Of a stretch of DNA of 64,000 nucleotides, positions 1 to 64,000 are shown piece by piece. This stretch comes from Cystobasidiomycetes sp. EMM_F5 (lineage: Eukaryota), in assembly GCA_051047955.1 (NCBI GenBank), contig JBPGPT010000029.1, forward strand, positions 1 through 64,000, in the 5' to 3' direction. The translations under genes were made by a program, and so were the position numbers. Position 1 is the first letter of the stretch. The number at the start of each line of letters is the position of its first letter. The notes beneath the pieces were generated by a model. The model was not told where the DNA came from. It saw only the letters and a list, made by a program, of their open reading frames with translations, and searched no databases.

Positions 1-375
1 CTTCTCTTCTCTTCTCTTCTCTTCTCTTCTCTTCTCTTCTCTTCTCTTCTCTTCTTTCTTTCTTCTCTTTCTTTCTTCTCTTTCTTTCTTCTCTTCTTTC
101 CTGTCCTTCCTTTCCTCCCCTCTTCTTCTTCCCCTCCTCTTTCATTTCTCCCCTTTTCCTTCTCTCCTTTCCTCTTTCATTTCTCTCCCTTCGCTTCATT
201 CCTTTCCTCTTTCGTATCGCCCCTTCCCCTTTTTCATTTCCTCACTCCTTCTCTCCTCTCCTCTCTTCCCCTTTCCTTTCTATATTCTTCCCTCCCCTTC
301 TCTCCCTCCTTCCTCTCCTTCTCTTCTCTTCTCTGTTGCTCCCCTTGCCTTATCTTCGCTCCCTTTTATCTACAG
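1..375. repeat. (CTTCT)n microsatellite grading into a degenerate polypyrimidine tract
   Basis: About 11 perfect CTTCT units at 1-55, then almost pure C/T to about 370, ending in TTTTATCTACAG. Confidence 0.95.
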
Positions 376-958
376 ACGGCGAACACGTCATGAGCCTACG
401 GAGCTACAGGCAATGGTTACGCGATCAAGCAGCCTATAAACGGAAAGCGAGTGAGTGGTCCACTTTATCTCGACAAGGGCAAGCACGCTTGGGATATGAC
501 TGAGGGCATGCATGTCGTTGTGTGTGCGCAGGGTTTGGAGAAGGCAGTGAAGCGGCTCTCTGATGAGGGCAGAAGAAGTAGGGAAGGCATGTGTAGTGTA
601 ATTTGTAGCAAAGTAGGACTCCTTCTTCGCAAACTCCCTTTTTTAAATACTCTGTGTGGGGGTATAAATGATCAAGCTTCGGCTGCCTTTGAGAGTCGTC
701 CTCAAAGTCACCACTGACGATCCAGCACATTCTTGCTGCGACGGCAACTTGGATCATATGCTACACACGACGTCTACGTAAAATGAAGCAGACCTGATAA
801 GGTTCAAGCTTTTCAGGAGATGGTGTGACGACGAGAAGTGCGAGCTTTGCTAATCGCTGAAGAGAGTGCTCCTTTACGTACGTCTTTCCAGCTCTCTGTA
901 CATGTGTCTGTCTAGTCTAATCCTTCCAAGCAGTCAAAATTGAGCAATCTCCGCGACT

Positions 959-3625
959 TTACGGAAAAGTCGTCCATGTCGTCCATAGCTGATCATTGCT
1001 GGCGGTGTTTGCGAGCCAGTCGTGATTCATTAAGAAATCGACATTGTCTAGGAAAGCCAGGTTGGTATCTGCGCCGTACCAAGGTATTGAAGCGACGTCC
1101 GGTACGTGCTGATGCTGATGGTGCTGCTGTTGTTGTGTTTGCGCTTGGGAGTGTTGCTGTTGCTCTTGTGTCATGTGGGCTGCGAGAGTGGTAGCAGACG
1201 TATGGAGTGAGCTGAGTGGATGCATGGGATACGGTATGAGAGAGGCTGTCGACGCTTCCTTGTCTGCGCCCGAGGGTGAGGCAGGCCGAGTTTGGACCTG
1301 TATCTGTTCGAGGGCCGACCTCAGGACTGCCGCATACCGTTCCGAATCATGAGACTTTGTGAGTTGATCAGCGAGAAGCAGAGTATCCCTCGCTATTCTT
1401 GCCTGATCCACAAGGTGTGGATAGCTAGCAAACAACTTCAACTGTACCATTGCCGCAAAGCACAGGTCGATGCGCAGCAGATAGCCGCTGTATTTTATAC
1501 CGGCGACATAGATTGGAGAATCGAGAACGGCTGCGAGCGCTTCGTGAGAGTGCTCAATAGCCATCCGAATAACGTCGATCGGACATCGTGAGCCATCAAA
1601 CAGGACTTGCTTGTACACGCTTGTCAAGAGATAGAGCATCGCGTCGTGAAAGAATCGAATGCCGCTCCTTCTAGGGTATGATAGGGCAGAGGGGAAGTGG
1701 ACGGCTTCAGACGTGCACCACGATCAAAAGTAAACGGCGAATGAGATTAACTGATGTCAGCTTACTTTGCGCGTGTGTACATTGCTACAGGAGGACTCAC
1801 CCGCCAAGTTATCGTACGCATCAAGCATTCCGCTGATTTCCGCTTCCTGCTCGGTCACATAGGCTCGGTGAGTTTGGAACGTTGGGTCCTGTATGCGTCC
1901 AACATCTTCCATTGTCCGCCTCTCCCAGTAGACTCGCCTGAAGTTGACGACGTAGCGAAAGTCCATAGGAAGGCTGAAGGGTAGTTCGAGGAGACGGTCT
2001 ACATATCCTGCAACCCTGTCGATGTCTTCGCCGCGAGAGCACAGCGTGCGGCCGCTATAGCGGGAATGTCTGAGTAGTAATTCGATAGTATACAGTCAGC
2101 AGAGCATTTTCATGCCGAGTACATGACTTGTGCTTTGGAAAAAGAGCAGGTAGACGTACTTGAAGTCGAGAAACATGGCATAAATGTATGCCCGGACGTG
2201 TGCCGTCAGTCTACGAGCAGTAGCGTCTGTTCTGAATACGCCGTGGTCTTGCAGTCTATCAAAAGCGGTATCGTATCTTGCGTATAGAGCAAGACGCACA
2301 GCCACACCTGTAGTCACGTAGGGTTCAGGATGAAAGCATGCAAGAATGAGGTATGCCTGAATCGTCTCATGCGCCGGAGGGAGTTCGAACGCAAGTCGAC
2401 GGGCAAATACCTGACTCGCTTCATACGCTACTGACAGCTCGGCAGACGGGGGAGACGAGCCGTTAAATGTTCGGATGGCGATATAGATGACTGTGTTGAA
2501 GAGAAACGGACTTCGGCATCGCAGATTCTCATACGTATCCTCTGGATCGTCCAGGAGCTGACAGTAGGCAGCGGCTTCTTTTCGGAAAAGGTGAAACCAC
2601 GCTCGTGCAGCTCGGTCACTCATCTTGCCCTGCGCGACGATGTCGGCACGAGGTTGGTCCGGCGACGTTTGTTTTCGAGAGCCATTGTTCATGTCGTCGT
2701 GCCCCCGCTTCTGACCGGATGTGGATGGGTCAGGAGGTGTGCCGACGGGATGAAGGTTTGCTGAGGCTTCAGCTAGCGCATTCAACGGCTCCCCCAACCG
2801 CTCTTCGAAGCGCGCTAGCGTGCTTGGAGATTGAGGGTTGCCTACATGACTGTTGTCTGGCGAGAAGCCGGGGTATCTTCGAAGCTGTGCCTTGGGAACG
2901 GTAGATGGGGCTATCGGTTGTTTCGGGGATGGTGTTGGAGGAGCGGCACTGTTGTATGTTGACATTCTCTGCGAATGCGTTATAATAGACGAGTCCTGCG
3001 GGCCAATGAAGGAGGTGGGGTGTGAGAGTATCTTCTTGCTGGCGGCAGCCGGTCCAGCATCTAGTCTGGCTATTGTAGTATCGATAAATAAATGCTTGAC
3101 CCTTTTGGGATACTTTGATACACTTACATGCTAGCTGACCGAGACTCTCGACGACCACTTCCAGTCTTCTCTCCACGAAACTGAGACTCGCTTCGATGGC
3201 TGAGAGCCTTGCGAGACCGCTGTATGGAAGACCACAGGTTGAATACTGATCCGACTACGGGTCGCTCCGCAGCGGCAACTCACGCATCGTGGACGACATT
3301 GCTTTGAGGTTTCTCAAAGACGCATTCGATGCCAGAGGTTTCGCATCTTCCACAGGGAGGTTCACCGCCTTCACACTGTAAGCACCCCCACATCTCGTCA
3401 ACCCGGCGTCTTTCAGAAGCCGTCAAGCAGGATAAGACTGACCACTTTCTTTAGCTTTCTGCAGTTTAGGCACTGACAGGTTATATACAATCATCATCAG
3501 ACATGTCAGTCAATGGCTTCGCTTGTTGGGGTGTGGTTTGTCGGATGTACTGCTAGAGGGCTCCGTTTCTGCCTCTTCTTTGCTGGCTGGCTGGTGCCAT
3601 TTGCATCGACAACCTCGTTGTTCAT
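959..3625 (-). CDS. Zn(II)2Cys6 fungal transcription factor with fungal-specific TF middle domain (multi-exon)
   Basis: Hand-spliced: ATG 3625 MNNEVVDANGTSQPAKKRQKRSPLA | 30-nt exon 3472-3443 CLNCRKLKKV | CEGGEPPCGRCETSGIECVF, giving a complete six-Cys binuclear cluster. Downstream exons (ORFs 2096-2965, 1757-1966, 959-1639) carry the 'LRCRSPFLFNTVIYIA...ETIQAYLILA' middle region and a Q/H-rich tail. Confidence 0.9.
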
Positions 3626-3780
3626 CGTGCTAGCTTCATAAGAGCATACTTCATATCATTTCAGGTGAACATAGTTGGTTGGAAGCCTCCCAGGATTCAT
3701 TATAAAAGGTTACCGGAGTAGTAACTCGACAATGCAGCTTCTACGTTCACGCAAATGAACAGCTCTGCAATTGCCAATAC

Positions 3781-5809
3781 ATGCTCAGACTGGCTTGCGT
3801 ACATGCCAGACATGGCACAAAGCAGTCTTGTCGAGGTTTCCGGCTAATGGCATCAAGACCGTACAAAGCAAGTGAACCAACAAAGACGAGATGGTCTGCC
3901 ATTGCACTCGCTGCTCTGCTCGGTGCCGCGACAGCTTCAACGATCCATCTGGCGTTTGGGAGTGTCGAAAGGATTCGAAATGATCACAATCAGATAAAGA
4001 CTGATATCGTAGAACGCCACGATGCGAAAGCAGTGCAAGAGCTGCAGAAGCTGCTCGAAAGCAAGGTGTCCGTAGATCAAGCAGAGATGGATGCATATAC
4101 AAGCAGTCCCAACACGCATTTCCGTACGCTTTACGACTATATTTCCATACGTGTTTTGAGATACTGAAAGACGCACTTTGCAGGGGGACTTGCACCATGC
4201 GCAGTAGTGCACGTCGAAAGTACGCAAGATGTTAGCGAGGTAGTCAAGCTCGCGAGTCGCTATCGTGTGCCGGTCGTTGCATTTGCGGGTGGAACCAGCA
4301 TCGAGGGACAGATTGCAGCTTCTAAGGGCGGCATTATCATCAATCTGTCAAAGATGGACAAGATATTGCAAATCAATGGTGTGTCACAAACTTCTTGTCC
4401 GTCCTTTGCTGAGATCGCATATACAGAAGCGGACGGGGATCTCATTTGTCAGGCGGGCGCGGGCTGGCAAGATATCAATCAACACCTGGAAGAACAGGGG
4501 ATTCCGCTCTTCTTTCCACTAGACCCAGGGCCGTCCGCTACGATAGGTGGAATGGTAGCCACTGGTGAGTACCGGACCAAGCATCGCCAGACTTGCTCAA
4601 ACGAGGTGCGGTAGGATGTAGTGGGACAAATGCAGTTCGCTATGGGACAGCGAGAGCAGAATGGTTTTTAAACCTAACTGTAGTCATGCCTGACGGTTCC
4701 ATCATCAAGACTAGATCTCGAGCGAGGTAATCAATGCCCTCACTTTCTCGGTCAGACATGCTGAGCGGACATCTTTTCCAGGAAAAGCTCTGTCGGCTTT
4801 GATCTGACCAAGATCTTTATCGGAGCCGAGGGGACACTGGGCATAGTTACGGAAGCCACACTGCGATTGGCTCCACTCTTGCCTACACGGGTAGCCGTGT
4901 GTAGTTTTCCCAGCGTGTTTGCGGCTGTAAGCTGCGTAGTGGATGTCGTGAATGCCGGTCTGCCGGTGCAATGTGCCGAGTACTGCGACCCCTTCTCCAT
5001 GCACGCTCTCAATTCATCCAAACTGTGCGAGACGAGATTCGACGAACGCGATACCGTCTTCTTCAAGTTTCAAGGCGATGAAAATGAGACGGGCAGGATG
5101 GCGGATAAGGCTGCAAGGATTATTCAGAAACATAACGGCACGAACATGCGCTTTGCAAAATCAAAAGAAGAGTCGGACGAGATCTGGAATGGAAGAAAAC
5201 AGATGTATTGGAGTTTGTGAGTATTTTCGCACTATGGGTTTCAGCAAAAATGTCATTGAACGCCACGGGCTGAGACGTTTTATCCAGATTGGCGATGAAT
5301 CCGGGAGGAAAGATCTATTCGACAGACGTCTGCGTACCGTTGAGCAAGCTCCCGAAGCTCGTCCAAGATACAAAGCAAGACTTTGATGCGTGCGGTATAC
5401 GAGCCGGTCTCGTTGCGCATGCGGGAGACGGGAATTACCATGCTGGCATATTGTACTCGACTGAGGAGGAGTTTGAGAAGGTAAAAGCAGCTCATCGAAG
5501 GGTAGGTCCATTTGGCTACATGAATACGCAAGTGACTAACGATGTGGTTAGCTTATGGATAGAGCCATCGCTTTGGACGGAACGGTCTCTGGTGAACATG
5601 GAATTGGCCTGAGCAAGAGGGAGTATGTGGAGAAGGAGCTTGGTTCGGAGACTGTCAAGGTAATGCGGACCGTGAAGGATGCGATAGATCCGTTGGGGCT
5701 GTTCAATCCGGGAAAGATGTGGGTATTCATTGCGTAAATGAATGGCATCATCACAGACTGACTTTGACGTGTACGTCCTTTCGGCAGATTCCCCGACAGA
5801 GAGGTTTAA
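3781..5809 (+). CDS. DLD1: FAD-linked oxidase, mitochondrial D-lactate dehydrogenase (cytochrome)-like
   Basis: Arg-rich presequence plus TM segment; motifs AGGTSIEG, PLDPGPSATIGGMVATG, GAEGTLGIVTEA, HAGDGNYH, GTVSGEHGIG, DPLGLFNPGK. The last exon IFPDREV* ends at 5809. Confidence 0.88.
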
Positions 5810-6033
5810 TGGCTTGACGGATCGCTGTCTCCGCCGGCGAGGAGTACGTAGACTGTCTCTGCGTGTCAGACTGGAGGAATAGTGGACATTGCATGTAACC
5901 TAGCATTTCAGCTCCCCACGACGGGGCTCCATACAGCTCCACGTCGATAATCTGTTGAGGTTGGCTCTGAAAGCAACAACGACAAAGACGGGCAGCAGCT
6001 GGACAGCGTACGAGGCTGTAAGGCTGTCGAGCC

Positions 6034-9000
6034 ATGGCAGAGTCGGAGAGAGGGAGTCTTCCAGACAGGCTGCAGACTGGCAGCAGTCATGACGGCGTCA
6101 GAGCAGCAATCCAGTCACCGCTCACGAGCGTACAGCAGCTGCTGGCAGACACGAGTGCAGCCCCACCGCCTGCGACGTCGCCGACAACCAGCACTGCGCC
6201 ATCTTTGCCGTCTTTGTCATTTAAAGATGCCAAAGATTCGACGACTTCAACCTCAAACACCGCTTCGAGCTCGCAGCCTGCCGCCAGCAATGGCAAGGAG
6301 CCCATCACCTTCAACGCCTACCTCGCAGACCTCCGCAACTTCCTCCTGCCCTTCCTCAAGCTTCTCCCGTTTCAGTCCCTCCAGGCATACCTGAAGCGTT
6401 TCGTAGGGCCTTTCGTCAGGTTTATCGTGCGCGTAGTCGCAAAGATCCTCTACAGATGGGACGTAGGGCTCGCCAGCAATATCGCTTACGATGTGCACAT
6501 CTTGCTCTGGAAGGCAAGCTACGGCGATATAATCAACGGATACTGCCGTTATGAGCTGACAACATATTCACCAGTGGGTCATTAACCTCTTCTTTCGAGA
6601 GATACGACCGCGTGGTGCATGGCGTGTCCCTCGAAGCGGTCCTGTCCTGTTTGTATGCGGACCCCATCACAATCAATTCCTCGACCCTCTCCTCCTCATG
6701 TCTGAAGTCCGGCTATCTGCAAACAGGAGAGTTGCTTTCCTCATGGCAGAAAAGAGCTATCACCTGAGCTTTATCGGTCTTGCCGGAAAGATTGCACATT
6801 CCAGTAAGAAGCCTTTGTTCAGTTGTCTGAATGATGGCTATACATGTATTGACCAGAAATACGCAGTTCCCGTTGCACGCGCTGCAGATCAGGCAGTAGC
6901 TGGCAAAGGTCGACTGTATCTCACCGAATCGTCGAAAGAAGAAGCTATCGTTCGCGGATCAGGCACAAATTTCCTCAAACAACTCGTTCCGAAAGGTCAG
7001 ATTCAACTTGAAAAGTCATACGGCTCAGATATTGTCGAAGTAATCAAAGTCATCGACGACGAGTCTGTCAAGGTCAAGAAGATCTTTGCAAAAGAATCGG
7101 CCGTGAAAGATTTGCTGGCAGCCGGAGAAAAGAAGAAGCGAGGCGAGGATGGTGCAGGTCTCAAGTACAAATGTTTGCCGTATATAGACCAAGCAAAGGT
7201 GAGCTGCATGGTCATACCTCCCATGCGTCAGCTATTCTCGGCTGAATTTGATGTCTGCGGCAGATGTACGCCTCCGTGTACAAGAAGCTGTCGGACGGCG
7301 GATGTATCGGTATATTCCCAGAAGGAGGTTCTCACGACAGGACGGACTTTCTCCCACTACGCGCTGGACTGGCAATTATGGCATTAGGAGCCATGGCTGA
7401 CAAGCCGGATTTGCGAGTAACGATTGTACCCGTCGGGGTGGGTTTTGCGACTTGCATATACTTAGCATTATTGACAAGCTATTAACGAATTTTCGCTGTG
7501 CCTCAGCTCAACTATTTCCATGCGCATCGCTTTAGATCTCGCGCCGTCATCGAATTTGGCGCTCCCATTCCAGTTCCCACAGAACTCGCCACGACCTTCG
7601 CCAAGGGTGGAGCTGACAAGCGCGAGGCCGTCGCTTCGCTCATGAGCATTGTTTTCGACGGTCTGAAATCAGTCACTGTCCGAACACCAGACTACGAGAC
7701 GCTCATGGTGATACAGGCCTCTCGACGTCTGTACAAGCCACCCGGACATCAGCTCAATCTGTCGCAAGTCGTCGACTTGAATAAGAAGTTCATCATGGGG
7801 TATAATGCGTATAGAGAGGAACCGCGAGTCAAGGATCTGTACAAGAAGGTCGAAAAGTACAACAAGACGCTTCGCCAATTGGGTCTAAAGGACCACCAGG
7901 TGAGCTTGTTCGTGTTCCGATTCTATTACGCCGTGGAGCTAACGAGTGTCCTTTTCGCAGGTCGAAGGAGCACGTCGTCCTGTCTGGAAAGCCCTCGTGC
8001 TACTATTCTGGCGAGCAGGACTCATCAGCGCCTGGACAATCATGGCCTTGCCCGGAATTGTTCTCAACGCTCCTATATTTATCGCCGCATCCATCATTTC
8101 GGCTCGCAAAGCCAAAGAAGCATTGGCAGCCTCCACTGTCAAGATACGCGCCCGAGACGTCATGGCGACGTGGAAGGTTCTTGTCTCTCTCGCTGGAGCC
8201 CCCATTCTCTACTCCATCTACACTATCATCGCCATGTATGCCGTATTCAAGTACGACCTTGGCCGGAAATACGTCATCTTTACTCCACTTTTCATGCTCA
8301 TCGCCGTCCCGACTTTCGGGTACTCTGCCCTCCGGTTTGGCGAAGTCGGAATGGATATCTACAAGTGAGCGATATTTCTTCTTGCCAAGTCGTGAAACAT
8401 ATCTGACAATCATCTGCTAGGTCGCTACCACCTCTCTTCAAGTCACTCCTGCCATGGCAGCACCAAGACATCGATCAGCTACGCACCCAACGCAGCGAGA
8501 TTGCGCAGGAGCTGTCGGAAGTCATTGAAGAATTTGCGCCGAAATTATGGAAAGATTTTGATTCGCAGCGTATGATTCCACACAGCGAAGTGGCAACTGC
8601 TTACTCTTCGGCAGCGAGTCCGCCAGGAACGCCTCGCGGGACTAGCGAGAAGCGGAGGTCGACATTCGGGCAGGAAAGCAGTATTCTACAACATCCAATG
8701 TCATGGATTGACGAGAAGCTTTTCGGGTGGAGTGCATCGAGAACGTCAAGGCGAACCCGTTCTGTCGGCGGAGGCGAGGCTACACCGATATTCTCCGAGC
8801 CTACTACGCCAGGTGGAACGCGATCAGACGGGGAGGCTGACCCAGCGGATTACGATGAGGTCGTCAGGGGTGTCGAGCTTAAGTTGCAAGATATCACGAA
8901 CGGGACAGGCAGAGGTGACAGCACGACGCCGAGCGTGACCCGCCTCCAAAGGAGATCGTCGTACAAGGCAAAAAGTCAATTGAATCTGACTGAATTGGTG

Positions 9001-9051
9001 CCACCGGACGGCCTCTCCACAACAGTCCAAAATGCAGGCCGCACAGAATGA
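6034..9051 (+). CDS. SCT1: Glycerol-3-phosphate/DHAP sn-1 acyltransferase (Sct1/Gpt2 family)
   Basis: Acyltransferase motifs CGPHHNQFLDP, IFPEGGSHDRTDFLPLRAG, IVPVGLNYFHAHRFRSRAVIEFG, RDVMATWKVLV; C-terminal TM segments. Confidence 0.92.
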
Positions 9052-9518
9052 TTTTGGATGGGTCAATCAGGAGACGAAAAGCTAACAATGTAACATGATC
9101 ATGCTTCAGTTTTATAGGTGATAGATAGAAGGGTGGTAGACGGCTGCAGACCTGTAGACCAGCGCAGCCTTTTCAGTGACACACGGCTCAATACACGGTC
9201 TGATTGTGATGTTGTCTAGTCTATCCTTGACCATAGCAGCTGTAGCTGTAGGCTTGACGATGACGGTAAGCGGTAACTAAAATACCTCGCTTTCCCCACA
9301 TTCTCCTAATCGCCGACGCGACCAGCTTATCTCCTACCAAGCTGCGCAATATCGCCGCCCTCAGCATTCTTTCGCTGCTCACTGACTTTGAAGCCCTCAA
9401 CGCGGAAAACCCTTCCTTTGCTTCCTTCCCTTTCCTCCCAAATCGTTTGCGTGCAGCACCTCGCAGAAGAAACTCATACTGACAGTCTCCAAGCTATTTC
9501 AATCGGTACCATACAAAC

Positions 9519-10980
9519 ATGGTCAAGCAAGTGCCGTTTGGCAACATTCAAGTACCCGTGCCAGGCTTCGGAGCAATGGGCCTCAGCTTCGGACTCGGCA
9601 GCAATCTCTCACTCGAGGAGGCTGAGCCCGTCCTACTCAAGGCTATCGAATTAGGATGCACCTTCTGGGACACCGCTGTGAGTTAGGCCAGCCGCAATTG
9701 GCAGCTCTGGCATATGCAGCTCTCACACCTGGCGTTGTGCTCCTCATGCAGGTCATATACGCCATGGGCGTAAATGAGCAACTGCTTGGAGATTTTGTAC
9801 GCAAACACAGTGTACGCGACAAGCTGTTCAGTAAGCCTTGATCCCAAAGCATGCATACGAGTCGGTCTGACGCCATGTCAATGTCGACAGTTGCGTCTAA
9901 ATGCGGTTTCGACATCGATTTTGAGGCAAAGAAACCGCTGGGAGTAACCAATTCTGCTGCGCACATCAAAGAATACATTGGTCAGTCGTGTCTCTCACGC
10001 TAAGAATTCATCGCCATTGCTGAACATTGAATAATAACCTACCGTCACGCCTTCAGATGGTACCATCAAAAGGCTAGGCTTTACTCCTGACCTTTACTAT
10101 CTCCATCGTATTGATCCAAGTACGTATAGAAGGACTGTAAATATGGGCCTAATAGCAAGCCAATGATGTGCCACTCAATATCCGTGCAGAAACGCCTCTG
10201 GAAGAGTCTATTCCAGCCTTGGATGAGATTCGCAAAGCTGGCAAAACGAAGTACATCGGCCTATCCGAATGCTCCGCCAAGACGCTTCGCAAGGCGAACT
10301 CTAGTACGTTACCCTCTTGCTGTGGTGTAATCCGGCGGACTCATTACGTTGTTCTAGTTGCGAAAATCGATGCTTTGCAAGCCGAGTACAGCGCTTTCGA
10401 AACCCTTCATGAAACAGACGATCTCATCGCCACAGCAAAGGAGCTCGGTGTTGCATATATGTGCGCTGCTTGCGTTGCCCGTGTCGCGCCAGGCGTAAGA
10501 AATCATTATAACGTCTTCATTGTGCAGAGCATACAGCCCGTTAGGACACGGATGGCTTGTGGATGATTTCCCGTACAAAACCCCCGATGATTTCGCGCCG
10601 GATGACTTTCGAAGGACGGGTGAGCATAGCTGCGGGCTTGAGTCGAGTCTCCTGTAAACAGCTAACGTTGGCTTTTACAACCAGTTCCGAAGTTCCAAGG
10701 TGACAACTTTTACAAGAACCGATCCATACTTGACGAGATCCGCAAGCTGGCGGAACGAAAAGGCTGCAGTTTACCTCAAATCGCGCTTGCATGGGTGGCA
10801 GCTCAGGGGATGATACCGATCCCCGGTACAACAAAGGCGCATCGTCTTGAAGAGAACTGGGCATCACGAGACGTCGACTTCACTGAGGAAGAGTTCAATG
10901 AAATGCGAAAGATAGTGGACAACGCAAAGCCGTCTGGCAACAGGTATAGTGAGGCTCATCAAGCTATGGTCGGACACTGA
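9519..10980 (+). CDS. Aldo/keto reductase (YakC/pyridoxal-reductase-like), many short exons
   Basis: [24 protein letters not shown]...[50 protein letters not shown]. Confidence 0.92.
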
Positions 10981-11170
10981 GGCAAGCGCTGAGCGTCGCT
11001 GGATTGGCACACTATCCGAGCACGCCAGCTGGTGACTGAAAATAGCTAGCAAATCGCAGTGCATTACGTTGTGACCCCACAATATGCTTGCCGATACTCA
11101 TTTTTCGCTGACATCGCCGAAAGCTAGCGACTGCAACGCAATCTGTCTGCTACGTGAGTGGACTGTGCGG

Positions 11171-13454
11171 TCAAGTGAAGATCTGATCATCAAAGAGCGC
11201 AGACCTGCCCCACAAGCCTTTGGAAGCTGAGCACTGTGCTTCACTTTGGGAATCGAAAACCTTGCTAGCAACGCCATTAAGAACAAGAATGTGGAGATTA
11301 GCTGATTTGATTGTTCCTGGTGCACTACCGACGGCGACTGGCTGCCACTGCACGTATTTGTCGGTGTTCGGGGAGCCGGCTCGTGCGAAAGCTGACCAGC
11401 GAGCCGCAATTTCACTTGATAAAGCACTCTGTGCTGAAGTTATGGAAGTTCCGCCCGTTTGGAACACCAGTTGGATATCGTCTGCAATGCTCGCTCAGTA
11501 GCACTCAACGTGCGGATGTGATCGAAACTACCTTGATGGCAGACGCGACCTTTACAGTACGCTATCCCGGCATTCGAGCTGTAGGTGATCCCTGCGTCAA
11601 ACTGTGCGAGCCAGACCTGAGCGGCGTTATGGTGCAGCGTGATATTGACTGCGGCCTGCTGATTGGCGCTGTGCACACTCATACCATCAGCCTCATTAGT
11701 CTGAGCTCAGTGCGCAGGAAAGACTCACCATCTCCAGATCCAATCCGTGCCAAGCTGCTCAAGCTCCGTTCTTACCGAATCGGAGTCGCTAGCGTCGACA
11801 TTGTATAACCCGCTTGCGATGATCTTGTCTGCCCTATCAGAATCGACGAGAGCACGTACGTACGACTCGTAGTAACTAGTTGGAATGGCCTGATCTTGCG
11901 AAACAGCCGCAATAGTAGGAGCAGCTTCATTGATGACTGTAGTAAAGATGATCTGACGCGATGGATTCGACAGGCCACTATTGTCCGTATTCATAGCTTT
12001 CAGGAAGCTTTTGCCTTGCACCAGCTGACCATCGACGACGGGCCGAATGGGTTCGGCAGCACTCACTCCCAAGATTGTGGAAGGAGCCATTGACATCGTT
12101 CTGTCCTGAGCGTCTAGAATATCCTCAACTTTTGCAGTTTGCAAGCATGATCGTCGACTTGTCGATGTGGCTGAGGTGCAATTCGAAGCTAGAGAGTCAA
12201 GAAAGACGGCTCCGACGCTCTCTGCCGTGGTCACAGAGTGATCTCCGTAATTGAGAGGAGCGGAGTGAAGAATCGCTCGGTTAAACAGCGTATTGGCGAC
12301 TGGGACTGTGAGGAGGGTCTTGATGATATCTGCTCCCGACGACTGCCCTGCCAGAGTCACGAGACTGGGGTTTCCTCCGAAAGCGCTAATCGCTGATTTG
12401 ATTGTCTCTGAAAAGTATCACAAAATGCACAGAATTTAGCATACAAACGTATTTGCAAGTCAGGAAAACTGACTCAACGCCTGAATGACGTCCAAAAGAC
12501 CCATATTTCCATTGATACCTGCCGATTGCGCTCGCAAGAAGCCTAGTATACCAAGCCGATACTGTACCGTCACAACGACCATATTTCCAGAGTCCGATAG
12601 AGCAGATCCCTCAATAGCTGGATCAGAACTTGAGCCATAAACGAAGGAGCCACCATGAAGCCATACGAAGACGGGCAAGTTGGAAGCTGATGATGCGGAA
12701 GCTGGCGTATAGATGCTGAAAGTAGTGCACATCAGTCGACGCTGGCTTCTGTAAGGAATTACTAGACCGAACGTACTTCATGAACAGACAGTCCTCGTTG
12801 ATGCTAGGAGAAGCAGACATAGAAGCGCTCTGTGGACATGCGGGAGGAAGGAGACTTGCGTTATATGTTCCGGTCCATGGAATCTTAGCGACTGTCGGCT
12901 ACATGACACGGCAGGGAAAGTATTTAGCAAGCACAACCATCAGGCGATCCTGACGTACCGAGAACCTGCGTGAGCGAACAGGAGCCTCTGCATATGGAAT
13001 TGTATATCGCTTGATTTTCCCAGATAGCGTGGACGCGCCTACAGCATTGCCGAGACCTGGAACACTGATTATACCGCTTCCATGAGTATTAGCAAGTGTA
13101 CTCTGCCAGTAGTTCCAGGTGTCCGAAGCTCTGTGGATTACCCCATCTTTCAGGTATTGCAAATCGGAGGGGTCTGTGCGCAGCTTACACAGTACATGCT
13201 CGACCGAGAGCAGGCAAATCGCATAGCCAAGATATAGCCGTTTGCAGCGAACGGTGATCAAGGCCATGCTTTTCGGCAGGAGTGAGATTAGAGTGTCCAT
13301 TGCGGTAAAAGCCAGCACCGCTTGACTGTACGAAAGAAGGAGACGAGGAAAACTGTCTGTTGACTTGGTCGAGGGGTATTGCGTTGATGAAAGTAAAGAA
13401 CGTGAGTATCGACAGCGCTGCCAGAGCGCTACGATGGAAGGACAGACAGGCCAT
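11171..13454 (-). CDS. Secreted type-B carboxylesterase/lipase
   Basis: Signal peptide; NEDCL, VWLHGGSFVYGS oxyanion region, QYRLGILGF, nucleophile elbow AGQSSGA, FARAGSPN. Confidence 0.9.
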
Positions 13455-13925
13455 GGCGGACGCGGAGCAGCGAGAAGAGGACTGAAGGGAACAGGGTATG
13501 ACGAATCGGAAGCAAAACAGGAGAGGAACTCTTACAAGATATCACATGCATACGCCAAGGCTTGCGGAATGCTACATGGCCTTAATGATTCGGCATGGCT
13601 TTTGGGACATGTAGGACAAAAGCCCGCTGCATCGGCCTCGAGTTCTGGCTATCGTGGAAAACGTCAGCGACTCAGCACATCTGTATCCTGTATCCTCTTG
13701 AGCATCAGCAGTCTGTCAGCATTCTTCCTGTTGCAATGGCCCGAAGTGCCCATCATTGTCAGTTTGAATGCTATCGCAACCGGACAAAAGCGTCAGTGTC
13801 AGTCTGTGAATTTTGTATCGTCTCATCACATTTCCCAGCATGTATTCGTTGTAATGTGCATTCCACCTCGTTATCTTCATTACATTGGTTGCTTACCAAG
13901 ATACACCTGTTTGTTGTCGACATCA

Positions 13926-13931
13926 ACGCGT
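13926..13931. promoter_or_regulatory. Candidate MCB (MluI cell-cycle box) ACGCGT
   Basis: A perfect ACGCGT about 105 bp upstream of the RPA1 ATG. RFA1 is MBF-regulated through MCBs in yeasts. Confidence 0.5.
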
Positions 13932-14034
13932 CAGAAGTCTACCAACTCAGCAACAAGCTGGAACTGAGCTGGAAATTGGGACACGCTGAAGCTCTGAGCA
14001 GGACACAGAACATACTCAATAGCCAGCCATTACA

Positions 14035-16360
14035 ATGGACGAAGTCGAGCTCACCGTTGGAGCTGTACGCGAGATCCGCGTAAACGGCGGTGATGGCGTA
14101 GTTGGGCCAATACTTCAGGTAAATGCACTTGTCAATACTGATTGCTGAGCATATGCTGAGCTGGGTCGGCTTCTCAAGTGCCTCTCGACGAAAGCCGTCG
14201 GGACTCAGGGTGCAACGCGCTACAGGTCCATCCTGTCGGATTCCCAGACGTTCATTCAAGCAATGTTTGCGACGAGCCTGAATGCAATGGTCGACGATGG
14301 AGTAATGACAAAGAACTGCATCGTCCGAGTGGACGAGTATACCGTCAACACCGTAAAGGACAAGACGTGAGTCAGCCGGACCTTGTTGTTTATGCGTTGA
14401 ACCATCTGTCGGAGGGGTTGAGCGAGTGAGCAGATTACTGATGTAAAGTTGCTACGACAGTATCATGATTGTCCACAAGCTCGAAGTTGTCGCGGAAGCT
14501 GAAGGCAAGATTGGAGAACCAGCTGCCATAGAATCGTACCTACAAGCAGAAGCAGCAAAGAGTGATCCAGCAGACGGCAACGACGACATGCAGCAGGACA
14601 TTAAACCAAAGGCGCAACAAAACAATCCGTACGCTGCAAATGGGAATGGCAATGCAAGTCGAGGAGGAGCAAGTTCACGTGGCGGAAGAGGTGGTGCAAC
14701 ATCTGGACGAGGTGGTGGAAATGCAGGACGCGGAGGCGGAAACAACATGGGAGGAGGAGGAGGCATGTCGTCCCAACAGCATCCCATCTATCCCATCGAA
14801 GGTCTGTCACCCTACCAAAACAAGTGGACCATTAAAGCACGCGTCACCAACAAGTCGGACATTCGACACTGGTCAAATCAAAAAGGTGATGGTAAACTCT
14901 TCTCGTGCGTGTTCATGGACGAGACGGGAGAGATCAAAGCGACGGGTTTCAATGATGCCGTCGACGCGTTTTACAACCTCCTCGAAGAAGGCAAAGTCTA
15001 CTTTGTCTCGAAGGCGAGGATTCAGATTGCAAAGAAGCAATTCAACAACGTCAACAACGAGTACGAGATTACTCTCGACAACTCGTCTGAGATTTCACTC
15101 GTAAGTCTTGCGCATGCACCTCATCATTTGCAATACATGAATGGACCACTGATGTCCGCTCTGTTTATAGTGCACCGACACGGAAAATATCCCTCAAGTC
15201 AAATACAACTTTGTTCAATTATCTGAACTCGAGTCTGTCGAACCGAATGCCATGATTGATGTACTGGGAGTGGTCAGGGACGTTGGCGAGGTCGGACAAA
15301 TCGTCAGCAAGGCTACACAGCGGCCTGTGAGCGTGACTCTGGTCAATTTGCTCGCCTTCATCTACTGACCACTGCGCAAAATACAGATTGTGAAGCGAGA
15401 ATTGACGATTGTCGACATGTCTGGCATGTCTGTAAAAATGACTTTATGGGGACGACAAGCGGAACAGTTCACAGGCCCTGATGATGGCTCTGCTCCACTG
15501 TACGCCTTCAAGGGCGTCAAGGTGGGCGATTTCGGGGGACGATCATTGTCAATGATGTCGTCTAGCAGCATGATTGTTGATCCTGATGTTGCTGAAGCGC
15601 ACGAGTTGCGTGGGTGGTACGATTCTTCTGGGACAAGTTCCAATTTCACATCGTACACCAACGACATGTCTGGAGGTGGTGCGAGTGGCGGACAGGGAGC
15701 AATGAGGCCAGAAAACTTCAAATTGATTGGACAGGCCAAGGAACAGATGTTGGGAACTGGAGATCAGCCAGACTACTTTTGCGTGAGGGGCCAGCTCGTC
15801 TTTGTCAAGAAGGATGGATTGTCGTACCCCGCCTGCCCAACGGACAGATGCAACAAGAAGATTTTCCAGGAGGACAACGATGTATGGCGATGTAGCAAGT
15901 GTGACAAGACGCACACTGCTCCAGAGTATCGGTGAGTTTTAAGATCTTGGGATGTGACAGCTGGTAGAGACTGATACGGGTTCGGTGTAGCTACGTTCTG
16001 TCTGGTCAGATTGCGGACTTTACAGGCTTCTTATACATGAGCGCCTTTAATGAGATTGGCCAGCAACTCCTCGGCCACACTGCCGACGAGATGGAGGCGC
16101 TGAGACATGCTGACGAAGCTGCCTTCAACAATGCCATCGACAAGGCCATGGGAACATCCTGGGATGTCTCTGTCAGAGCAAAGAATGAGGTCTACAATGA
16201 CCAGCAAAAGATCAGGTATCAAATCCTCAAGGCGTCGCCGTGAGTGCGAGGTACACGGATTGCCGTATCGCGTGGCTGATGACCGACGTTTCTCTGCAGA
16301 GTAAAATGGTCCGGCGAAGAGGGCAAGCGATTGATTGATGCTATTGCTGCGTACGACTGA
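14035..16360 (+). CDS. RFA1: Replication protein A 70 kDa subunit
   Basis: [60 protein letters not shown], zinc ribbon [12 protein letters not shown]...WRCSKC. ATG 14035 ([11 protein letters not shown]), stop 16360. Confidence 0.97.
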
Positions 16361-16905
16361 GGCAGAGAGGGTATGATATCTGATGTCTGTAAAGGAAAAG
16401 TGGCTCCACCCTCCACGGGTTACCCCGCTTTCGAATCTCTCAAAAAAAACCGGCGGGTCAAATGGGGGGTGTCTTTTCTGTTTGTACGCCGTGTAATCGC
16501 AGTCTGAAGTGTGTCGCGTGCCTCATTACAATAAATGTAGACAAATCTTCAATCTTTTGCGTTGTTTTGCGTGCGGATCCAAATTTCTTGAGTCGTCCAA
16601 GCCCTAATCTGGGCAGCACCGCCGAGCAGTCTTCTGCTTTGCCGCATACACGGAGAACAGGGTGACTGCTGGACGACGACGACGAGGACGACAGGATTGA
16701 GGATTACAACCACAGACGGGGCATCGATAATCGCGAGAGCTGCGATTGATCAAGCTCAAGCGCAAGCTCCCCGAAACATTTCAAGATATCAGTACATTCC
16801 CTCTGGATTCTCACACATCGCACTGCATAGCCGCACTCGCATCCACTCTGCGACCACACTCGTCTTTTCCGATTTGAAATATCGTATACTCTGCAGAAAT
16901 TCATA

Positions 16906-18784
16906 ATGAAGCTCAAGGCTACGGGAAGCAAGGCGGCTCTCTTGGGAGCTGCGGCTGCAATGCTGGCTGCAGTCGGCGTGCAGGCTCAAGCACTCGCTGA
17001 GCCGCCAGCTGGCCAGTTTGTGTTTGGTGAGTATCGTGCATCACGGCCGGGAGTCTCGCCACGCCAGGAGAAAGATTGTGAAATGGCTAACGAGGTTGTT
17101 GGTGTGGTCTAGGCATATGGGCTCAGTCGGATCCAGGCTACCAGTGAGTCCGAGTATCTCTCGCACATCTCGAAACCGCGCTGAAGTGATGCCGCCCAAC
17201 AGGGAAACACCCGCCCAGCTCAACATCCGGGGAAACTTCAACTTTCCAATCTTTGAAATGGGACAGCCTATCCCAGTACCGCGATACAACTTTAGTGCGT
17301 TTCGTTCACCCATTGCACTTAGACTCGCCCTGACCTTTTTCGCCGTTGCAAATCAGCCACCGGCGTAGGTGGACCGATACCAGAGGTGGGCAGAATTGTT
17401 CATGGCAGAGAGTCACCACACTGATTCGAATATTCGCAGGCATACATCGCAGCTACAGGAACGGATGCCGATATCTTCCTGACTGTATACCCACGCAACG
17501 GGCTATCAAACGTAACCGACAGCGATATTCTCTCGCTTGGACTGCAGATCCGCACATATCAAGGCAGCGGTCGCACAGTCTTTCTGCGATGGGGTCCAGA
17601 GATGAATGGCAACTGGATGGTGTATGGCCTGCAGCCTACCGCATTCAAGTCGCTGTGGATCAGAATGTACACCATCATCAAGTCTGAGGCGCCAGACACT
17701 GTCATCGTATGGTCCCCCAACACGGGCTACTCGTACCCGTTCGGAGCGTCACTTTCGAGCGTCGCATCTGCTGCAGACCGTCGTGCCCTCGACACCAACA
17801 ACGATGGCCAGCTCACTTCTGCCGACGATCCATACTCGCCATTCTACCCTGGTGATCAGTACGTCGACTGGAACGGCTACTCAATGTACTACAAAGGGCC
17901 AGATTTTGCAAATATCAATCAGAATCAAGTACGAGGCTACTTTTACGATGTCATCCACGGTATCTCTCCGTATGCCAGCCAGGGCAATACCGTCGATTGG
18001 TATCAGACATACTGCGCCCAAAAGCCAACAAAGGCATGTGTCATTTCCGAAGCCGGCGCAGCGTACCATACCTCTCCGAACTTGATGAGAAGCCAGGTCA
18101 ACACGCAGCTACAAATCCAGCAGACGTGGTGGAGAGACGGACCACTGAACCAGACGCTGCTCAGCACACATCCGCGACTCAAGATGTACATCCAATTCGA
18201 ATTTATCAAGAATGAGACGGACGGAGGCGTCTTGGATGAGAGGGATTATCGAATTTTGAACAACTCCGCAGTCAATGCGGCTTTCCAGAGCGATCTATCT
18301 TCTTACGCTACTAGATATGTTACGGCCAACATGACGACGTCGGCAGCTCCCAACTCTACCGCTTTCCACCTTACACCTTCCGGTCCAGTCGTCACTGCGA
18401 CAGTCACACCTGCTGGGGGAAGTGCCATCACCGCGACATACACTCAAGTGAGTGCATTAGATGAGACAGTCTTGAGGCAACTACTGATCACGCGTTCATG
18501 TCATGTAGTTCTACAGCGGACCATTCGCAAACTACTCTTACGTCGCTACCCGCGATCCTCTGGCCAATCCTACAGGTACATCGACCCTTACAGGTGTCCC
18601 GACCGCCCCGGCTGCGGCAGGCGGTATCGGTGCCGCTGGGAATGGACAAAACACGGCTCCGAGTCTGTACGGCAACAATGCAGCATCTCCTGGAAGCAGT
18701 GTAGTGGGCACCGTCACTCTGTCCATCATGACTGTCGCTGCGGCCTTGTTTGGAGGATTCACACTCATCTCTTGGGTCGTGTAG
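16906..18784 (+). CDS. Glycoside hydrolase family 26 (beta-mannanase/glucanase-like), secreted, probably GPI-anchored
   Basis: Signal peptide; FLRWGPEMNGNW (acid/base Glu), VWSPN, YPGDQYVDWNG, ISEAGA (nucleophile); S/T-rich linker; hydrophobic C-terminus SIMTVAAALFGGFTLISWVV*. Confidence 0.85.
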
Positions 18785-19079
18785 GGATATCCGTCTGTCA
18801 ATCTGCATTTCTCAACACTATACCCTGTTCCTCAAATCCAATGGACACATTCTATTCTGCTTATTCTGATTACTCTTCAGCAATCTTATCTGATTTCTTG
18901 TTTGTATCAACCCAAAAAGTGGGGCAATTTCACCCCTATTAGCCGGACTTTCGCGTTGTTTGGTGTCTAGCCTGTCCATAGGTCGTTTACGAGTTGGGTC
19001 AACTGTTCAAAGGTATTCTCCGCTTTTGAGGTTTGATGTGTCTCTTTGCGAGCTTTTCAAGCTTTCGACGACGCTGTCG

Positions 19080-22000
19080 ATGAGCTTTGCGCTGCTGCTG
19101 CTGCGACGGACACCAGTCGCAACTCGATACCCACGCTCGTTGACGAGGTGCTGGAGCAGAGCAAAGAGCAACGCCAGTCTGGCTGGCAGTATTTCAACGC
19201 AAGAACTGGCAACTTGGGAGCCATCGCATCCAGCGCTGACCAGGCAAAAGCAGCAACGCAGTCACAGCCCCGAGACCGCAAAGCACCGCAGCAGACCGTC
19301 CTCCGCCATGCAGGTCGACCAGTCTTTGTTCGAAAAGCCAGCGACGTCTGCAGCTCAAATTATTGACGGCAATGGAATCGCAAAGTCGGTCGAGCTGATG
19401 AATTGGATGGACTCGAACTTGTTGTGACTGACTCTTTATCTCGCTCTGGCTCTTGTGCCGTATACCGCTTTTCAGATCCATTCGCGACCAGATTGCGACT
19501 CGGGTTTCGACAATACAGCAGCAGTACACCCATTTCCGACCTCATCTGGCTATCATTCAACAGGGTGCTCGTCCAGACTCGAGCGTCTATGTGCGAATGA
19601 AGGCGAAAGCAGCCGCCGAGGCAAACATCGGCTTCACCCATGTCGTTCTGCCAGACGATGCGACCGAAGAGCAGGTGATGCGGGCTATTGAAGAGCTCAA
19701 CGGCGACGAGAAGGTCTCCGGTCTGCTTGTGCAGCTGCCGCTCTCCGCATCTATCGGTAAGGACGGGGAGAGGAGAATAACAGAAGCAGTCAGCCCTAAA
19801 AAAGACGTCGACGGATTCCATGCGTACAATATTGGACTGCTGTCATCGAGAGCCTCCGAACCTCTCTTCCTGCCATGTACTCCAGCAGGCGTAATGGTTC
19901 TTTTGGCAAGCACCGGAATCAATCTATCTGGAAAACATGCCGTCGTACTGGGACGCAGCGATATTGTTGGATCGCCGGTTTGCGCAATGCTGCGGCGAAA
20001 GGATGCCACTGTTACGCAGTGCCATAGCAGAACTCAGAACCTTCCAGAGATCGTGCGTCCTTCTTAACGGACAAATTCTAACTGTGTTGACTAGTCGGAT
20101 GATAGATCAAACAAGCGGACGTGGTCATCGCTGCTATCGGTCAAGCTCACTTTGTCAAGGGAGAGTGGTTAAAGCCAGGCGCGGTGGTTATCGACGTCGG
20201 TACCAACTATATCCCTGGTGAGTATTGTTGATGACTGCTGCTCTATAGGCCCCTTTCTCACGCTATCGCTTGATGCTGCTTTGTAGACGCAAGCAAGAAG
20301 AGCGGTCAAAGATTGGTCGGCGATGTTGACTACGACTCGGCAAAGAAAGTTGCATCGTACATCACGCCCGTACCAGGAGGCGTAGGCCCGATGACGGTCG
20401 CTATGCTAATGCAAAATACGCTAGTCTCAGCCGAGCGATGGCTTCAGAAGAGCCTACAGCGCATCATCAAACCGCTTCACCTAGAGCTTCTCGAAAAGGT
20501 GCCGAGCGATATTGAAATTGCATCGGCGCAAGTACCAAAGCACGTTGACGTTTTGGCTGAGGAAGTCGGCATTGCGACTGGGGAATTGGATCTTTACGGA
20601 AAGTACAAGGCAAAAGTCTCGTTGGATCTCTTGAAACGCTTGCAGCATCGTAAGGATGGAAAATATATCGTCGTAGCGGGAATCACCCCAACTCCGCTCG
20701 GCGAGGGCAAATCGACCACAACTATTGGTCTAGCCCAGGCGCTTGGTGCTCACCTTGGCAAAGTTGCTTTCGCCTGTGTACGACAACCGTCTCAAGGTCC
20801 TACATTCGGTATTAAAGGTGGTGCAGCGGGCGGAGGCTACTCGCAGGTCATCCCGATGGACGAATTCAACTTGCATCTAACTGGCGATATACACGCCATT
20901 ACCGCTGCTAATAATTTATTGGCCGCAGCTATCGATGCGAGGTATTTTCACGAAAGTACGCAATCCAACAAGGCGCTCTTCAACCGACTCTGCCCACCCA
21001 AGAAAGGTGTCAGAACATTTGCACCAGTCATGATGAAGCGATTAGAGAAGTTGGGTATCAACAAGACGAACCCGGATGAGCTGACAGAGGAAGAGCAAGG
21101 TCGTTTTGCTCGCCTCGACATCGACCCTGCTGCCGTTACCTGGCAGAGAGTTCTGGATGTCAACGATCGCTACCTGCGGAAGATCACCATCGGACAAGCA
21201 GCCACCGAGAAGGGTCTTACTCGCGACACTGGCTTCGATATTGCAGTCGCCAGCGAGTGCATGGCTGTTCTTGCACTGGCAACCGACCTCAAGGATATGA
21301 AGGAACGCCTCGGCAGAATGGTAGTAGCGACCAGCAAAGCTGGCGAGCCCATTACTGCCGACGATATCGGTGTCACTGGCTCCCTTGCTATATTGATGAA
21401 GGATGCCATCAAGCCGAATCTGATGCAGACACTGGAGGGAACTCCAGTATTTGTGCATGCTGGACCATTTGCCAATATCGCTCACGGCAACTCGTCCATT
21501 TTGGCTGACAAGATTGCCCTGAAACTTGCTGGTGTCGAACAAGGGCAGTCTGCTGATGACTACGGCTACGTCATCACGGAAGCAGGCTTTGGAGCGGATA
21601 TCGGAATGGAAAAGTTCTGTAATATCAAGTGCCGCATCTCAGGCCTGAACCCAAATGCAGTAGTCCTCGTCGCGACCATCAGAGCACTCAAGATGCATGG
21701 AGGTGGACCAGAAGTCACGCCTGGCAAACCGCTATCTGAAATATATCTAAAAGAAAATCTCGAAGTGCTTGAGAAAGGCTGCTGCAATCTCATACGACAT
21801 GTGCAGAATTCCAAGAAATTCGGCATGAAAGTCATTGTCGCTATCAACCGTTTCACGTAAGCTCTACCACGCAGCGCCTGAAGCCTGTGGACAACGACTG
21901 ATTCGATGTGTTTCCTGTTTGAACAGAAACGATTCCGACGCCGAGCTGGAATTAGTGAAAAAGATTGCTCTCGAAGCCGGAGCCGACGCAGCAGTACCTG

Positions 22001-22452
22001 CCAATCACTGGGCAGAGGGAGGCAAAGGCGCTGTCGAACTTGCTAAAGCAGTTATCGACGTCTGCAAGGAGCCGAACGACTTCAAACTGCTCTACGCTGA
22101 CGAGCTATCAATCAAGGACAAGATTGCCTCCATCGCAACGGAGATCTACCATGCTGCCGACGTATCGTACTCTGAAGAAGCCGAAAAGCAGATCGAACTA
22201 TACACAAAGAATGGCTTTGCCAATCTACCCATCTGTATGGCAAAGACGCAGTACTCATTCTCCGATGATGCATCAGCCAAAGGCGCCCCTAGCGGCTTTA
22301 CTCTGCCGATTCGTGAAGTCAGAGCGTCCATCGGTGCGGGTTTCATTTATCCACTGGTCGGTACGATGCAGACCATGCCAGGATTGAGCACACGTCCAGG
22401 CTTCTTTGATCAAGATTTGACCGACGATGGCACAATCATAGGCTTATCATGA
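19080..22452 (+). CDS. ADE3: C1-tetrahydrofolate synthase (trifunctional)
   Basis: [88 protein letters not shown]. Confidence 0.97.
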
Positions 22453-22874
22453 CACAAATATGTGCTTCACGAACCTCCTGTTGTCAAGCGGTCAGCAATA
22501 TCGGTACACTCCCATCCATCCGAATGCAGAAGACTGATCGCCCTCAGGAGCGACCATTGAGAGAGCTGTACTGTCAGCAAGGCCGGATTGGGGCTTTGTT
22601 GAACTGTCATGCCGCATTGTACTGACTCTTGGAGAACTGCTGGAAGGCGGCGAAGTCTCATAGCTTTAGGAGCCTATCTGAACAGAAGTATCGCCTTGAC
22701 GTGGCGCAGCTCGTCTTTTTGCATGAAGTTATACAACGGCACGTAGTGCAAAGCCCTTACGACTTCCAAATCTGATCGCTGTTGAATCGCCGCAAGGATG
22801 CACGCCGGTGCACGCCGCGGCGCATGCGTCAGGTATAGAGCTTCCAATTTGTCCGGCATTTTCGAACTTTGCTG

Positions 22875-24814
22875 TTACTGAACCACTTTCTTCAGTACGA
22901 GGACAGTCTTCATGCTTCTAAAGATACACTTCATCAGTTTCGCCGTCATTCCTGCGTCAGCTCGGCGGCACTGACTTTGGCACCACGAAGAAGTGTTCAA
23001 CAGGCATCATAGTTACCTCGGTCGTGGCTGGGTGAGGCAGAATCTCCCAGCGGCGTATTACCATGGCCATTATAAGCCGCATTTCTGCCCAAGCCAGACT
23101 AAGAGTCTGTCAGCTTGACATCAAATTCAGCGTGATGCAGAAACCTCACTTCATTCCTACGCAATTCCGAGCTCCAGTACTGAACGGGATGAAGGCGTTG
23201 CGCATCTCCGCAGTCTCGTTGAACCACCTCTCCGGCATGAACCTGTCGCCTTGCACGAAGATGTTGGCATCTCGATGCATCGTGTACGCCGTTGCTGTAA
23301 CATCAGTCCCTCCAGGTAAGAACAGCCCACATAACAGGGTTCCTTCGCTTGGCACAGTTCTCTCCAAAGGGCCGGGGAGTGTAGGCCATCGCCGCAGTAC
23401 TTCTTTCAAGAATGCATTGAACAGAGGCAGAGCCTCAAGATCCTTGAGGCGAGGCGGACTATCAGGTTCAGGCATGGCTGGTCGAAGCTCTTCGCGGATG
23501 CGATTTTGTAAATCCGCATCTCGGGAAAGCTCCCAACTACGGGCAGTACGTCGGCTTAAATGTCTGCAATTTTGTCACGATTGATATCTTACCACCCGTA
23601 TGTCATAGCTGTCGAGGTTGTGTCACTACCAGCAATCAGAATAGCGCCAGCTTCTGTGATCATGTGGGCTTTGGTGATAGCCGGATGTCCTACTGACGCT
23701 TGGTGCAGTGACTTTAGCAACTAGTACAGAAATCCCCGCATCAGTAGCTTCACCAATGGTATGCCGGTTGCCTTACGTTTGGTCTGACAGAGTCAGTGTT
23801 GTCCAATTCGCCACTGCTTTGCATTTCGCGTAGAATGTTGAAGCCGTAGTTTTGGAAGAATTTCTCCGCATTGTATAGCTTTGTCAATGGTGGAATCGCT
23901 CTCGTCGACATCAATCGTGCGGCCAAAGGCAGGTTATCTTTGACGATGGCTGTGCAGCAGTCGATTCATTTCGCTGCCACACTTGGACAGAAATCACGCA
24001 TACCTGCGAAGAAGACAGTGGCCATATTCTCGACGAGAGTGGATAATTTTCCACTCTGAGTCATTGCCATATCCTGTCCATAAGCTAAACTTCCTGCAGC
24101 GATAGTAGATATTACCCAATGAACCTTAGACTGGGGAAACATCGTCTTACCAATGATGTCGAAGGCTGCCAATCGCATCCAACGGAAGATATCGACGCAT
24201 CCTGCGTTATCTTGATCCTTTTGCATCTGAGCAATGAGCTGATTTGCATACATCTCTAGATCCGGCCCGAATGCATCGAGATTTGCTTTTTGAAAAAGCG
24301 GTAGAAGCAAACTCCTGCGGTACTTCTGTTCTTTTAGATCTTCTATAATGAGAGCATGCTCCACACTAGCAATGCGCTTTCCCCGATAACGTGTGACGGC
24401 TTTTGTGAATTTGCCGCCGTACACCTTTTTGAGCTCGTCAGGGTCGCTGAAGCTGCAGAGATTTGGGGAGATTCGGACGATGGGACCTCGCGTCAAGGTT
24501 AGCCGTAAGCCCAGACCTCACAAATCAATAATGCACATACCATACTGTTGGTGCAGTTCATGAATCCATTCGGATCGACGACCCCGCACGACCGCTTGGT
24601 ACGTGTCGGGCAGTGACGTGAATTTGCACAAGAGCGGGCCAGGAACCTTGGCTAGAGGTGAAAGTAATGCTAGATAGATGACATGGCCTAGATGCCGAAT
24701 TAAGACCCCTCCGACTACGATAGTGAGGCCGAGCCAGAAAATGTGATAGTTCTGTTCAAGTGGCGCATATTTGGACAAGTCCAGCGACAGATACTGGGAC
24801 ATGTAGCCAGGCAT
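22875..24814 (-). CDS. Cytochrome P450
   Basis: N-terminal TM, PLAKVPGP, GPIVRISPN, I-helix LIAGSDTTS, K-helix KEVLR, PERW, heme motif FSTGARNCVG. The last exon ...KTVLVLKKVVQ* stops at 22875. Confidence 0.95.
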
Positions 24815-24898
24815 TCAGAACAGTCGCTCGCTCGGTGTGAGAGGCGGCAGCGAATCTGCTCGAGCGAAAGGTGCAGCTAACGCTGGACAGACCAGACG

Positions 24899-24918
24899 GT
24901 CCCACATCTTTATGGGAC
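24899..24918. promoter_or_regulatory. Cluster motif site in the P450 promoter: GTCCCAC plus inverted half-site ATGGGAC
   Basis: GTCCCA-CATCTTTA-TGGGAC, 85-104 bp upstream of the P450 ATG. Confidence 0.7.
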
Positions 24919-25539
24919 GCACGTCTGCCCCACAAATCAGTGCCTGTATAGTATCATCAGGCACGCTAATGGTGCGGCCGTGCTGCTCCTGCAGCAGAGA
25001 GTTGAGGGAGTTTAATGTAGTCAGAATGCACACGGTCTAAGAATGGTCCCAAAGCAACCGGATTTGCCAAAAGCGTCATCGACTTTCTCACGTTGTGAAT
25101 GAAGGATCCGGCGATGACACCAGTATTTTTGCGTGAAAGATGTGCTACCAATACGATCCTCTCCAACAGCGATGCGTCCCTATCACTTCAGTTGACATCC
25201 ATGAGCCACGCATCGAGAGTATTGGGCGAGACGCTTAAGTGAAATTATAGAACTGCTGCTTCTGACCTGATAACAAATTTTGTTCAGATGCGAACAAGAA
25301 TGCTGTATGTTGGCCATCGCCTCCTGTCCTTTCAGAGATTACGTGGTGAGCTCTCTAGATCCTTGATGAGCTTTATTTTCAGAGCGTGTACAGTATAGCT
25401 ACAAAGCGTTACAAAGCGTTCGCTGAGCTTGGCATGGCCAGTCGAATAAGCGACGGCCATGGCGCGGCGGAAAGATGTCCCTATTTTATCACGTAACGAC
25501 GGAATGGTCAGATCCGTCCGGTAGAAGCACCATTTGCGT

Positions 25540-26317
25540 TTAGGCCGTGGTTGGCGGATAGGGCATCATGCTATCCATGCATGCTCCAACATCATTTGCG
25601 ACCAAAAAGCGCGATACCATGTTGTACGTTGCAGCTATTGCTGCCATTTCGACGAGCTGCTGCTCAATGGAGCTCGCTTGACGACGTTGGAGGAGTGCTT
25701 GCCGAACCCGGTTGTGTAGATGATCCGGGATACGAATGAGGCAGGTGCAAGCATCAGCGTAGAGAATGGCTGCCCGCTCGAGCTCGTCAGTGAATGGGTT
25801 CTCGCTCGAGGATGAGTCTATATCTCGTGTTAGATCCGAGACCCAGCTGAGTTGCTCATCTGTCACGCCCTCGTCGCGAGCAGGTCCCTCGTGCTGCATC
25901 CACTCGTAGACTGCACGATTGCGCACTGCAATGCGAAGCACCTTTTTCGTCGTCAGAGGTTTAAATCATCGAGCAAGTCAGTATCAAAGCCATGCTCCCT
26001 CCCATGCTTCTCAATAGACGGAGACGGCGCACCATCAGCTCTCTGATATTTCCTGGAATTGAAGTGCCAGATCTGATAGCACCCAGCAGCGCATTCCAAC
26101 CGAGCTGAGGTTGCAAACACATGAGCTCGACATCTAATGCGACGAAGTAAAGAAGACTCACGGCTACCTTTGGCGCGTGCAATAATACTGCGTCCAGCTC
26201 CAAAAGACCCCCAGCACCTCTTCTCTCGCGGATGGCATCGGCGGCGGCAGACACGCCCGGCTCTGGCCATATCGGCGCAATGTATTGCACGGATCTTTCG
26301 GAACGCGCCATGCCCAT
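25540..26317 (-). CDS. Carboxymuconolactone decarboxylase / AhpD-like family protein
   Basis: IRERRGAGGLLELDAVLLHAPKVA | GWNALLGAIRSGTSIPGNIRELM | LRIAVRNRAVYEWMQH...LVEMAAIAATYNMVSRFLVANDV. No AhpD CxxC motif. Confidence 0.85.
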
Positions 26318-26436
26318 CCCAGCTTGACGGATAGATACGCTGTTTTCAATTAGCGATACTCGTGCAATTGCGCTTCTTCAGCGGGCAATCCGCCGTGCTG
26401 CCGGCCTTCAGCGGGTCCCGCAAGTCAACATTTACC

Positions 26437-26446
26437 GTCCCACATC
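26437..26446. promoter_or_regulatory. Cluster motif site in the bidirectional CMD/FAH promoter (GTCCCACATC)
   Basis: 10-bp identity to the P450 site (24899-24908); about 120 bp from the CMD ATG and 112 bp from the FAH ATG. Confidence 0.72.
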
Positions 26447-26554
26447 ATACTGCCAGAACCCGCGTACGAGCATATCCTATGAACGTCTTAAAGCAACCTC
26501 TTCATTCCCGTACCTGCATATATCCAGTTGCTGCTCGTCTCCTCGAAACACGCC

Positions 26555-27666
26555 ATGCTTGACTGTGAACGGCTCATTCGATTCAGAACGGGCGGAGCTG
26601 TACACTATGGCGAACCCATACTCGACACCGATAGCGCCAATCAGGACTTTCAAAGAGCAGTTCTCAGCGGCAGCGTCCGAGCTAGAGTCATCTCTGCGCC
26701 ATCAGGCATCTTTAGCTCGGATGCAGCCCTGACCTCAGAGCAAGTGCAGGTCGACGAATTACTCTGCCCACTCGACAGACGCGACGTACCAATCATTCGC
26801 TGCATCGGATTGAATTACAAGCAACACAGTACGTTTGTGTTATACTTTGCGACAAACGCTGGCCGTAGTGGCCATAATCGGATGATAGGGTCTGAAAGAG
26901 TTGCCTCCTACAGTTCTTGAAGCTGGCAAATCACTGCCGCCGTATCCGTCCATCTTCTTCAAGCCATCTACTTGTCTGGCCGGACCAGGGGCTGCGGTGG
27001 AAATACCCAAGATCTGTCAGAACCCACCACAAGCCGACTACGAAGGGGAGCTATGTGTGATCATTGGGAAAACAGGCAAGAACATCTCGCTCGGTGATGC
27101 AATGTCGTATGTGTTCGGCTACACCTGCGGAGACGACGTAAGTTCGCGTGCTTGGCAGCGGGAGAAGGAATTGGCCGGAGTAGTGCCCCAGTGGGGTTTC
27201 TCCAAGGGTTTTGATGACTTTGCAGTCATCGGTCCATGCGTAGTGACTAGCAAAGTGGGTATTACTTGATGCGATGCGTTACGAAATGCTGAATGACAGA
27301 CCCGCCAGCTTATTCCCGATCCTGCGGGGCTGCACATGCGTACTCTGGTCAATGGCGAGGTACGGCAGTCTACGCCAATTGCAGACCTCTGCTTCGATGT
27401 CAAAACCCTCGTCAGCTTCATGAGCTCTGGTACCACCTTAGAAGCTGGAACGGTCATCATGACGGGTACGCTGCATTTTCTATACACGACGCTTGCCCAT
27501 CCCCGCCTAATACGATATTGGCGCTTCCTTGACACTTGCAGGAACACCTGGCGGAGTTGGGTTTGCTCGCAAGCCGCATCCGTCTTGGCTGAAAGAGGGC
27601 GATGTTGTCGAGGTGGAGATTACCAAGATTGGCACTCTGCGCCATACAATGTCCGAGGAGAAGTAG
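26555..27666 (+). CDS. Fumarylacetoacetate hydrolase family protein (FAHD/Fmp41-like)
   Basis: IRCIGLNYKQH, PSIFFKP, ADYEGELCVIIGK, GYTCGDDVSSR, SKGFDDF, GTVIMTGTPGGVG, LKEGDVVEVEITKIGTL. Confidence 0.93.
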
Positions 27667-27917
27667 TATGCGATAGCTCGAGCACGTACATACACCCGAT
27701 GTAGGCATAGGAAAGCATAGGAAAACGTATGCGAGCCCAGTCGAACTGTCTCCACTTGCGAAACTGCCAGCACCAGGTTTGCCCATATCGCAACTCTGCA
27801 AGCTCTGACCAGCACATCCGCGGCGACAGAAGATGCCATGCAGACCACGCTGATCTAGCGACCCCATACTCGCTATTTGCCGGAGACTCCAGGTTACCAC
27901 GTCCAAGTCCGCCAGCG

Positions 27918-30790
27918 ATGACGGCGAAACTCGACCGAACCTGCTCGCACTGCAGCAGGCAGTTCTTGAAACCTGCTCATCTGCGACGGCATCTCGAGGT
28001 CCACGCGAAGAGCCGACCCTTTCTATGTCGTTTGTGTGGAAAATCGCTGAGTCGGGCTGATGCTCTGGCTCGTCATATCCGGACAGCCCACTACAACGGA
28101 ACGTCACAAAGTGCGGTGGACGTTGGGCATTCTGCAGTGCCGCCGCTGGTGGATCCCCTCGCTCAATTGGCGTCAGACCCGGCCAGCGCCGTTAGCGACT
28201 CTGCATGGAGCATGGATGGTGCCGTAGCCCGGACTGACTCTATCGACGTTGCTGTCATCACGTCCACTGCGCGAGGACCAATGAATTCTGCACCACTTCC
28301 TCCGCTTGGTGTGACAGTTGCATCTATACGCGAGCCGCCCGCCAACGACAGGCAGGAGAGAGACGATGTTGCGATATTACAAAGTGCAGGAGAGCTCCTT
28401 GACGTACCGGACTTCGCCAGTACCAATGACCAAAGTCTTGTGGAGCCTGCTCCTCTTGTCAGGGATGACATAAACTTCAGGCAACAGCCGGACAGCCAGC
28501 TTGACAACTTTCTGAATATGCTGGCTTCCATTGGTCAGCCGACTAGCTCTCAAACAGTATATCCCATCTTCGGTAATCAAGATCTACAATCTAACTTTGG
28601 GACAGGAGCAGAGTGGGCGCTTGCCTCTAACGAGGGGAGCGCACCACCAGCGATCCACACTATCTTTGGCGCGAATCCGGCCAACGATGGCCCTTACAGC
28701 TGGCTGGACGATTTTCTCGTTCCCGAATGCTGGAGTAGCGGAGAAATACAGCAGTCGAATATCATTCAGCCTCTCCAACACGGCATGCCTCCGGGGATAC
28801 CGCCTCTCGAGGCACATCTCGAACCGCCGTTTGCTACAATGAGCAATAACGATCACGACGACTGGTCGCTTCCTGGTCATGCATTGTTTGGCCGTATTCG
28901 TGAGAATGATGGCAACAGGACGCACCAGCAGGAGGCGTCACCGGCTGATATTTTGCGAGAACTGGAATTGACGTCGGCGGTGAGCAATCTCAGCGGTGCG
29001 AATGATGCTAGGCTTACAGAGAGCGCTCGTAGGCACCGAGTCGAGATGATGTAATCCCATCGGAGAGCATGCTGGCAGCATGCATTCATCTGTACTTCCG
29101 CGACTTTCATCCACACGCGCGTATACTCCATCGCTCTACTTTTGACCGGCGACAGGCATCGCCCTTGCTCGTCGCGAGCGTGTGTAGCATTGGCTACATG
29201 TTAATGGGTACGGATCATGCGACAGAGAGAGGGCTGTGGATCTTTTATCGATTGCGCCGGGTTATAGCAGCAACAGTACGTGATGACAGTCAAATGCTAC
29301 GTAATCAAGACCAAGCTGGGCTGAATCTGTTCCTACAATCTCTGCCACAATGGCTTCTAGTGGGATTCAGAGCACTGTACCGAGAGGCAACGCTTCATTC
29401 TGCTCCTGGCGGGCACCTTGAATCAGTGCATGTCGCTTTTATTGGGACGTCCAGAGATTTCGTCTTCCGATGAAGTATACAGTGCAGCCCTTATATCGCT
29501 AGCGCGCGCGTTAAAAGGCCGTCAGTGGCTAGACCAGAATCAAATTGACTATGTTGACGTGGCCGACTTGAATGATGACGAGCTGAATCTACGGTGGACG
29601 AGATGGTTCCGACAAGAAATGCTCAGGCGGTGAGTCGAATTGTGGCAAGATGGTGACCTTTCGAAGTATAACTCGTTCGGCATGCCCCTTTTACAGTGCT
29701 TGTCTAGCTACAAACCTGCAAGCTGCCGAGCTGGCGATACGAACCGGGTCCCCTCAAGCGTATTTGAAATTCTTGACGCGACAAGAGAAGTTTAGTGATG
29801 CGCTATTCGAAGCTGAAGACGCCGCATCATGGCGGATACTTCTTAGCCAAAGGCGTGCCGCACGCAACAATGCAGTTTCAGGGAACCAAGATTCGAGCGA
29901 TCTTTTTAGCATGACATGTTTGGCGCAGGAAATCCAGCAGCTGCTCATTGTCGAGAGCATGCAGGATGTCCAAACAATGAAAACGGTATGCGAACCGATG
30001 CGTATCCAGTACGACAGGATGACCCACCTGGCGGAGCAGCTGGGAATCCCGAGAGGCGCTCCAGCCGCAAGAATGTCCTTGGACATGATGTGGCACTATT
30101 GCTGCATGTTTCGGCTTGCAGGTGTCGAACTACTTTCTCAATTCTGCGATAACGTATGGTCTCCGACTGACCGGCATGCCCTTGAGACTTTCAATCACTC
30201 GTTGATGCTACCATTCCTGATGATACCGAAGGGAAGACTGGCCGTCTTGCATGCATGCGCACTTCTGCAGGCGGCCCGCATGGCCGATGATCTTGTTCTG
30301 CTGGCATATCCGTGAGTCTATATTCGAGGGTCTCCTGGATGGGCTCATATAATGCGTACGCAGAATCATCAACCATGCGACGCGCCTTGTCATAGCCTGG
30401 CTGACCATACCACGGTCGGAGAATCGCTCTGCTCCGTCATTGCACATCCGACATACGGATATGAGCGTTAACAATGGCGAGTGGACGAAGCTGGGTCATG
30501 CATTAGATAATGCTGCACCCCAGGGCTCGCCAATAACAGAGCCGCACAAGCTTGTTTCGGCCTTTGTCCTGGACGACATCGGGCGACTCGCTGTTGACGG
30601 ACTATTCGAAGGAAAAGATCCTCGCGAGGACATCGAATGGTGAGCGACAGAATTCCGGGATGGCATCCGTCATATGGTGCTAAGAGCGGCATCAACTGAC
30701 GCGCTATGCAGTCTCAAATCTGCAGTAATTAGACTTCTTCGCCGAGGGGCTTTGTTCCAATGCGACTCTTCTTCACTGCAAAACACATAG
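27918..30790 (+). CDS. Two-finger C2H2 transcription factor with fungal TF middle domain (cluster regulator)
   Basis: CSHCSRQFLKPAHLRRHLEVH and CRLCGKSLSRADALARHIRTAH; 'LYFRDFHPHARILHRSTF...LLVASVCSIG' and 'WTRWFRQEMLRR'. The 3' end is inferred by splicing. Confidence 0.88.
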
Positions 30791-31168
30791 CATATAGCAT
30801 ATCTATGGTTGCTCATCAACACGATTGCATACAAAACCTAGAGATCGGTTGCCTGCGACGGGGCAGTCATATGCAGTCCCGCCGGCAGTCGCGCCGTGCA
30901 AAGGCGCGTTGTGGGCTGGTAACCGCGAAGCCGAGCTGAAGACCGCTGGCAGCGGCTGGGGAGCTGTCTTTTTTATACCCAGTAGCCATCCCGTGTCAAG
31001 CAAAAGCCGAACTCGCTGCCACGTGGTGTGTAGTCGGCTACAAAAGCGCAGCACAAGTCCCAGTCTCCAACGGTTGCACCAGCTTCAGGCCGGTGTCACC
31101 CACCCCACATTGACCATTTGCTCTCTATTCCCCGCGTGGTGCCCCTTGTCCCCGTGATAAACCTATTT

Positions 31169-31175
31169 GTGGGAC
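31169..31175. promoter_or_regulatory. Cluster motif site in the MFS promoter (GTGGGAC)
   Basis: TGTGGGACC is the reverse complement of the P450 site GGTCCCACA; 147 bp upstream of ATG 31322. Confidence 0.68.
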
Positions 31176-31321
31176 CTTGCGGTGGTAACTGTACATGCAG
31201 CCTGCGCCGCCGGAGAGCGTAAGGTCCGCCTCTTATTCCACTGCCAGAAGCCTTCTTGAAGAGAGGCAGATCGAATCGGTGCGTCTCGCTTGTAGACATC
31301 GACACTTCCAAGTCGGAGGAA

Positions 31322-33770
31322 ATGACACTCGACAAAGCTGCGGGTCTCCACGCTATAACGCCTACGGCTTCAGAAAAAGGTCACGACCAGTTCATCGAGG
31401 ACAATACTGCTCAACCCTCCGTCACTCAGAACTTGTCGTATGACAATGATGAAGAAGAGCCGGTTCTGCACTGGCGCACCTGGGTCGCCCTTGCGGCACT
31501 ATGGATGCTCAACTATGTCCAAGTCTTTGCCCTGACAGGACCTCCAGCTGTGGTACGAAGTCCTTGACTCAAACGTATGCTTCTAATTCTAGAGCTGACG
31601 AGAAAGCTACCGTTCGCTAGCTGTCGTACCTCGGCGAGAGCGTAACAGATGGGTCTGTCCAAGAAAAATGGGTGCCGAATGTGCTTTCGTTGGTGCAGGC
31701 CGTTGCGGGTCCCATCATAGTCAGTTTTATCGTTTATTGGCCTCCGTACCCGGCCAAAAGCTGACACGCAGCATCTAGGCTTTCGCATCGGATTCCTTTC
31801 AGAGCCGTAAACTAATCTTACTAGCCACCTGCACATGCTCCTTCGTTGGGTCTGCTATTGCACCAGGGGCTGAGAACATCTACCGCGTGATTGGCGCCCA
31901 AGTTCTTATTGGTGTAGGGTTTGCAAGCGTGCCTTTGGCCTACTGTATTCCGTCGGAAGTGCGTCCTTGAACTTTTTGGTCAGATCCATCGCTGAGCTAT
32001 CACATGGCAGATTATACCGCGACGGTGGAGACCGTGTGAGTCACTACGTAGGGCGACGATCGAAGGGCATAACTGACATATCAGCCTAGTGGCGCAAGCT
32101 AGTGTTCAATTTGCTGCGAATGCGGCTGGCGTTACAGCACCAATGTAAGCCGTAGGTCGCACCTGCAGACCGGGCATCTCTAACACTCGTTTGCTCGTCA
32201 TAGCATTGCAGGCGCATTCACCAAGTACAGTCTTCTAGATGGCTGGAGAAAATTCTATGTACGAGATGCTGAATCACCAGCGCAATCCCTTTTCAGCTGA
32301 TGCTTCGCCGCACATGCCTGTTCCAGTGGGTAGAGATGGGTCTATGGGGTGCGACAGTCGCAGGCATCGCTGTTGCATACCGGCCACCCCGGCGGCGGTC
32401 TCAGTTGGATGACGCTTCTCTGTCTGGCAAGATTAAGAAGCTCGACGTGCCGGGTATGCTTCTAGTACGCGCAGTCACAATTCCCAGCAAGTGCGCGGTC
32501 TGGCTGAGGAGTGTTATTGTCTATACTAGCTGGCTGCAGGCCTGACACTGTTACTCACCGGCCTGGGTCTTGGCGCCAACCCGTATCCGTGGTCGAGCGG
32601 CAGAGTCGTAGGTACCCTGGCTTCGGGATGTGCCACTCTGGTCGCGTTTGGAATTTATGAATGGAAAGGTGCGTTACTGTGCTTGACGCAGCCGCTCAGT
32701 CTGGGAGGTTGACATCGACTTTGGCAAAACGATCAGTGAACCCAATTGGCATCTTTCATCACGCACTTTTCACTGGTTCTTGGCGCATCTTCCCACTTCT
32801 GCTTGCACTCATGTTTATCGAGGGTGTCATGTTATTCACGGTCATCATCTTCTATCCCGTCATGTAAGCGCACTGTGACTGATTCGGAGCTACACAAGGC
32901 TGATCAAAAAACAGTACGGGGGTGCTGTTCGAGCCTGATCCCTTGCTTCAGACCGTTCGGCAGGCGCCTTTCCAGACTGCCGCTATGTGTTCAAGCGTCA
33001 TCTATGGCATTTGGGCAAGCAAGTATAGGACTCTGCGCTGGCCTCTTTTTGCAGGCTTTGTATTCTTTACAGCCGGCTTAGGTAAGAGTGACGTGCAGGT
33101 TTTGGCTACTTACCGTCTTGACTGAGCAAAACTATGCTACAGTCGGTATGGCTACAGTTCAGCTGAACACGTCTACCAGCTTTGTGGTCTTCAACGGATT
33201 AGCCGGTCTTGGATTTGGAGCACCCCTCGTTCTTATCATTTCGGGAGCGCAACTCGCGACTCCTCAATCGCTCATTGCTACTGGCACTGCTGTTATTACT
33301 AGCACGCGAGCTGTTGGTGAGTATACAAGGATGATCACCATGGACCTAGGAACCGAGAGCTGATGTGTAGGAGACTCTCAGCCGCAGCGGTCTTCACTGC
33401 CATCTACGCTGCAGCCGTCAATACGAGATCAGCCACTTATGTCCCCACTTACGTTGCGGAGGCAGCGGTCAGCGCTGGATTGCCTCGGTCGTCGGTGGGA
33501 GCGTTTGTCGAAGCGCTCGCAACTAAGAACAATGCAGAGCTCGCGGCCATTCCGGGTATCAACCCTAGCATCATTGGGGCAGGCGTGAAGGCACTGCTTC
33601 AAGCACTTGCGGACAGCTTCCGCGTGGTCTATATCATCGGGGCCGCTTTTGGTGGACTGGCGTGCCTCATCTGCCTGTTGCTCGGCGACCAATCTGCAAC
33701 GATGAATTACCACGTTGACGCTCCGATGGAAGAACTGACGGCAAAACACCGTGAAGACATCAAGGCATAG
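31322..33770 (+). CDS. MFS transporter (14-TMS DHA2 / TRI12-like)
   Basis: EEEPVLHWRTWVALAALWMLNYVQVFALTGPP, ASDSFQSRK, YCIPSEIIPRRWRP, DGWRKFY, YRPPRR, YPWSSGRVVGTL, ADSFRVVYIIGAAFG; many short exons. Confidence 0.9.
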
Positions 33771-34220
33771 GAAGTGAAGGGGATGGCGAGCAGACTTGAC
33801 ACTATACTTGTGTTCGCACGCTTTATTGAACAGGGACCCTGTATGCGGATAATCGTATCAAAATTTGTGTAGGCTAATAATAAGCATTGCATCTTTCTAA
33901 CGGTGCTGCGATTGCTTGCGCAGTCCTTGGCAGTCTACCTACATTACGATTCGCCTACATGCTGCAACAGTCCCGTCAACGTTCTATGATGGTGTTTGAG
34001 AGTATAGATGTACACTGTCATTGCTGCAACGGTGGTTCCGGTACTTTGCTATAGATCAATGGGATGAAGCTTCATCTTTGCTGATGATGCTTCCTCAACA
34101 CTGCGACTTTGTGTCAGCTCCACGCGCTATGAAGTCCTCGCGCAGCACATCCAGATCGCTCGCATCCCTTCGCAGACTTTCAAATCTAATAAGGCGTTAC
34201 CACATTGACCGCGGTACCCG

Positions 34221-34270
34221 GTCCCACTATGCTCCAGAGTCTGACTGCCCCGGTACACTACGAGTGGGAC
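34221..34270. promoter_or_regulatory. Paired inverted cluster motif sites in the dioxygenase promoter
   Basis: GTCCCACT (34221-34228) and AGTGGGAC (34263-34270), 94-143 bp upstream of ATG 34364. Confidence 0.72.
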
Positions 34271-34363
34271 ACGGCACAGCATGTCAGCTGAAGTTTGCCC
34301 ATCACCCTCTAAAGACAGCTCTATCGTCAGACTGCCCCCCTACTACCAACAAGCGGACTCACA

Positions 34364-35637
34364 ATGGACGCTCGCATAAAGATCAAGCGGATAGCCTACG
34401 CAACTTACACGCACTCGGACATGGCGTACACAAAGCAATTCCTGACTGACTTTGGACTGACCGAGGTTTGCGTCATGGATAAGCGACACTACTTCCGGGG
34501 GTATGGCGACCTGCCCTACATCTACATTGCCGAGGAAGGCGAGCAAGACGAGGCAGTCTTTCAGGGCATGGCATTTGAGGTTGAGAGCGAGGAGGAGCTC
34601 CAGCGAGCGTCACGCTTGAAGGTAGTCGGTGCCTGCCAATACTGTGGAATGCTTTTCAGCTGGTTGACGTCACTCCGCTTCATCACCCAGGGTGCTACTG
34701 GTATTCGAGAACTCGACGGTCCAGGCGGCGGTTTGGCAACTACTCTGTATGACCCGATAGGTCTGGCGGTACACCTGGTGTATGGAACGCAGCTTCGCCA
34801 GGTCGATTTACCATCAGACCCCACCTTGCCTGCAAATCAAGGCTTATCCGATAACCGAGCGAAAGCGCGGCCACCTGGTAGCTTCCAGCGCTTTGATACG
34901 ACGTCCTCGGTACCTGTGCACAAGCTTGGGCACTATGTTCTTTATCTTCCCGATTTTCAGGTGTAAGACAATGGTGTCATTCAGCAGCCAGCATCGGCTC
35001 ATTGCATTCTGTTAAGCATGTTCGACTTTTACACCAAGGTACTCAACTTTGCCCCTAGCGATCTTATGATACGCGCCGATGGGAACACGGCGGGCGCGTT
35101 CTTACACTTGGACAGAGGCGACGAGTGGGTAGATCATCGTAAGTGTCGCAATAAATCCTCGGCGTGGCCGTAGCAGAAGGGGGAATTTTAGGCTAATGGA
35201 CACGCTATGGCTGGAATGCAGATACTCTGTTCATTTTTCAGCCGCCCAACTGCACCGAACCCAGACTACACCATGCTGCGTTCGAGGTCTTCGACATCGA
35301 CCATGAGGTGAGATGCTCACGCCGAATTACCTGCCAGAGACTCATATCTCACTGTAAATAGCTCCGCGCACATGAAGAAATGGTGAAGAAGGGTTACCAA
35401 CTAGCGTGGGGAGTTGGTAGACATATCTTGGGCAGTCAGCTGTTCGACTATTGGTATCAAAATGGCGATGGCTTCAAGGTTGAGCACTACGCGGATGGAG
35501 ATCTCGTCAATCAGCGTACCCCTGTAGGCCGTCATCAAATGAGCGCGGGCCCGAAGAAGGAGCGAGACACGTCAATTTGGGGTCCTGATTTTCAGCCAAC
35601 TTTTCACACTACGTCTCCACTGCGTGTCAAGGCGTGA
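34364..35637 (+). CDS. VOC-superfamily (extradiol-type) ring-cleavage dioxygenase, trihydroxytoluene-oxygenase-like
   Basis: Two VOC domains; candidate metal ligands in HKLGHYVL, LHHAAFEV and VEHYADGD; FLHLDRGDEWVDHH; WGVGRHILGSQLFDYW. Confidence 0.88.
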
Positions 35638-36518
35638 CTGCGAGTGTGACCAGAGGTTCATATCATCCTGTTGTACGTGCAAGTCTGACTGATAAAGCTT
35701 AATGATATCATTGCATGCCGTAAACTCCTGAACATACGTGCCATGGCCAGATGATAGTCTCAAGTGGGAAAACCTGAGTCAGCTCGCGGTCGTTGAAGCT
35801 GCGGACTGGGGGAGCGGATTGGGGTAGCTTCAGCGAAAGGGCCTTGGAAGCCCGACGTTCAAGTTCACCAAAAATTCTGTTGGGGACGTTGACGTTGCTC
35901 ACATCTGCGAGCGTCTGCAGTGTCCGGAAAAGCGAAACAGACGGGTTCTGTGTTATTCAGCGAGCGTACGGATCATGGAACTGCTGACTGACTGGCTGCT
36001 CTTGGTTATGGAATACATTGGGCGACTCTGGCTAGCGCGTCCGAGTGCTCTGGAAGGAGCGACTTCGCTTCGGAAGCGAATGCGCACCAGTCATTATGGT
36101 CATGCCAGCTGTGATACAGTCCTTAAATCAACGCAAAGATCGATAAATGCTGCCTCTGCTTGTCCCGGATCCCATATATACTCGGAAATCGTCCATATAG
36201 TAGCTGGTCGCGAATTGCCTTTCAAGTTCCACAGCAAGGCTGACGCTAATCCATGATAGTCGAAGTCTCCATCAGATGTGGTATGGTCTGGATTACTGCA
36301 TCGCTCATTGGACCATCGCAACAGTCTCAAGATGTTGGGTACGCAAGGACGGGTGCGAAATGCCCATGGTGACGTGGAGAAGACAACTCGAGGCAGCGCA
36401 CACGGTGCATACCGGGCTATTGGCTGCAGGTAGAATGGCAGCATGCGAGTCGTGCTGGCGGGTGCCTCTACCGCTGCGGTGCCGCATGCCGAGAGGTTAC
36501 CACAATCAATGTAGACTG

Positions 36519-36525
36519 GTGGGAC
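36519..36525. promoter_or_regulatory. Cluster motif site in the monooxygenase promoter (GTGGGAC)
   Basis: 125 bp upstream of ATG 36650, flanked by a duplicated CAATCAAT. Confidence 0.68.
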
Positions 36526-36649
36526 TCGCAATCAATCCCCACTCGACAGCTGGCGAGGCTTGCTGTACTACTTGCACAATGCTAAACTACTCCTGCTAAC
36601 CTAAAAACTGAAACAATCACTGACATCTGCCAGAAACGACGAGGCCATC

Positions 36650-39052
36650 ATGACCATCGAAGCAGAGATGGCACGGGATCTGCGCTGTCAGGTCCTCATC
36701 GTTGGCGCTGGACCGGTGGGACTGCTCACAGCACTCAAGTTGCATCAAGCCGGCGTGGATGTAGTCATTGTAGATCGTCAACCTGCTAGATACCCTTTAC
36801 CAAGGTCTGGCTTGCTGCGTACGATATGAGGCGATTCGTAAACCCAAAGGCTGATTTCGCGTCCGACAGAGCTGTAACATGCGACCACGAATCTCAGCGA
36901 TCACTGGCTGCTGTTGGGTTGCAAAAAGAGTTGCAAACGGTCCTGGAGCATACATTAGGCAAGGGAGGGGAAAACGGGACTAACTTCTGTTGGCGCGACA
37001 AGGATCATCGATGTCAGTCACGACTACTAGAGCCGATGAGTGGACTCATCTCATATCAAGCGTTATTTCTGTGTAGTGATAGTGGATCTACACTGGGAAC
37101 GACCGACTAGATCCGGCCTGCCATTTGCAAAAGGCTTCGCGCAACCAGAGCTCGAAGGCTTGCTCGAAGACACATGCATAGCTCGGGGCATCAGGATGTA
37201 CCGTGGATACAGTACGCGTAACACTCGCGCCTACTCGTATCGTTATTGATGACATTTTACAGGTCTTAACAGCCTAGCCCAAGATGAATGCAGCGTGAAG
37301 GCAACATTGACACCTCACCAGCGCGAGAAGAAGGCGATCACTGTTGAATCATCACAGGCAGCTTGCCGCATGCAGAGTATGCGTCCAGATCCGTCTACGC
37401 CCTGCTTGAGAGACGCAATCAGTGACGCGGAGCAAGGTCGTACCCAAGAAATTAGAGTCACCGCCAAGTACCTCGTCGGTAGCGATGGTGCTAACTCGAC
37501 CGTCAGACGCCTTGCTGGTATCACAAACACCGAACTAGACTTTGAGAATGACTGGCTCATATTGGACCTGGTGAGATCGCCCAAGCCTCCGAGCCCTATC
37601 CCTCACAGTCTAACAATGCCCCGCTCAATCTTGCCGTCTAGCTTCTTGTAGATGGCTACGAGCCTCCAAAACTCAAAAAACTCGGAGCAGCGCAAATCTG
37701 TAATCCTGCAAGACCAACTACCATCGCTTCGGGACAAAAAAGGCGTCGTCGCTTCGAGTTTATGCGCTTGCCGGGCGAGAGCAGGGAAGACCTTCTTAGC
37801 GACGCAAAAACTTGGGAGTTACTAGGACCATGGGGCTGGACACAGGTATGATGGTGACAATAACGAGCTGGCGACCGAAGATTGACCGATTCTATGCACA
37901 GGGTAACGTAGTCATCGAGCGACGGGTTATATACACATTCCATGCTAGGTGGGCCAACGACTTCTACAAAGATAGGGTTATACTTGGTGCGGTTACTTTC
38001 GCTTTCCACATTATTGCACTCCGCGCACTTCCTGATCGAGGCGGTTTAAACTGACTGCTGTGTTCTGCAGCTGGCGATGCAATGCATCTCATGCCCCCAT
38101 TCATTGGTCAAGGGCTGAACTCAGGCTTTCGTGATGCAAGCGCGCTCGGTTGGAGGATACCACTGCTTGTCTCCGGCATTGCGAATAGCAAGGCATTACT
38201 GGACAGCTATCACCATGAACGCTTCACGCACGTGCGCAAGCTCACTGTAAGCATCATCACTCCGTCATGTCCCCTTTGCTTCAACAACCCAGTGAAAGCG
38301 GGACAAGCACTGACATCGCATTGCGACGATTTCTCTCTGCATCTTGTCTACAGGAGCATTGCATTCTTCTGGGCAAGGTTGTGTGCGAAACAAACCCTGA
38401 TGCTGCCGTCAGACGACATGCCGAAATGCGCGCAAATCGTAAGTCGTGTCAATGCGTCAGTAATCGACGTCCGAAATCTTGGCAGCACGAGGAGTTTCGT
38501 GAAGGCGCCTATGGCTGACGCTTCGCTATCAATTCTGATTCTTCAGCGCCCAAATCTGGCTATGATCCGCCTCTCGGCCGCCCGGGCTTAATGACTGACC
38601 AGGAGGAGAGCGGACGTCTCTCCCTACAGCGGCCCTTGCGATTTGCCATGCAGGGTGGCGGGATGTGCGACAGGCTTGAACGATCAAGCTCAACGGCGCA
38701 ATCTGAATGTCGCGTTTGCGAAAATACTGTGGCATTACCGCTCTTTGACGAGGTGTTCGGCTACGGATGGAAAGTCATCAGCATGACGTGCAGTGAGCCG
38801 CTGGCGGCTGCGCGCCCGGACTTGCGGAGCTTCTTCAAATCGCTCGGTGGTAAGGAAGCGTACATACCACCAGAGTCCGACATCACCGGCGATTACCGAG
38901 ATTGGTTTACAACCTGCCTGAGTCCCGATGCAGTCGTGGTAGTGAGGCCTGACTTCTACGTATATGGCCATGCTCCCATTCAAGCAATTGATGACCTGCT
39001 CGAAGGACTACAGCGCCGCCTTTGCGAGCGGCCTGAGAAGCAGACGATATGA
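36650..39052 (+). CDS. Class A FAD-dependent aromatic hydroxylase, MhpA (3-(3-hydroxyphenyl)propionate hydroxylase)-like
   Basis: The first exon, missed by the ORF track, reads VLIVGAGPVGL...YPLPR | AVTCDHE. Further motifs: FAQPELE, YLVGSDGANSTVRR, RRRFEFMRLPGE, YTFHARWA, GDAMHLMPPFIGQGLNSGFRDA, and C-terminal VVVRPDFYVYG. Confidence 0.92.
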
Positions 39053-39609
39053 GGCTCGTACGAGACGACCGCAATGTGGCTGCTTCAACTTGGAAATTTG
39101 TGGGAGTCGTCGCGAGATTACATGGCTCCACAACGCGTCTAGTTATCGGTAGATTGTGCGGGTCCTGAAGCGACGCCAACGGAGTCTTGCAATGATGTTA
39201 CATCAGGCATGGCATTTTCAAGGGCTATTTAGTAGCACCCGCACAAAACCAATGCGAATGGCCCGGGAACCGGGATAAAGCAACTTAGTCGCGGTCTTTA
39301 CGCAAGAAACAATGTGGATCATGAGGTCATATGCTATTTTCTTTGCGCATCTTTTTCAATCTGCTGTTGTTTACCGCCCCAGGCGGTTTCAAATCGCGCA
39401 TAAAACAACGAGGTACACAACAACCGGAGTAATGCTCGTACTTGACTGCTGCAACACTAATGCGATTGCTGAAATTGGATGTGGGGCCGAACTACCTCAT
39501 TGACGGTAATACCTGTCCCGAAGTGCATTCATTTTGTAATCGCTTCTTTTCCGTTTCCGAGAAAGCACACTGACATCGCACTATGCGCCCTCTTTGTCGT
39601 TTCGTTGTC

Positions 39610-42940
<3,331 letters not shown>

Positions 42941-45562
42941 TGTACTAATTGTGGTATACGGTGTTTGAGCAGCGTCTTGTGTAGGTTGCTGCACGTTGAC
43001 AAAAAGATGTTTCGAAAAGTTTAGGCCGAGTACCTCAATCAAACGCAGAGATTACAGAGATGAAGTGGGGTAGCTGGATGCCGAGAACGAGGACAGGTGT
43101 GAGAACGGTAATGCACCAGCGACACAAGTGCCGCTGCAGACCAAAGTGTCAGCCTTGCAATATTTATGAGCTCCAAGTCCAACACAGGCCTCCCAAGTGA
43201 CAGGAAATGCCAGCACGACAGACGACCGAGACGAGGCAGGACCGCGAGTCGAGCTGGCGGATGGTCTGTGCAGTGAGCGTACGCAGCGTCGTGCACCCTC
43301 AGCCTGCACCGAGGTCACTCGAGCGGCGCAGTGCTCCCACACGCCCTGCGGCGACGCTCTGGAGACGCTGGGACGGGACTGGAAGACGCGGGACGGCTTA
43401 GAAACAGCGGGCAAGTGTGATGGAAATGCGAAATGTAGGACAGAAGTGCTCGCCGTTTGCTTACATTGGGTATATTTGTCGAGATATTGGCAGGTCTGAT
43501 GGGCTCCCTGGAGGCTGGCTGCTCCTCTTCTCTGCGCGTCGATGGGATTCAGGTACACATCAGCCAACCAGGCACCCTCTGACGCGTAAAGTGGGCAGGA
43601 CGTACGGGGACGAGGTTCAAGTGCTGCTTGAGATGACTGACGGTGACGGGGTATATTGATACTGACTCGGGCTGACCTTGGACTGACTGACTGACGGGTG
43701 AAGCTGGGCACAACTCGGACAATCTCAGCACGGCCATCCAGTTTGAGATTCGAAGGAGCCGGCTGCTTACCTATCGCTTGGTCCACTTGCGAGAACGCGC
43801 TCCTGACTGTCCAGCAGTCGTAGAGACGTCGCGGAGTGAATGACCCGATAGTGCACACACCCTCTTTGGATGAACCAAGGTCTGGCGTGTTGCGCTGAGA
43901 AAGGATGGTAGATTAGGAAGATGGATATTGGGTGGTAAGGTAGAAGGTAGAAGGTAGGAGAGCAGTTCTCAGTAAGATGCCAGCGGAAAGCGCACCGCAA
44001 CCTTATGGTTGGCACATCGTCATATTCCAGCCTTTCATGCCCCGACATGAAACAGATTGGCCACGCTGCCGTCAGTGTGGGGTAGCATACGACTCATGCA
44101 CTTCATATTCGGCCTTGAGGTACCGTTTATTTAGGATCTCCTTTGTTTATTCAGGCAGACTCGTAACTGACGACCCAGCCGGTGGCTTTTTTCCCTATTG
44201 TCAAAGTTCTGGTTAGGTCAGGTACTGTCGTCGGCCACGCGCGATGTAGCAGCAGACAATGCGGGCGCGACCATATATACAGCTCGTTTACGCCATGCCT
44301 TCCCCTCTGACGCCATCAACGACTGCTGCCGACGTCAAAGTTAGCAATAAACACAAAAGGTCAATCTGAACAATACAGACTCACGCACTGACCACCTCTA
44401 TTGACGAGCTATTCTCAGAAGTAGCCAGAGGAGCAGGAAGCTCTTCACCTTCTATTGCTTCTCGCCACGAGGGCGTAAATGGGTGTACCTGACTGTTTTG
44501 AACAAAAGAAGTCAGGAAGTCAGAGATAATGGGATGAACTAATGAGCAGGTGAGCAGGAGGGATTGATATGTGGCAGGCTGTCAGCGTGTAGCGTAAGCT
44601 AATGCGCCATCGCAGGACTCAATGCGGATGAAGCTTCGGTAAGATCAGTGCGAAGATGGGCGGAAAACTGAAAGCGAGCATCATTATCCGCTAGTTGTGG
44701 CTTGTCTCCTCTTCACGATGCACAGTATCCGAGATTAGAACGATTCCACCGTTCCAGGACCAGATTCTTCTGCTGATAACTGCAGAGGTTGGTTAGTCCG
44801 ACCAACAGGCATGCTCCCGAGCAGGAGGTCTAGTGTGAGATACTGATAAGGCAAAGTGGCAGCCTTAGGTAGTCAAAGCTTCTTCTCCGACAACAGCGAC
44901 CTTATTCCTCGGATTGCGATATCGATCCGGGCAAGTCTGGCCGTTGAAACTCTGTTCGCAGCGAAGCAGGGTGATGTCAGGAGTGTGCTTGTAGAACCAT
45001 CATGACTGGTCGGTGGAAGAACGAATGGAACAGCAGACAACCTCAAAGAATCCCCCAACAACTCCTCACAGCTCCGACGGCTATACCCGAGACTTATACA
45101 GATAGCAGAACAAAATGACCCCTTGAGCATGCAGACGTAACAGCCTTATCCAACATTCTCTCAACAGAGGTCCGGCTGCAGAGGCGAGCTTGGCCAGCCT
45201 CATGGAAGCTCTTTCTCGCGTTGTCATTGCTGGTGGCGATTCTGGTGCGCGTGCATGTGGTTACTGGACGTGCCGTATGCTCAAAGGCACGATACGGTAT
45301 CACTGCACGATCAGACGGCTCCGCTGTTGCTATCGCAGTAACGAAACATTCCGTACAATCTCTCATTGACGACAGACATTCGTCGGGCAAGATCAACAAG
45401 CGCTAGCTAATCCCACAGTCTCGCACACTGCGCACCCAATATCATGATGATGTCTCAGCAGAGTCACTGCTATTGTCAACCAGTACCAAAGGACATCGTC
45501 AGCCCTGATAGAACGCTTTGACAAGAATGTTGAAAAAGCCCTATGTACGTAGGAACATACTT

Positions 45563-47180
45563 CTATCCTCTGAGTACCCATTGAGCAAATGAGAGCTTGG
45601 GCATGATCCAACCAGCTCTTGGCCGACTAGTCGCATTTCTTGTCAGTCTACCCGGTGCGGTGTTATACCCAGATCGATGAGACGGAGCCACAGAGGAATC
45701 CCTAGAAAGGGAGTCTTCCCGAGGATGTATGATAGAATGTCGAAACTGACTGCGCTCAAATGGTGCCGATTGCCTCGCAGATAGGGGAGGAGCCGCTATG
45801 CTGAGATCGGCCACTGAGCCAGCCAACGACTCAACATCACCTTCGACATCATCGTCTGTCTCCCTGTCAAGGTCCGTTTGCGAATCTATATCCGACAGAG
45901 CAGGCCTGTGGCTAGTCCGTAAGCGAGTAGGCAACGCCGACCCGGATGCTTGCGGTCGATCTCTGGCATCCTGCACTCGGAAGGTAGCGTCGCCTTCTCC
46001 ATCTTCGCTTGCAAAGTCGTCGTTTATGCTTGCAGCATCGTCATCGGTAAACTCAGCTTCGCTCGCAGACGCGATAATCGACATTGTTTCCTCGGAAGAA
46101 ATGCCATCAAAATCTGATGCACTTAATCCTGATATACTGCTTTGCTCCCATTCAGTCGTCGGGGGCGTGTCAAGCGATGTTTGAGCGTGTGTATCTATCG
46201 CCTTTGCCATATTCGGGCGTAGGAGGTATATTAGATGTTTACTTGTCGAAGGATCTTTCTTCGCTGAATGGGCTTTTAGTGAGTCGATGACTCTATGATG
46301 ATCGTTTAGGCCTAACTCACTGAATGACACAACGTCGTAGTATCTTGCGACGGCATGCACAAGAAACCGTACAAACGCGTCTTCAGCTTGCCATATCAGA
46401 GCATGTGGCAGTCGAGATATCTGCAAGAGTGTAGCTTCCTGCTCCTCGTCATCTGCATTATCCTCTGTCCCGCTGTCTAGATGATCCAACGCTACCAGAC
46501 ATCTCGCATCCCGCTTGGTGAAATTGTCTGTACTGCCATCGGGCTGTAAAAATACTTGGACGCCTTGTAGCCAGTTTCGTAAGTGCGCATCTACAGTCCT
46601 GATAACGTATTCTCCGGGTCCACCGCCAGTGACGATGCGCCGTGTCGCTCGCTGCAAGCCCTTGATGGGCAGTGAGAACCGTCCAAAATCAGAAGCGCGA
46701 GAGTCGTCAAAGACTTGAGTTGTGTTGGCGGTATTGGACGAAGACGGAATGCAGGGCTTAGTAGGGTTGAAGAAGGCAGAAGGCGGTGGCGCTGGAAACG
46801 TGGGATGATTAGAAGCTTGATTAGGTGAATAGTCGGAAGCGCGAGGTAGTGCGACATGCTTTGATCCAACGAAGCGGTCTATTAAGAGTCTCCGAAGCCC
46901 TCAGCGGGTGTTTCCGTCTAATCGCTTATCTGATTGACGCACCATTCTCCCATCGACGCTGCTTCCTGCGGCCAAACTTGGTTTCGTGCGACGATGTCGA
47001 TGTCGAAGCTGCCCCATCTGCACTACGCTGCTGCGATGCCGTCTTTGCTGCATTCATACGCTGTTTGTAGCCCGGGACGTTCTGACGCAGCATGGCCGGT
47101 AGTGACATCCCGACAGACGATGGCCCATCGTGCAGCGGAATGCTGTCGACGATACGGCGATGCTCGAGCGCGACGTCCAT
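45563..47180 (-). CDS. R3H-associated N-terminal domain / R3H-like protein
   Basis: KFGRRKQRRWEN N-terminal motif; 'EDAFVRFLVHAVARYYDVVSFS' R3H-like segment; acidic tail. Confidence 0.7.
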
Positions 47181-47358
47181 GGTTGCAGGTCAGATTGCTG
47201 TCGATTTCAGTTGGCGTTGATTGAGGACAACATGGATAACAGCGAGGTCAAAGTACAATGCGATGCCTTGATCATACCCAAGTAAATGTACAATGTGACA
47301 ACAAGGACGCGACTGCTAAGAAAGAGAATAGCCACTTTGCGCGACACTCACATCGCCT

Positions 47359-48243
47359 TTACAAGCTCATACGGCCGAACTGCTGCACATCTGCCGGAAC
47401 TTCGGAAGATGGGACAGACTGACGAGAACCCAGCGGTGGAGTAAATGTCCGAGGTGTGAACTCGCGTGCAGCAGGACTGAGCACCTTTTTCGGCGGCCGC
47501 CGTCTGGCAGTATTGAAGCCTTTAGGCAGCTCTTTGCCAGACATTGAAGGCGGATTCGCTGGCTCGCGAAGGATGGTCGCGCACTCGGGATCCTGAACCA
47601 CTTTCTTCCTCCCTCCTACCCTGTCCTTTCGTGCTTGACGTACGGCACCGCTAGGCCCCTCGCTTTCGCTCACATCGGCGGAGCTGGGTTGCGGACTGGC
47701 TGTCATGCCCGTCGAGTGAGGAGTGACATCTCGAGATGAGGCGGCGTCTGAAGTCGCACTCAAATCTGCTGCCTGCTGAGCTTGCTGCTGCCCAAATATC
47801 TTTGCCCTCGCCTCTCTGTACGCCTTTTCGCGATCCTGCAAGCTCTTTTTAGCTGCAGCGGCCTTTTCGGCAGCGGTCATTGTCGAGTTTGACAAATTAG
47901 CGGGCGCATTGTTGGGTCGTTTCAGTATTTTCAATGACGGAGCAAAGGCTTGTGGTGGGATGGCAGAGCCTGAGGAGGAGGGTCCTGCCAGTGACGGGGA
48001 ATTCGGATTGATGGATGACGGGCCGAAGGAGAGCGAGTTGTTGCTGTTGGGTGAAAAGGGTTAGGCAGTGTCCGGGCTGACTCTAATGCAATGGACTTGC
48101 GCTATCTGCCACAGTCTGGCATTGCCAGCGTCATTCTGACCGCCTCGAGGCGGTTCGTCCTGTCGACGTTTCAGCCAGCTTTCTTCATTCTCGACGAACA
48201 ATATGCTGCTCACTGTGTCCCAGTCATCAGGAATGCTAGGCAT
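47359..48243 (-). CDS. SUZ-domain protein (SZRD1-like) with PAM2-like motif
   Basis: MPSIPDDWD... | ...NARLWQIA | ...KILKRP...KSLQDREKAYREARAKIFG (SUZ); ILREPANP...KGF (SUZ-C-like); LSPAAREFTP. Confidence 0.85.
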
Positions 48244-49260
48244 AGCTCTGCTTCCTGAGAAACGCTGAGCTCCTAGCCGTTCCACTCAGCCATTTATCCC
48301 GCTCCCGAGGTGTTGGAAGACTGACAGATAGTCAAAGCCAAAACTCCTGATTTCGTCTGACAAGACTGACAAGGCTAGACTAACATTAATATCGCTAATC
48401 TGCTTCTCTTCCTCCGGCCAACCAACGCGCAGCAACGTGACCCGTCAGAAAGCTACGGATGTCATATCGCAGGTTGGCCCCGCAGACGTGGGAGGGTTCA
48501 GTCTGGCATGAACAGGGCTCTCCCAAGTTGGCGAAGTATACCTTGTCTGACGAGTCTGGCCGCGTATAATGAACATAAACGCCTAAGCTAAAGCAAGCTC
48601 TTACAATTTAGACGCTACGCATACTCACCACATCTTTAGGGTCGAAGCAATTTAGGCTGGGATAGTCGAGACAGCTCGGCTTACCAGAGTCTTTGAACAC
48701 CGGCGGATAGATCCTTGTCGTGTCATTCAAAAAGTTCTGCAACAGCTGGACACGCTTCGGAATTTACTTACACAGATTGCAGAGATACAATTGACAACCG
48801 AAACTACCTCTACAAACCTCTAGCATCTACAGCGGCTTTCGAAAACGCCATTCAAGCCGTGCACACGCAAGCTCGGAATATTGCTTACAGGAAGGAGCGG
48901 GCTATATCAGTGCCAGCGACCGACTCGTCGGACGAGCTGAAAGACGGGATAGACACCGTCACGCACAATGCTTCTGCGGGTGTTCAAAAACGCAATCGAA
49001 GCAGTGCAAGAATTAGGTAGAGAATAAGATGTATTCAAATTTTTTTTCTGATTATGATATGTTTTAAAATTGCCGGGCGAGGCGAGAAATTACAGAATTG
49101 GAACGGAAGGTGTTTACTAGTGCGTGCAAGATATGCGTCGTGACACAGCGGAGCGCTCGTTTGCCTTTCGGGCAGGCCACAGCCAATTTCTCCGGATTTA
49201 TCGGAATTTAATCCGCGAAAAGCGGGGATGATTTAGAAAGCTTGAACCTGATGTAGATGT

Positions 49261-50080
49261 CTAAATGGGAAATCGGCGCAGGTATGGCTTACCGATGCAA
49301 GCACCAGCATACGACTCTGTTACCAGATCGGTTGGCTGAAGGTGTTCCAAGCTAGCCACTATCTTCTGTACTGTAGGGCGGCAGGAATGATGCTCGAACT
49401 AGTGGAAGCACGATCAGCAGATGTACCGCAATGCATACAGACTTTAACTCACTTGCAGTCTGGCCATCCGATCTCGGAGCTCGCTGACTGTATCCTCTTC
49501 CGTAATGCGGTAATAAAGCTGAAACACGTTTTCTTCGATGTCATCAACATCTTGCTTATCTCTACGGTCAAGGAGAGCGCGATGGGTGTAGTCGATGTTT
49601 TGCGGGTTGATGAGAGTCCTCAAAAGGAAGTCGACTGTTGTTGGGCACTCTCTGTCATACCAGTATCCAAGTCAGCTGTCGTCACCCTGCAGTAATTTCC
49701 GATTCTACCTACTCTAATCGATAAAAGAGCGCCTCGTCCAAATGCTTTGCCTCCCCTTGTAAATTTAGCCTCCTCGTTCAAGACAGAGTAGAGAAAGTAG
49801 AATTCCTGATCGTCGGAGAGAAGATCAAGGGCGGGTTCGTCACATGGTCTTCCCCCGACGACATTCTTACCGGCCCATGTCTCTGTGACTAGCCGACATC
49901 GCATAGACCAGCGATACTGCTGGAGTGGCGCATGCGAGTGGAGTCCAATGTCTTCGTCGTCGCTAAACAGCCAGCTCAAGTCGCTGCCTGGTGTTCTATC
50001 GGATGCTGCATGCAGGTCACTGTCAAAGTCGAGAATTGGAGGTCGTTCAGGGCTCAATACCCAGTCGAATTCGCTATTGT
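49261..50080 (-). CDS. Hypothetical protein (spliced; 5' end not resolved)
   Basis: ORF 49620-50057 appears to continue through GT..AG introns into VDFLLRTLINPQNIDYTHRALLDRRDKQDVDDIEENVFQLYYRITEE... and FEHHSCRPTVQK...RRFPI*. No family recognised. Confidence 0.4.
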
Positions 50081-50689
50081 CTGTGTTGCAAAGTACGTTA
50101 ATTGACTGTTAGCTGAGGCACAACGATGGCCACATACGCGATATGCTGCGACAAGCTACAGCAGACGTTGCAGCCGGGAGTCAGTGAGCAGCGCAACGAT
50201 GGCATTGCCGAGTGTCAGCTCGAGCCAATGCAAGTCGACTAAACAGAGTAAACAGAACCAAGCCGGCGGTTTTCTCGTTTTTGCAAAACAAACTCAACAC
50301 ACATTGCGTCGTAGCACTAAGCCCCTGACGACAAACAATCGCCTCGCGTCGCGTCACCAATCAAGGGTTAGCCTAGCTGATGGTTGTGGCCCTCTGGCTG
50401 CATGGAAGAAAGGAGCTAGAGTCAGAGCGTTCCGTAGGTGGCGACCACGCGAAATTTCAGCGGCGAAGGGGCCAGTGTCGCAGGGCTCGTGGGCAGGAGT
50501 GTCGATTAGTATGCAGGCAGAGAACGACAGGGATTGCAAGCAAGTCATGCTGGGGATCATGTCGTTTGAGCGGATGGCAGGCGGCAGGAATTGCGGGACA
50601 GGTTGTGCAGGATACTGATCGAAAAGTTTGGGAAGGTGAAAAGACGGATATATATGGCATTAATTCCCCCTGCGTCGAAAGCTTTCCCA

Positions 50690-50811
50690 GCGTACTTAAT
50701 CAAGTGGTTACGATGCTGTGTTCAGGCTATTCAGAATCGTCAGTAGATGTGGAATACCATGAAGATCGCAGTGCTCGAAAGAGCGCACAGGTTCGAATCC
50801 TGTAGTACGCA
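50690..50811 (+). tRNA. tRNA-Leu(CAG) with 39-nt intron (50727-50765)
   Basis: Acceptor stem GCGTACT/AGTACGC plus A73; D arm ATC..GAT with GG; anticodon stem CTGTG/CGCAG with loop TT-CAG-G[intron]T; long variable arm GCTC-GAAA-GAGC; T arm ACAGG-TTCGAAT-CCTGT. Confidence 0.95.
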
Positions 50812-50812
50812 C

Positions 50813-50819
50813 TTTTTTT
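50813..50819 (+). terminator. RNA polymerase III terminator (T7)
   Basis: TTTTTTT immediately after the tRNA 3' end. Confidence 0.85.
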
Positions 50820-51460
50820 GATGATTGAAGCTGTCTCCAGCTTCTGTTGCGTGTCTTTTGGCATTCATTTTCGACTTTTTCGCTGGAAACTGCCCGGGAA
50901 AATCCCAGAACGATGCTTTCGCATGTCTTTTGCACTTCCTGGACTCCCTTTCACGTCGTCTAGCCTCACTTTGTCCTTTCCTCCATAAAAGCGCCCTTCT
51001 CGATTTATTTGACGCGCAGCAGGCACGAAATAAATGTGAAAAGGCAGGCGCGTGCACGCGTTTGGAGGAGAAGACGAAGGATAGGATGTAGGGAGTGTGT
51101 GTCTACCAGCTGCCATCGTTTGTTGTCAGTATATCAGTCTTGTCGATTTATCAGATCTAAGATATCAGGTTTCGTGCGGAGAATCAGGAGAATGTCACCT
51201 TCTTTGACGCGACTATACTGCTATTTGCAATCTAGATCAGAAAAGACGTTAATCTCCTTGAATACTTCATACTCGCACACTTGTTGGGTTGGAAGACTTC
51301 TCGAAACCGCCGTTGCCCAAAGTGAGACCTCTCGACAACCCATCAGCCCTCTTTGCATTCCGCCAAACGCTGAGCGCAACCAACCAACGACGAATACAAC
51401 CCACACTCGCTTTCGCAACACACAAAACACAACACCAGCCCATGCAGTGACTTTTACACC

Positions 51461-54400
51461 ATGAAGTCTGCCATTCTCGGGCTGCTCGTTGCAGTCGCAG
51501 CGGTGCAAACTGCCGCAGGACTCGACACGGCGAGGCTGCAGGATGATGGACGACGAGGAGGAGGAGGAGCAGTATGGCAGGAGAGTGAGCATCCACTGCT
51601 CCGTCAAGGCAGCGTAGCCAATAACCGCAAAGAACGGACATTTGGGGAACCTCAGTCTGCCATGCACCGCGCTGGAGCAGCAAAGCGGCACAACGTACGC
51701 GCAAACCAGCACAGACCAAGACAGGTCATCGTAGACTCGCAGAACAACGACAATGTCGGACTCCCAGTGGTGTTTGAGAATATCGCAGTGACCTCTGGGA
51801 GCGTCAGGACGATACTTACAAAGACTGTCACTCTGACAACGACGCTGCAGGACGGAAGGCAGGGTAAGCATATTCACATTTATAAGTCTACTGTACTCGA
51901 TATCGTCGAATGCGATATTCGTACCCTCGGCTCAAATACGGGGACCGAGCGCGTCTAATTCCTGCAAAACGGCGAATACATACAAAATACTGACACATAT
52001 TGTGCTTCCAACAGCCCTCGTCACGAACATTGAGACTATCAATATCTATCCAACTCCGTCAAGCACCAGCGACAAGCCCGTACGCGTCCAATTGGCATCG
52101 TCGACGTCGAGCAACAGGCAACCGCTGTTCACATCAAACAACAGCCCCTTGGTGCCTTCCAGTACACCATCGACATCGTCTAGGGTAGTTGTATCGCTCT
52201 CGCAGCCCTCGACGTCTCCAACGCCTGAGCCGGCGTCGTCGTCGAGTGCCCCGGCGAGCTCGACAACGTCAAGCAAGGCGATATCGAGCTCCTCAAGCAC
52301 AACATCAGTAGTCTCATCGTCATCGGCGTCATCACCTCTGCCAAAAGTGGCTGTGGTGGTATCGTCGACAACCGAGAGCTCGACTTCTCCACCCTCGACG
52401 AGCACAAGCGCAAATCGACCACCTTTGGTAGCTCCATCTTCGGCATTGGAAAGCAGCAGTAGCACTAGCTCCGTCTCTTCGTCCGCCTCGTCGTCTGCTG
52501 CTGCATCTTCTCAGAGCACGCAACCACAAGAGACCGATGCTTCGACCACTTCTAGAATGGCAAGCTCTAATGCCAGCACCAGATCAAGTCTGCCACCATC
52601 CTCGTCCGATGCATCGTCGACGTCATCAACGACAAGTGTAGTTGAGTCCAGTCGGACTGCATCTTCAGTGTCCCCGTCTACGTCTGTTAGCACTACAACT
52701 ACAAAATCTGATGTGTCGACTAGCGCTAGCGGATCGTCTACCGCTTTGACTGTGCCACCAGCAACATCAAGCACATCTGCATCATCGTCCGCAATTACAT
52801 CGACATCATCATCGACATCATCGTTCAGCACGAGTACCTTTGTCAGTACACCTTCGACTTCATCATCCAGCTCGAGTATTGCTGCATCGTCGACAACGAC
52901 AACCAAGACGGAGGATGTTACAGTCACGGTAACGAGCATTCCCTTTTCGTCACTATCGCTGACGACCTCGTTATCCTCGAGCGTTTCGTCGACCGGTAGT
53001 GCCAGCAGCGGATCGCTGACTTCACAGACAACTGCGAGTTCATCTGGCTTGACTAGCAGCTCGATTTTCACTACTTCAAGCACAGCTTCGAGTGGTGAAG
53101 TACAATCTACGACAACCATCACAGGCGTATCCTCATCGGTGACCTCCAGCTCTCAATCCCAGTCTCAAACGGCATCAAACTCCTTGAGCGGATCTGTATC
53201 AGCCTCTACAACGACTGGCTCTCTGTCGGTATCGGGTAGTGCTGGAAACAACAGCACTGCCTCACCGACAAGCTCCAGTACAAGCTTCTCGGGCTCTGCA
53301 ACAGGGCCGGGGTTGAGCACAAGCAGTTCGTCCTTTACAGGTTCGGGTAATAGTGGCTCATCAACTGGCTCATCCACTAGCTCATCAATTGGCTCTTCTA
53401 CTGGCTCTTTCACTGCATCCGAATCTTCGACCGTCTCTGGAGGGAATGACAATTCGACATCCTCCACTCATACAGGCACCGAAAGCTTTTCGCAAACGTC
53501 GTCTAGCACCAATACCCCGAGCGGATCTTCTTCTTCTACCACAGGCACTGTATCCTTTACGGGATCAAACTCTGTCACCGGTAGCGGGACGGTGACTTCG
53601 ACTGTCTCTTCGTCGACTGTTACGGGATCGACTTTGAGTACTTTTTCCGGACCTTCGGCCGGCGAGAACAGTACCATCACGTCGACTTCTTCGATTCCCT
53701 CTTCGACCACACAGACTCACAGCGCCAGTAGCGATGTCTCAAACAACAGTACCAGCACTAGCAAGTGAGTGTTTATGCACTGTCGTAAATCTGACTGCAT
53801 TCGGGCTGACATTACCGATTCAGCTTCTATTCGTTCGTTCCTACGTCCGCATTGATGGTCAATACTGTCACACCAACAACGACAAGCACAAGCGAGCTTG
53901 CCACTTCCTCGTCGGACAGTGCCAGTACAGCGAGCAATGGGCCAGCTACTACGACCAGTACCTCTGCCGCTCCTTTCCCGACAGAATGGGCTTCAGTCAT
54001 TGTTCCCGCCAATACCGCCACGACGATTCCGAAAGGCTATACTCTCATCAGTATCCTGTTTGGTCCAGCTCTCAGCTGGTCATGGCTGCTGAGCAACTCG
54101 GATGCTTCCGCTCAAGCGTTTGCATTCATGCCGTCCCTTATTGCCGACACGCTCAACATTTCGTCTTCGAATGTGTATACAGATTCGCTGCAGGCATACA
54201 CGCCATCGTCGACTGCAAAGAGCTCCGACATCCTCGCTGTCTACCTTGCGTACATTCCCTCTTCAGATGTGGATGCGCTCAGTGTAAACATCAAGACGCC
54301 AAACAGTGCATTCTACACAAGCTCAAACGGAGTCGCAAAGGAATTGGCTCAAGTTGTCAATCCGACATTCTCCGTCACGAGTTACGCCGCGCAGGGCGTT

Positions 54401-55159
54401 TCATCCAACATTGTCAGCACTCCTGGCACTGGCGGCAGTCTGGCCATTTCAGGCAGCACTACAGCGACCGACAACGGCAATAACAATACCCGTTCGATAA
54501 TCATCGGTGTAGTTACTGGATTTGGTGTTGCTATGCTCGTTGCATTGGCATACTATGCGATCCGACGTGCGAGAAAGACATCCAAGGGATCTGGAAGGGG
54601 CGCTGCGCAACGCAGGCCATCGACTAGCTCCCACATGACAGCCGCCAGTGGGCGCAGTGGTGTACGTCAATTGCGTCTGAGTCGCCAGAGCGAGATGTCG
54701 CAAGTCAGCCGTGATCCAATGCGCTCGATATATGCTCCTGGCCAGTCTCCTGTCTACGCCTTCCCAGGTGGGCGGTCCAACCCAAACAATAACACCTACA
54801 ATCACGAATATACACGTCCAATGTCGGAAGCCTCCTTCTCTTCCAACTCGGACGATACGCACGGATCGTCAGGTTCTTCTCGTAGTGGAGCAGAAGATCA
54901 ATGGCATCGTGGACACGGCTCTGGTCATTCATCGTCTATCGATTTCGCGACCATCAATGCCGGGGACGTCAGGAATTCGTGGTGGAGATTCTCGGATGGT
55001 TTCGGAAGAGCTTTGACGAGTCCGCACTCTGTGGGATCTACTTCGCCAATCAGCTCTCGTCGAAATACAAACCGTCGTATCAACATTCAGAGAGGACCTC
55101 TCGGCGACATTGCAGGCATCTCTCGTCCCCAGATGCAAGAGAACAGCTTGCTCTTGTAA
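51461..55159 (+). CDS. MSB2: Signalling mucin Msb2/Hkr1
   Basis: Signal peptide; about 600-aa Ser/Thr-rich region; HMH domain (GYTLISILFGPALSWSWLLSNSDASAQAFAFMP...YLAYIPS...TPNSAFY); single TM; cytoplasmic tail ending ISRPQMQENSL. Confidence 0.9.
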
Positions 55160-56220
55160 TCTTGCCTGATCTTTACCGATTCACATAATTCCAAACTGTG
55201 TGGCTACAGGCTTGACGCCTAGCTGCCCATGTCCTTCTGCTTCGAATACTCGGCAGATCACATTCGTTCGCCACATTATATGGCTCAATCTTTCACACAC
55301 ACTCACTCACTCAGACTGCTTGAGCGCCAAGCTCCCGAAAAACTTCGTCATTACGGACAGTATCTTTCTATCTTCGATCTATACATTTCAACAAAGCAAG
55401 GCGGGACGACAAGGGCGGGGAATGCTGTCTCGGAGGCCCTTCTCGAAACCGTTCTCTACAGGATACCATAAAATCAACCTTCAGTTTGTATCTTTTCTAC
55501 TTCACATGCTGCTGTCGTTCCGCTCTGCCTTTCACAGTATGGCGAAGCTGAATGCTTCGCTCGTCGAGAAGAGCAGATGCGCAACTCTTGTATCTATACT
55601 TTCAGTTTCAGTACCTGCTGTTGGCTTATTTTAGTTTGGGGGTTTTAGAAATCGATTCACAAATCAATCAATTTTGGATTCTAAGGCTCGATGCCCTCTG
55701 CACTTTCTTCCGTCGCAAGGTATCAATCTGAGTTCGATGTCATTGCATGGTATCTGTTGCTATAAACGTCTTGACATTGTCAAGATTCATTACTTTTGTA
55801 TATCGTAGCAGACAGCGCCTGTTTGGTTACTACTGGAAATGAAAGGCCTCAGGCCGGCGGATACTACTAGCCTATTACGCCTTGTACTTGCAAAACTAGA
55901 CTGCAATTCGACTGCACTGATAACGTCGAAGAAACTCTAAGACTTTGCCTGCTTCCAACTTGCTTCTGACTTTGACACCGAGATTGAGACTGAGACTTGA
56001 GGATGCGACTGCTGCGGGACTTTAGGCAAACTGCCTATTCGTGTATGCCAACGTATGGACTGCGTGCACAAGAACGACCAAATGATTGCACGTCGAAAAG
56101 AATAGCGCGTGTGGCGAGATACTGATTCGTTGCGGGATACGTATAATCTGAGCACTGGGCACTACTTGATTGCAAAAATCATGCACGAAACTGTTGCGGC
56201 CTTGTACGATGTGTCTTTCG

Positions 56221-58521
56221 CTACCTCTCCCGGTTGGGAGGAGCATTCTGTCGATATCCTGTTCCTGAGTACGCTGGTATTGGGCGATACTGATACGGAT
56301 GGGGTCTATAGTGGCTCGCCAGTGCTGGATCATGAGGATGTGGAGGGTAGGGGTAGTATCCGTAAGCGTATGGATGATGTGGTACCATAGCAGCTTCGGG
56401 ATGGACAGGCTGGATCAGAGACGGCTGAGCTGGCGCAGGGGGATGGCCATCGTGTCTTGCTGCTCTCCTTCCGGGATGCGATGGGGGAGGGATAGTAAGA
56501 GACGGATGGCCACCAAGAGAGGGAAGGATGCGTCGTCGAGCATTGATGAACCAATTCGAAACCTGTATGAGTGACAGGCCCGTCTCGCCACACAAACCCC
56601 GCTTCTCATCCTCGGTAGGGTACGGATGTGTCGTGTGTGCCATCAACCACGCTTTCAGAATGTTCGTAACGTGCATCGGAAGCTTGCCGGCGCGCTTCGG
56701 TGGAGTACCCATTCGCTGCCGTGAGCTGCCGGGAGATTGGCTGCGCTCCGATGGGACGCCGTCAGCAGACGTGGGACGACCTTCATCGGAGAATGAAGTC
56801 CGGGGCGGAGGTGAAGTATTGTTTGAAACGCTATGTGCGGACTCCTGCAAATGCAAATGAGGCGCATGCATCAGTCGAAACTCAGTCTACGAAAATAAGC
56901 ATCGGCACTGACTGGAGCCGAACGCCCAGCGGTGGCAATGAATGCAGTATTTGGCGGATACTGCGCAGGAGCTGCTATCGCTGGCCCGTTGTCTAAACGT
57001 ATGAACGACTTAGCCCAGTACAGATCGTGGCGAGAACCGTAAACACTCACCCGGTCCCGGTATGGCATCGGCGAAATACTGTGGCTCTACCGACTGTTGT
57101 GCCTGACAAATATCTCCGCATATCAGCATCTTGACGACTAAACATCAACTGGGACAAATGCAACTGACTGCATATTGAGGCACTCCAGTCGTATAAGCCG
57201 GCGCTTCCAGTGTACCGGTAGAAGGTCGAGATTGAAGAGGGAGCGGATCCTGCTCTTCCACCTTCGCAGCCGTCATTCCCATTCCCATGTCGGCGGGTAT
57301 CGAATCAGGGTACGTGTACGTCGGTTGCATAAACTCATTCATGTATGGATAATGATCGGCCAAGCCGTCCAGAGATCCTTGAATCTCTTCGAGCGTGAGG
57401 ATTGGAGGAAGAGCTATAGGGACGTTGTTTGCGTCGTACGGGCAAGGTCTTGAAGATGGGATAGGGATGGCACTATACGCCGCAGTAGAAGAAGTTGCAT
57501 GATCCTGGCCTTGCTGAGTTCCATTAGCAGCTATAGCCGTACCATCGTTACCGTTACCAGTCGCATGATTGCCATTTGCAAAGAAGCCGAGGGGTAAATC
57601 TGCTATTGCGGGTGGTGAAAACATCTGTGATGGACTCAGATAGAGTTGTCTAGTCTGCGGCATCTTTGCCTTTTGCTGACCCGACACTTGATCAATGACG
57701 ACTGTCCACGCTTGGGGGTGTCTATTCGAGTGGTGGTGTTGCCACGCCGTGCGCGGCGAGGCGGATGGAGGGAGGTAGGACAGTACTGCACTTGATGCCA
57801 TGTCTGCGTCTCCGTTGGTATCGTTATCGGATCCGTCGCGTCGGTGTAGAGGTGAACGAAGAGGCAGTCGGGGCGGTCCTCTTGCTCGGCTATCGCTACC
57901 TCTACGCCGGTTATCACTCTCAAACGTCTCACCTCTCGCAGTTTCGGTTGTTCCGGATACTTCTGAGAGCCGACGTGAGCGTCGTTGAACGTCTTCTGTC
58001 GAAAGTGGGGAAGGGTTATCGCACTCTGTTCGTGCTTGATCGACCGACCTTGGTCTCGGTAACGCTTCGAAAGAGGAAGATGCGAGTAGGGAACCTCTTC
58101 TCGACGATGATGCGATTGGCTCTTCCAATGATCGCCTCTGCCGTTGTTTGTGGTTTTCCTTTTGCTTGGACAAGAGTACGACTTCTTCGCTCGACTTGGC
58201 GGGACGTAGTATTTTCCCGTCGACCAGACTATCGGAAGCACTGCTATCCTGATACCTCGATTCACCTGGTTTGTGTATCCTTGCGGATGACGACTTTTCG
58301 CTACGAGGTAGATTGTGATGGAGAGGGTGAGGGTCTGCAGAGTCTGTCTGCCTGTGACGAGGCACAGATCTACGCTGGAGCTTTCGTGCAGACTGGTAAG
58401 AGTAGAGGAAAGGGTCTGTGACAAAAGCAGAAGAGGAAGGGGGAGGACCTGCGGCTGGATAGGGGGATTTATGGTGCAGCATCCTCGTTTTGTCTTCCGA
58501 GGCGGATGCATTGCTGGACAT
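56221..58521 (-). CDS. TALE-class (KN) homeodomain transcription factor, Tos8/Cup9/TGIF-like
   Basis: KRAGKLPMHVTNILKAWLMAHTTHPYPTEDEKRGLCGETGLSLIQVSNWFINARRRILP. It joins in frame to ORF 57145-58521 through three GT-AG introns; the start codon is uncertain. Confidence 0.85.
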
Positions 58522-60738
58522 TCGCTAGTACATGCAGCCTAGCAGCAAGCTTTGGATGATTTGTGTGTAATCTTTTGCGCAATGACGGCTAGCGCGGTCT
58601 GCGGCTTTGGAGGTAGGCTTTGGTGGCCTCACAGCTCGTACCGTGTTTGCAGCCCACCAATGTCAAAACCAAACGCCGTGTCGAGCTAATGGCTCGGATG
58701 GAACAAAGTTATCTAGTGGATAATACAGGAAAACTGACAGCTGTCAGCCCAATATTATGTACAGTCCAGCCGCGCCAAAGAATCCTATTTCACGCACTGT
58801 GTTGTCCAGCCCGGCGTAAGCTCACGCGTGAATAAGACTAGAAAAGGTAAATGTATCCAAACCTGTCAGCCTAGAATATTCCCGACATGGCATGACAGTT
58901 TTTCCGGACGTACGTTGTGGTCCGAGAGTATCCTCCACCGTTTCCGTTGCCGTTGGACGCTATGGTAACGACTCAACTGAATTGTACTGTATGCGACGGC
59001 GGATCGTAGCAAGCTTGTGTGGATGGTTGTGATGTGGAGATACGGAATGTGTTGGATAGACTGAGAATGGTGCGGGCTAGTGTATCTAGGAATATACCGT
59101 GTCCAAGTAGCTCGTCCGAGAGGGAGGATCGCCTGCAGAGGAGGACAGAGTGAGGTGTGCTCGAGTATATATCCTTCCCTCTTGAATATGTCTTGCACAA
59201 TGACGAGTCTGAATCAACCCGCAAGAATGGACCAAGGGTGACAGTCTGAATGACAGGGATGCCGGTGCGGTGCGGTGCGGTGAGTTGCCCAAACAGATGC
59301 GTGTGACCTGGCTTACGTACGATGATGAATGGGAGGGTGGACGGTATATAAACAAGTCAGCGTGTGCGAATGTAAGACTATACACTCCATCGAGCATTAT
59401 TGTATTCTCCCGTCACGACTCATCAGTCACCCTGCTGTCATTGCACGACGTGATGGCAGCCAGGCACCGACGTGCGAGTGACAGATGGAGATGGAGACGG
59501 AGATGGAGAGTGATGGCACGATCAAAGACTCACGATACGGACTAGACTACACTGCCCACTTATGCAGAGTCTGCGTAAGATACAAGACCTGCTCGCCGTC
59601 GGTGTTTGATGTCCGAGTGCGACAGACTAAAGGCCGAGATAATGCGGCAGGGAGGGAGTGCGACGAGACTGACGAGTACTGAGGAGTGATTGAGTGGACG
59701 ATGACTGAGTGAATGGATATGATATGCCGTCTGTCCGTCTTTTGTACGAGTATGGTGTAATGTGCCTGCAGAATGTGCCTCCATCAGTCCGCAGCAAGTG
59801 CATTATATCTCACATCGACCACCCACCTGGCGAGTGTGCAGTAACTATCCACACACCGTCCAATGGAAATCCACCCCGTCGATGTACTGCAATATCACCA
59901 CTGCTATGACGACGGTGACCTAGTGAACGGGGTGATGGATGATATTGATATTTGAAATATGGCAATGTGAAAGGTCAAAGACCTGGCCTGCTCTTCTGTT
60001 GTTCCACTTCACCCTCTCCCGCAGCTGTCGATGTCGAGCAGTGTTATTGCCATCATCCGCGCAATCCACCGCATGCCGAAATTCGATACAAATTTCCGGA
60101 TTCGACAACCGAACGACGAAGAAGAAATAATAATGCCCGACACGGGGATTAATGGGTGATGGTTGATGATGATGATTACAATGTATTAGCAATACCCTAA
60201 TACTCTCAATACTGCCCTGCACTCAGTACATCCTTCTGAAGACTGACAGCCTGTCGAGACGCTGTCGGGCATGTCGGGAGGGATTGCCGCAAGCAGCCAA
60301 TTGGGTGGCAGATCATTGATGATAACGCTCAACTTATATCGCCGCACACTTCAATTCCATCAACGTACACGCTGCTATTCACACTCTACCGCAATGTTGT
60401 GCATGTCCGATACACTTTTGCTTGGACGGTGTCACACTACCGGATGGCACGGACTAGCTACGTGCTAGTTCTCCTTCAACGCAGACTGGATAGTCAGAGC
60501 ATACTCATACACGCACATCGTACCCTGTATGTCCGCCTACTCCATCTTATAACCACTGACAGCTTTGCGCAATTCCAAATTGCGGTCGCACAGAGGATCT
60601 GCCGATCCCTTGCCGAACCGACGAGTGTACATAGACTGAGTGCAGATCATCCCAGGAAGCAGGCATGTAACGATACGTGCTTGTATACACTACACGCACA
60701 ACGTCATGGTACGGAGAGAAGGATACGACGCACTACCT

Positions 60739-63700
60739 CTAGCCCGCAAACTAGACATTGTCGATCCAGGTTGATGGCCCATCAAGTTAGCGCACGCAAG
60801 TCTATCGCGTGTATTCTTCGACCCACCAATCGGACAATCAGATACGCAGAGCTAGCAGCTAGTCTAAACACACTGAGGGCAGCGACGAGGGCGAGAATGA
60901 TGAGCATGTCTGCACGTTGACCCCGACATCAGCAGGTGGCAATGACAGAATACATACACTGGTACTCACAGATACTCTGCTTGCTCCCTCCGCCAGTAAA
61001 GGATGTCCCGTCTCCGCCTTGCAGAATCGCAGCAGCCAGTACTCCCTGTATAGATCATCAGCCATTTTCATTTCTCATCGTCCATCCCCCTTACATTCGA
61101 CAGAGCCCAAGCTAGCACGACATTGGTCCGCATGCTCGCATAGTAGTCAAACTGTTACATCTCAATCAGCTGATGTTCTACAAATTGTCAACTTCAATAA
61201 AAAACTCACCTTGATCTTGTCCTTCTCCGCCTGCGTCTTGTTTCTCGGCAGCAACTTTGGTCTTGTACGAAGGCTATGGAGCGCATCATCGTATCCGGCG
61301 TCTATCTCATTCCATCAGCATTTGACGTCCCTCTCTTGACATGCCCACATCTGGCTTTTCAGACAGCAACTCACCAATATCAGCTTGGTCAGTAGGCAGT
61401 TCCACCTCGACCGTTCCGTCCTTGTTGGCAGCTGCGCTTCCGAGATCTTCTTCCAAGCGGTCCTCTTTCGTTCCCCAACTAAAGTCGTGCAGGTTTGAAA
61501 AGGCATAAATGTTGAGCACGTTGATCCAGATGGGCGAACAGAGCATGTACTGCAGCATGCACGTAAACCTGTCGTCGATGACAACATCGACTCACACCCG
61601 TCAGCCCTCGTTGTGGATAGAGTGAAGACAGCGACGTACATATGCCATGGGTCGAGAGCGAGTAGTGAACTGAGGAGATAGACGCCGTACGTCGAAACGA
61701 GGGATATAATGAGCTGGGCATACACGGCATTGCTCTGAAGCGAATGAAATGACGAAATCAAGCAAAAGATAGTCGCGGCAATCATGTAGGTCGTGAGCAG
61801 TGAAAAGATAATCATGACTGAATTCCGTGGCGAGACGAATTCAGCCTATGTTGACTTGACAGGCGTGAGGATATGAGGCTCACCTGCCATGTATTTCCAC
61901 TTTGCACCGACCGGTCGGTTACCCATCGAGAGTAAAAAGGTGGCAGCCAACGTTCCAGCGTAAATATACTGCATAAACACATTCAAGACGTTGATGTGCG
62001 GAATCTTGTATTGTGGCTGGCATGACATTCAGTTTCAAAGTCAGCCAACTCTTCCCATCACCGTATCCTAAGCAGCCATACGTACATCCTCGAGCGAGGT
62101 CGTGAGAATAATAAAGAAGATGTAGTAGTTTGCAATACCAAACCAGGCAAAGATGAGGTTGACGATATTGTACAACGTCTCAAAGTACAGGGCAATCTTG
62201 CGGCCGACTGAATGTTCTGTCCGACGGAGCTGAAAGACGTGCGTAATGGCGTACACTGCAGCAAAGAATGATCCATTCAACCATCGGCGTCTGCAGCAAT
62301 CACGTCAGCGAGGCATTGATCGTGTACAGGATAGGACATCTGTCATACCGCTGAGAAATGAATTCGGTGATGGACGTAGGGACATCCGTTTCTCCTACTG
62401 CAGACTTGACAAACTTTAACACCCAGCTATCGCCTCGCTTCGCGACCAGCTCCCAACACAGGATACGATCCTCAGCAAGATACATACTGCAAGGTCAGGA
62501 ATCAGCCTCTTCACGATACAATACAATCAAGGATGTGCACCTACTTGCTGGTAAAGATGTCTGCATCGTGCCCTGCTAGCGTTTCGCCCTTGAAGTAACT
62601 TGCCAAAGGTCCTCTGCCCATATCGTCATTCTTGAGTGCAATATAACGATACGCGGAGAAGGCGCCGGGCAGAACAGAAATGTAGCCGAACACTACAAAG
62701 GCAAAACAAACTTTGTCAGGAACGTATGGCGTGAAAAGTCCGAGTAGAACTCTACTCACAAGACTCGGTAGGCTTGTCCAATATATTTGACATCTGTCAT
62801 TACTCTAATTTAGCCTTCTCCGGCCAGCCTAAATTGCCATAAACAATACGCACCTTGTATTCAAAATTTTGTGCTGCGACCATGGGAGAAAGCAGGCCAG
62901 TCCAGAATTTACCCTTCATTGTGCATATCTCACCGCACTGCAACATATCATGCATAATTAGCAAATTTCGAGCTCTTACTATTCACGGTTACGTACCGCT
63001 CCACCGACGTTACTGTTTAAATCAAACTGTCAAGCACATTGTCAGACGCAGACAGGATACTCCACGAGGGCGAAAACTGCGTACCGTCTTCCATAGGTTG
63101 TACAAGCTCTTCGGGCCAGGTTTGGTGCCAACGTCAAGGAGGACGACAACATTCGGTTGCAGGAGTGGACAAAACGCGTTAAAGAGCCATCTATGGGAAT
63201 TGATCTTTTTCGCATCTATCCCATTCGACCGTTAGCTAAATCCAAGTCTGTCTGATGAGGACATATGTGACTCACTTCGTTCTTTCAAGCAAAAGACAAT
63301 TTGTGCAGGCACGATACCCTTTTCGAGTCCTTTAAACTTCATGTCTGGTGAAATGGAAAGCTGAGTCGTGTATTCATAGATGTGAGCGTGCACCGTCTTG
63401 TTGTCGACCTTGTTCTTTCCGACGTCCTTCTGGTAGACGCCCAATGCAGCCAGACTATGTTTAGCATGAGCGTCAGTCAATTGTGCATACGAGCGAGGAC
63501 GAGAAGCGGCACACCAATCAAGGACGCGCGGATGAACATTCTTTCGACCGTCTGCAATGATGCAGATGACAATCTTCTTCCACCCATCTTTGCCCCACAC
63601 TTTGCTCTTTTGCCTCGAGCAGAGGTGCGAGATGTTTTCTGAAAGGCATCGTCAGCAGCTGCAGAAGAACGTTGAATAATGCGCGACTGACTCAGTACGC

Positions 63701-64000
63701 CGTGCAGAGTGCGCGTAAGCAATATCTCATCTTCCTGTAATATGGCACACTCAGACGATTTCGTACTTGAAAAGCGCACAAACCCACGTTGTACATTGTG
63801 ACGCCGACGAGGAGCTCCGTCTCGCGATTGTACATGGCAGGGCGAAGAGTGTACTTGTTTTTGCCAAAGTCGTCAGGCTGTCGTGGTTACAGAGGATGTA
63901 TCAGAACAGGTAAATAGGCTAAAGCTGAATAGTAGTCACGTCGCAAGTCACGGCCGTGTACCGCATCCTATCGAATTCATCTTGTCCCTTTCTTGGGAGA
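60739..64000 (-). CDS. Chitin synthase (division 1, class I-III type); 5' part lies outside the window
   Basis: [82 protein letters not shown]. Spliced 3' end ...RLFAG* at 60739. Confidence 0.96.

Follow-up and report, generated by a model that had tools for sequence, protein, structure and literature searches.

A conserved hydroxylase, VOC and FAH gene cluster in the basidiomycete yeast Cystobasidiomycetes sp. EMM_F5: the fungal version of a module found in bacteria

Described systems with a comparable core

In the DntB/DntD/DntG pathway for 2,4-dinitrotoluene and in the bacterial orcinol pathway, a flavin monooxygenase forms a trihydroxytoluene, a VOC extradiol dioxygenase cleaves the ring and FAH-type hydrolysis of the 2,4-dioxo product releases pyruvate. 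Both are bacterial, with a xenobiotic or orcinol as substrate, and resemble the cluster described here in their logic. The E. coli mhp system (MhpA–MhpF) is related through its hydroxylase, since the cluster hydroxylase falls within NCBIfam models named for MhpA, and MhpD is a member of the FAH family. However, MhpB is a LigB-type rather than a VOC dioxygenase, and mhp catabolism also depends on the alpha/beta-hydrolase MhpC and on an aldolase/dehydrogenase; counterparts of all of these are absent from the fungal cluster.

The hcdABC operon of Pseudomonas mandelii 7HK4 serves catabolism of 7-hydroxycoumarin and 3-(2,4-dihydroxyphenyl)propionate. As described in PMC6222606, it groups in one unit, like the cluster core, genes for class A flavin hydroxylase, type I extradiol dioxygenase and FAH-family hydrolase, and its resorcinol-type substrate is hydroxylated to a trihydroxy ring (a 2,3,5-trihydroxyphenyl intermediate) and then meta-cleaved. 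Unlike the cluster, hcdABC is a three-gene bacterial operon, and the likeness lies in the enzyme types described, with HcdB a putative relative of the VOC family; the protein sizes given there (62, 31 and 20 kDa) are ambiguous on HcdB as a two-domain enzyme. Among fungi, a catabolic cluster for gallate/1,2,3,5-tetrahydroxybenzene (PMC10832562) combines a flavoprotein monooxygenase and a FAH-like gene with a transcription factor and an MFS transporter, all of which have counterparts here; however, its remaining members, a DUF3500 protein and a short protein lacking any recognised domain, do not include a VOC enzyme.

The accessible portions of papers from 2021 to 2025 term fungal VOC-type meta-cleavage uncharacterised and flag fungal VOC clades as awaiting study. 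Within this literature, the view of an earlier note on this DNA that the pathway is uncharacterised holds. The same note held that monooxygenase, VOC and FAH modules had been reported in ascomycetes; such modules do occur on ascomycete-like contigs, but the literature searched contained no published report of them.

The seven-gene locus

The window, i.e., the whole stretch of DNA analyzed, comprises 64,000 nucleotides from Cystobasidiomycetes sp. EMM_F5, a basidiomycete yeast; the deposited hydroxylase model carries this organism name, in line with the probable basidiomycete yeast of the earlier note. The following features were identified.

Ends at 22449, + strand: C1-tetrahydrofolate synthase, left flank, convergent with the P450 gene (- strand, stop 22957)
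22957-39052, both strands: seven-gene cluster (P450, CMD, FAH, C2H2/Fungal_trans, MFS, VOC, flavin hydroxylase)
22957..24814, - strand: cytochrome P450, 6 exons (24814-24541, 24486-24004, 23949-23777, 23720-23593, 23536-23150, 23098-22957; junctions from sequence), 528 aa; PF00067 on two exons, 106.4 and 29.2 bits
25540..26317, - strand: CMD (carboxymuconolactone decarboxylase/AhpD-like) family protein, 3 exons (26317-26162, 26104-26033, 25941-25540), 209 aa
26555..27666, + strand: FAH-family protein, 4 exons (26555-26828, 26914-27254, 27300-27465, 27542-27666), 301 aa; PF01557, 98.1 and 53.5 bits
27918..30643, + strand: transcription factor with two C2H2 fingers and Fungal_trans; zf-C2H2 31 bits, Fungal_trans 35.3 bits
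31322..33770, + strand: TRI12-like MFS transporter, 12 exons, 587 aa; ab initio model
34196..34270, no strand assigned: candidate common promoter elements upstream of the VOC gene
34364..35637, + strand: two-domain VOC protein, type I extradiol dioxygenase-like, 5 exons (34364-34624, 34691-34962, 35017-35138, 35222-35307, 35362-35637), 338 aa
36650..39052, + strand: class A flavin hydroxylase, PRK06183 (MhpA-like) subfamily, 9 exons (36650-36804, 36870-37039, 37083-37211, 37263-37570, 37642-37845, 37902-37986, 38071-38246, 38354-38438, 38547-39052), about 605 aa
From 39613, - strand: C2H2 protein, right flank, convergent with the hydroxylase gene (+ strand, stop 39052)

The order and strands of the seven adjacent genes (Pfam on ORFs, spliced models) and their enclosure by two unrelated convergent genes (domain scan of the flanks) agreed with the earlier note. 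All seven genes contain introns and are intact; the spliced models of six are complete ORFs with zero internal stops, the regulator being a rough model only. The Pfam scan was run on stop-to-stop ORFs, where no exon of the VOC or CMD gene matched at E<=0.01; these two were called through homologues instead. The hydroxylase model is homologue-guided, with an uncertain exon 2/3 junction and a last exon that may contain an in-frame intron. The regulator, whose fingers begin at 27942 and 28026, starts at 27918 or at an in-frame ATG upstream at 27729, and its 3' exons are approximate.

The VOC protein carries its key residues (H168, H218/H219, H235/H236, Y277 and E288). The His/His/Glu ligands noted earlier as intact are H168, H236 and E288, and are among the 53 of 55 family-invariant columns retained. 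PF00903 was carried by 7 of 11 non-self homologues, and the family profile matched 3b59, BphC, and the homoprotocatechuate and catechol 2,3-dioxygenases (E 1e-19 to 1e-10). In addition, the predicted model of the homologue P0020 (50% identical) has a full two-domain, type I extradiol fold; in Foldseek it matched 3b59, the Rhodococcus RHA1 2,3-dihydroxybiphenyl dioxygenase (3lm4), AphC, LapB, XylE, BphC and HPCD, with TM of 0.6-0.75 over ~300 columns at 16-21% identity. The two-domain fold and metal triad are common to the solved type I extradiol dioxygenases (3b59, BphC 1han, XylE 1mpy, HPCD, AphC 7q2a and LapB), whereas the invariant motifs DHH, HHxxFEV, GRHxLGSQxFDYW and EHYxDGD are the family's own and its interdomain linker is longer, in a region of low confidence in the P0020 model. 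The VOC homologues scored far under every NCBIfam equivalog cut-off (61 bits vs 321 for HpaD); therefore, the substrate class is unreadable from sequence.

FAD_binding_3 was detected on three hydroxylase exons (51.1, 30.7 and 54.8 bits, Pfam). The best NCBIfam model for the deposited partial hydroxylase model, P0200, was NF004829, which was also best for most of the bacterial partner hydroxylases scanned, NF004831 being slightly higher in two loci. The partial P0200 missed the MhpA equivalog cut-off (154.6 vs 966 bits). The FAH protein likewise scored under every NCBIfam equivalog cut-off. Its closest solved relatives are HHDD/CHM isomerases, diketo-deoxyrhamnonate hydrolase, FAHD1 and maleylpyruvate hydrolase, and the solved relatives also span OPET decarboxylase, placing isomerases and decarboxylases beside hydrolases. 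A 237-bp divergent promoter is common to the FAH and CMD genes.

The CMD protein was an Atlas lead (score 0.92) and 21 of its 22 non-self homologues carry PF02627; its own exon-level score was under the cut-off (16.2 vs 23 bits) because an intron splits the domain. It lacks CxxC, the site reading AVYEWMQH. The P450 has the haem-Cys motif FSTGARNCVG and only a generic P450 match in Atlas. Two exons of the transporter exceed the 23.2-bit cut-off of PF06609 (TRI12), at 25.8 and 28.0 bits; this is the Pfam trichothecene efflux pump family, which suits export better than uptake.

We identified two candidate promoter elements, GTTACCAC/GTGGTAAC at 27893, 31182, 34196 and 36496, and GTCCCAC/GTGGGAC at 24899, 26437, 31169, 34221, 34264 and 36519. 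The MFS, VOC and hydroxylase genes each have both elements upstream, at a spacing of 13-25 bp. In the window alone these occurrences were not significant, since in 300 draws of random segments an 8-mer of this kind arose 62 times and a 7-mer 57 times. Across 12 independent fungal-like loci, however, the regions upstream of VOC homologues were enriched in the 7-mer, with 6 copies in 8.4 kb vs 14 in 118.7 kb (Poisson P about 6e-4).

Co-location of the core in bacteria and other fungi

The hydroxylase/VOC/FAH module is common in bacteria. Across 65 species-representative bacterial loci with at least 5 kb on each side of the VOC homologue, a FAH gene lay within 5 kb of it in 62 and an MhpA-like hydroxylase in 39, whereas three loci had neither. 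Similarly, 21 metagenome loci extended 5 kb or more to either side; all of them contained FAH, and 17 contained the hydroxylase. The bacterial operons are tight (VOC-FAH-hydroxylase, or hydroxylase-VOC-FAH-acyl-CoA synthetase). The VOC-FAH pairing is nearly obligate and mostly directly adjacent, suggesting consecutive steps.

The bacterial operon (TetR, PRK06183-type hydroxylase, VOC, FAH and acyl-CoA synthetase; loci L081-L160) has the same three core families and occurs in Pseudomonas, Burkholderia/Paraburkholderia, Ralstonia, sphingomonads, Streptomyces and Mycolicibacterium. Its VOC proteins share 33-40% identity with P0020, the closest fungal homologue. Unlike the fungal cluster, it is intron-less, is paired with a TetR regulator, lacks the P450, CMD, MFS and C2H2 regulator genes, and usually adds an acetyl-CoA-synthetase-like ligase (35/65 loci) and OmpW. 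It is also functionally uncharacterised, no equivalog cut-off being reached. A pyrogallol-hydroxytransferase-like molybdoenzyme was encoded in 14 of the 65 loci, 12 of which lacked the flavin hydroxylase, suggesting an alternative hydroxylating partner. Seven of the 65 encoded an Amidohydro_2 protein, a family that includes resorcylate decarboxylases.

Twelve metagenome loci were fungal-like. FAH was found in six, FAD_binding_3 in four, a Fungal_trans regulator in five and P450 in two; at least one partner lay near the VOC gene in nine, and in three (L001, L002 and L019) the sequence present held none. The partner hydroxylase of one locus (L006) is of a different subgroup (PRK06126 with Rng_hyd_C). 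Co-location of core homologues in other genomes was thus borne out and, given the many genomes that show it, the gene arrangement is not a chance one. The logic proposed earlier, from hydroxylase to VOC extradiol dioxygenase to FAH enzyme, likewise stands: the triad is conserved in bacteria and recurs in fungi.

The accessory genes fared differently. Homologues of the regulator that combine C2H2 and Fungal_trans domains adjoin the VOC gene in two fungal-like loci (L005 and L025), and this protein is likely the dedicated regulator of the cluster. P450 adjoins the VOC gene in only 2 of the 12 fungal-like loci, and CMD and MFS matches were absent beside it across the 80 metagenome loci searched. 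The place the earlier note gave these three in the pathway is therefore putative; they are lineage-specific additions of unproven membership. Its description of the cluster as self-contained is likewise unproven, as an acyl-CoA synthetase usually accompanies the module in bacteria, and in one fungal locus a CoA-transferase and a 3-hydroxyacyl-CoA dehydrogenase are found with it. The plant or lichen phenolic that it named as substrate is similarly a putative one.

Proposed ring-opening route and its alternatives

We consider it fairly probable, judging from sequence, that this is a conserved catabolic or detoxifying cluster for a phenolic, acting in the order hydroxylase, VOC enzyme, FAH enzyme. 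The PRK06183-type hydroxylase would add a hydroxyl to a phenol to give a vicinal diol, the Fe(II)/Mn(II) VOC enzyme would open the ring next to the diol, and the FAH-family enzyme would act directly on the fission product. The P450 might hydroxylate or O-demethylate upstream. By analogy and from the bacterial context, we favour a resorcinol/hydroxyquinol-type substrate; the hydroxylase product would then most likely be a 1,2,4-trihydroxy (hydroxyquinol-type) ring, the fission product a 2,4-dioxo acid, and FAH would split this into pyruvate and a (3-oxo)acid. The parallel with hcdABC, the bacterial loci with the molybdoenzyme or the Amidohydro_2 protein, and the absence of alpha/beta-hydrolase, aldolase and semialdehyde dehydrogenase from the recurrent neighbour families annotated speak for this trihydroxy version, which is tentative, somewhat short of an even chance.

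Detoxification instead of assimilation, in which a toxic phenolic is hydroxylated and ring-opened, the compound or its products are exported by the TRI12-like transporter and the carbon need not serve growth, is unlikely. The efflux pump family of the transporter speaks for it, as does the lack of CoA-activating or other downstream enzymes in the cluster, unlike the bacterial operons and the fungal locus L004. However, a FAH step (62/65 bacterial, 6/12 fungal-like loci) is sensible mainly if the fission product goes to central metabolites, and MFS matches beside the VOC gene numbered 0 in the 80 metagenome loci. The same alternative is offered for fungal extradiol enzymes in the accessible part of PMC8896014 (2022).

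Another assumption is that the genes are a fragment of a classical mhp/xyl-like meta pathway, in which a simple catechol yields a 2-hydroxymuconic-semialdehyde-type product, FAH serves later as hydratase, decarboxylase or isomerase, and the hydrolase, dehydrogenase and aldolase are encoded elsewhere. The MhpA-named models of the hydroxylase, the enzymes that the VOC protein matches best by structure and profile (catechol, alkylcatechol, dihydroxybiphenyl and homoprotocatechuate dioxygenases) and the isomerases and decarboxylase among the FAH relatives agree with this; yet alpha/beta-hydrolase, semialdehyde dehydrogenase and aldolase are absent from the cluster (Pfam scan of cluster ORFs) and from the recurrent neighbour families annotated, and the VOC-FAH adjacency also argues against it. 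We regard it as quite improbable.

VOC proteins include non-dioxygenases, and the enzyme could be another metal-dependent protein (isomerase, glyoxalase-like or binding protein) in a neighbourhood for other chemistry. All equivalog cut-offs were missed, and the top structural match, 3b59, bears no description in its deposition beyond 'Mn(II)-bound glyoxalase' and has no known function. Nevertheless, this is very improbable, as the protein keeps the His/His/Glu triad and the invariant DHH and FDYW motifs within a full two-domain architecture and is steadily paired with an aromatic hydroxylase and a FAH enzyme. Finally, tailoring genes of a secondary-metabolite cluster, with the VOC enzyme rearranging a ring, are scarcely credible: P450, FAD monooxygenase, TRI12-like MFS and pathway-type regulator are a typical fungal biosynthetic set, but PKS, NRPS, terpene synthase and prenyltransferase domains were absent from the window ORFs scanned (>=55 aa across the cluster, >=95 aa elsewhere), housekeeping genes lie on both flanks, and the core triad is that of a bacterial catabolic-style operon with TetR, acyl-CoA synthetase and OmpW/FadL-type uptake proteins.

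Returning to the hydroxylase, VOC and FAH route, the cluster is real, conserved and uncharacterised, and is a fungal variant of the bacterial module; its core is an ancient three-enzyme module common to both. The core occurs together in many bacteria and in other fungi, and therefore the cluster probably degrades a phenol of plant type, opening its ring along a route that has yet to be elucidated in fungi.

Gene content of the locus

We scanned stop-to-stop ORFs with Pfam (at least 55 aa over the cluster, at least 95 aa over the remaining window) and found the cluster region to be an intron-rich eukaryotic locus. The two flanking genes, encoding a C1-tetrahydrofolate synthase and a C2H2 protein, converge on the seven cluster genes, as the earlier note had described.

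Genes of the cluster and its flanks, from left to right
Upstream flank, ends at 22449, + strand: C1-tetrahydrofolate synthase
First, - strand: cytochrome P450 (Pfam on exons)
Second, - strand: small gene, CMD-like (no exon-level Pfam match)
Third, + strand: FAA_hydrolase gene, FAH (Pfam)
Fourth, + strand: C2H2 and Fungal_trans transcription factor (Pfam)
Fifth, + strand: MFS transporter with a TRI12 family match (Pfam)
Sixth, + strand: VOC gene (no exon-level Pfam match)
Seventh, + strand: FAD_binding_3 hydroxylase (Pfam)
Downstream flank, from 39613, - strand: large C2H2 protein

The further genes that Pfam identified in the window are ordinary ones: Pam17, an FAD-linked oxidase, an aldo-keto reductase, a carboxylesterase, RPA1, a SUZ-domain protein, a homeobox protein and a chitin synthase. 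The aldo-keto reductase (+) and the carboxylesterase (-) are located at 10156-12777, about 10 kb upstream of the cluster, and are separated from it by RPA1 and the C1-tetrahydrofolate synthase; the Pfam scan of the window gave no sign that either is a cluster member. In the scanned ORFs (at least 55 aa in the cluster, at least 95 aa elsewhere), Pfam detected no PKS, NRPS, terpene synthase or prenyltransferase domain. A biosynthetic cluster was therefore rejected, since these ORFs contained no core synthase domain.

The deposited partial protein of the hydroxylase gene (P0200) is named 'hypothetical protein EMMF5_005050 [Cystobasidiomycetes sp. EMM_F5]'; this places the window in Basidiomycota, Pucciniomycotina, in agreement with the earlier note, which had called the host a probable basidiomycete. 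Gene models were built by splice-aware dynamic programming, and the junctions were then refined with homologues and direct reading of the DNA. Six spliced models (P450, 528 aa; CMD, 209 aa; FAH, 301 aa; MFS, 587 aa; VOC, 338 aa; hydroxylase, 605 aa) were complete ORFs with zero internal stops and GT..AG introns of 43-108 nt. The regulator model is approximate, its two fingers beginning at 27942 and 28026. Families were assigned from single exons and database homologues, not from spliced proteins.

The motifs GxGxxG, DG and GD are the defining FAD/NAD(P)H motifs of class A flavoprotein aromatic hydroxylases. The window hydroxylase belongs to this class (FAD_binding_3): PF01494 was detected on three exons, and the spliced model contains GAGPVG, DGANSTVR and GDAMHLMPPFIGQG. 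The best NCBIfam model for P0200 (378 aa, partial) was NF004829, the PRK06183 'MhpA-like' subfamily, at 272.2 bits against a cut-off of 390, a shortfall that arises because the deposited model lacks some exons; the full-length relatives P0201 and P0202 exceeded the subfamily cut-off (578 and 568 bits). The MhpA equivalog NF004827 gave 154.6 against a cut-off of 966, with this partial model as the query. In the gene at 36650-39052, P0200 omits exons 2-3 and runs into introns at the 3' end, and the homologue-guided model of about 605 aa includes a C-terminal domain.

The FAH protein is a member of the FAH superfamily, with PF01557 scoring 98.1 and 53.5 bits on two exons against a cut-off of 23.9. 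Its exon-level scores fell below the equivalog cut-offs (DhyDRhmHlse, 66.8 against 500; HpaG C-terminal, 38.6 against 276). It falls in the small FAH subgroup, the solved members of which include HHDD/CHM isomerases, diketo-deoxyrhamnonate hydrolase, acylpyruvase FAHD1 and maleylpyruvate hydrolase.

The CMD exon scored 16.2 against the PF02627 cut-off of 23 because an intron splits the domain, and a single-exon phmmer search against the PDB gave chance-level matches only. In a word-index search, 21/22 non-self homologues of the gene carried PF02627, and its CMD-like identity is supported through these homologues. A CxxC pair marks AhpD-type peroxidase activity; the CMD protein reads AVYEWMQH at this position and therefore lacks the AhpD-type redox pair. 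The named closest relatives of the CMD gene (25540-26317) were actinobacterial (38-46% identity), and the word-limited search returned no fungal homologue. Because of this limit of the word-index search, the actinobacterial relatives are only a hint of the origin of the gene. The P450 retains the haem-cysteine motif; looking up its exon in the Atlas gave generic P450 clusters and no informative subfamily.

The VOC protein and its relatives

A word-index search with the first large VOC ORF returned 11 non-self relatives, with PF00903 precomputed on seven of them. A profile built from VOC relatives and run against 1.84 billion representatives matched 3213 proteins at E<=1e-3 and 385 at E<=1e-30; i.e., the VOC family is large and not rare. 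The closest relative, from Acaromyces, was 50% identical across 337 residues and carries the NCBI name 'glyoxalase/dihydroxybiphenyl dioxygenase family protein'. The next relatives (35-43% identical), from Stereocaulon, Phialemonium, Hyaloscypha, Cudoniella, Cladosporium, Paecilomyces and Talaromyces, carry only 'VOC domain' or hypothetical labels. P0002 and P0003, truncated gene calls from assemblies, were 57-60% identical to VOC exon 1 and diverged into unrelated sequence just past ASKL/ASRL, which is the position of the first intron of the window gene. Therefore, closer relatives sharing this intron position probably exist.

A single-exon phmmer search against the PDB gave no match for the VOC exon, and the family profile was used against solved structures in its place. 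The profile matched solved type I extradiol dioxygenases over both domains, with E-values of 1.2e-19 for 3b59, 6e-17 for BphC (1han), 1e-16 for 9wgj, about 1e-10 for homoprotocatechuate 2,3-dioxygenases and 4e-10 for XylE. The 9wgj match was full-length; this 323-residue chain is titled 'Catechol 1,2-dioxygenase', a title at odds with the VOC fold, and is absent from the Foldseek matches listed for the homologue model described below. It may be a relevant recent structure for the family.

Among 10 full-length VOC homologues, 55 columns were invariant, and the window protein matched 53 of them, retaining H168, H218/H219, H235/H236, Y277 and E288. The columns of the metal triad, H168 (KLGH), H236 (LHHAAFE) and E288 (VEHY), were invariant across the homologues. 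In the HMM alignment they were matched to LGH, HH and E of BphC 1han, residues that serve as the metal ligands of that enzyme. That is, the window VOC has the 2-His-1-carboxylate triad in its C-terminal domain. The motifs DHH (217-219) and FDYW (Y277), invariant in the homologues, were also found in the window protein; judged by position, they may correspond to the second-sphere His and Tyr that act in catalysis in BphC or HPCD.

An AF2 model (pLDDT 76.7) of the Acaromyces homologue, P0020, served as a proxy for the window's own VOC chain. Foldseek aligned it over about 300 columns at TM 0.6-0.75 with 3b59, the Rhodococcus RHA1 2,3-dihydroxybiphenyl dioxygenase (3lm4), AphC, XylE, BphC and HPCD. 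Two tandem VOC domains (paired beta-alpha-beta-beta-beta) in a chain of about 300 aa were thus seen by proxy, in the P0020 model together with PF00903. The VOC fold and metal site are established by profile, conserved columns and homologue model. P0020 scored far below the NCBIfam cut-offs for HpaD (61.2 against 321.4), BphC (23dbph12diox, 52.4 against 366.5), catechol_2_3 (44.5 against 320.2) and HsaC (38.5 against 450). The homologues P0009, P0012 and P0028 and the VOC proteins of bacterial operons scored similarly, and none of the VOC homologues scored came near the cut-off of any NCBIfam equivalog.

We computed a quick maximum-likelihood tree of 75 VOC proteins (the window protein, seven named fungi, two fungal-like metagenome ORFs and 65 bacteria), leaving out loci without full flanks and ORFs outside 280-400 aa. 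In this unrooted tree, which has several long branches, all 10 fungal rows were on one side of a branch with SH-aLRT support of 98. The window VOC and Acaromyces, the two basidiomycetes, were paired (support 99) opposite the eight ascomycete-type rows (93), and the bacterial rows nearest the fungal VOC proteins were proteobacterial. This arrangement fits, without proving, a single old fungal VOC lineage rather than a recent transfer into the Cystobasidiomycetes yeast.

Partner genes and promoter words in other genomes

We confirmed 585 VOC relatives on metagenome contigs and 595 in a bacterial scan of one genome per species, and kept the best-scoring 80 loci of each. Therefore, the counts describe the closer relatives of the VOC family, not all VOC proteins. 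In the 21 metagenome loci that extended at least 5 kb to either side, all had FAH within 5 kb, 17 had an MhpA-like hydroxylase and 14 had an acyl-CoA synthetase. The corresponding counts in the 65 bacterial loci with flanks of this length were 62, 39 and 35, and only 3/65 had neither FAH nor hydroxylase. Six loci annotated with NCBIfam were tight operons of TetR, PRK06183-type hydroxylase, VOC, HpaG-like FAH and the acyl-CoA synthetase PRK07529; the order VOC-FAH-hydroxylase was seen in Streptomyces, Mycolicibacterium and sphingomonads.

The synthetase of 35/65 bacterial loci is an acetyl-CoA-synthetase-like ligase; other recurrent neighbours were OmpW (18/65) and an Amidohydro_2 protein (7/65), a family that includes resorcylate decarboxylases. 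A molybdoenzyme resembling the pyrogallol hydroxytransferase large subunit was located near the VOC-FAH-ligase genes in 14/65 loci (e.g., at 11245-12900 of locus L082). In 12 of these 14, the flavin hydroxylase was absent; therefore, from gene content, the molybdoenzyme looks like an alternative hydroxylating partner, providing another route to a polyhydroxy ring.

We examined 12 loci on fungal-like metagenome contigs by Pfam. Beside VOC, FAH was found in 6/12, FAD_binding_3 in 4/12, a Fungal_trans regulator in 5/12 and a P450 in 2/12.

Gene content of the fungal-like metagenome loci
L006: P450, hydroxylase, VOC, Fungal_trans regulator, FAH
L005: hydroxylase, regulator, FAH, VOC
L078: hydroxylase, VOC, regulator, FAH
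L025: regulator, P450, VOC
L004, 2698-9952: CoA-transferase III, 3-hydroxyacyl-CoA dehydrogenase, FAH and VOC in a row
L041 and L050: FAH, VOC
L036: hydroxylase, VOC
L008: VOC, regulator
L001, L002 and L019: VOC alone within the available sequence

The regulators of L005 and L025 matched the window regulator in both the C2H2 and the Fungal_trans parts. From these tallies, hydroxylase, VOC, FAH and regulator therefore form a recurrent fungal cluster. In L041, the FAH-VOC pair adjoins a class B (FMO-like/Baeyer-Villiger-type) flavin monooxygenase, not a class A hydroxylase, and a retroelement endonuclease/reverse-transcriptase fragment (6593-8317 and 11124-11702).

The 80 metagenome loci searched yielded no homologue of CMD or MFS. 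The earlier note had proposed a self-contained aromatic catabolism cluster with extradiol-type cleavage and had set co-location elsewhere as a check. Its observation was right, and its interpretation was largely right for the core, which is co-located in both bacterial and fungal-like loci; the check did not bear out membership of CMD and MFS (0/80) and found the P450 in two of the 12 loci. We thus regard the P450 as an occasional member, and CMD and MFS as putative members.

We also compared promoter words. GTGGTAAC had four copies in the 64 kb, all of them upstream of the regulator, MFS, VOC and hydroxylase genes. GTCCCAC/GTGGGAC had 10 copies in the 64-kb window, six of them upstream of P450, CMD/FAH, MFS, VOC (two) and hydroxylase, and ahead of the MFS, VOC and hydroxylase genes the two words are 13-25 bp from each other.

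Promoter word sites
27893
31169-31189
34196-34270
36496-36525
24899
26437

The words had no significance within the window, as random segments yielded such words in 62/300 and 57/300 draws. Upstream of the VOC genes of the 12 independent fungal-like loci, the 7-mer had six copies in 8.4 kb (4/12 loci) against 14 copies in the other 118.7 kb (Poisson P about 6e-4, for a motif chosen post hoc and a background not limited to intergenic sequence). Because this enrichment is independent, we retained the words as a lead; i.e., GTGGGAC/GTCCCAC is a candidate conserved regulatory site and a candidate binding site of the cluster regulator. The shared words are also the one indirect lead on co-expression of the cluster members.

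Predicted chemistry and significance

The VOC-FAH pair is near-obligate and usually adjacent, which suggests that the FAH enzyme acts directly on the ring-fission product. No alpha/beta-hydrolase, semialdehyde dehydrogenase or aldolase was found in the window cluster or among the annotated recurrent neighbour families, which also points to direct use of the VOC product by FAH. Such a handover would follow the logic of meta-cleaving a trihydroxy ring to a 2,4-dioxo acid, of which the dinitrotoluene and orcinol pathways are also cases. A characterised case is the hcdABC operon of Pseudomonas mandelii 7HK4, in which a flavin hydroxylase works with a type I extradiol dioxygenase and a FAH-family hydrolase on a resorcinol-type acid; HcdB is likened here by description, and the protein sizes in that paper are ambiguous (PMC6222606).

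We infer every chemical step of the following scheme: a phenol would be converted to a trihydroxy ring, the ring to a 2,4,6-trioxo acid, this acid to pyruvate and a 3-oxoacid, and the 3-oxoacid to a CoA ester. The CoA-transferase III and 3-hydroxyacyl-CoA dehydrogenase of the fungal-like locus L004 hint that the FAH product is processed in a CoA-dependent way, a parallel to the bacterial acyl-CoA synthetase. Together with the bacterial neighbours (molybdoenzyme, Amidohydro_2, ligase and OmpW), L004 provides circumstantial support for the trihydroxy scheme. What the P450, CMD protein and efflux-type MFS would do can only be guessed.

Fungal aromatic catabolism has been described nearly entirely through intradiol, gentisate and homogentisate routes. 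According to papers from 2021, 2022 and 2025, extradiol (meta) cleavage in fungi is undescribed or uncharacterised and VOC-type clades await study (PMC10512348, PMC8896014, PMC12420386). The 2022 paper calls the meta pathway uncharacterised in fungi, and the extradiol enzyme discussed there is LigB-type (PMC8896014). The 2025 comparative study reports large clades of VOC and cupin proteins that lack reference enzymes, and states that fungal VOC-type extradiol dioxygenases merit investigation (PMC12420386). The fungal gallate cluster shares a monooxygenase, FAH, MFS and transcription factor with the window cluster but has a DUF3500 protein where the latter has VOC (PMC10832562). No characterised fungal monooxygenase-VOC-FAH cluster was found in the literature covered, which included few subscription journals.

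On the evidence of sequence, the cluster is a fungal variant of a widespread, unnamed bacterial hydroxylase-extradiol-FAH module. We consider it worth bench work and not categorically new. A broader joint reading, in which all of the following hold together, is possible and on balance doubtful: the cluster would define, for the first time at the level of genes, a fungal meta-cleavage pathway of the VOC type. Its module would be old in Dikarya, with basidiomycete and ascomycete VOC proteins forming one group beside the proteobacterial ones. Resorcinolic phenols (orcinol, alkylresorcinol or hydroxycoumarin-derived) would be degraded via a trihydroxy ring, with pyruvate and a 3-oxoacid as end products. 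The C2H2/Fungal_trans regulator would exert control via a conserved GTGGGAC-type promoter element, and the P450, CMD-family enzyme and efflux-type transporter would have been added in the Cystobasidiomycetes yeast lineage.

The locus and its relatives offer a concrete handle on fungal meta-cleavage, i.e., a core of three enzymes whose partner set is defined, to which the candidate regulator and candidate promoter motif add further handles. VOC homologues occur in named culturable fungi (Acaromyces, Paecilomyces, Talaromyces, Cladosporium and Hyaloscypha), and the very common unnamed bacterial operon is a place to work out the chemistry first. Should the substrates prove to be resorcinolic phenols of plants or microbes, the pathway would be relevant to the turnover of plant defence compounds and to biocatalysis.

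Follow-up and report, generated by a model that had tools for sequence, protein, structure and literature searches.

A GTGGGAC promoter word and its predicted C2H2 regulator in a basidiomycete aromatic-catabolism gene cluster

Genes and promoter sites at the locus

We analysed a 64,000-nucleotide stretch of Cystobasidiomycetes sp. EMM_F5 DNA (the window), which carries an aromatic-catabolism cluster of six structural genes and one transcription factor (TF) gene. Stop-free splice models, all of them permissive, were obtainable for all seven genes:

22957..24814, − strand: cytochrome P450 gene (PF00067), about 526 aa and 5 introns in the permissive model
25540..26311, − strand: CMD/AhpD-like gene, a weak assignment from NCBIfam and Atlas
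26555..27666, + strand: fumarylacetoacetate-hydrolase-family (FAH) gene (PF01557), its ATG set at 26555 by homology
27918..30643, + strand: TF gene, two C2H2 fingers and Fungal_trans (PF04082); start and 3′ end (30315 or 30643) approximate
31322..33770, + strand: TRI12-like MFS transporter gene (PF06609)
34364..35637, + strand: VOC-fold extradiol-type ring-cleavage dioxygenase gene with His-His-Glu motifs
36650..39052, + strand: MhpA-type FAD monooxygenase gene (PF01494)

By fold and His-His-Glu ligands (motifs HKLGH, HHAAF and EHY), the dioxygenase is a type I extradiol (VOC) enzyme in predicted activity, with PDB extradiol matches down to E 2.5e-9 (alignment A1). PRK06183 (MhpA) was the top NCBIfam for all four exon pieces of the monooxygenase, which were scored separately and each fell far under the 390-bit cut-off curated for the whole protein. 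The CMD/AhpD-like gene had an AhpD-related NCBIfam match (E 7e-4) and an Atlas CMD cluster score of 0.91 (PF02627 on 28% of cluster members); it had no Pfam match, and a PDB search gave nothing. The Herbaspirillum fde flavonoid pathway is a possible parallel, and trihydroxytoluene oxygenase is a candidate label.

All six structural genes have GTGGGAC 84–146 bp before the ATG:

24899..24905, − strand: P450 promoter, 84 bp to the P450 ATG
26437..26443, − strand: divergent CMD/FAH promoter, 125 bp to the CMD ATG and about 111 bp (111–112) to the FAH ATG
31169..31175, + strand: MFS promoter, 146 bp to the ATG
34221..34227, − strand: dioxygenase promoter, first of an inverted pair, 136 bp to the ATG
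34264..34270, + strand: dioxygenase promoter, second of the pair, 93 bp to the ATG
36519..36525, + strand: monooxygenase promoter, 124 bp to the ATG

The spacer within the inverted pair is 36 bp. Gene–site pairs comprise five sense and two antisense copies; five of the six genes have a sense-strand copy, and FAH has an antisense copy only.

A preliminary description had listed these six copies, and all were recovered at the same positions and strands; its distance of 85–150 bp becomes 84–146 bp when measured. It had counted nine copies in the window. There are ten; the one overlooked, at 36716, falls within the coding part of the monooxygenase gene. The three others had been placed in coding sequence, in keeping with our reading of 4621 as coding and of 40582 and 56771 as within long ORFs. 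The absence it reported upstream of the TF gene extends to the shorter word, as not even GTGGG occurs in 27667–27917. That the word defines the cluster boundaries is consistent, within the window, with the flanks: a housekeeping ADE3-like gene on the left and an unrelated C2H2 gene on the right.

Three one-mismatch variants lie near exact sites (0.8 expected), a marginal excess:

24912..24933: ATGGGAC (+ strand, at 24912) and GTGGGGC (− strand, at 24927) beside the P450 site
26415..26421, − strand: GCGGGAC in the divergent CMD/FAH promoter, 22 bp from the exact site

Two sites had been said to share an identical extension. The 10-mer GTCCCACATC is indeed present in the P450 and CMD/FAH promoters; alone it is not significant (0.41 expected for the region pair), and we rejected it as a longer consensus because it covers only two of six sites. 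The longest word common to cluster promoters is 11 bp, so the promoters are not duplicates of one another. The pattern GGT[AC]AATGT, found in three promoters, was set aside as independent evidence, some such pattern arising in 293 of 400 null sets.

The unusual feature of GTGGGAC is its placement, not its window total: shuffles averaged 6.24 copies, and 13 of 100 reached 10. GTCCCAC was the sole 7-mer common to all five promoter regions, whether these were taken as 200, 300 or 500 bp. Counting any shared 7-mer, which corrects for choosing the word afterwards, 0, 5 and 19 of 2000 dinucleotide shuffles had one at these three lengths (in these runs the ATG was misplaced by 1 bp in two genes and by 52 bp in FAH). 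Among sets of real non-cluster windows, for which corrected ATGs were used, the counts were 9 of 20000 (200 bp) and 26 of 20000 (300 bp). The claim that the arrangement is unlikely by chance is thus supported. Exact GTGGGAC occurred in 0 of 13 upstream regions of non-cluster genes in the window, a rough count from approximate positions.

The in-cluster regulator and its finger code

The TF has an HxnR/Klf1-like architecture, with both two N-terminal C2H2 fingers and PF04082 (E 8.6e-9; Atlas Fungal_trans clusters 0.93, the family being on 14–15% of members). Its six frames contain no Zn2Cys6 or half pattern, so it is not Cmr1-type, which would place Zn2Cys6 after the C2H2 pair. The finger pair matched only the window's own protein among 8 candidates, and a second search found no close relative among 17. 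The same TF architecture adjoins a dioxygenase homologue at one other locus (L075), where the promoter is truncated.

27942..28094, + strand: zinc fingers, F1 helix KPAHLRR and F2 helix RADALAR; the code predicts GTG-GGN

Applied to RADALAR and KPAHLRR, the engineered finger code gives GTG-GGN, five of the seven GTGGGAC bases. Finger 2 (R-1, D2, A3, R6) would read GTG, and finger 1 (K-1, H3, R6) would read GG-A, the code leaving the last two bases unexplained. In Table 2 of PMC3607563, the part of that source drawn on here, RSDALTR is given for GTG and H3/R6 helices for GGA, GGG and GGT; K at position −1 is absent from that table.

Because sites front every structural gene and the regulator's finger residues fit the word, GTGGGAC is probably the switch of the cluster. 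We consider it likely to be the binding site of the two-finger C2H2/Fungal_trans activator, as predicted from sequence, and this activator would co-induce the pathway. Placement, statistics, domain content and helix residues are the basis of this model, and from them we infer binding, activation, inducer and substrate. One or two sites 84–146 bp before each ATG would co-induce the cluster genes. The MFS transporter may act in uptake or efflux, the P450 and MhpA-type monooxygenase in ring hydroxylation and the VOC dioxygenase in extradiol ring cleavage, and FAH would hydrolyse the ring-opened product. Relief of the PF04082 region probably comes from a phenolic acid or pathway intermediate, by analogy with HxnR. 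With no site of its own, the TF is probably not autoregulated. Further points in favour of this model are the two orientations of the sites, the absence of promoter duplication, the stop-free splice models, the HxnR precedent, the architecture at L075 and the analogous L033 element described below; points against it are that the code accounts for five bases of seven, that G-rich GTGG words would suit other C2H2 factors too, that the splice models are permissive and that exact GTGGGAC is not enriched upstream of the homologues.

A shared word with an in-cluster regulator is a familiar arrangement; the twist would be the possible regulator swap described below. HxnR, of the hxn nicotinate cluster in Aspergillus nidulans, is described in the parts of PMC5746545 covered as having two N-terminal C2H2 fingers and PF04082, unusual for pathway-specific factors. 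Like HxnR, the window TF lies within a catabolic cluster. HxnR orthologues have been found in Pezizomycotina alone, however, and the enzymes and substrate differ; the likeness is one of architecture. Those parts of the paper give no HxnR binding site. The AfXanC site AGTCAGCA of the xan cluster is also a short word common to cluster promoters; it is not kept in relatives, is bound by the in-cluster TF and was tested by promoter mutation, whereas xan is biosynthetic and has another motif and, per the abstract, no C2H2 code (PMC8406171, seen in part). Neither the GTGGGAC word nor the cluster was described in the literature searched, mostly outside subscription journals, and GTCCCAC was absent among the matches listed.

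Homologous loci and a second element

Upstream of ascomycete dioxygenase homologues, exact GTGGGAC was not enriched (3 of 42, against 33 of 939 in the background), and the conservation looked for in relatives was not seen among these ascomycetes, which are distant and carry other regulators. Across the homologues taken together, the leading upstream 6-mer was GTGGGG (20/42). GTGGGGT occurs in 8 of 9 promoters of clade B1, and GTGGGAC in 3 of 8 of subclade B2 (background 3.9%); L029, a locus of this subclade, has a TF of Zn2Cys6 type. In clade A, an analogous GTG-G[T]A element was present in 7 of 10.

The regulators of five homologous ascomycete clusters (L008, L032, L033, L046 and L060) have two C2H2 fingers, then Zn2Cys6, then Fungal_trans. 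This is the order of Cmr1/Pig1-type factors, a likeness of architecture; Cmr1 itself regulates DHN melanin (PMC10789848, covered in part, with GTGGTA and TACCAC absent from its main text). In the same kind of blind test on the L033 cluster, an analogous element (GATACCAC; CGG-N5-GTGGTA) was found in 3 of 3 promoters. The L033 regulator, with F2 RRDILNR, F1 TRTTLTR and then Zn2Cys6, fits this element; the code gives GTT for its finger 1, and GTA is observed. Its similarity to the window TF is confined to one finger. Motif base 5 tracks finger-1 residue 3, with His and G in the window and Thr and T in the ascomycete clade.

The dioxygenase promoter holds a clade-A-type element that the preliminary description overlooked:

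34198..34211, − strand: CGG-N5-GTGGTA (CGGTCAATGTGGTA), 152 bp upstream of the dioxygenase ATG, matching the ascomycete clade-A element

It has the top clade-A-element PWM score in the 64 kb, on the same strand, and its score was reached by 0 of 156 background windows and 1 of 3000 Markov windows. The element is present although the cluster's regulator lacks Zn2Cys6. We rejected it as a cluster-wide motif, as the dioxygenase promoter alone scores: of the 156 background windows, 112 equalled or beat the P450 promoter, 36 CMD/FAH, 119 MFS, 87 monooxygenase and 63 TF. A Zn2Cys6 gene near 3600 (− strand) has no C2H2 pair and was dismissed as a hybrid factor.

In a tree that kept 59 of 61 rows (those with under 150 aligned residues were dropped; 51 non-redundant of 80 loci), the dioxygenase grouped with Acaromyces and Sporisorium proteins (FastTree support 1.0). 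Its identity is 52% with P0013 and does not exceed 46% with any ascomycete sequence; on this grouping and identity we rejected a recent transfer from clade A.

The cluster also resembles fungal phenylpropanoid-degradation clusters of the pterocarpan hydroxylase class, which combine a monooxygenase with a P450, transporter and TF, name FAH among their shared homologue groups and are mostly from Pezizomycotina (10.1101/184242, covered in part). No promoter element is given in those parts, and 'glyoxalase' is absent from the main text. Bacterial monooxygenase–VOC dioxygenase–FAH operons offer another parallel: at all 55 loci, many from related Pseudomonas, FAH lay no more than 6 kb from the dioxygenase, and for a monooxygenase the count was 41 of 55. 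The window monooxygenase scores about 180 summed bits against those of Pseudomonas and Acinetobacter and 75 against the full-length L033 enzyme. The operons differ in having TetR regulators and an adjoining acyl-CoA ligase (two annotated loci, L085 and L091).

Competing readings and significance

A real regulon element might instead be read by an unlinked, broader factor, C2H2 or of another type (CreA/Mig1-like, Adr1-like or CSL-like), with the in-cluster TF binding elsewhere. We regard this as unlikely. Many fungal C2H2 factors are suited by G-rich words of the GTGG kind, GTGG-core words recur upstream of the dioxygenase homologues whatever the neighbouring TF, GTGGGAC occurs in subclade B2, and the L029 factor of that subclade is Zn2Cys6-type. 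However, L029 lacks GTGGGAC in the intergenic regions adjoining FAH and P450, and a broader factor should mark other promoters too, which none of the 13 non-cluster regions bears out. The CreA/Mig1 consensus is SYGGRG and the CSL/Cbf11 site is GTG[GA]GAA. GTGGGA mismatches the former at position 6 (A), and SYGGRG is missing from the CMD/FAH promoter; GTGGGAA is mismatched at position 7, where all six sites end in C, and GTG[GA]GAA occurs in one of five promoters. None of SYGGRG, AGGGG and GTG[GA]GAA is in all five.

An orientation-dependent core-promoter or 5′-UTR RNA element, giving co-ordinated post-transcriptional control, would suit the sense copies at five of six genes in a narrow range of 84–146 nt, and TATA[AT]A is absent from every cluster promoter region. 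The antisense-only FAH copy, the inverted dioxygenase pair and a finger-code fit that is a fit at the DNA level make it quite improbable. Chance, with the word chosen after the fact, would accord with the ordinary window total and the 19 shuffles at 500 bp; against the corrected rates at the observed distances (9/20000 and 0/2000) and the independent match to the TF helices, it can be given hardly any weight. In the favoured reading, with GTGGGAC bound by the in-cluster activator, the earlier 'cis-element of a regulon' stands as a well-supported co-regulated cluster, through placement, the 13 unmarked non-cluster regions and the helix fit; conservation of the exact word was not seen in the distant ascomycetes.

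A wider reading is tentative and, as a whole, rather doubtful. Across fungi, the monooxygenase–dioxygenase–FAH module would have exchanged one regulator type for another (Zn2Cys6 alone, C2H2 alone or the C2H2-C2H2-Zn2Cys6 hybrid), the promoter word shifting as finger-1 residue 3 shifted. The three modules of the hybrid would line up on one composite site, CGG-N5-GTGGTA, and the basidiomycete dioxygenase promoter would keep a working composite copy beside new GTGGGAC sites. If so, a second, unlinked hybrid factor would still read it across the ascomycete–basidiomycete split, and the composite would amount to a grammar of DNA binding by Cmr1-type factors.

Motifs common to fungal cluster promoters are nothing unusual, and a specialist would be surprised only by the swap and dual-site reading. 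From the comparison, CGG-N5-GTGGTA emerges as a sharply defined predicted site of dual-domain C2H2-Zn2Cys6 factors, and a finger residue and a motif base offer a natural example of joint change. The analysis names a factor, predicts its site and lists six exact positions for an uncharacterised basidiomycete meta-cleavage cluster, whose regulation and substrate are therefore directly testable; an inducible switch or biosensor might be built from the TF–promoter pair.

GTGGGAC in the cluster promoters

The cluster is flanked by an ADE3-like gene and an unrelated C2H2 gene and encodes a P450, a CMD/AhpD-like protein (a weak assignment), an FAH-family hydrolase, a transcription factor (TF), a TRI12-like MFS transporter, a VOC extradiol-type dioxygenase carrying His-His-Glu motifs, and an FAD monooxygenase of MhpA type; permissive splice models gave stop-free readings for 7/7 genes. 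A preliminary description had proposed GTGGGAC (reverse complement GTCCCAC) as the cis-element of this cluster, and we consider the element real. All six promoter copies that it reported were recovered (24899, 26437, 31169, 34221, 34264 and 36519), 84–146 bp from the ATGs of the six structural genes:

24814 (−), P450
26311 (−) and 26555 (+), divergent CMD/FAH pair
31322 (+), MFS transporter
34364 (+), dioxygenase
36650 (+), monooxygenase

Three further copies in coding sequence had been described and exist, but another, at 36716 in the monooxygenase coding sequence, had been missed. The total of 10 in 64 kb is ordinary (13/100 shuffles). Unlike this total, the placement of the copies is unlikely by chance, as had been claimed: GTCCCAC is the sole 7-mer common to all five promoter regions, and any shared 7-mer occurred in 9/20000 (200 bp) and 26/20000 (300 bp) sets of real non-cluster windows and, with ATG positions slightly off, in 0, 5 and 19 per 2000 shuffles at 200, 300 and 500 bp. 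No copy was found in 13 roughly placed non-cluster upstream regions of the window. The reported absence upstream of the TF gene was also borne out, GTGGG itself being missing there. One-mismatch copies within 40 bp of sites were marginally frequent (3 versus 0.8 expected).

Other repeats were seen in these promoters. GGT[AC]AATGT, not significant alone, lies at 26428, 31107 and 34202 (all −), 3 of its 4 window copies thus being in cluster promoters near GTGGGAC; CTGCCAGAA is present in three promoters (26450, 31241, 36627) and TGACTGCCCCG in two (30859, 34242). With GTGGGAC masked, the promoters shared 22 near-9-mers, many overlapping, versus a null mean of 3.7 (4/300 sets reached 22). Directly 5' of the monooxygenase ATG (36560–36640), branch-point and acceptor-like sequence read by eye suggests a 5'-UTR intron.

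The in-cluster C2H2 factor and its predicted site

The TF (27918, +) has two C2H2 fingers and a Fungal_trans domain (PF04082), and no Zn2Cys6 domain was found in it. This architecture equals that of HxnR, as far as described in the available part of PMC5746545. Its recognition helices are KPAHLRR (finger 1) and RADALAR (finger 2). Zinc fingers bind DNA antiparallel, so the engineered finger code predicts GTG-GGN for this TF, 5/7 bases of the word. In the portion of PMC3607563 available, Table 2 pairs GTG with RSDALTR, and GGA, GGG and GGT with His3/Arg6 helices; Lys at −1 is absent from that table, and the last C of GTGGGAC is unexplained. Homolog searches found no close relatives of the finger pair. 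A C2H2-only factor lies beside a dioxygenase homolog on L075, a metagenomic locus that is basidiomycete-like by introns and GC:

3089–4243 (−), L075 TF, C2H2 pair and Fungal_trans, convergent with the dioxygenase homolog

Its helices, LQKHLQR and RLDSLQR, give a code prediction of G[TC]G-GGN; the dioxygenase promoter is cut off, and the contig ends in adapter-like sequence.

From these sequence features, GTGGGAC probably belongs to the in-cluster C2H2 factor, with binding predicted. An unlinked factor reading G-rich sites could use the same word, which we consider unlikely. The sense copy in 5/6 genes would suit a UTR or core-promoter element, a reading we find distinctly improbable, and given the placement statistics chance is the least credible account. 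Shared motifs in fungal clusters are already known (XanC; PMC8406171, in part), as are fungal degradation clusters (10.1101/184242, in part); literature searches, covering result listings mostly outside subscription journals, brought up no account of GTGGGAC, of the cluster or of the composite site below.

Relatives and the composite element of clade A

A metagenome scan gave 149 relatives, the best 80 loci of which collapsed to 51, 42 with 400 bp upstream. Conservation in relatives had been named as a check, and among these best 80 exact GTGGGAC was not enriched (3/42 versus 33/939 background windows). By dioxygenase clade it occurred in 0/10 (A), 1/9 (B1), 3/8 (B2) and 0/12 (B3) promoters, and the B2 excess was not seen in intergenic regions adjoining FAH and P450 in L029. 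This counts against simple conservation of the word, but the relatives are ascomycete-type, at ~43–44% identity or less, and have other regulators. A third type of TF occurs at clade B loci, with a Zn2Cys6-like start in L029 and homologous regions in L014, L037, L055 and L065. In clade B1 (L001, L006, L016, L035, L044, L047, L051, L064, L073), GTGGGGT is present in 8/9 and ACTGCCG in 7/9 dioxygenase promoters; L018 and L021 carry inverted CGGCAGT-N14-ACTGCCG, a probable Zn2Cys6 site.

The top 8-mer upstream of homologs in the best 80 of 149 relatives, CCACATTA (9/42 versus 3/939 background), belongs to a clade A element, CGG-N5-GTGGTA. This occurs in 7/10 clade A promoters (background 1.3% of 823), a count that overstates independence since 5/7 are close relatives; AATGTGG occurs in 9/10. 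Copies of the element lie at:

L033: 1089, 3803, 9764, all three structural promoters
L033: 6762, a fourth copy, within the TF gene
L046: 9771, 3924, 1300, places equivalent to L033
L008: 7001, 1124, the two equivalent places its contig covers
L027: 1795
L036: 4530

None was found upstream of the L033 TF. A blind test on L033 gave GATACCAC, CGATACCA and the gapped word; among 600 random triples, 61 shared some gapped word and 2 a CGG-starting one.

Clade A clusters with the element encode a factor ordered two C2H2, Zn2Cys6, Fungal_trans. Zn2Cys6 domains prefer CGG, and in this order the domain, following finger 2, would be placed on the 5' side of GTG, matching the position of the CGG. Cmr1 has the same domain order (PMC10789848, in part). 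Finger 2 (RRDILNR) fits GTG, and PMC1920264 (in part) lists Ile3 against T in its Table 1; finger 1 (TRTTLTR) fits GT-, with T expected as third base but A observed. GTGGGAC and GTGGTA share the start GTG-G; at base 5, G goes with His3 of finger 1 and T with Thr3. In a comparison of two regulator families only, this pairing is at most suggestive of co-evolution.

A composite-like site and the catabolic module

The window was scored with a matrix built on 12 ascomycete sites, which were combined into 5 groups for weighting:

34198–34211 (−), top match, 15.5 bits
56221–58538 (−), KN-type homeobox gene (PF05920), containing the second match (15.0, 56371)

The top match precedes the homologous dioxygenase gene by 152 bp, is oriented like every one of the seven clade A dioxygenase sites and overlaps a GGT[AC]AATGT copy. 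Its score was reached by 0/156 background and 1/3000 Markov windows; true odds are perhaps nearer 1 in 100 by our estimate, ~3 clade motifs having been examined and this one having drawn notice partly through its likeness to the window. No other cluster promoter of the window scored notably. Recent transfer of the dioxygenase from clade A was rejected, so a dead relic of the site is unlikely. An unlinked hybrid factor may read the site; alternatively, the local TF may use it secondarily, the CGG then being accidental, or the match may be due to chance. Other window genes include:

959–3630 (−), plain Zn2Cys6 TF gene at a distance of 20 kb from the cluster, with an intron interrupting its cysteine cluster
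51374–55159 (+), long Ser/Thr-rich, mucin-like, single-pass membrane protein gene, presumably Msb2-like

The closest named relatives of the dioxygenase are from Acaromyces and Sporisorium, and the window sequence is intron-rich and fungal; on these grounds we take it to be basidiomycete. The monooxygenase (36650–39052) is more similar to Pseudomonas/Acinetobacter MhpA-type enzymes of homologous operons than to its counterpart in the ascomycete L033 cluster. Of 55 bacterial loci, many from related Pseudomonas, all have FAH no more than 6 kb from the dioxygenase and 41 have a monooxygenase in that range; the 51 non-redundant fungal loci hold a monooxygenase in 17 and FAH in 14, counts limited by contig extent. 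The cluster core is an old catabolic module, and its pathway would run from phenolic acid hydroxylation through meta-cleavage to hydrolysis, with a phenolic acid as the putative substrate.

Follow-up and report, generated by a model that had tools for sequence, protein, structure and literature searches.

The window considered here is the whole 64-kb stretch of DNA analysed, and it holds a seven-gene fungal cluster that probably serves the catabolism of an aromatic compound. Cluster members are a cytochrome P450, a carboxymuconolactone decarboxylase (CMD)-like gene, a fumarylacetoacetate hydrolase (FAH)-family hydrolase, an MFS transporter, a VOC-fold protein, an FAD monooxygenase, and a regulator. 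The P450 gene lies on the minus strand (22900-24802, with an approximate 3' end) and matches Pfam p450 on open reading frames (ORFs) at 23149-23574 and 23969-24517. The possible CMD-like gene on the same strand (25543-26317) is a weak call, with a Pfam CMD match (E = 0.013) below the cut-off, and no homologue was found in the nine regulator-bearing metagenome loci described below. The remaining genes lie on the plus strand. A gene with the FAH fold (26555-27666; Pfam FAA_hydrolase, E = 7.5e-28 and 3.4e-14) precedes the regulator, beyond which lies a TRI12-like MFS transporter (31322-33770) that matches Pfam TRI12 on two ORFs and is 55-58% identical to homologues in metagenome loci L015 and L067. 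A VOC/glyoxalase-fold protein (34364-35636) is tentatively a ring-cleavage dioxygenase (Pfam Glyoxalase, E = 0.096; PDB 3b59, E = 0.0066) and has 457 relatives in metagenome contigs; Pfam and PDB searches of the VOC-like and CMD-like genes gave sub-threshold matches only. The FAD-dependent aromatic-type monooxygenase (36650-39050, 3' end approximate) matches Pfam FAD_binding_3 on three ORFs.

The regulator gene (27918-30643, plus strand) is predicted to encode a protein of about 822 amino acids in which two C2H2 fingers at the N terminus precede a Fungal_trans (PF04082) domain. Its five predicted exons (27918-28979, 29033-29275, 29361-29629, 29697-30311, and 30364-30640, with a stop codon at 30641-30643) form a sequence-only model in which GT..AG splice sites were picked by eye and reading frames are continuous. 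Translation of exon 1 (27918-28979) begins MTAKLDRTCSHCSRQFLKPAHLRRHLEVHAKSRPFLCRLCGKSLSRADALARHIRTAH and includes the predicted two-finger DNA-binding domain (27942-28091, plus strand). Finger 1, as read from the translation, is C-X2-C-X12-H-X3-H with helix (-1 to +6) KPAHLRR, finger 2 is C-X2-C-X12-H-X4-H with helix RADALAR, and the five-residue linker between them is AKSRP. A preliminary description of this DNA had given exactly these helices, and its interval of 27942-28091 spans both fingers. Spacing, hydrophobic core and a linker of about five residues are those of a classical DNA-binding C2H2 pair; Pfam zf-C2H2 and zf-C2H2_4 match the exon 1 ORF (E about 3e-7), and the closest solved fingers found with phmmer belong to C2H2 arrays of the ordinary DNA-binding kind, ZNF568, Aart, and Zif268 among them. 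Fungal_trans is detected in the next exon (E = 8.6e-9 on ORF 29033-29470, profile positions 1-58 of 262), and the remainder of that domain, split over exons, gave no separate Pfam detection. On the predicted exon joins, two C2H2 fingers and PF04082 thus occur in one protein.

When exon 1 was compared by phmmer with 1.84 billion representatives, no usable orthologues stood among the matches listed; apart from its own ORF, these were nearly all long, many-stretch matches, presumably to multi-finger proteins. Word-indexed protein searches are weak negatives: exon 1 against longer proteins gave six matches, all animal and with no fungal orthologue, the finger region alone gave one animal match, and the C-terminal exon gave none. 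A metagenome scan with exon 1 gave 124 pattern matches, none of which was confirmed.

The heptamer GTGGGAC occurs 10 times across the window against 6.24 expected, a count reached by 13 of 100 shuffles, and GTGGGA occurs 27 times against 25.5 expected, so neither word is enriched over the window as a whole. Of the 10 heptamer copies, six precede cluster gene starts, at -94 to -153, and cover all cluster genes except the regulator. Upstream of P450 (ATG at 24802, minus strand) a minus-strand copy at 24899-24905 lies at -97 to -103; ATGGGAC at 24912 and GTGGGG at 24928 are found nearby. Another minus-strand copy, at 26437-26443 (-112 to -118 from FAH), lies in the 237 bp of divergent promoter that separate the CMD-like ATG (26317, minus strand) from the FAH ATG (26555, plus strand), and GCGGGAC is also seen there at 26416. 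The MFS transporter (start 31322) has a plus-strand copy at 31169-31175 (-147 to -153), and its promoter also contains GTGGGG at 31103 and GCGGGG at 31130. An inverted pair (34221-34270) precedes the VOC-like start at 34364, with GTCCCAC at 34221-34227 (-137 to -143) and GTGGGAC at 34264-34270 (-94 to -100). The FAD monooxygenase (start 36650) has a plus-strand copy at 36519-36525 (-125 to -131), and GTGGGG occurs on the opposite strand at 36537. The four other copies lie within genes: that at 36716 is coding, in the GxGxxG loop of the FAD monooxygenase, and those at 4621, 40582, and 56771 fall within the spans of other genes. The regulator's own promoter lacks GTGGGAC and contains GTGGAG, GCGGAT, and GCGGAC only. 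Among the literature matches listed for GTGGGAC/GTCCCAC as a fungal zinc-finger promoter element, only incidental primer and guide sequences appear.

In a count of all 7-mers, GTGGGAC/GTCCCAC is the only one common to all five cluster upstream regions, whether these are taken as 200, 300, or 500 bp. Some 7-mer reaches five of five regions in 2 of 1000 first-order Markov simulations and, with real segments from outside the cluster, in 17 of 3000 sets. The more general pattern TGYGGR is 2.1-fold enriched in the window (p = 0.07; rank 20 of 120 permuted patterns). A second shared word, CTGCCAGAA, has three copies in the window, all in cluster promoters. It might be argued that the shared heptamer arose by chance or from base composition and plays no part in regulation, since it was picked after looking at the sequence, is not enriched window-wide, and has counterparts in the real-segment draws just given. 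Its top rank among all 7-mers, the narrow range of positions to which its promoter copies are confined, and renewed enrichment of the exact word in independent homologous clusters (5 copies against 0.52 expected) make coincidence very improbable.

Zinc-finger recognition rules allow the helices to be compared with this word. The finger RRDALNV, present in the solved Aart array, has a target that we take to be ATG. Among the published modules tabulated in the available part of PMC3607563, RSDALTR is assigned to GTG, QSGHLQR to GGA, RSDHLSR to GGG, and TSGHLVR to GGT. RADALAR is identical to RSDALTR at positions -1, 2, 3, 4, and 6, and KPAHLRR has H3, L4, and R6 in common with GGN modules. In the portion of PMC5260015 available, QRAHLER occupies the GGA position in two designed arrays, and GGG is the triplet given for a finger that has K at -1 and H at 3, so that the best guess from the code is GTGGGG rather than GTGGGA. 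The code argument, taken from helix sequences, stands up for five of the motif's seven bases; A at base 6 would be tolerated by Lys -1 rather than predicted, and C at base 7, present in six of six promoter copies, has no explanation in the finger code. The preliminary description held that the fingers independently predict the motif. Published modules bear out its assignment of GTG to finger 2 and GGN to finger 1 and leave A and C at bases 6 and 7 unaccounted for; the prediction is also less independent than was claimed, since the motif was known beforehand and the code favours GTGGGG. That description named the specificity of Lys -1 for A as its weakest link; the code does not explain Lys at this position, which appears in print with GGG.

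Metagenomes provide homologous clusters in which regulators and promoters can be compared. Eighty metagenome loci with the VOC-like exon were recovered; 11 of these also carry a homologous C2H2 plus Fungal_trans gene, which adjoins FAH, FMO, P450, or MFS homologues. Promoters were counted over nine of the 11 loci, with L016 and L017 left out as near-copies of L015. With promoters bounded from tblastn-estimated starts, and with bounds fixed after GTGGGA positions had been seen, TGYGGR occurs 70 times in 8621 bp of promoter versus 179 times in 87900 bp elsewhere, which ranks first among 120 same-composition permuted patterns. All 11 homologous regulators have R-1, D2, and R6 in finger 2 and H3 and R6 in finger 1, as in the window regulator; among these homologues finger 2 helices RRDTLIR or RSDTLLR occur, which presumably resemble that of Adr1. 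In the five loci whose regulator has Lys at finger 1 position -1 (Lys-type), where the renewed enrichment of GTGGGAC lies, GYGGGAC occurs 10 times against 1.19 expected and is present in four of five loci. The four loci with Arg at this position (Arg-type) have no enrichment of GTGGGAC (1 versus 0.83 expected) or GYGGGAC (2 versus 0.97). The base that follows GYGGG is A 13, G 13, T 2, and C 1 times in Lys-type loci outside the window and A 5, G 12, C 10, and T 8 times in Arg-type loci (A versus non-A, Fisher p = 0.011). The final G that the code predicts for Arg-type loci does not prevail; C, G, and T are about equal there, so the simple code fails for these sites. Lys and Arg types may each be one clade, in which case this co-variation rests on about two independent lineages. 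No clean co-variation links finger 2 position 3 (A, T, or S) to the second motif base (T or C): this base is always C in L076 (Ser), mostly C in L077 (Thr), and mixed in other loci.

The homologous clusters also bear on which protein binds these sites. A general, non-clustered C2H2 factor, with CreA/Mig1 the obvious candidate, might be their main binder, with the embedded regulator acting elsewhere or on other sites. Glucose repression is common among catabolic clusters, which speaks for such a factor. True SYGGRG matches (GTGGGG and GCGGGG) adjoin GTGGGAC in three of five promoter regions in the window, and the motif core G-Y-G-G-R equals SYGGRG/SYGGGG, the consensus given for CreA/Mig1 in PMC3897899 (its Table 2) and in the available text of PMC13680592. 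Loci in which no regulator was detected, most of them short contigs, likewise have raised TGYGGR before the VOC-like homologue: counts in the upstream 500 bp average 3.56 in the nine loci with a regulator and 2.94 in 47 without (Mann-Whitney p = 0.28), a density that does not tell the two groups apart. Against this factor, the six promoter copies and GCGGGAC at 26416 end in A-C where the consensus needs G, and with A at base 6 all six GTGGGAC copies fail a six-base SYGGRG match ending in G. Moreover, GYGGGAC is enriched only in clusters whose regulator has Lys -1, which is not expected of a conserved universal factor. We therefore consider a CreA/Mig1-like binder unlikely, though it is the alternative to be taken most seriously.

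Another possibility is that the embedded regulator binds in a different register, with a contact to a 5' T (T-G-Y-G-G), or at a different element such as CTGCCAGAA, and that the code match is partly coincidental. The best-kept bases in homologous clusters are T-G-Y-G-G, in which the 5' T lies beyond the six-base code; in Arg-type clusters the code breaks down at its last position, and the confinement of CTGCCAGAA to cluster promoters would suit a separate element. Finger 2, however, matches the GTG module at every contact position, and Adr1 and Mig1, which have the same type of fingers, use the canonical register (TTG-GRG and SYG-GGG). A shifted register or separate element is accordingly judged rather improbable.

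The reading we favour, with somewhat better than even confidence on sequence grounds, is that the regulator binds GTGGGA(C) through its two fingers and controls the neighbouring cluster genes. The two fingers would dock antiparallel on 5'-GTG-GGA-3', with finger 2 (R-1, D2, A3, and R6) reading GTG and finger 1 (R6, H3, and K-1) reading G-G-purine. The protein would be recruited by sites that lie some 95-155 bp before each of the other cluster genes, as a rule with a second G(T/C)GGG(A/G) site next to them, and the PF04082 domain would make activation depend on a pathway metabolite. Such a regulator-site pair is plausible; we infer the identity of the binder, its docking register, the sign of regulation, and dependence on an inducer. 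The labels 'activator' and 'ligand-responsive' would apply by analogy with HxnR, their sole source. The view in the preliminary description that the regulator is the cognate of GTGGGAC is thus upheld in part: a word shared by promoters across the cluster and its recurrence in homologous loci speak for it, and the CreA-like core and the misfit of Arg-type loci against it. That homologous clusters appear to keep both a homologous regulator and GYGG-type arrays favours the pairing and partly supports it.

To our knowledge, pathway-specific regulation in fungi falls almost always to Zn2Cys6 proteins. To the HxnR authors, a C2H2 factor in a pathway-specific role is unusual (PMC5746545, in the part available). 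The present regulator would be a second well-delimited C2H2 candidate for such a role, with a concrete predicted site that could be used to find unlinked regulon members or to build inducible promoters. A regulator-site pair of this kind would leave general principles unchanged. In the homologous clusters a contact residue and a site variant change together, which offers a cheap test of code transfer and of the reading by Lys -1. A broader proposal, which we hold to be possible but doubtful, is that fungal clusters of VOC-like, FAH, FAD monooxygenase, P450, and MFS genes form a widespread family, apparently not described before, under the control of HxnR-like two-finger regulators evolving together with their sites, with Lys -1 accompanying GYGGGAC and Arg -1 accompanying (A)ATGTGG(A/G)C arrays with a spacing of about 10 bp. 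If this is true, the family would offer a natural series on which to test the C2H2 recognition code, and Lys -1 would select A (then C) in a native two-finger protein.

Three known systems frame these results. Adr1 and Mig1/CreA regulate carbon use globally, and their genes do not cluster with target genes. They have the same contact residues as the present fingers, with K or R at -1, H3, and R6 in finger 1 and R-1, D2, and R6 in finger 2, and the G-G-R core and Y at the second position of their sites are shared with the motif here; finger 1 of the window regulator differs in having Lys in place of Arg at -1 and Ala in place of Glu at 2, and the site observed here ends in A-C (consensus sites are TTGGRG for Adr1 and SYGGGG/SYGGRG for Mig1/CreA; PMC3897899, Table 2, and, for Mig1/CreA, the available part of PMC13680592). 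Engineered GNN modules (RSDALTR, QSGHLQR, and QRAHLER) come from selections in a three-finger Zif268/Sp1 scaffold that has TGEKP linkers, and none in the available parts of PMC3607563 and PMC5260015 has Lys at -1 for GGA. The third system, HxnR of Aspergillus nidulans, is a pathway-specific, inducer-dependent regulator of the nicotinate catabolic cluster with two C2H2 fingers and PF04082 (PMC5746545, available text). Its site, too, was only a prediction from the finger code (GHGGGG, loosened to GNGGDG), which was afterwards located on promoters of the cluster, according to the portion of PMC8478523 available. Compared by domain architecture, both proteins have two N-terminal C2H2 fingers and PF04082, and both genes lie inside a catabolic cluster with FAD monooxygenases and MFS transporters. 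The present cluster differs in having P450, FAH, and VOC-like genes instead of a MOCO hydroxylase, and its motif ends in GGGAC rather than the GGGG of HxnR, was found first by unbiased counting, and recurs in homologous clusters. These comparisons partly support the view that the regulator is a further HxnR-like pathway-specific C2H2 protein, and that it and its site form a pair of a kind already described in Aspergillus.

GTGGGAC is probably a genuine, cluster-specific cis-element of the putative aromatic-compound catabolism genes in the window. In a count of every 7-mer, both strands combined, over four 300-bp upstream regions and the 237-bp divergent region (bounds 1–2 nt away from the exact ATGs), GTCCCAC/GTGGGAC ranked first and was the sole word in 5/5 regions. 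It was again the sole 7-mer in all five at upstream lengths of 200 or 500 bp, and occurred in four of five at 150 bp. Any 7-mer reached 5/5 regions in 2/1000 first-order Markov simulations and in 17/3000 sets of real segments from outside the cluster. Neither GTGGGAC (10 observed versus 6.24 expected, with 10 reached in 13/100 shuffles) nor GTGGGA (27 versus 25.5) is enriched window-wide; the telling feature is distribution, with eight of the ten GTGGGAC copies inside the 24.9–40.6 kb interval and six of these placed 94–153 bp ahead of a start codon. The genes behind them encode a P450 (ATG at 24802, minus strand), a weakly CMD-like ORF pair (26317, minus; Pfam CMD E 0.013, below cut-off) divergent from a FAH-family hydrolase (26555), a TRI12-like MFS transporter (31322), a tentative VOC/glyoxalase-fold protein (34364; from only Pfam E 0.096 and PDB 3b59 E 0.0066), and a FAD_binding_3 monooxygenase (36650). 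Two inverted copies occupy the VOC-like gene promoter. The copy at 36716–36722 (+) is coding, not promoter, and specifies part of the GAGPVGL dinucleotide-binding (GxGxxG) loop of the monooxygenase, while those at 4621 and 56771, outside the 24.9–40.6 kb interval, fall within the spans of other genes. The copy at 40582 lies within a long unannotated ORF, a 934-aa open frame just past the cluster (39613–42414, minus strand) that lacks Pfam matches at E 1e-5. Every cluster promoter has at least one extra (G/A)(T/C)GGG(A/G) site within ~70 bp of GTGGGAC, and GTGGGAC is absent from the regulator’s own upstream region. Exactly three copies of the 9-mer CTGCCAGAA are present in the 64 kb (26450–26458, 31241–31249 and 36627–36635, all plus strand), each in a cluster promoter downstream of GTGGGAC; they precede the start codons of the FAH, MFS and monooxygenase genes by 105, 81 and 23 bp, respectively, and may represent a second cis-element or a transcription start/leader feature. 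Housekeeping genes (C1-tetrahydrofolate synthase, replication protein A and chitin synthase) flank the cluster, and the family names of its genes suggest aromatic-compound breakdown.

The embedded regulator gene (27918–30643, plus strand) has two classical C2H2 fingers at its N-terminus. The window DNA is fungal with spliced genes, and GT..AG boundaries read from the sequence give five predicted exons (27918–28979, 29033–29275, 29361–29629, 29697–30311 and 30364–30640) and a predicted protein of ~822 aa. Pfam places zf-C2H2 in the ORF at 27918–28979 and the start of Fungal_trans (PF04082) in the following exon (E 8.6e-9). Translation of 27918–28979 gives CSHCSRQFLKPAHLRRHLEVH for finger 1 and CRLCGKSLSRADALARHIRTAH for finger 2, joined by AKSRP, a five-residue linker of canonical length; their helices (−1 to +6) are KPAHLRR and RADALAR, exactly as in the preliminary description. 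Finger modules listed in PMC3607563 include RSDALTR for GTG, QSGHLQR for GGA, RSDHLSR for GGG and TSGHLVR for GGT; in PMC5260015, QRAHLER occupies the GGA position in two designed arrays, and GGGGCGGGG is the entry for a finger carrying K at −1 together with H at 3. RADALAR is identical to RSDALTR at five positions (−1, 2, 3, 4 and 6), so that a GTG prediction for finger 2 is well founded, as is G-G-N for finger 1, because KPAHLRR retains H3, L4 and R6 of the GGN modules. D2 in finger 2 favours G or T as the first base of the finger-1 triplet. The finger code thus predicts with confidence five motif bases, GTGGG, which a random 7-mer would hold on either strand with a chance of ~6/1024 (by arithmetic). 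The preliminary claim that the fingers predict the motif holds for these five bases; at base 6 the listed K−1/H3 finger makes G the best guess, with A compatible, and base 7, which is C in 6/6 promoter copies, lies outside the code because finger-1 position 2 is Ala. The prediction is also less independent than was claimed, since the motif was in hand before it was derived.

Protein searches found no fungal orthologue of the regulator, and a metagenome scan with its exon 1 found nothing. A second scan took as query the VOC-like gene’s conserved C-terminal exon, and 80 of 457 confirmed loci were kept. Local tblastn with window ORFs as queries detected a homologous C2H2 + Fungal_trans gene in 11/80 loci, where homologues of one or more of the FAH, monooxygenase, P450 and MFS genes lie only a few kb away and gene order varies from locus to locus. 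Five loci (L025, L061, L065, L076, L077) are of Lys type, named for the residue at finger-1 position −1 (helix K-(T/H)-E-H-L-x-R), and the remainder (L013, L018, L024 and the near-identical L015, L016 and L017) are of Arg type (R-A-E-H-L-x-R). Finger 2 of the homologues reads R-(S/R)-D-(T/S)-L-(L/I)-R, and an intron inside it, immediately after the −1 Arg codon, occurs in 11/11 homologous genes; the window regulator has no intron at that point. Finger-1 positions 1, 2 and 5 are P, A and R in the window regulator versus T/H/A, E and x in the homologues. At a further locus (L067:1–11958), homologues of the VOC-like, monooxygenase, FAH and MFS genes are present (MFS identity 58%), with no regulator homologue in the 12 kb examined; its regulator is either unlinked or beyond the fragment end.

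TG(T/C)GG(G/A) sites crowd the homologous promoters, often in arrays with ~10-bp spacing. TG(T/C)GG arrays comprise seven sites at L018:3878–3946, four at L024:4024–4054, five at L013:3488–3526 and eleven at L061:8505–8911; five TGCGG sites lie at L076:8634–8727. Most sites in the L013, L018 and L024 arrays are on one strand, at ~10 bp or one helical turn. In nine loci (L016 and L017 being excluded as duplicates of L015), TGYGGR occurs 70 times in 8621 bp of promoter versus 179 times in the other 87900 bp, where promoters are intergenic regions or 500 bp upstream of tblastn-estimated start codons, delimited with GTGGGA positions already known. This density ratio is the highest among 120 permuted same-composition patterns and ranges by locus from 0.7 (L025) to 10.7 (L076). 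In the window, where TGGGAC is the outstanding word, the general pattern TGYGGR reaches an enrichment of just 2.1-fold (p = 0.07, rank 20/120).

The exact window motif is replicated in Lys-type clusters only. Lys-type promoters (4131 bp) contain five GTGGGAC versus 0.52 expected (Poisson p 2e-4) and ten GYGGGAC versus 1.19 expected (p 5e-7), the latter in 4/5 loci and none in L025; Arg-type promoters (4490 bp) contain one versus 0.83 and two versus 0.97, neither significant. The base following GYGGG is A 13, G 13, T 2 and C 1 in Lys-type loci outside the window and A 5, G 12, C 10 and T 8 in Arg-type loci (Fisher’s test for A versus non-A, p = 0.011), although the two types may be two clades, which would leave few independent events. 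Arg-type promoters favour AATGTGG (13 versus 2.2 expected) and TGTGG(A/G)C. Arg at −1 should yield a final G, a preference that Arg-type sites do not show, so the simple code fails at the very position that the preliminary description had flagged as its weak spot. The homologous regulators follow the Adr1/CreA contact-residue pattern in their fingers, and the published sites of those general factors are TTGGRG (Adr1) and SYGGGG/SYGGRG (Mig1/CreA; PMC3897899 Table 2; PMC13680592). The 500 bp preceding the VOC-like homologue contain similar numbers of TGYGGR in nine loci with a detected regulator (mean 3.56) and in 47 without (mean 2.94; Mann-Whitney p = 0.28), which leaves room for a general factor, although most of the latter are short contigs beyond whose ends a regulator could sit. 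A conserved universal factor such as CreA is not expected to yield a site variant that tracks the cluster’s own regulator. This tracking is the best argument for the embedded regulator, which we favour with moderate confidence as the candidate reader of the GTGGGAC sites. Overall, the preliminary observation is confirmed, and its proposed regulator–site pair is partly supported. Perfect CreA/Mig1-type sites (GTGGGG, GCGGGG) also lie ~20–70 bp from GTGGGAC in 3/5 promoters (24803–25102, 31022–31321 and 36350–36649), an arrangement that would be compatible with carbon catabolite repression next to a specific element.

In domain architecture and cluster setting, the nearest described counterpart is Aspergillus nidulans HxnR. 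HxnR is described as having two C2H2 fingers and PF04082, with its gene inside the nicotinate catabolic cluster; it is inducer-dependent, constitutive mutations map in and near PF04082, and its authors regard it as an unusual case, the norm for pathway-specific regulators in fungi being Zn2Cys6 proteins (PMC5746545). By analogy only, the window regulator might likewise be a ligand-responsive activator. The HxnR site was predicted from its fingers by a web predictor as GHGGGG, relaxed to GNGGDG, and mapped onto hxn promoters, and is described by its authors as not experimentally determined (PMC8478523); it is therefore a direct precedent for a regulator–site pair deducible from sequence. The two systems differ in enzyme content and in site, since the window motif ends in GGGAC. 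Moreover, whereas the HxnR site came from a finger predictor, the window motif was recovered by unbiased counting, and it recurs and co-varies across homologous clusters.
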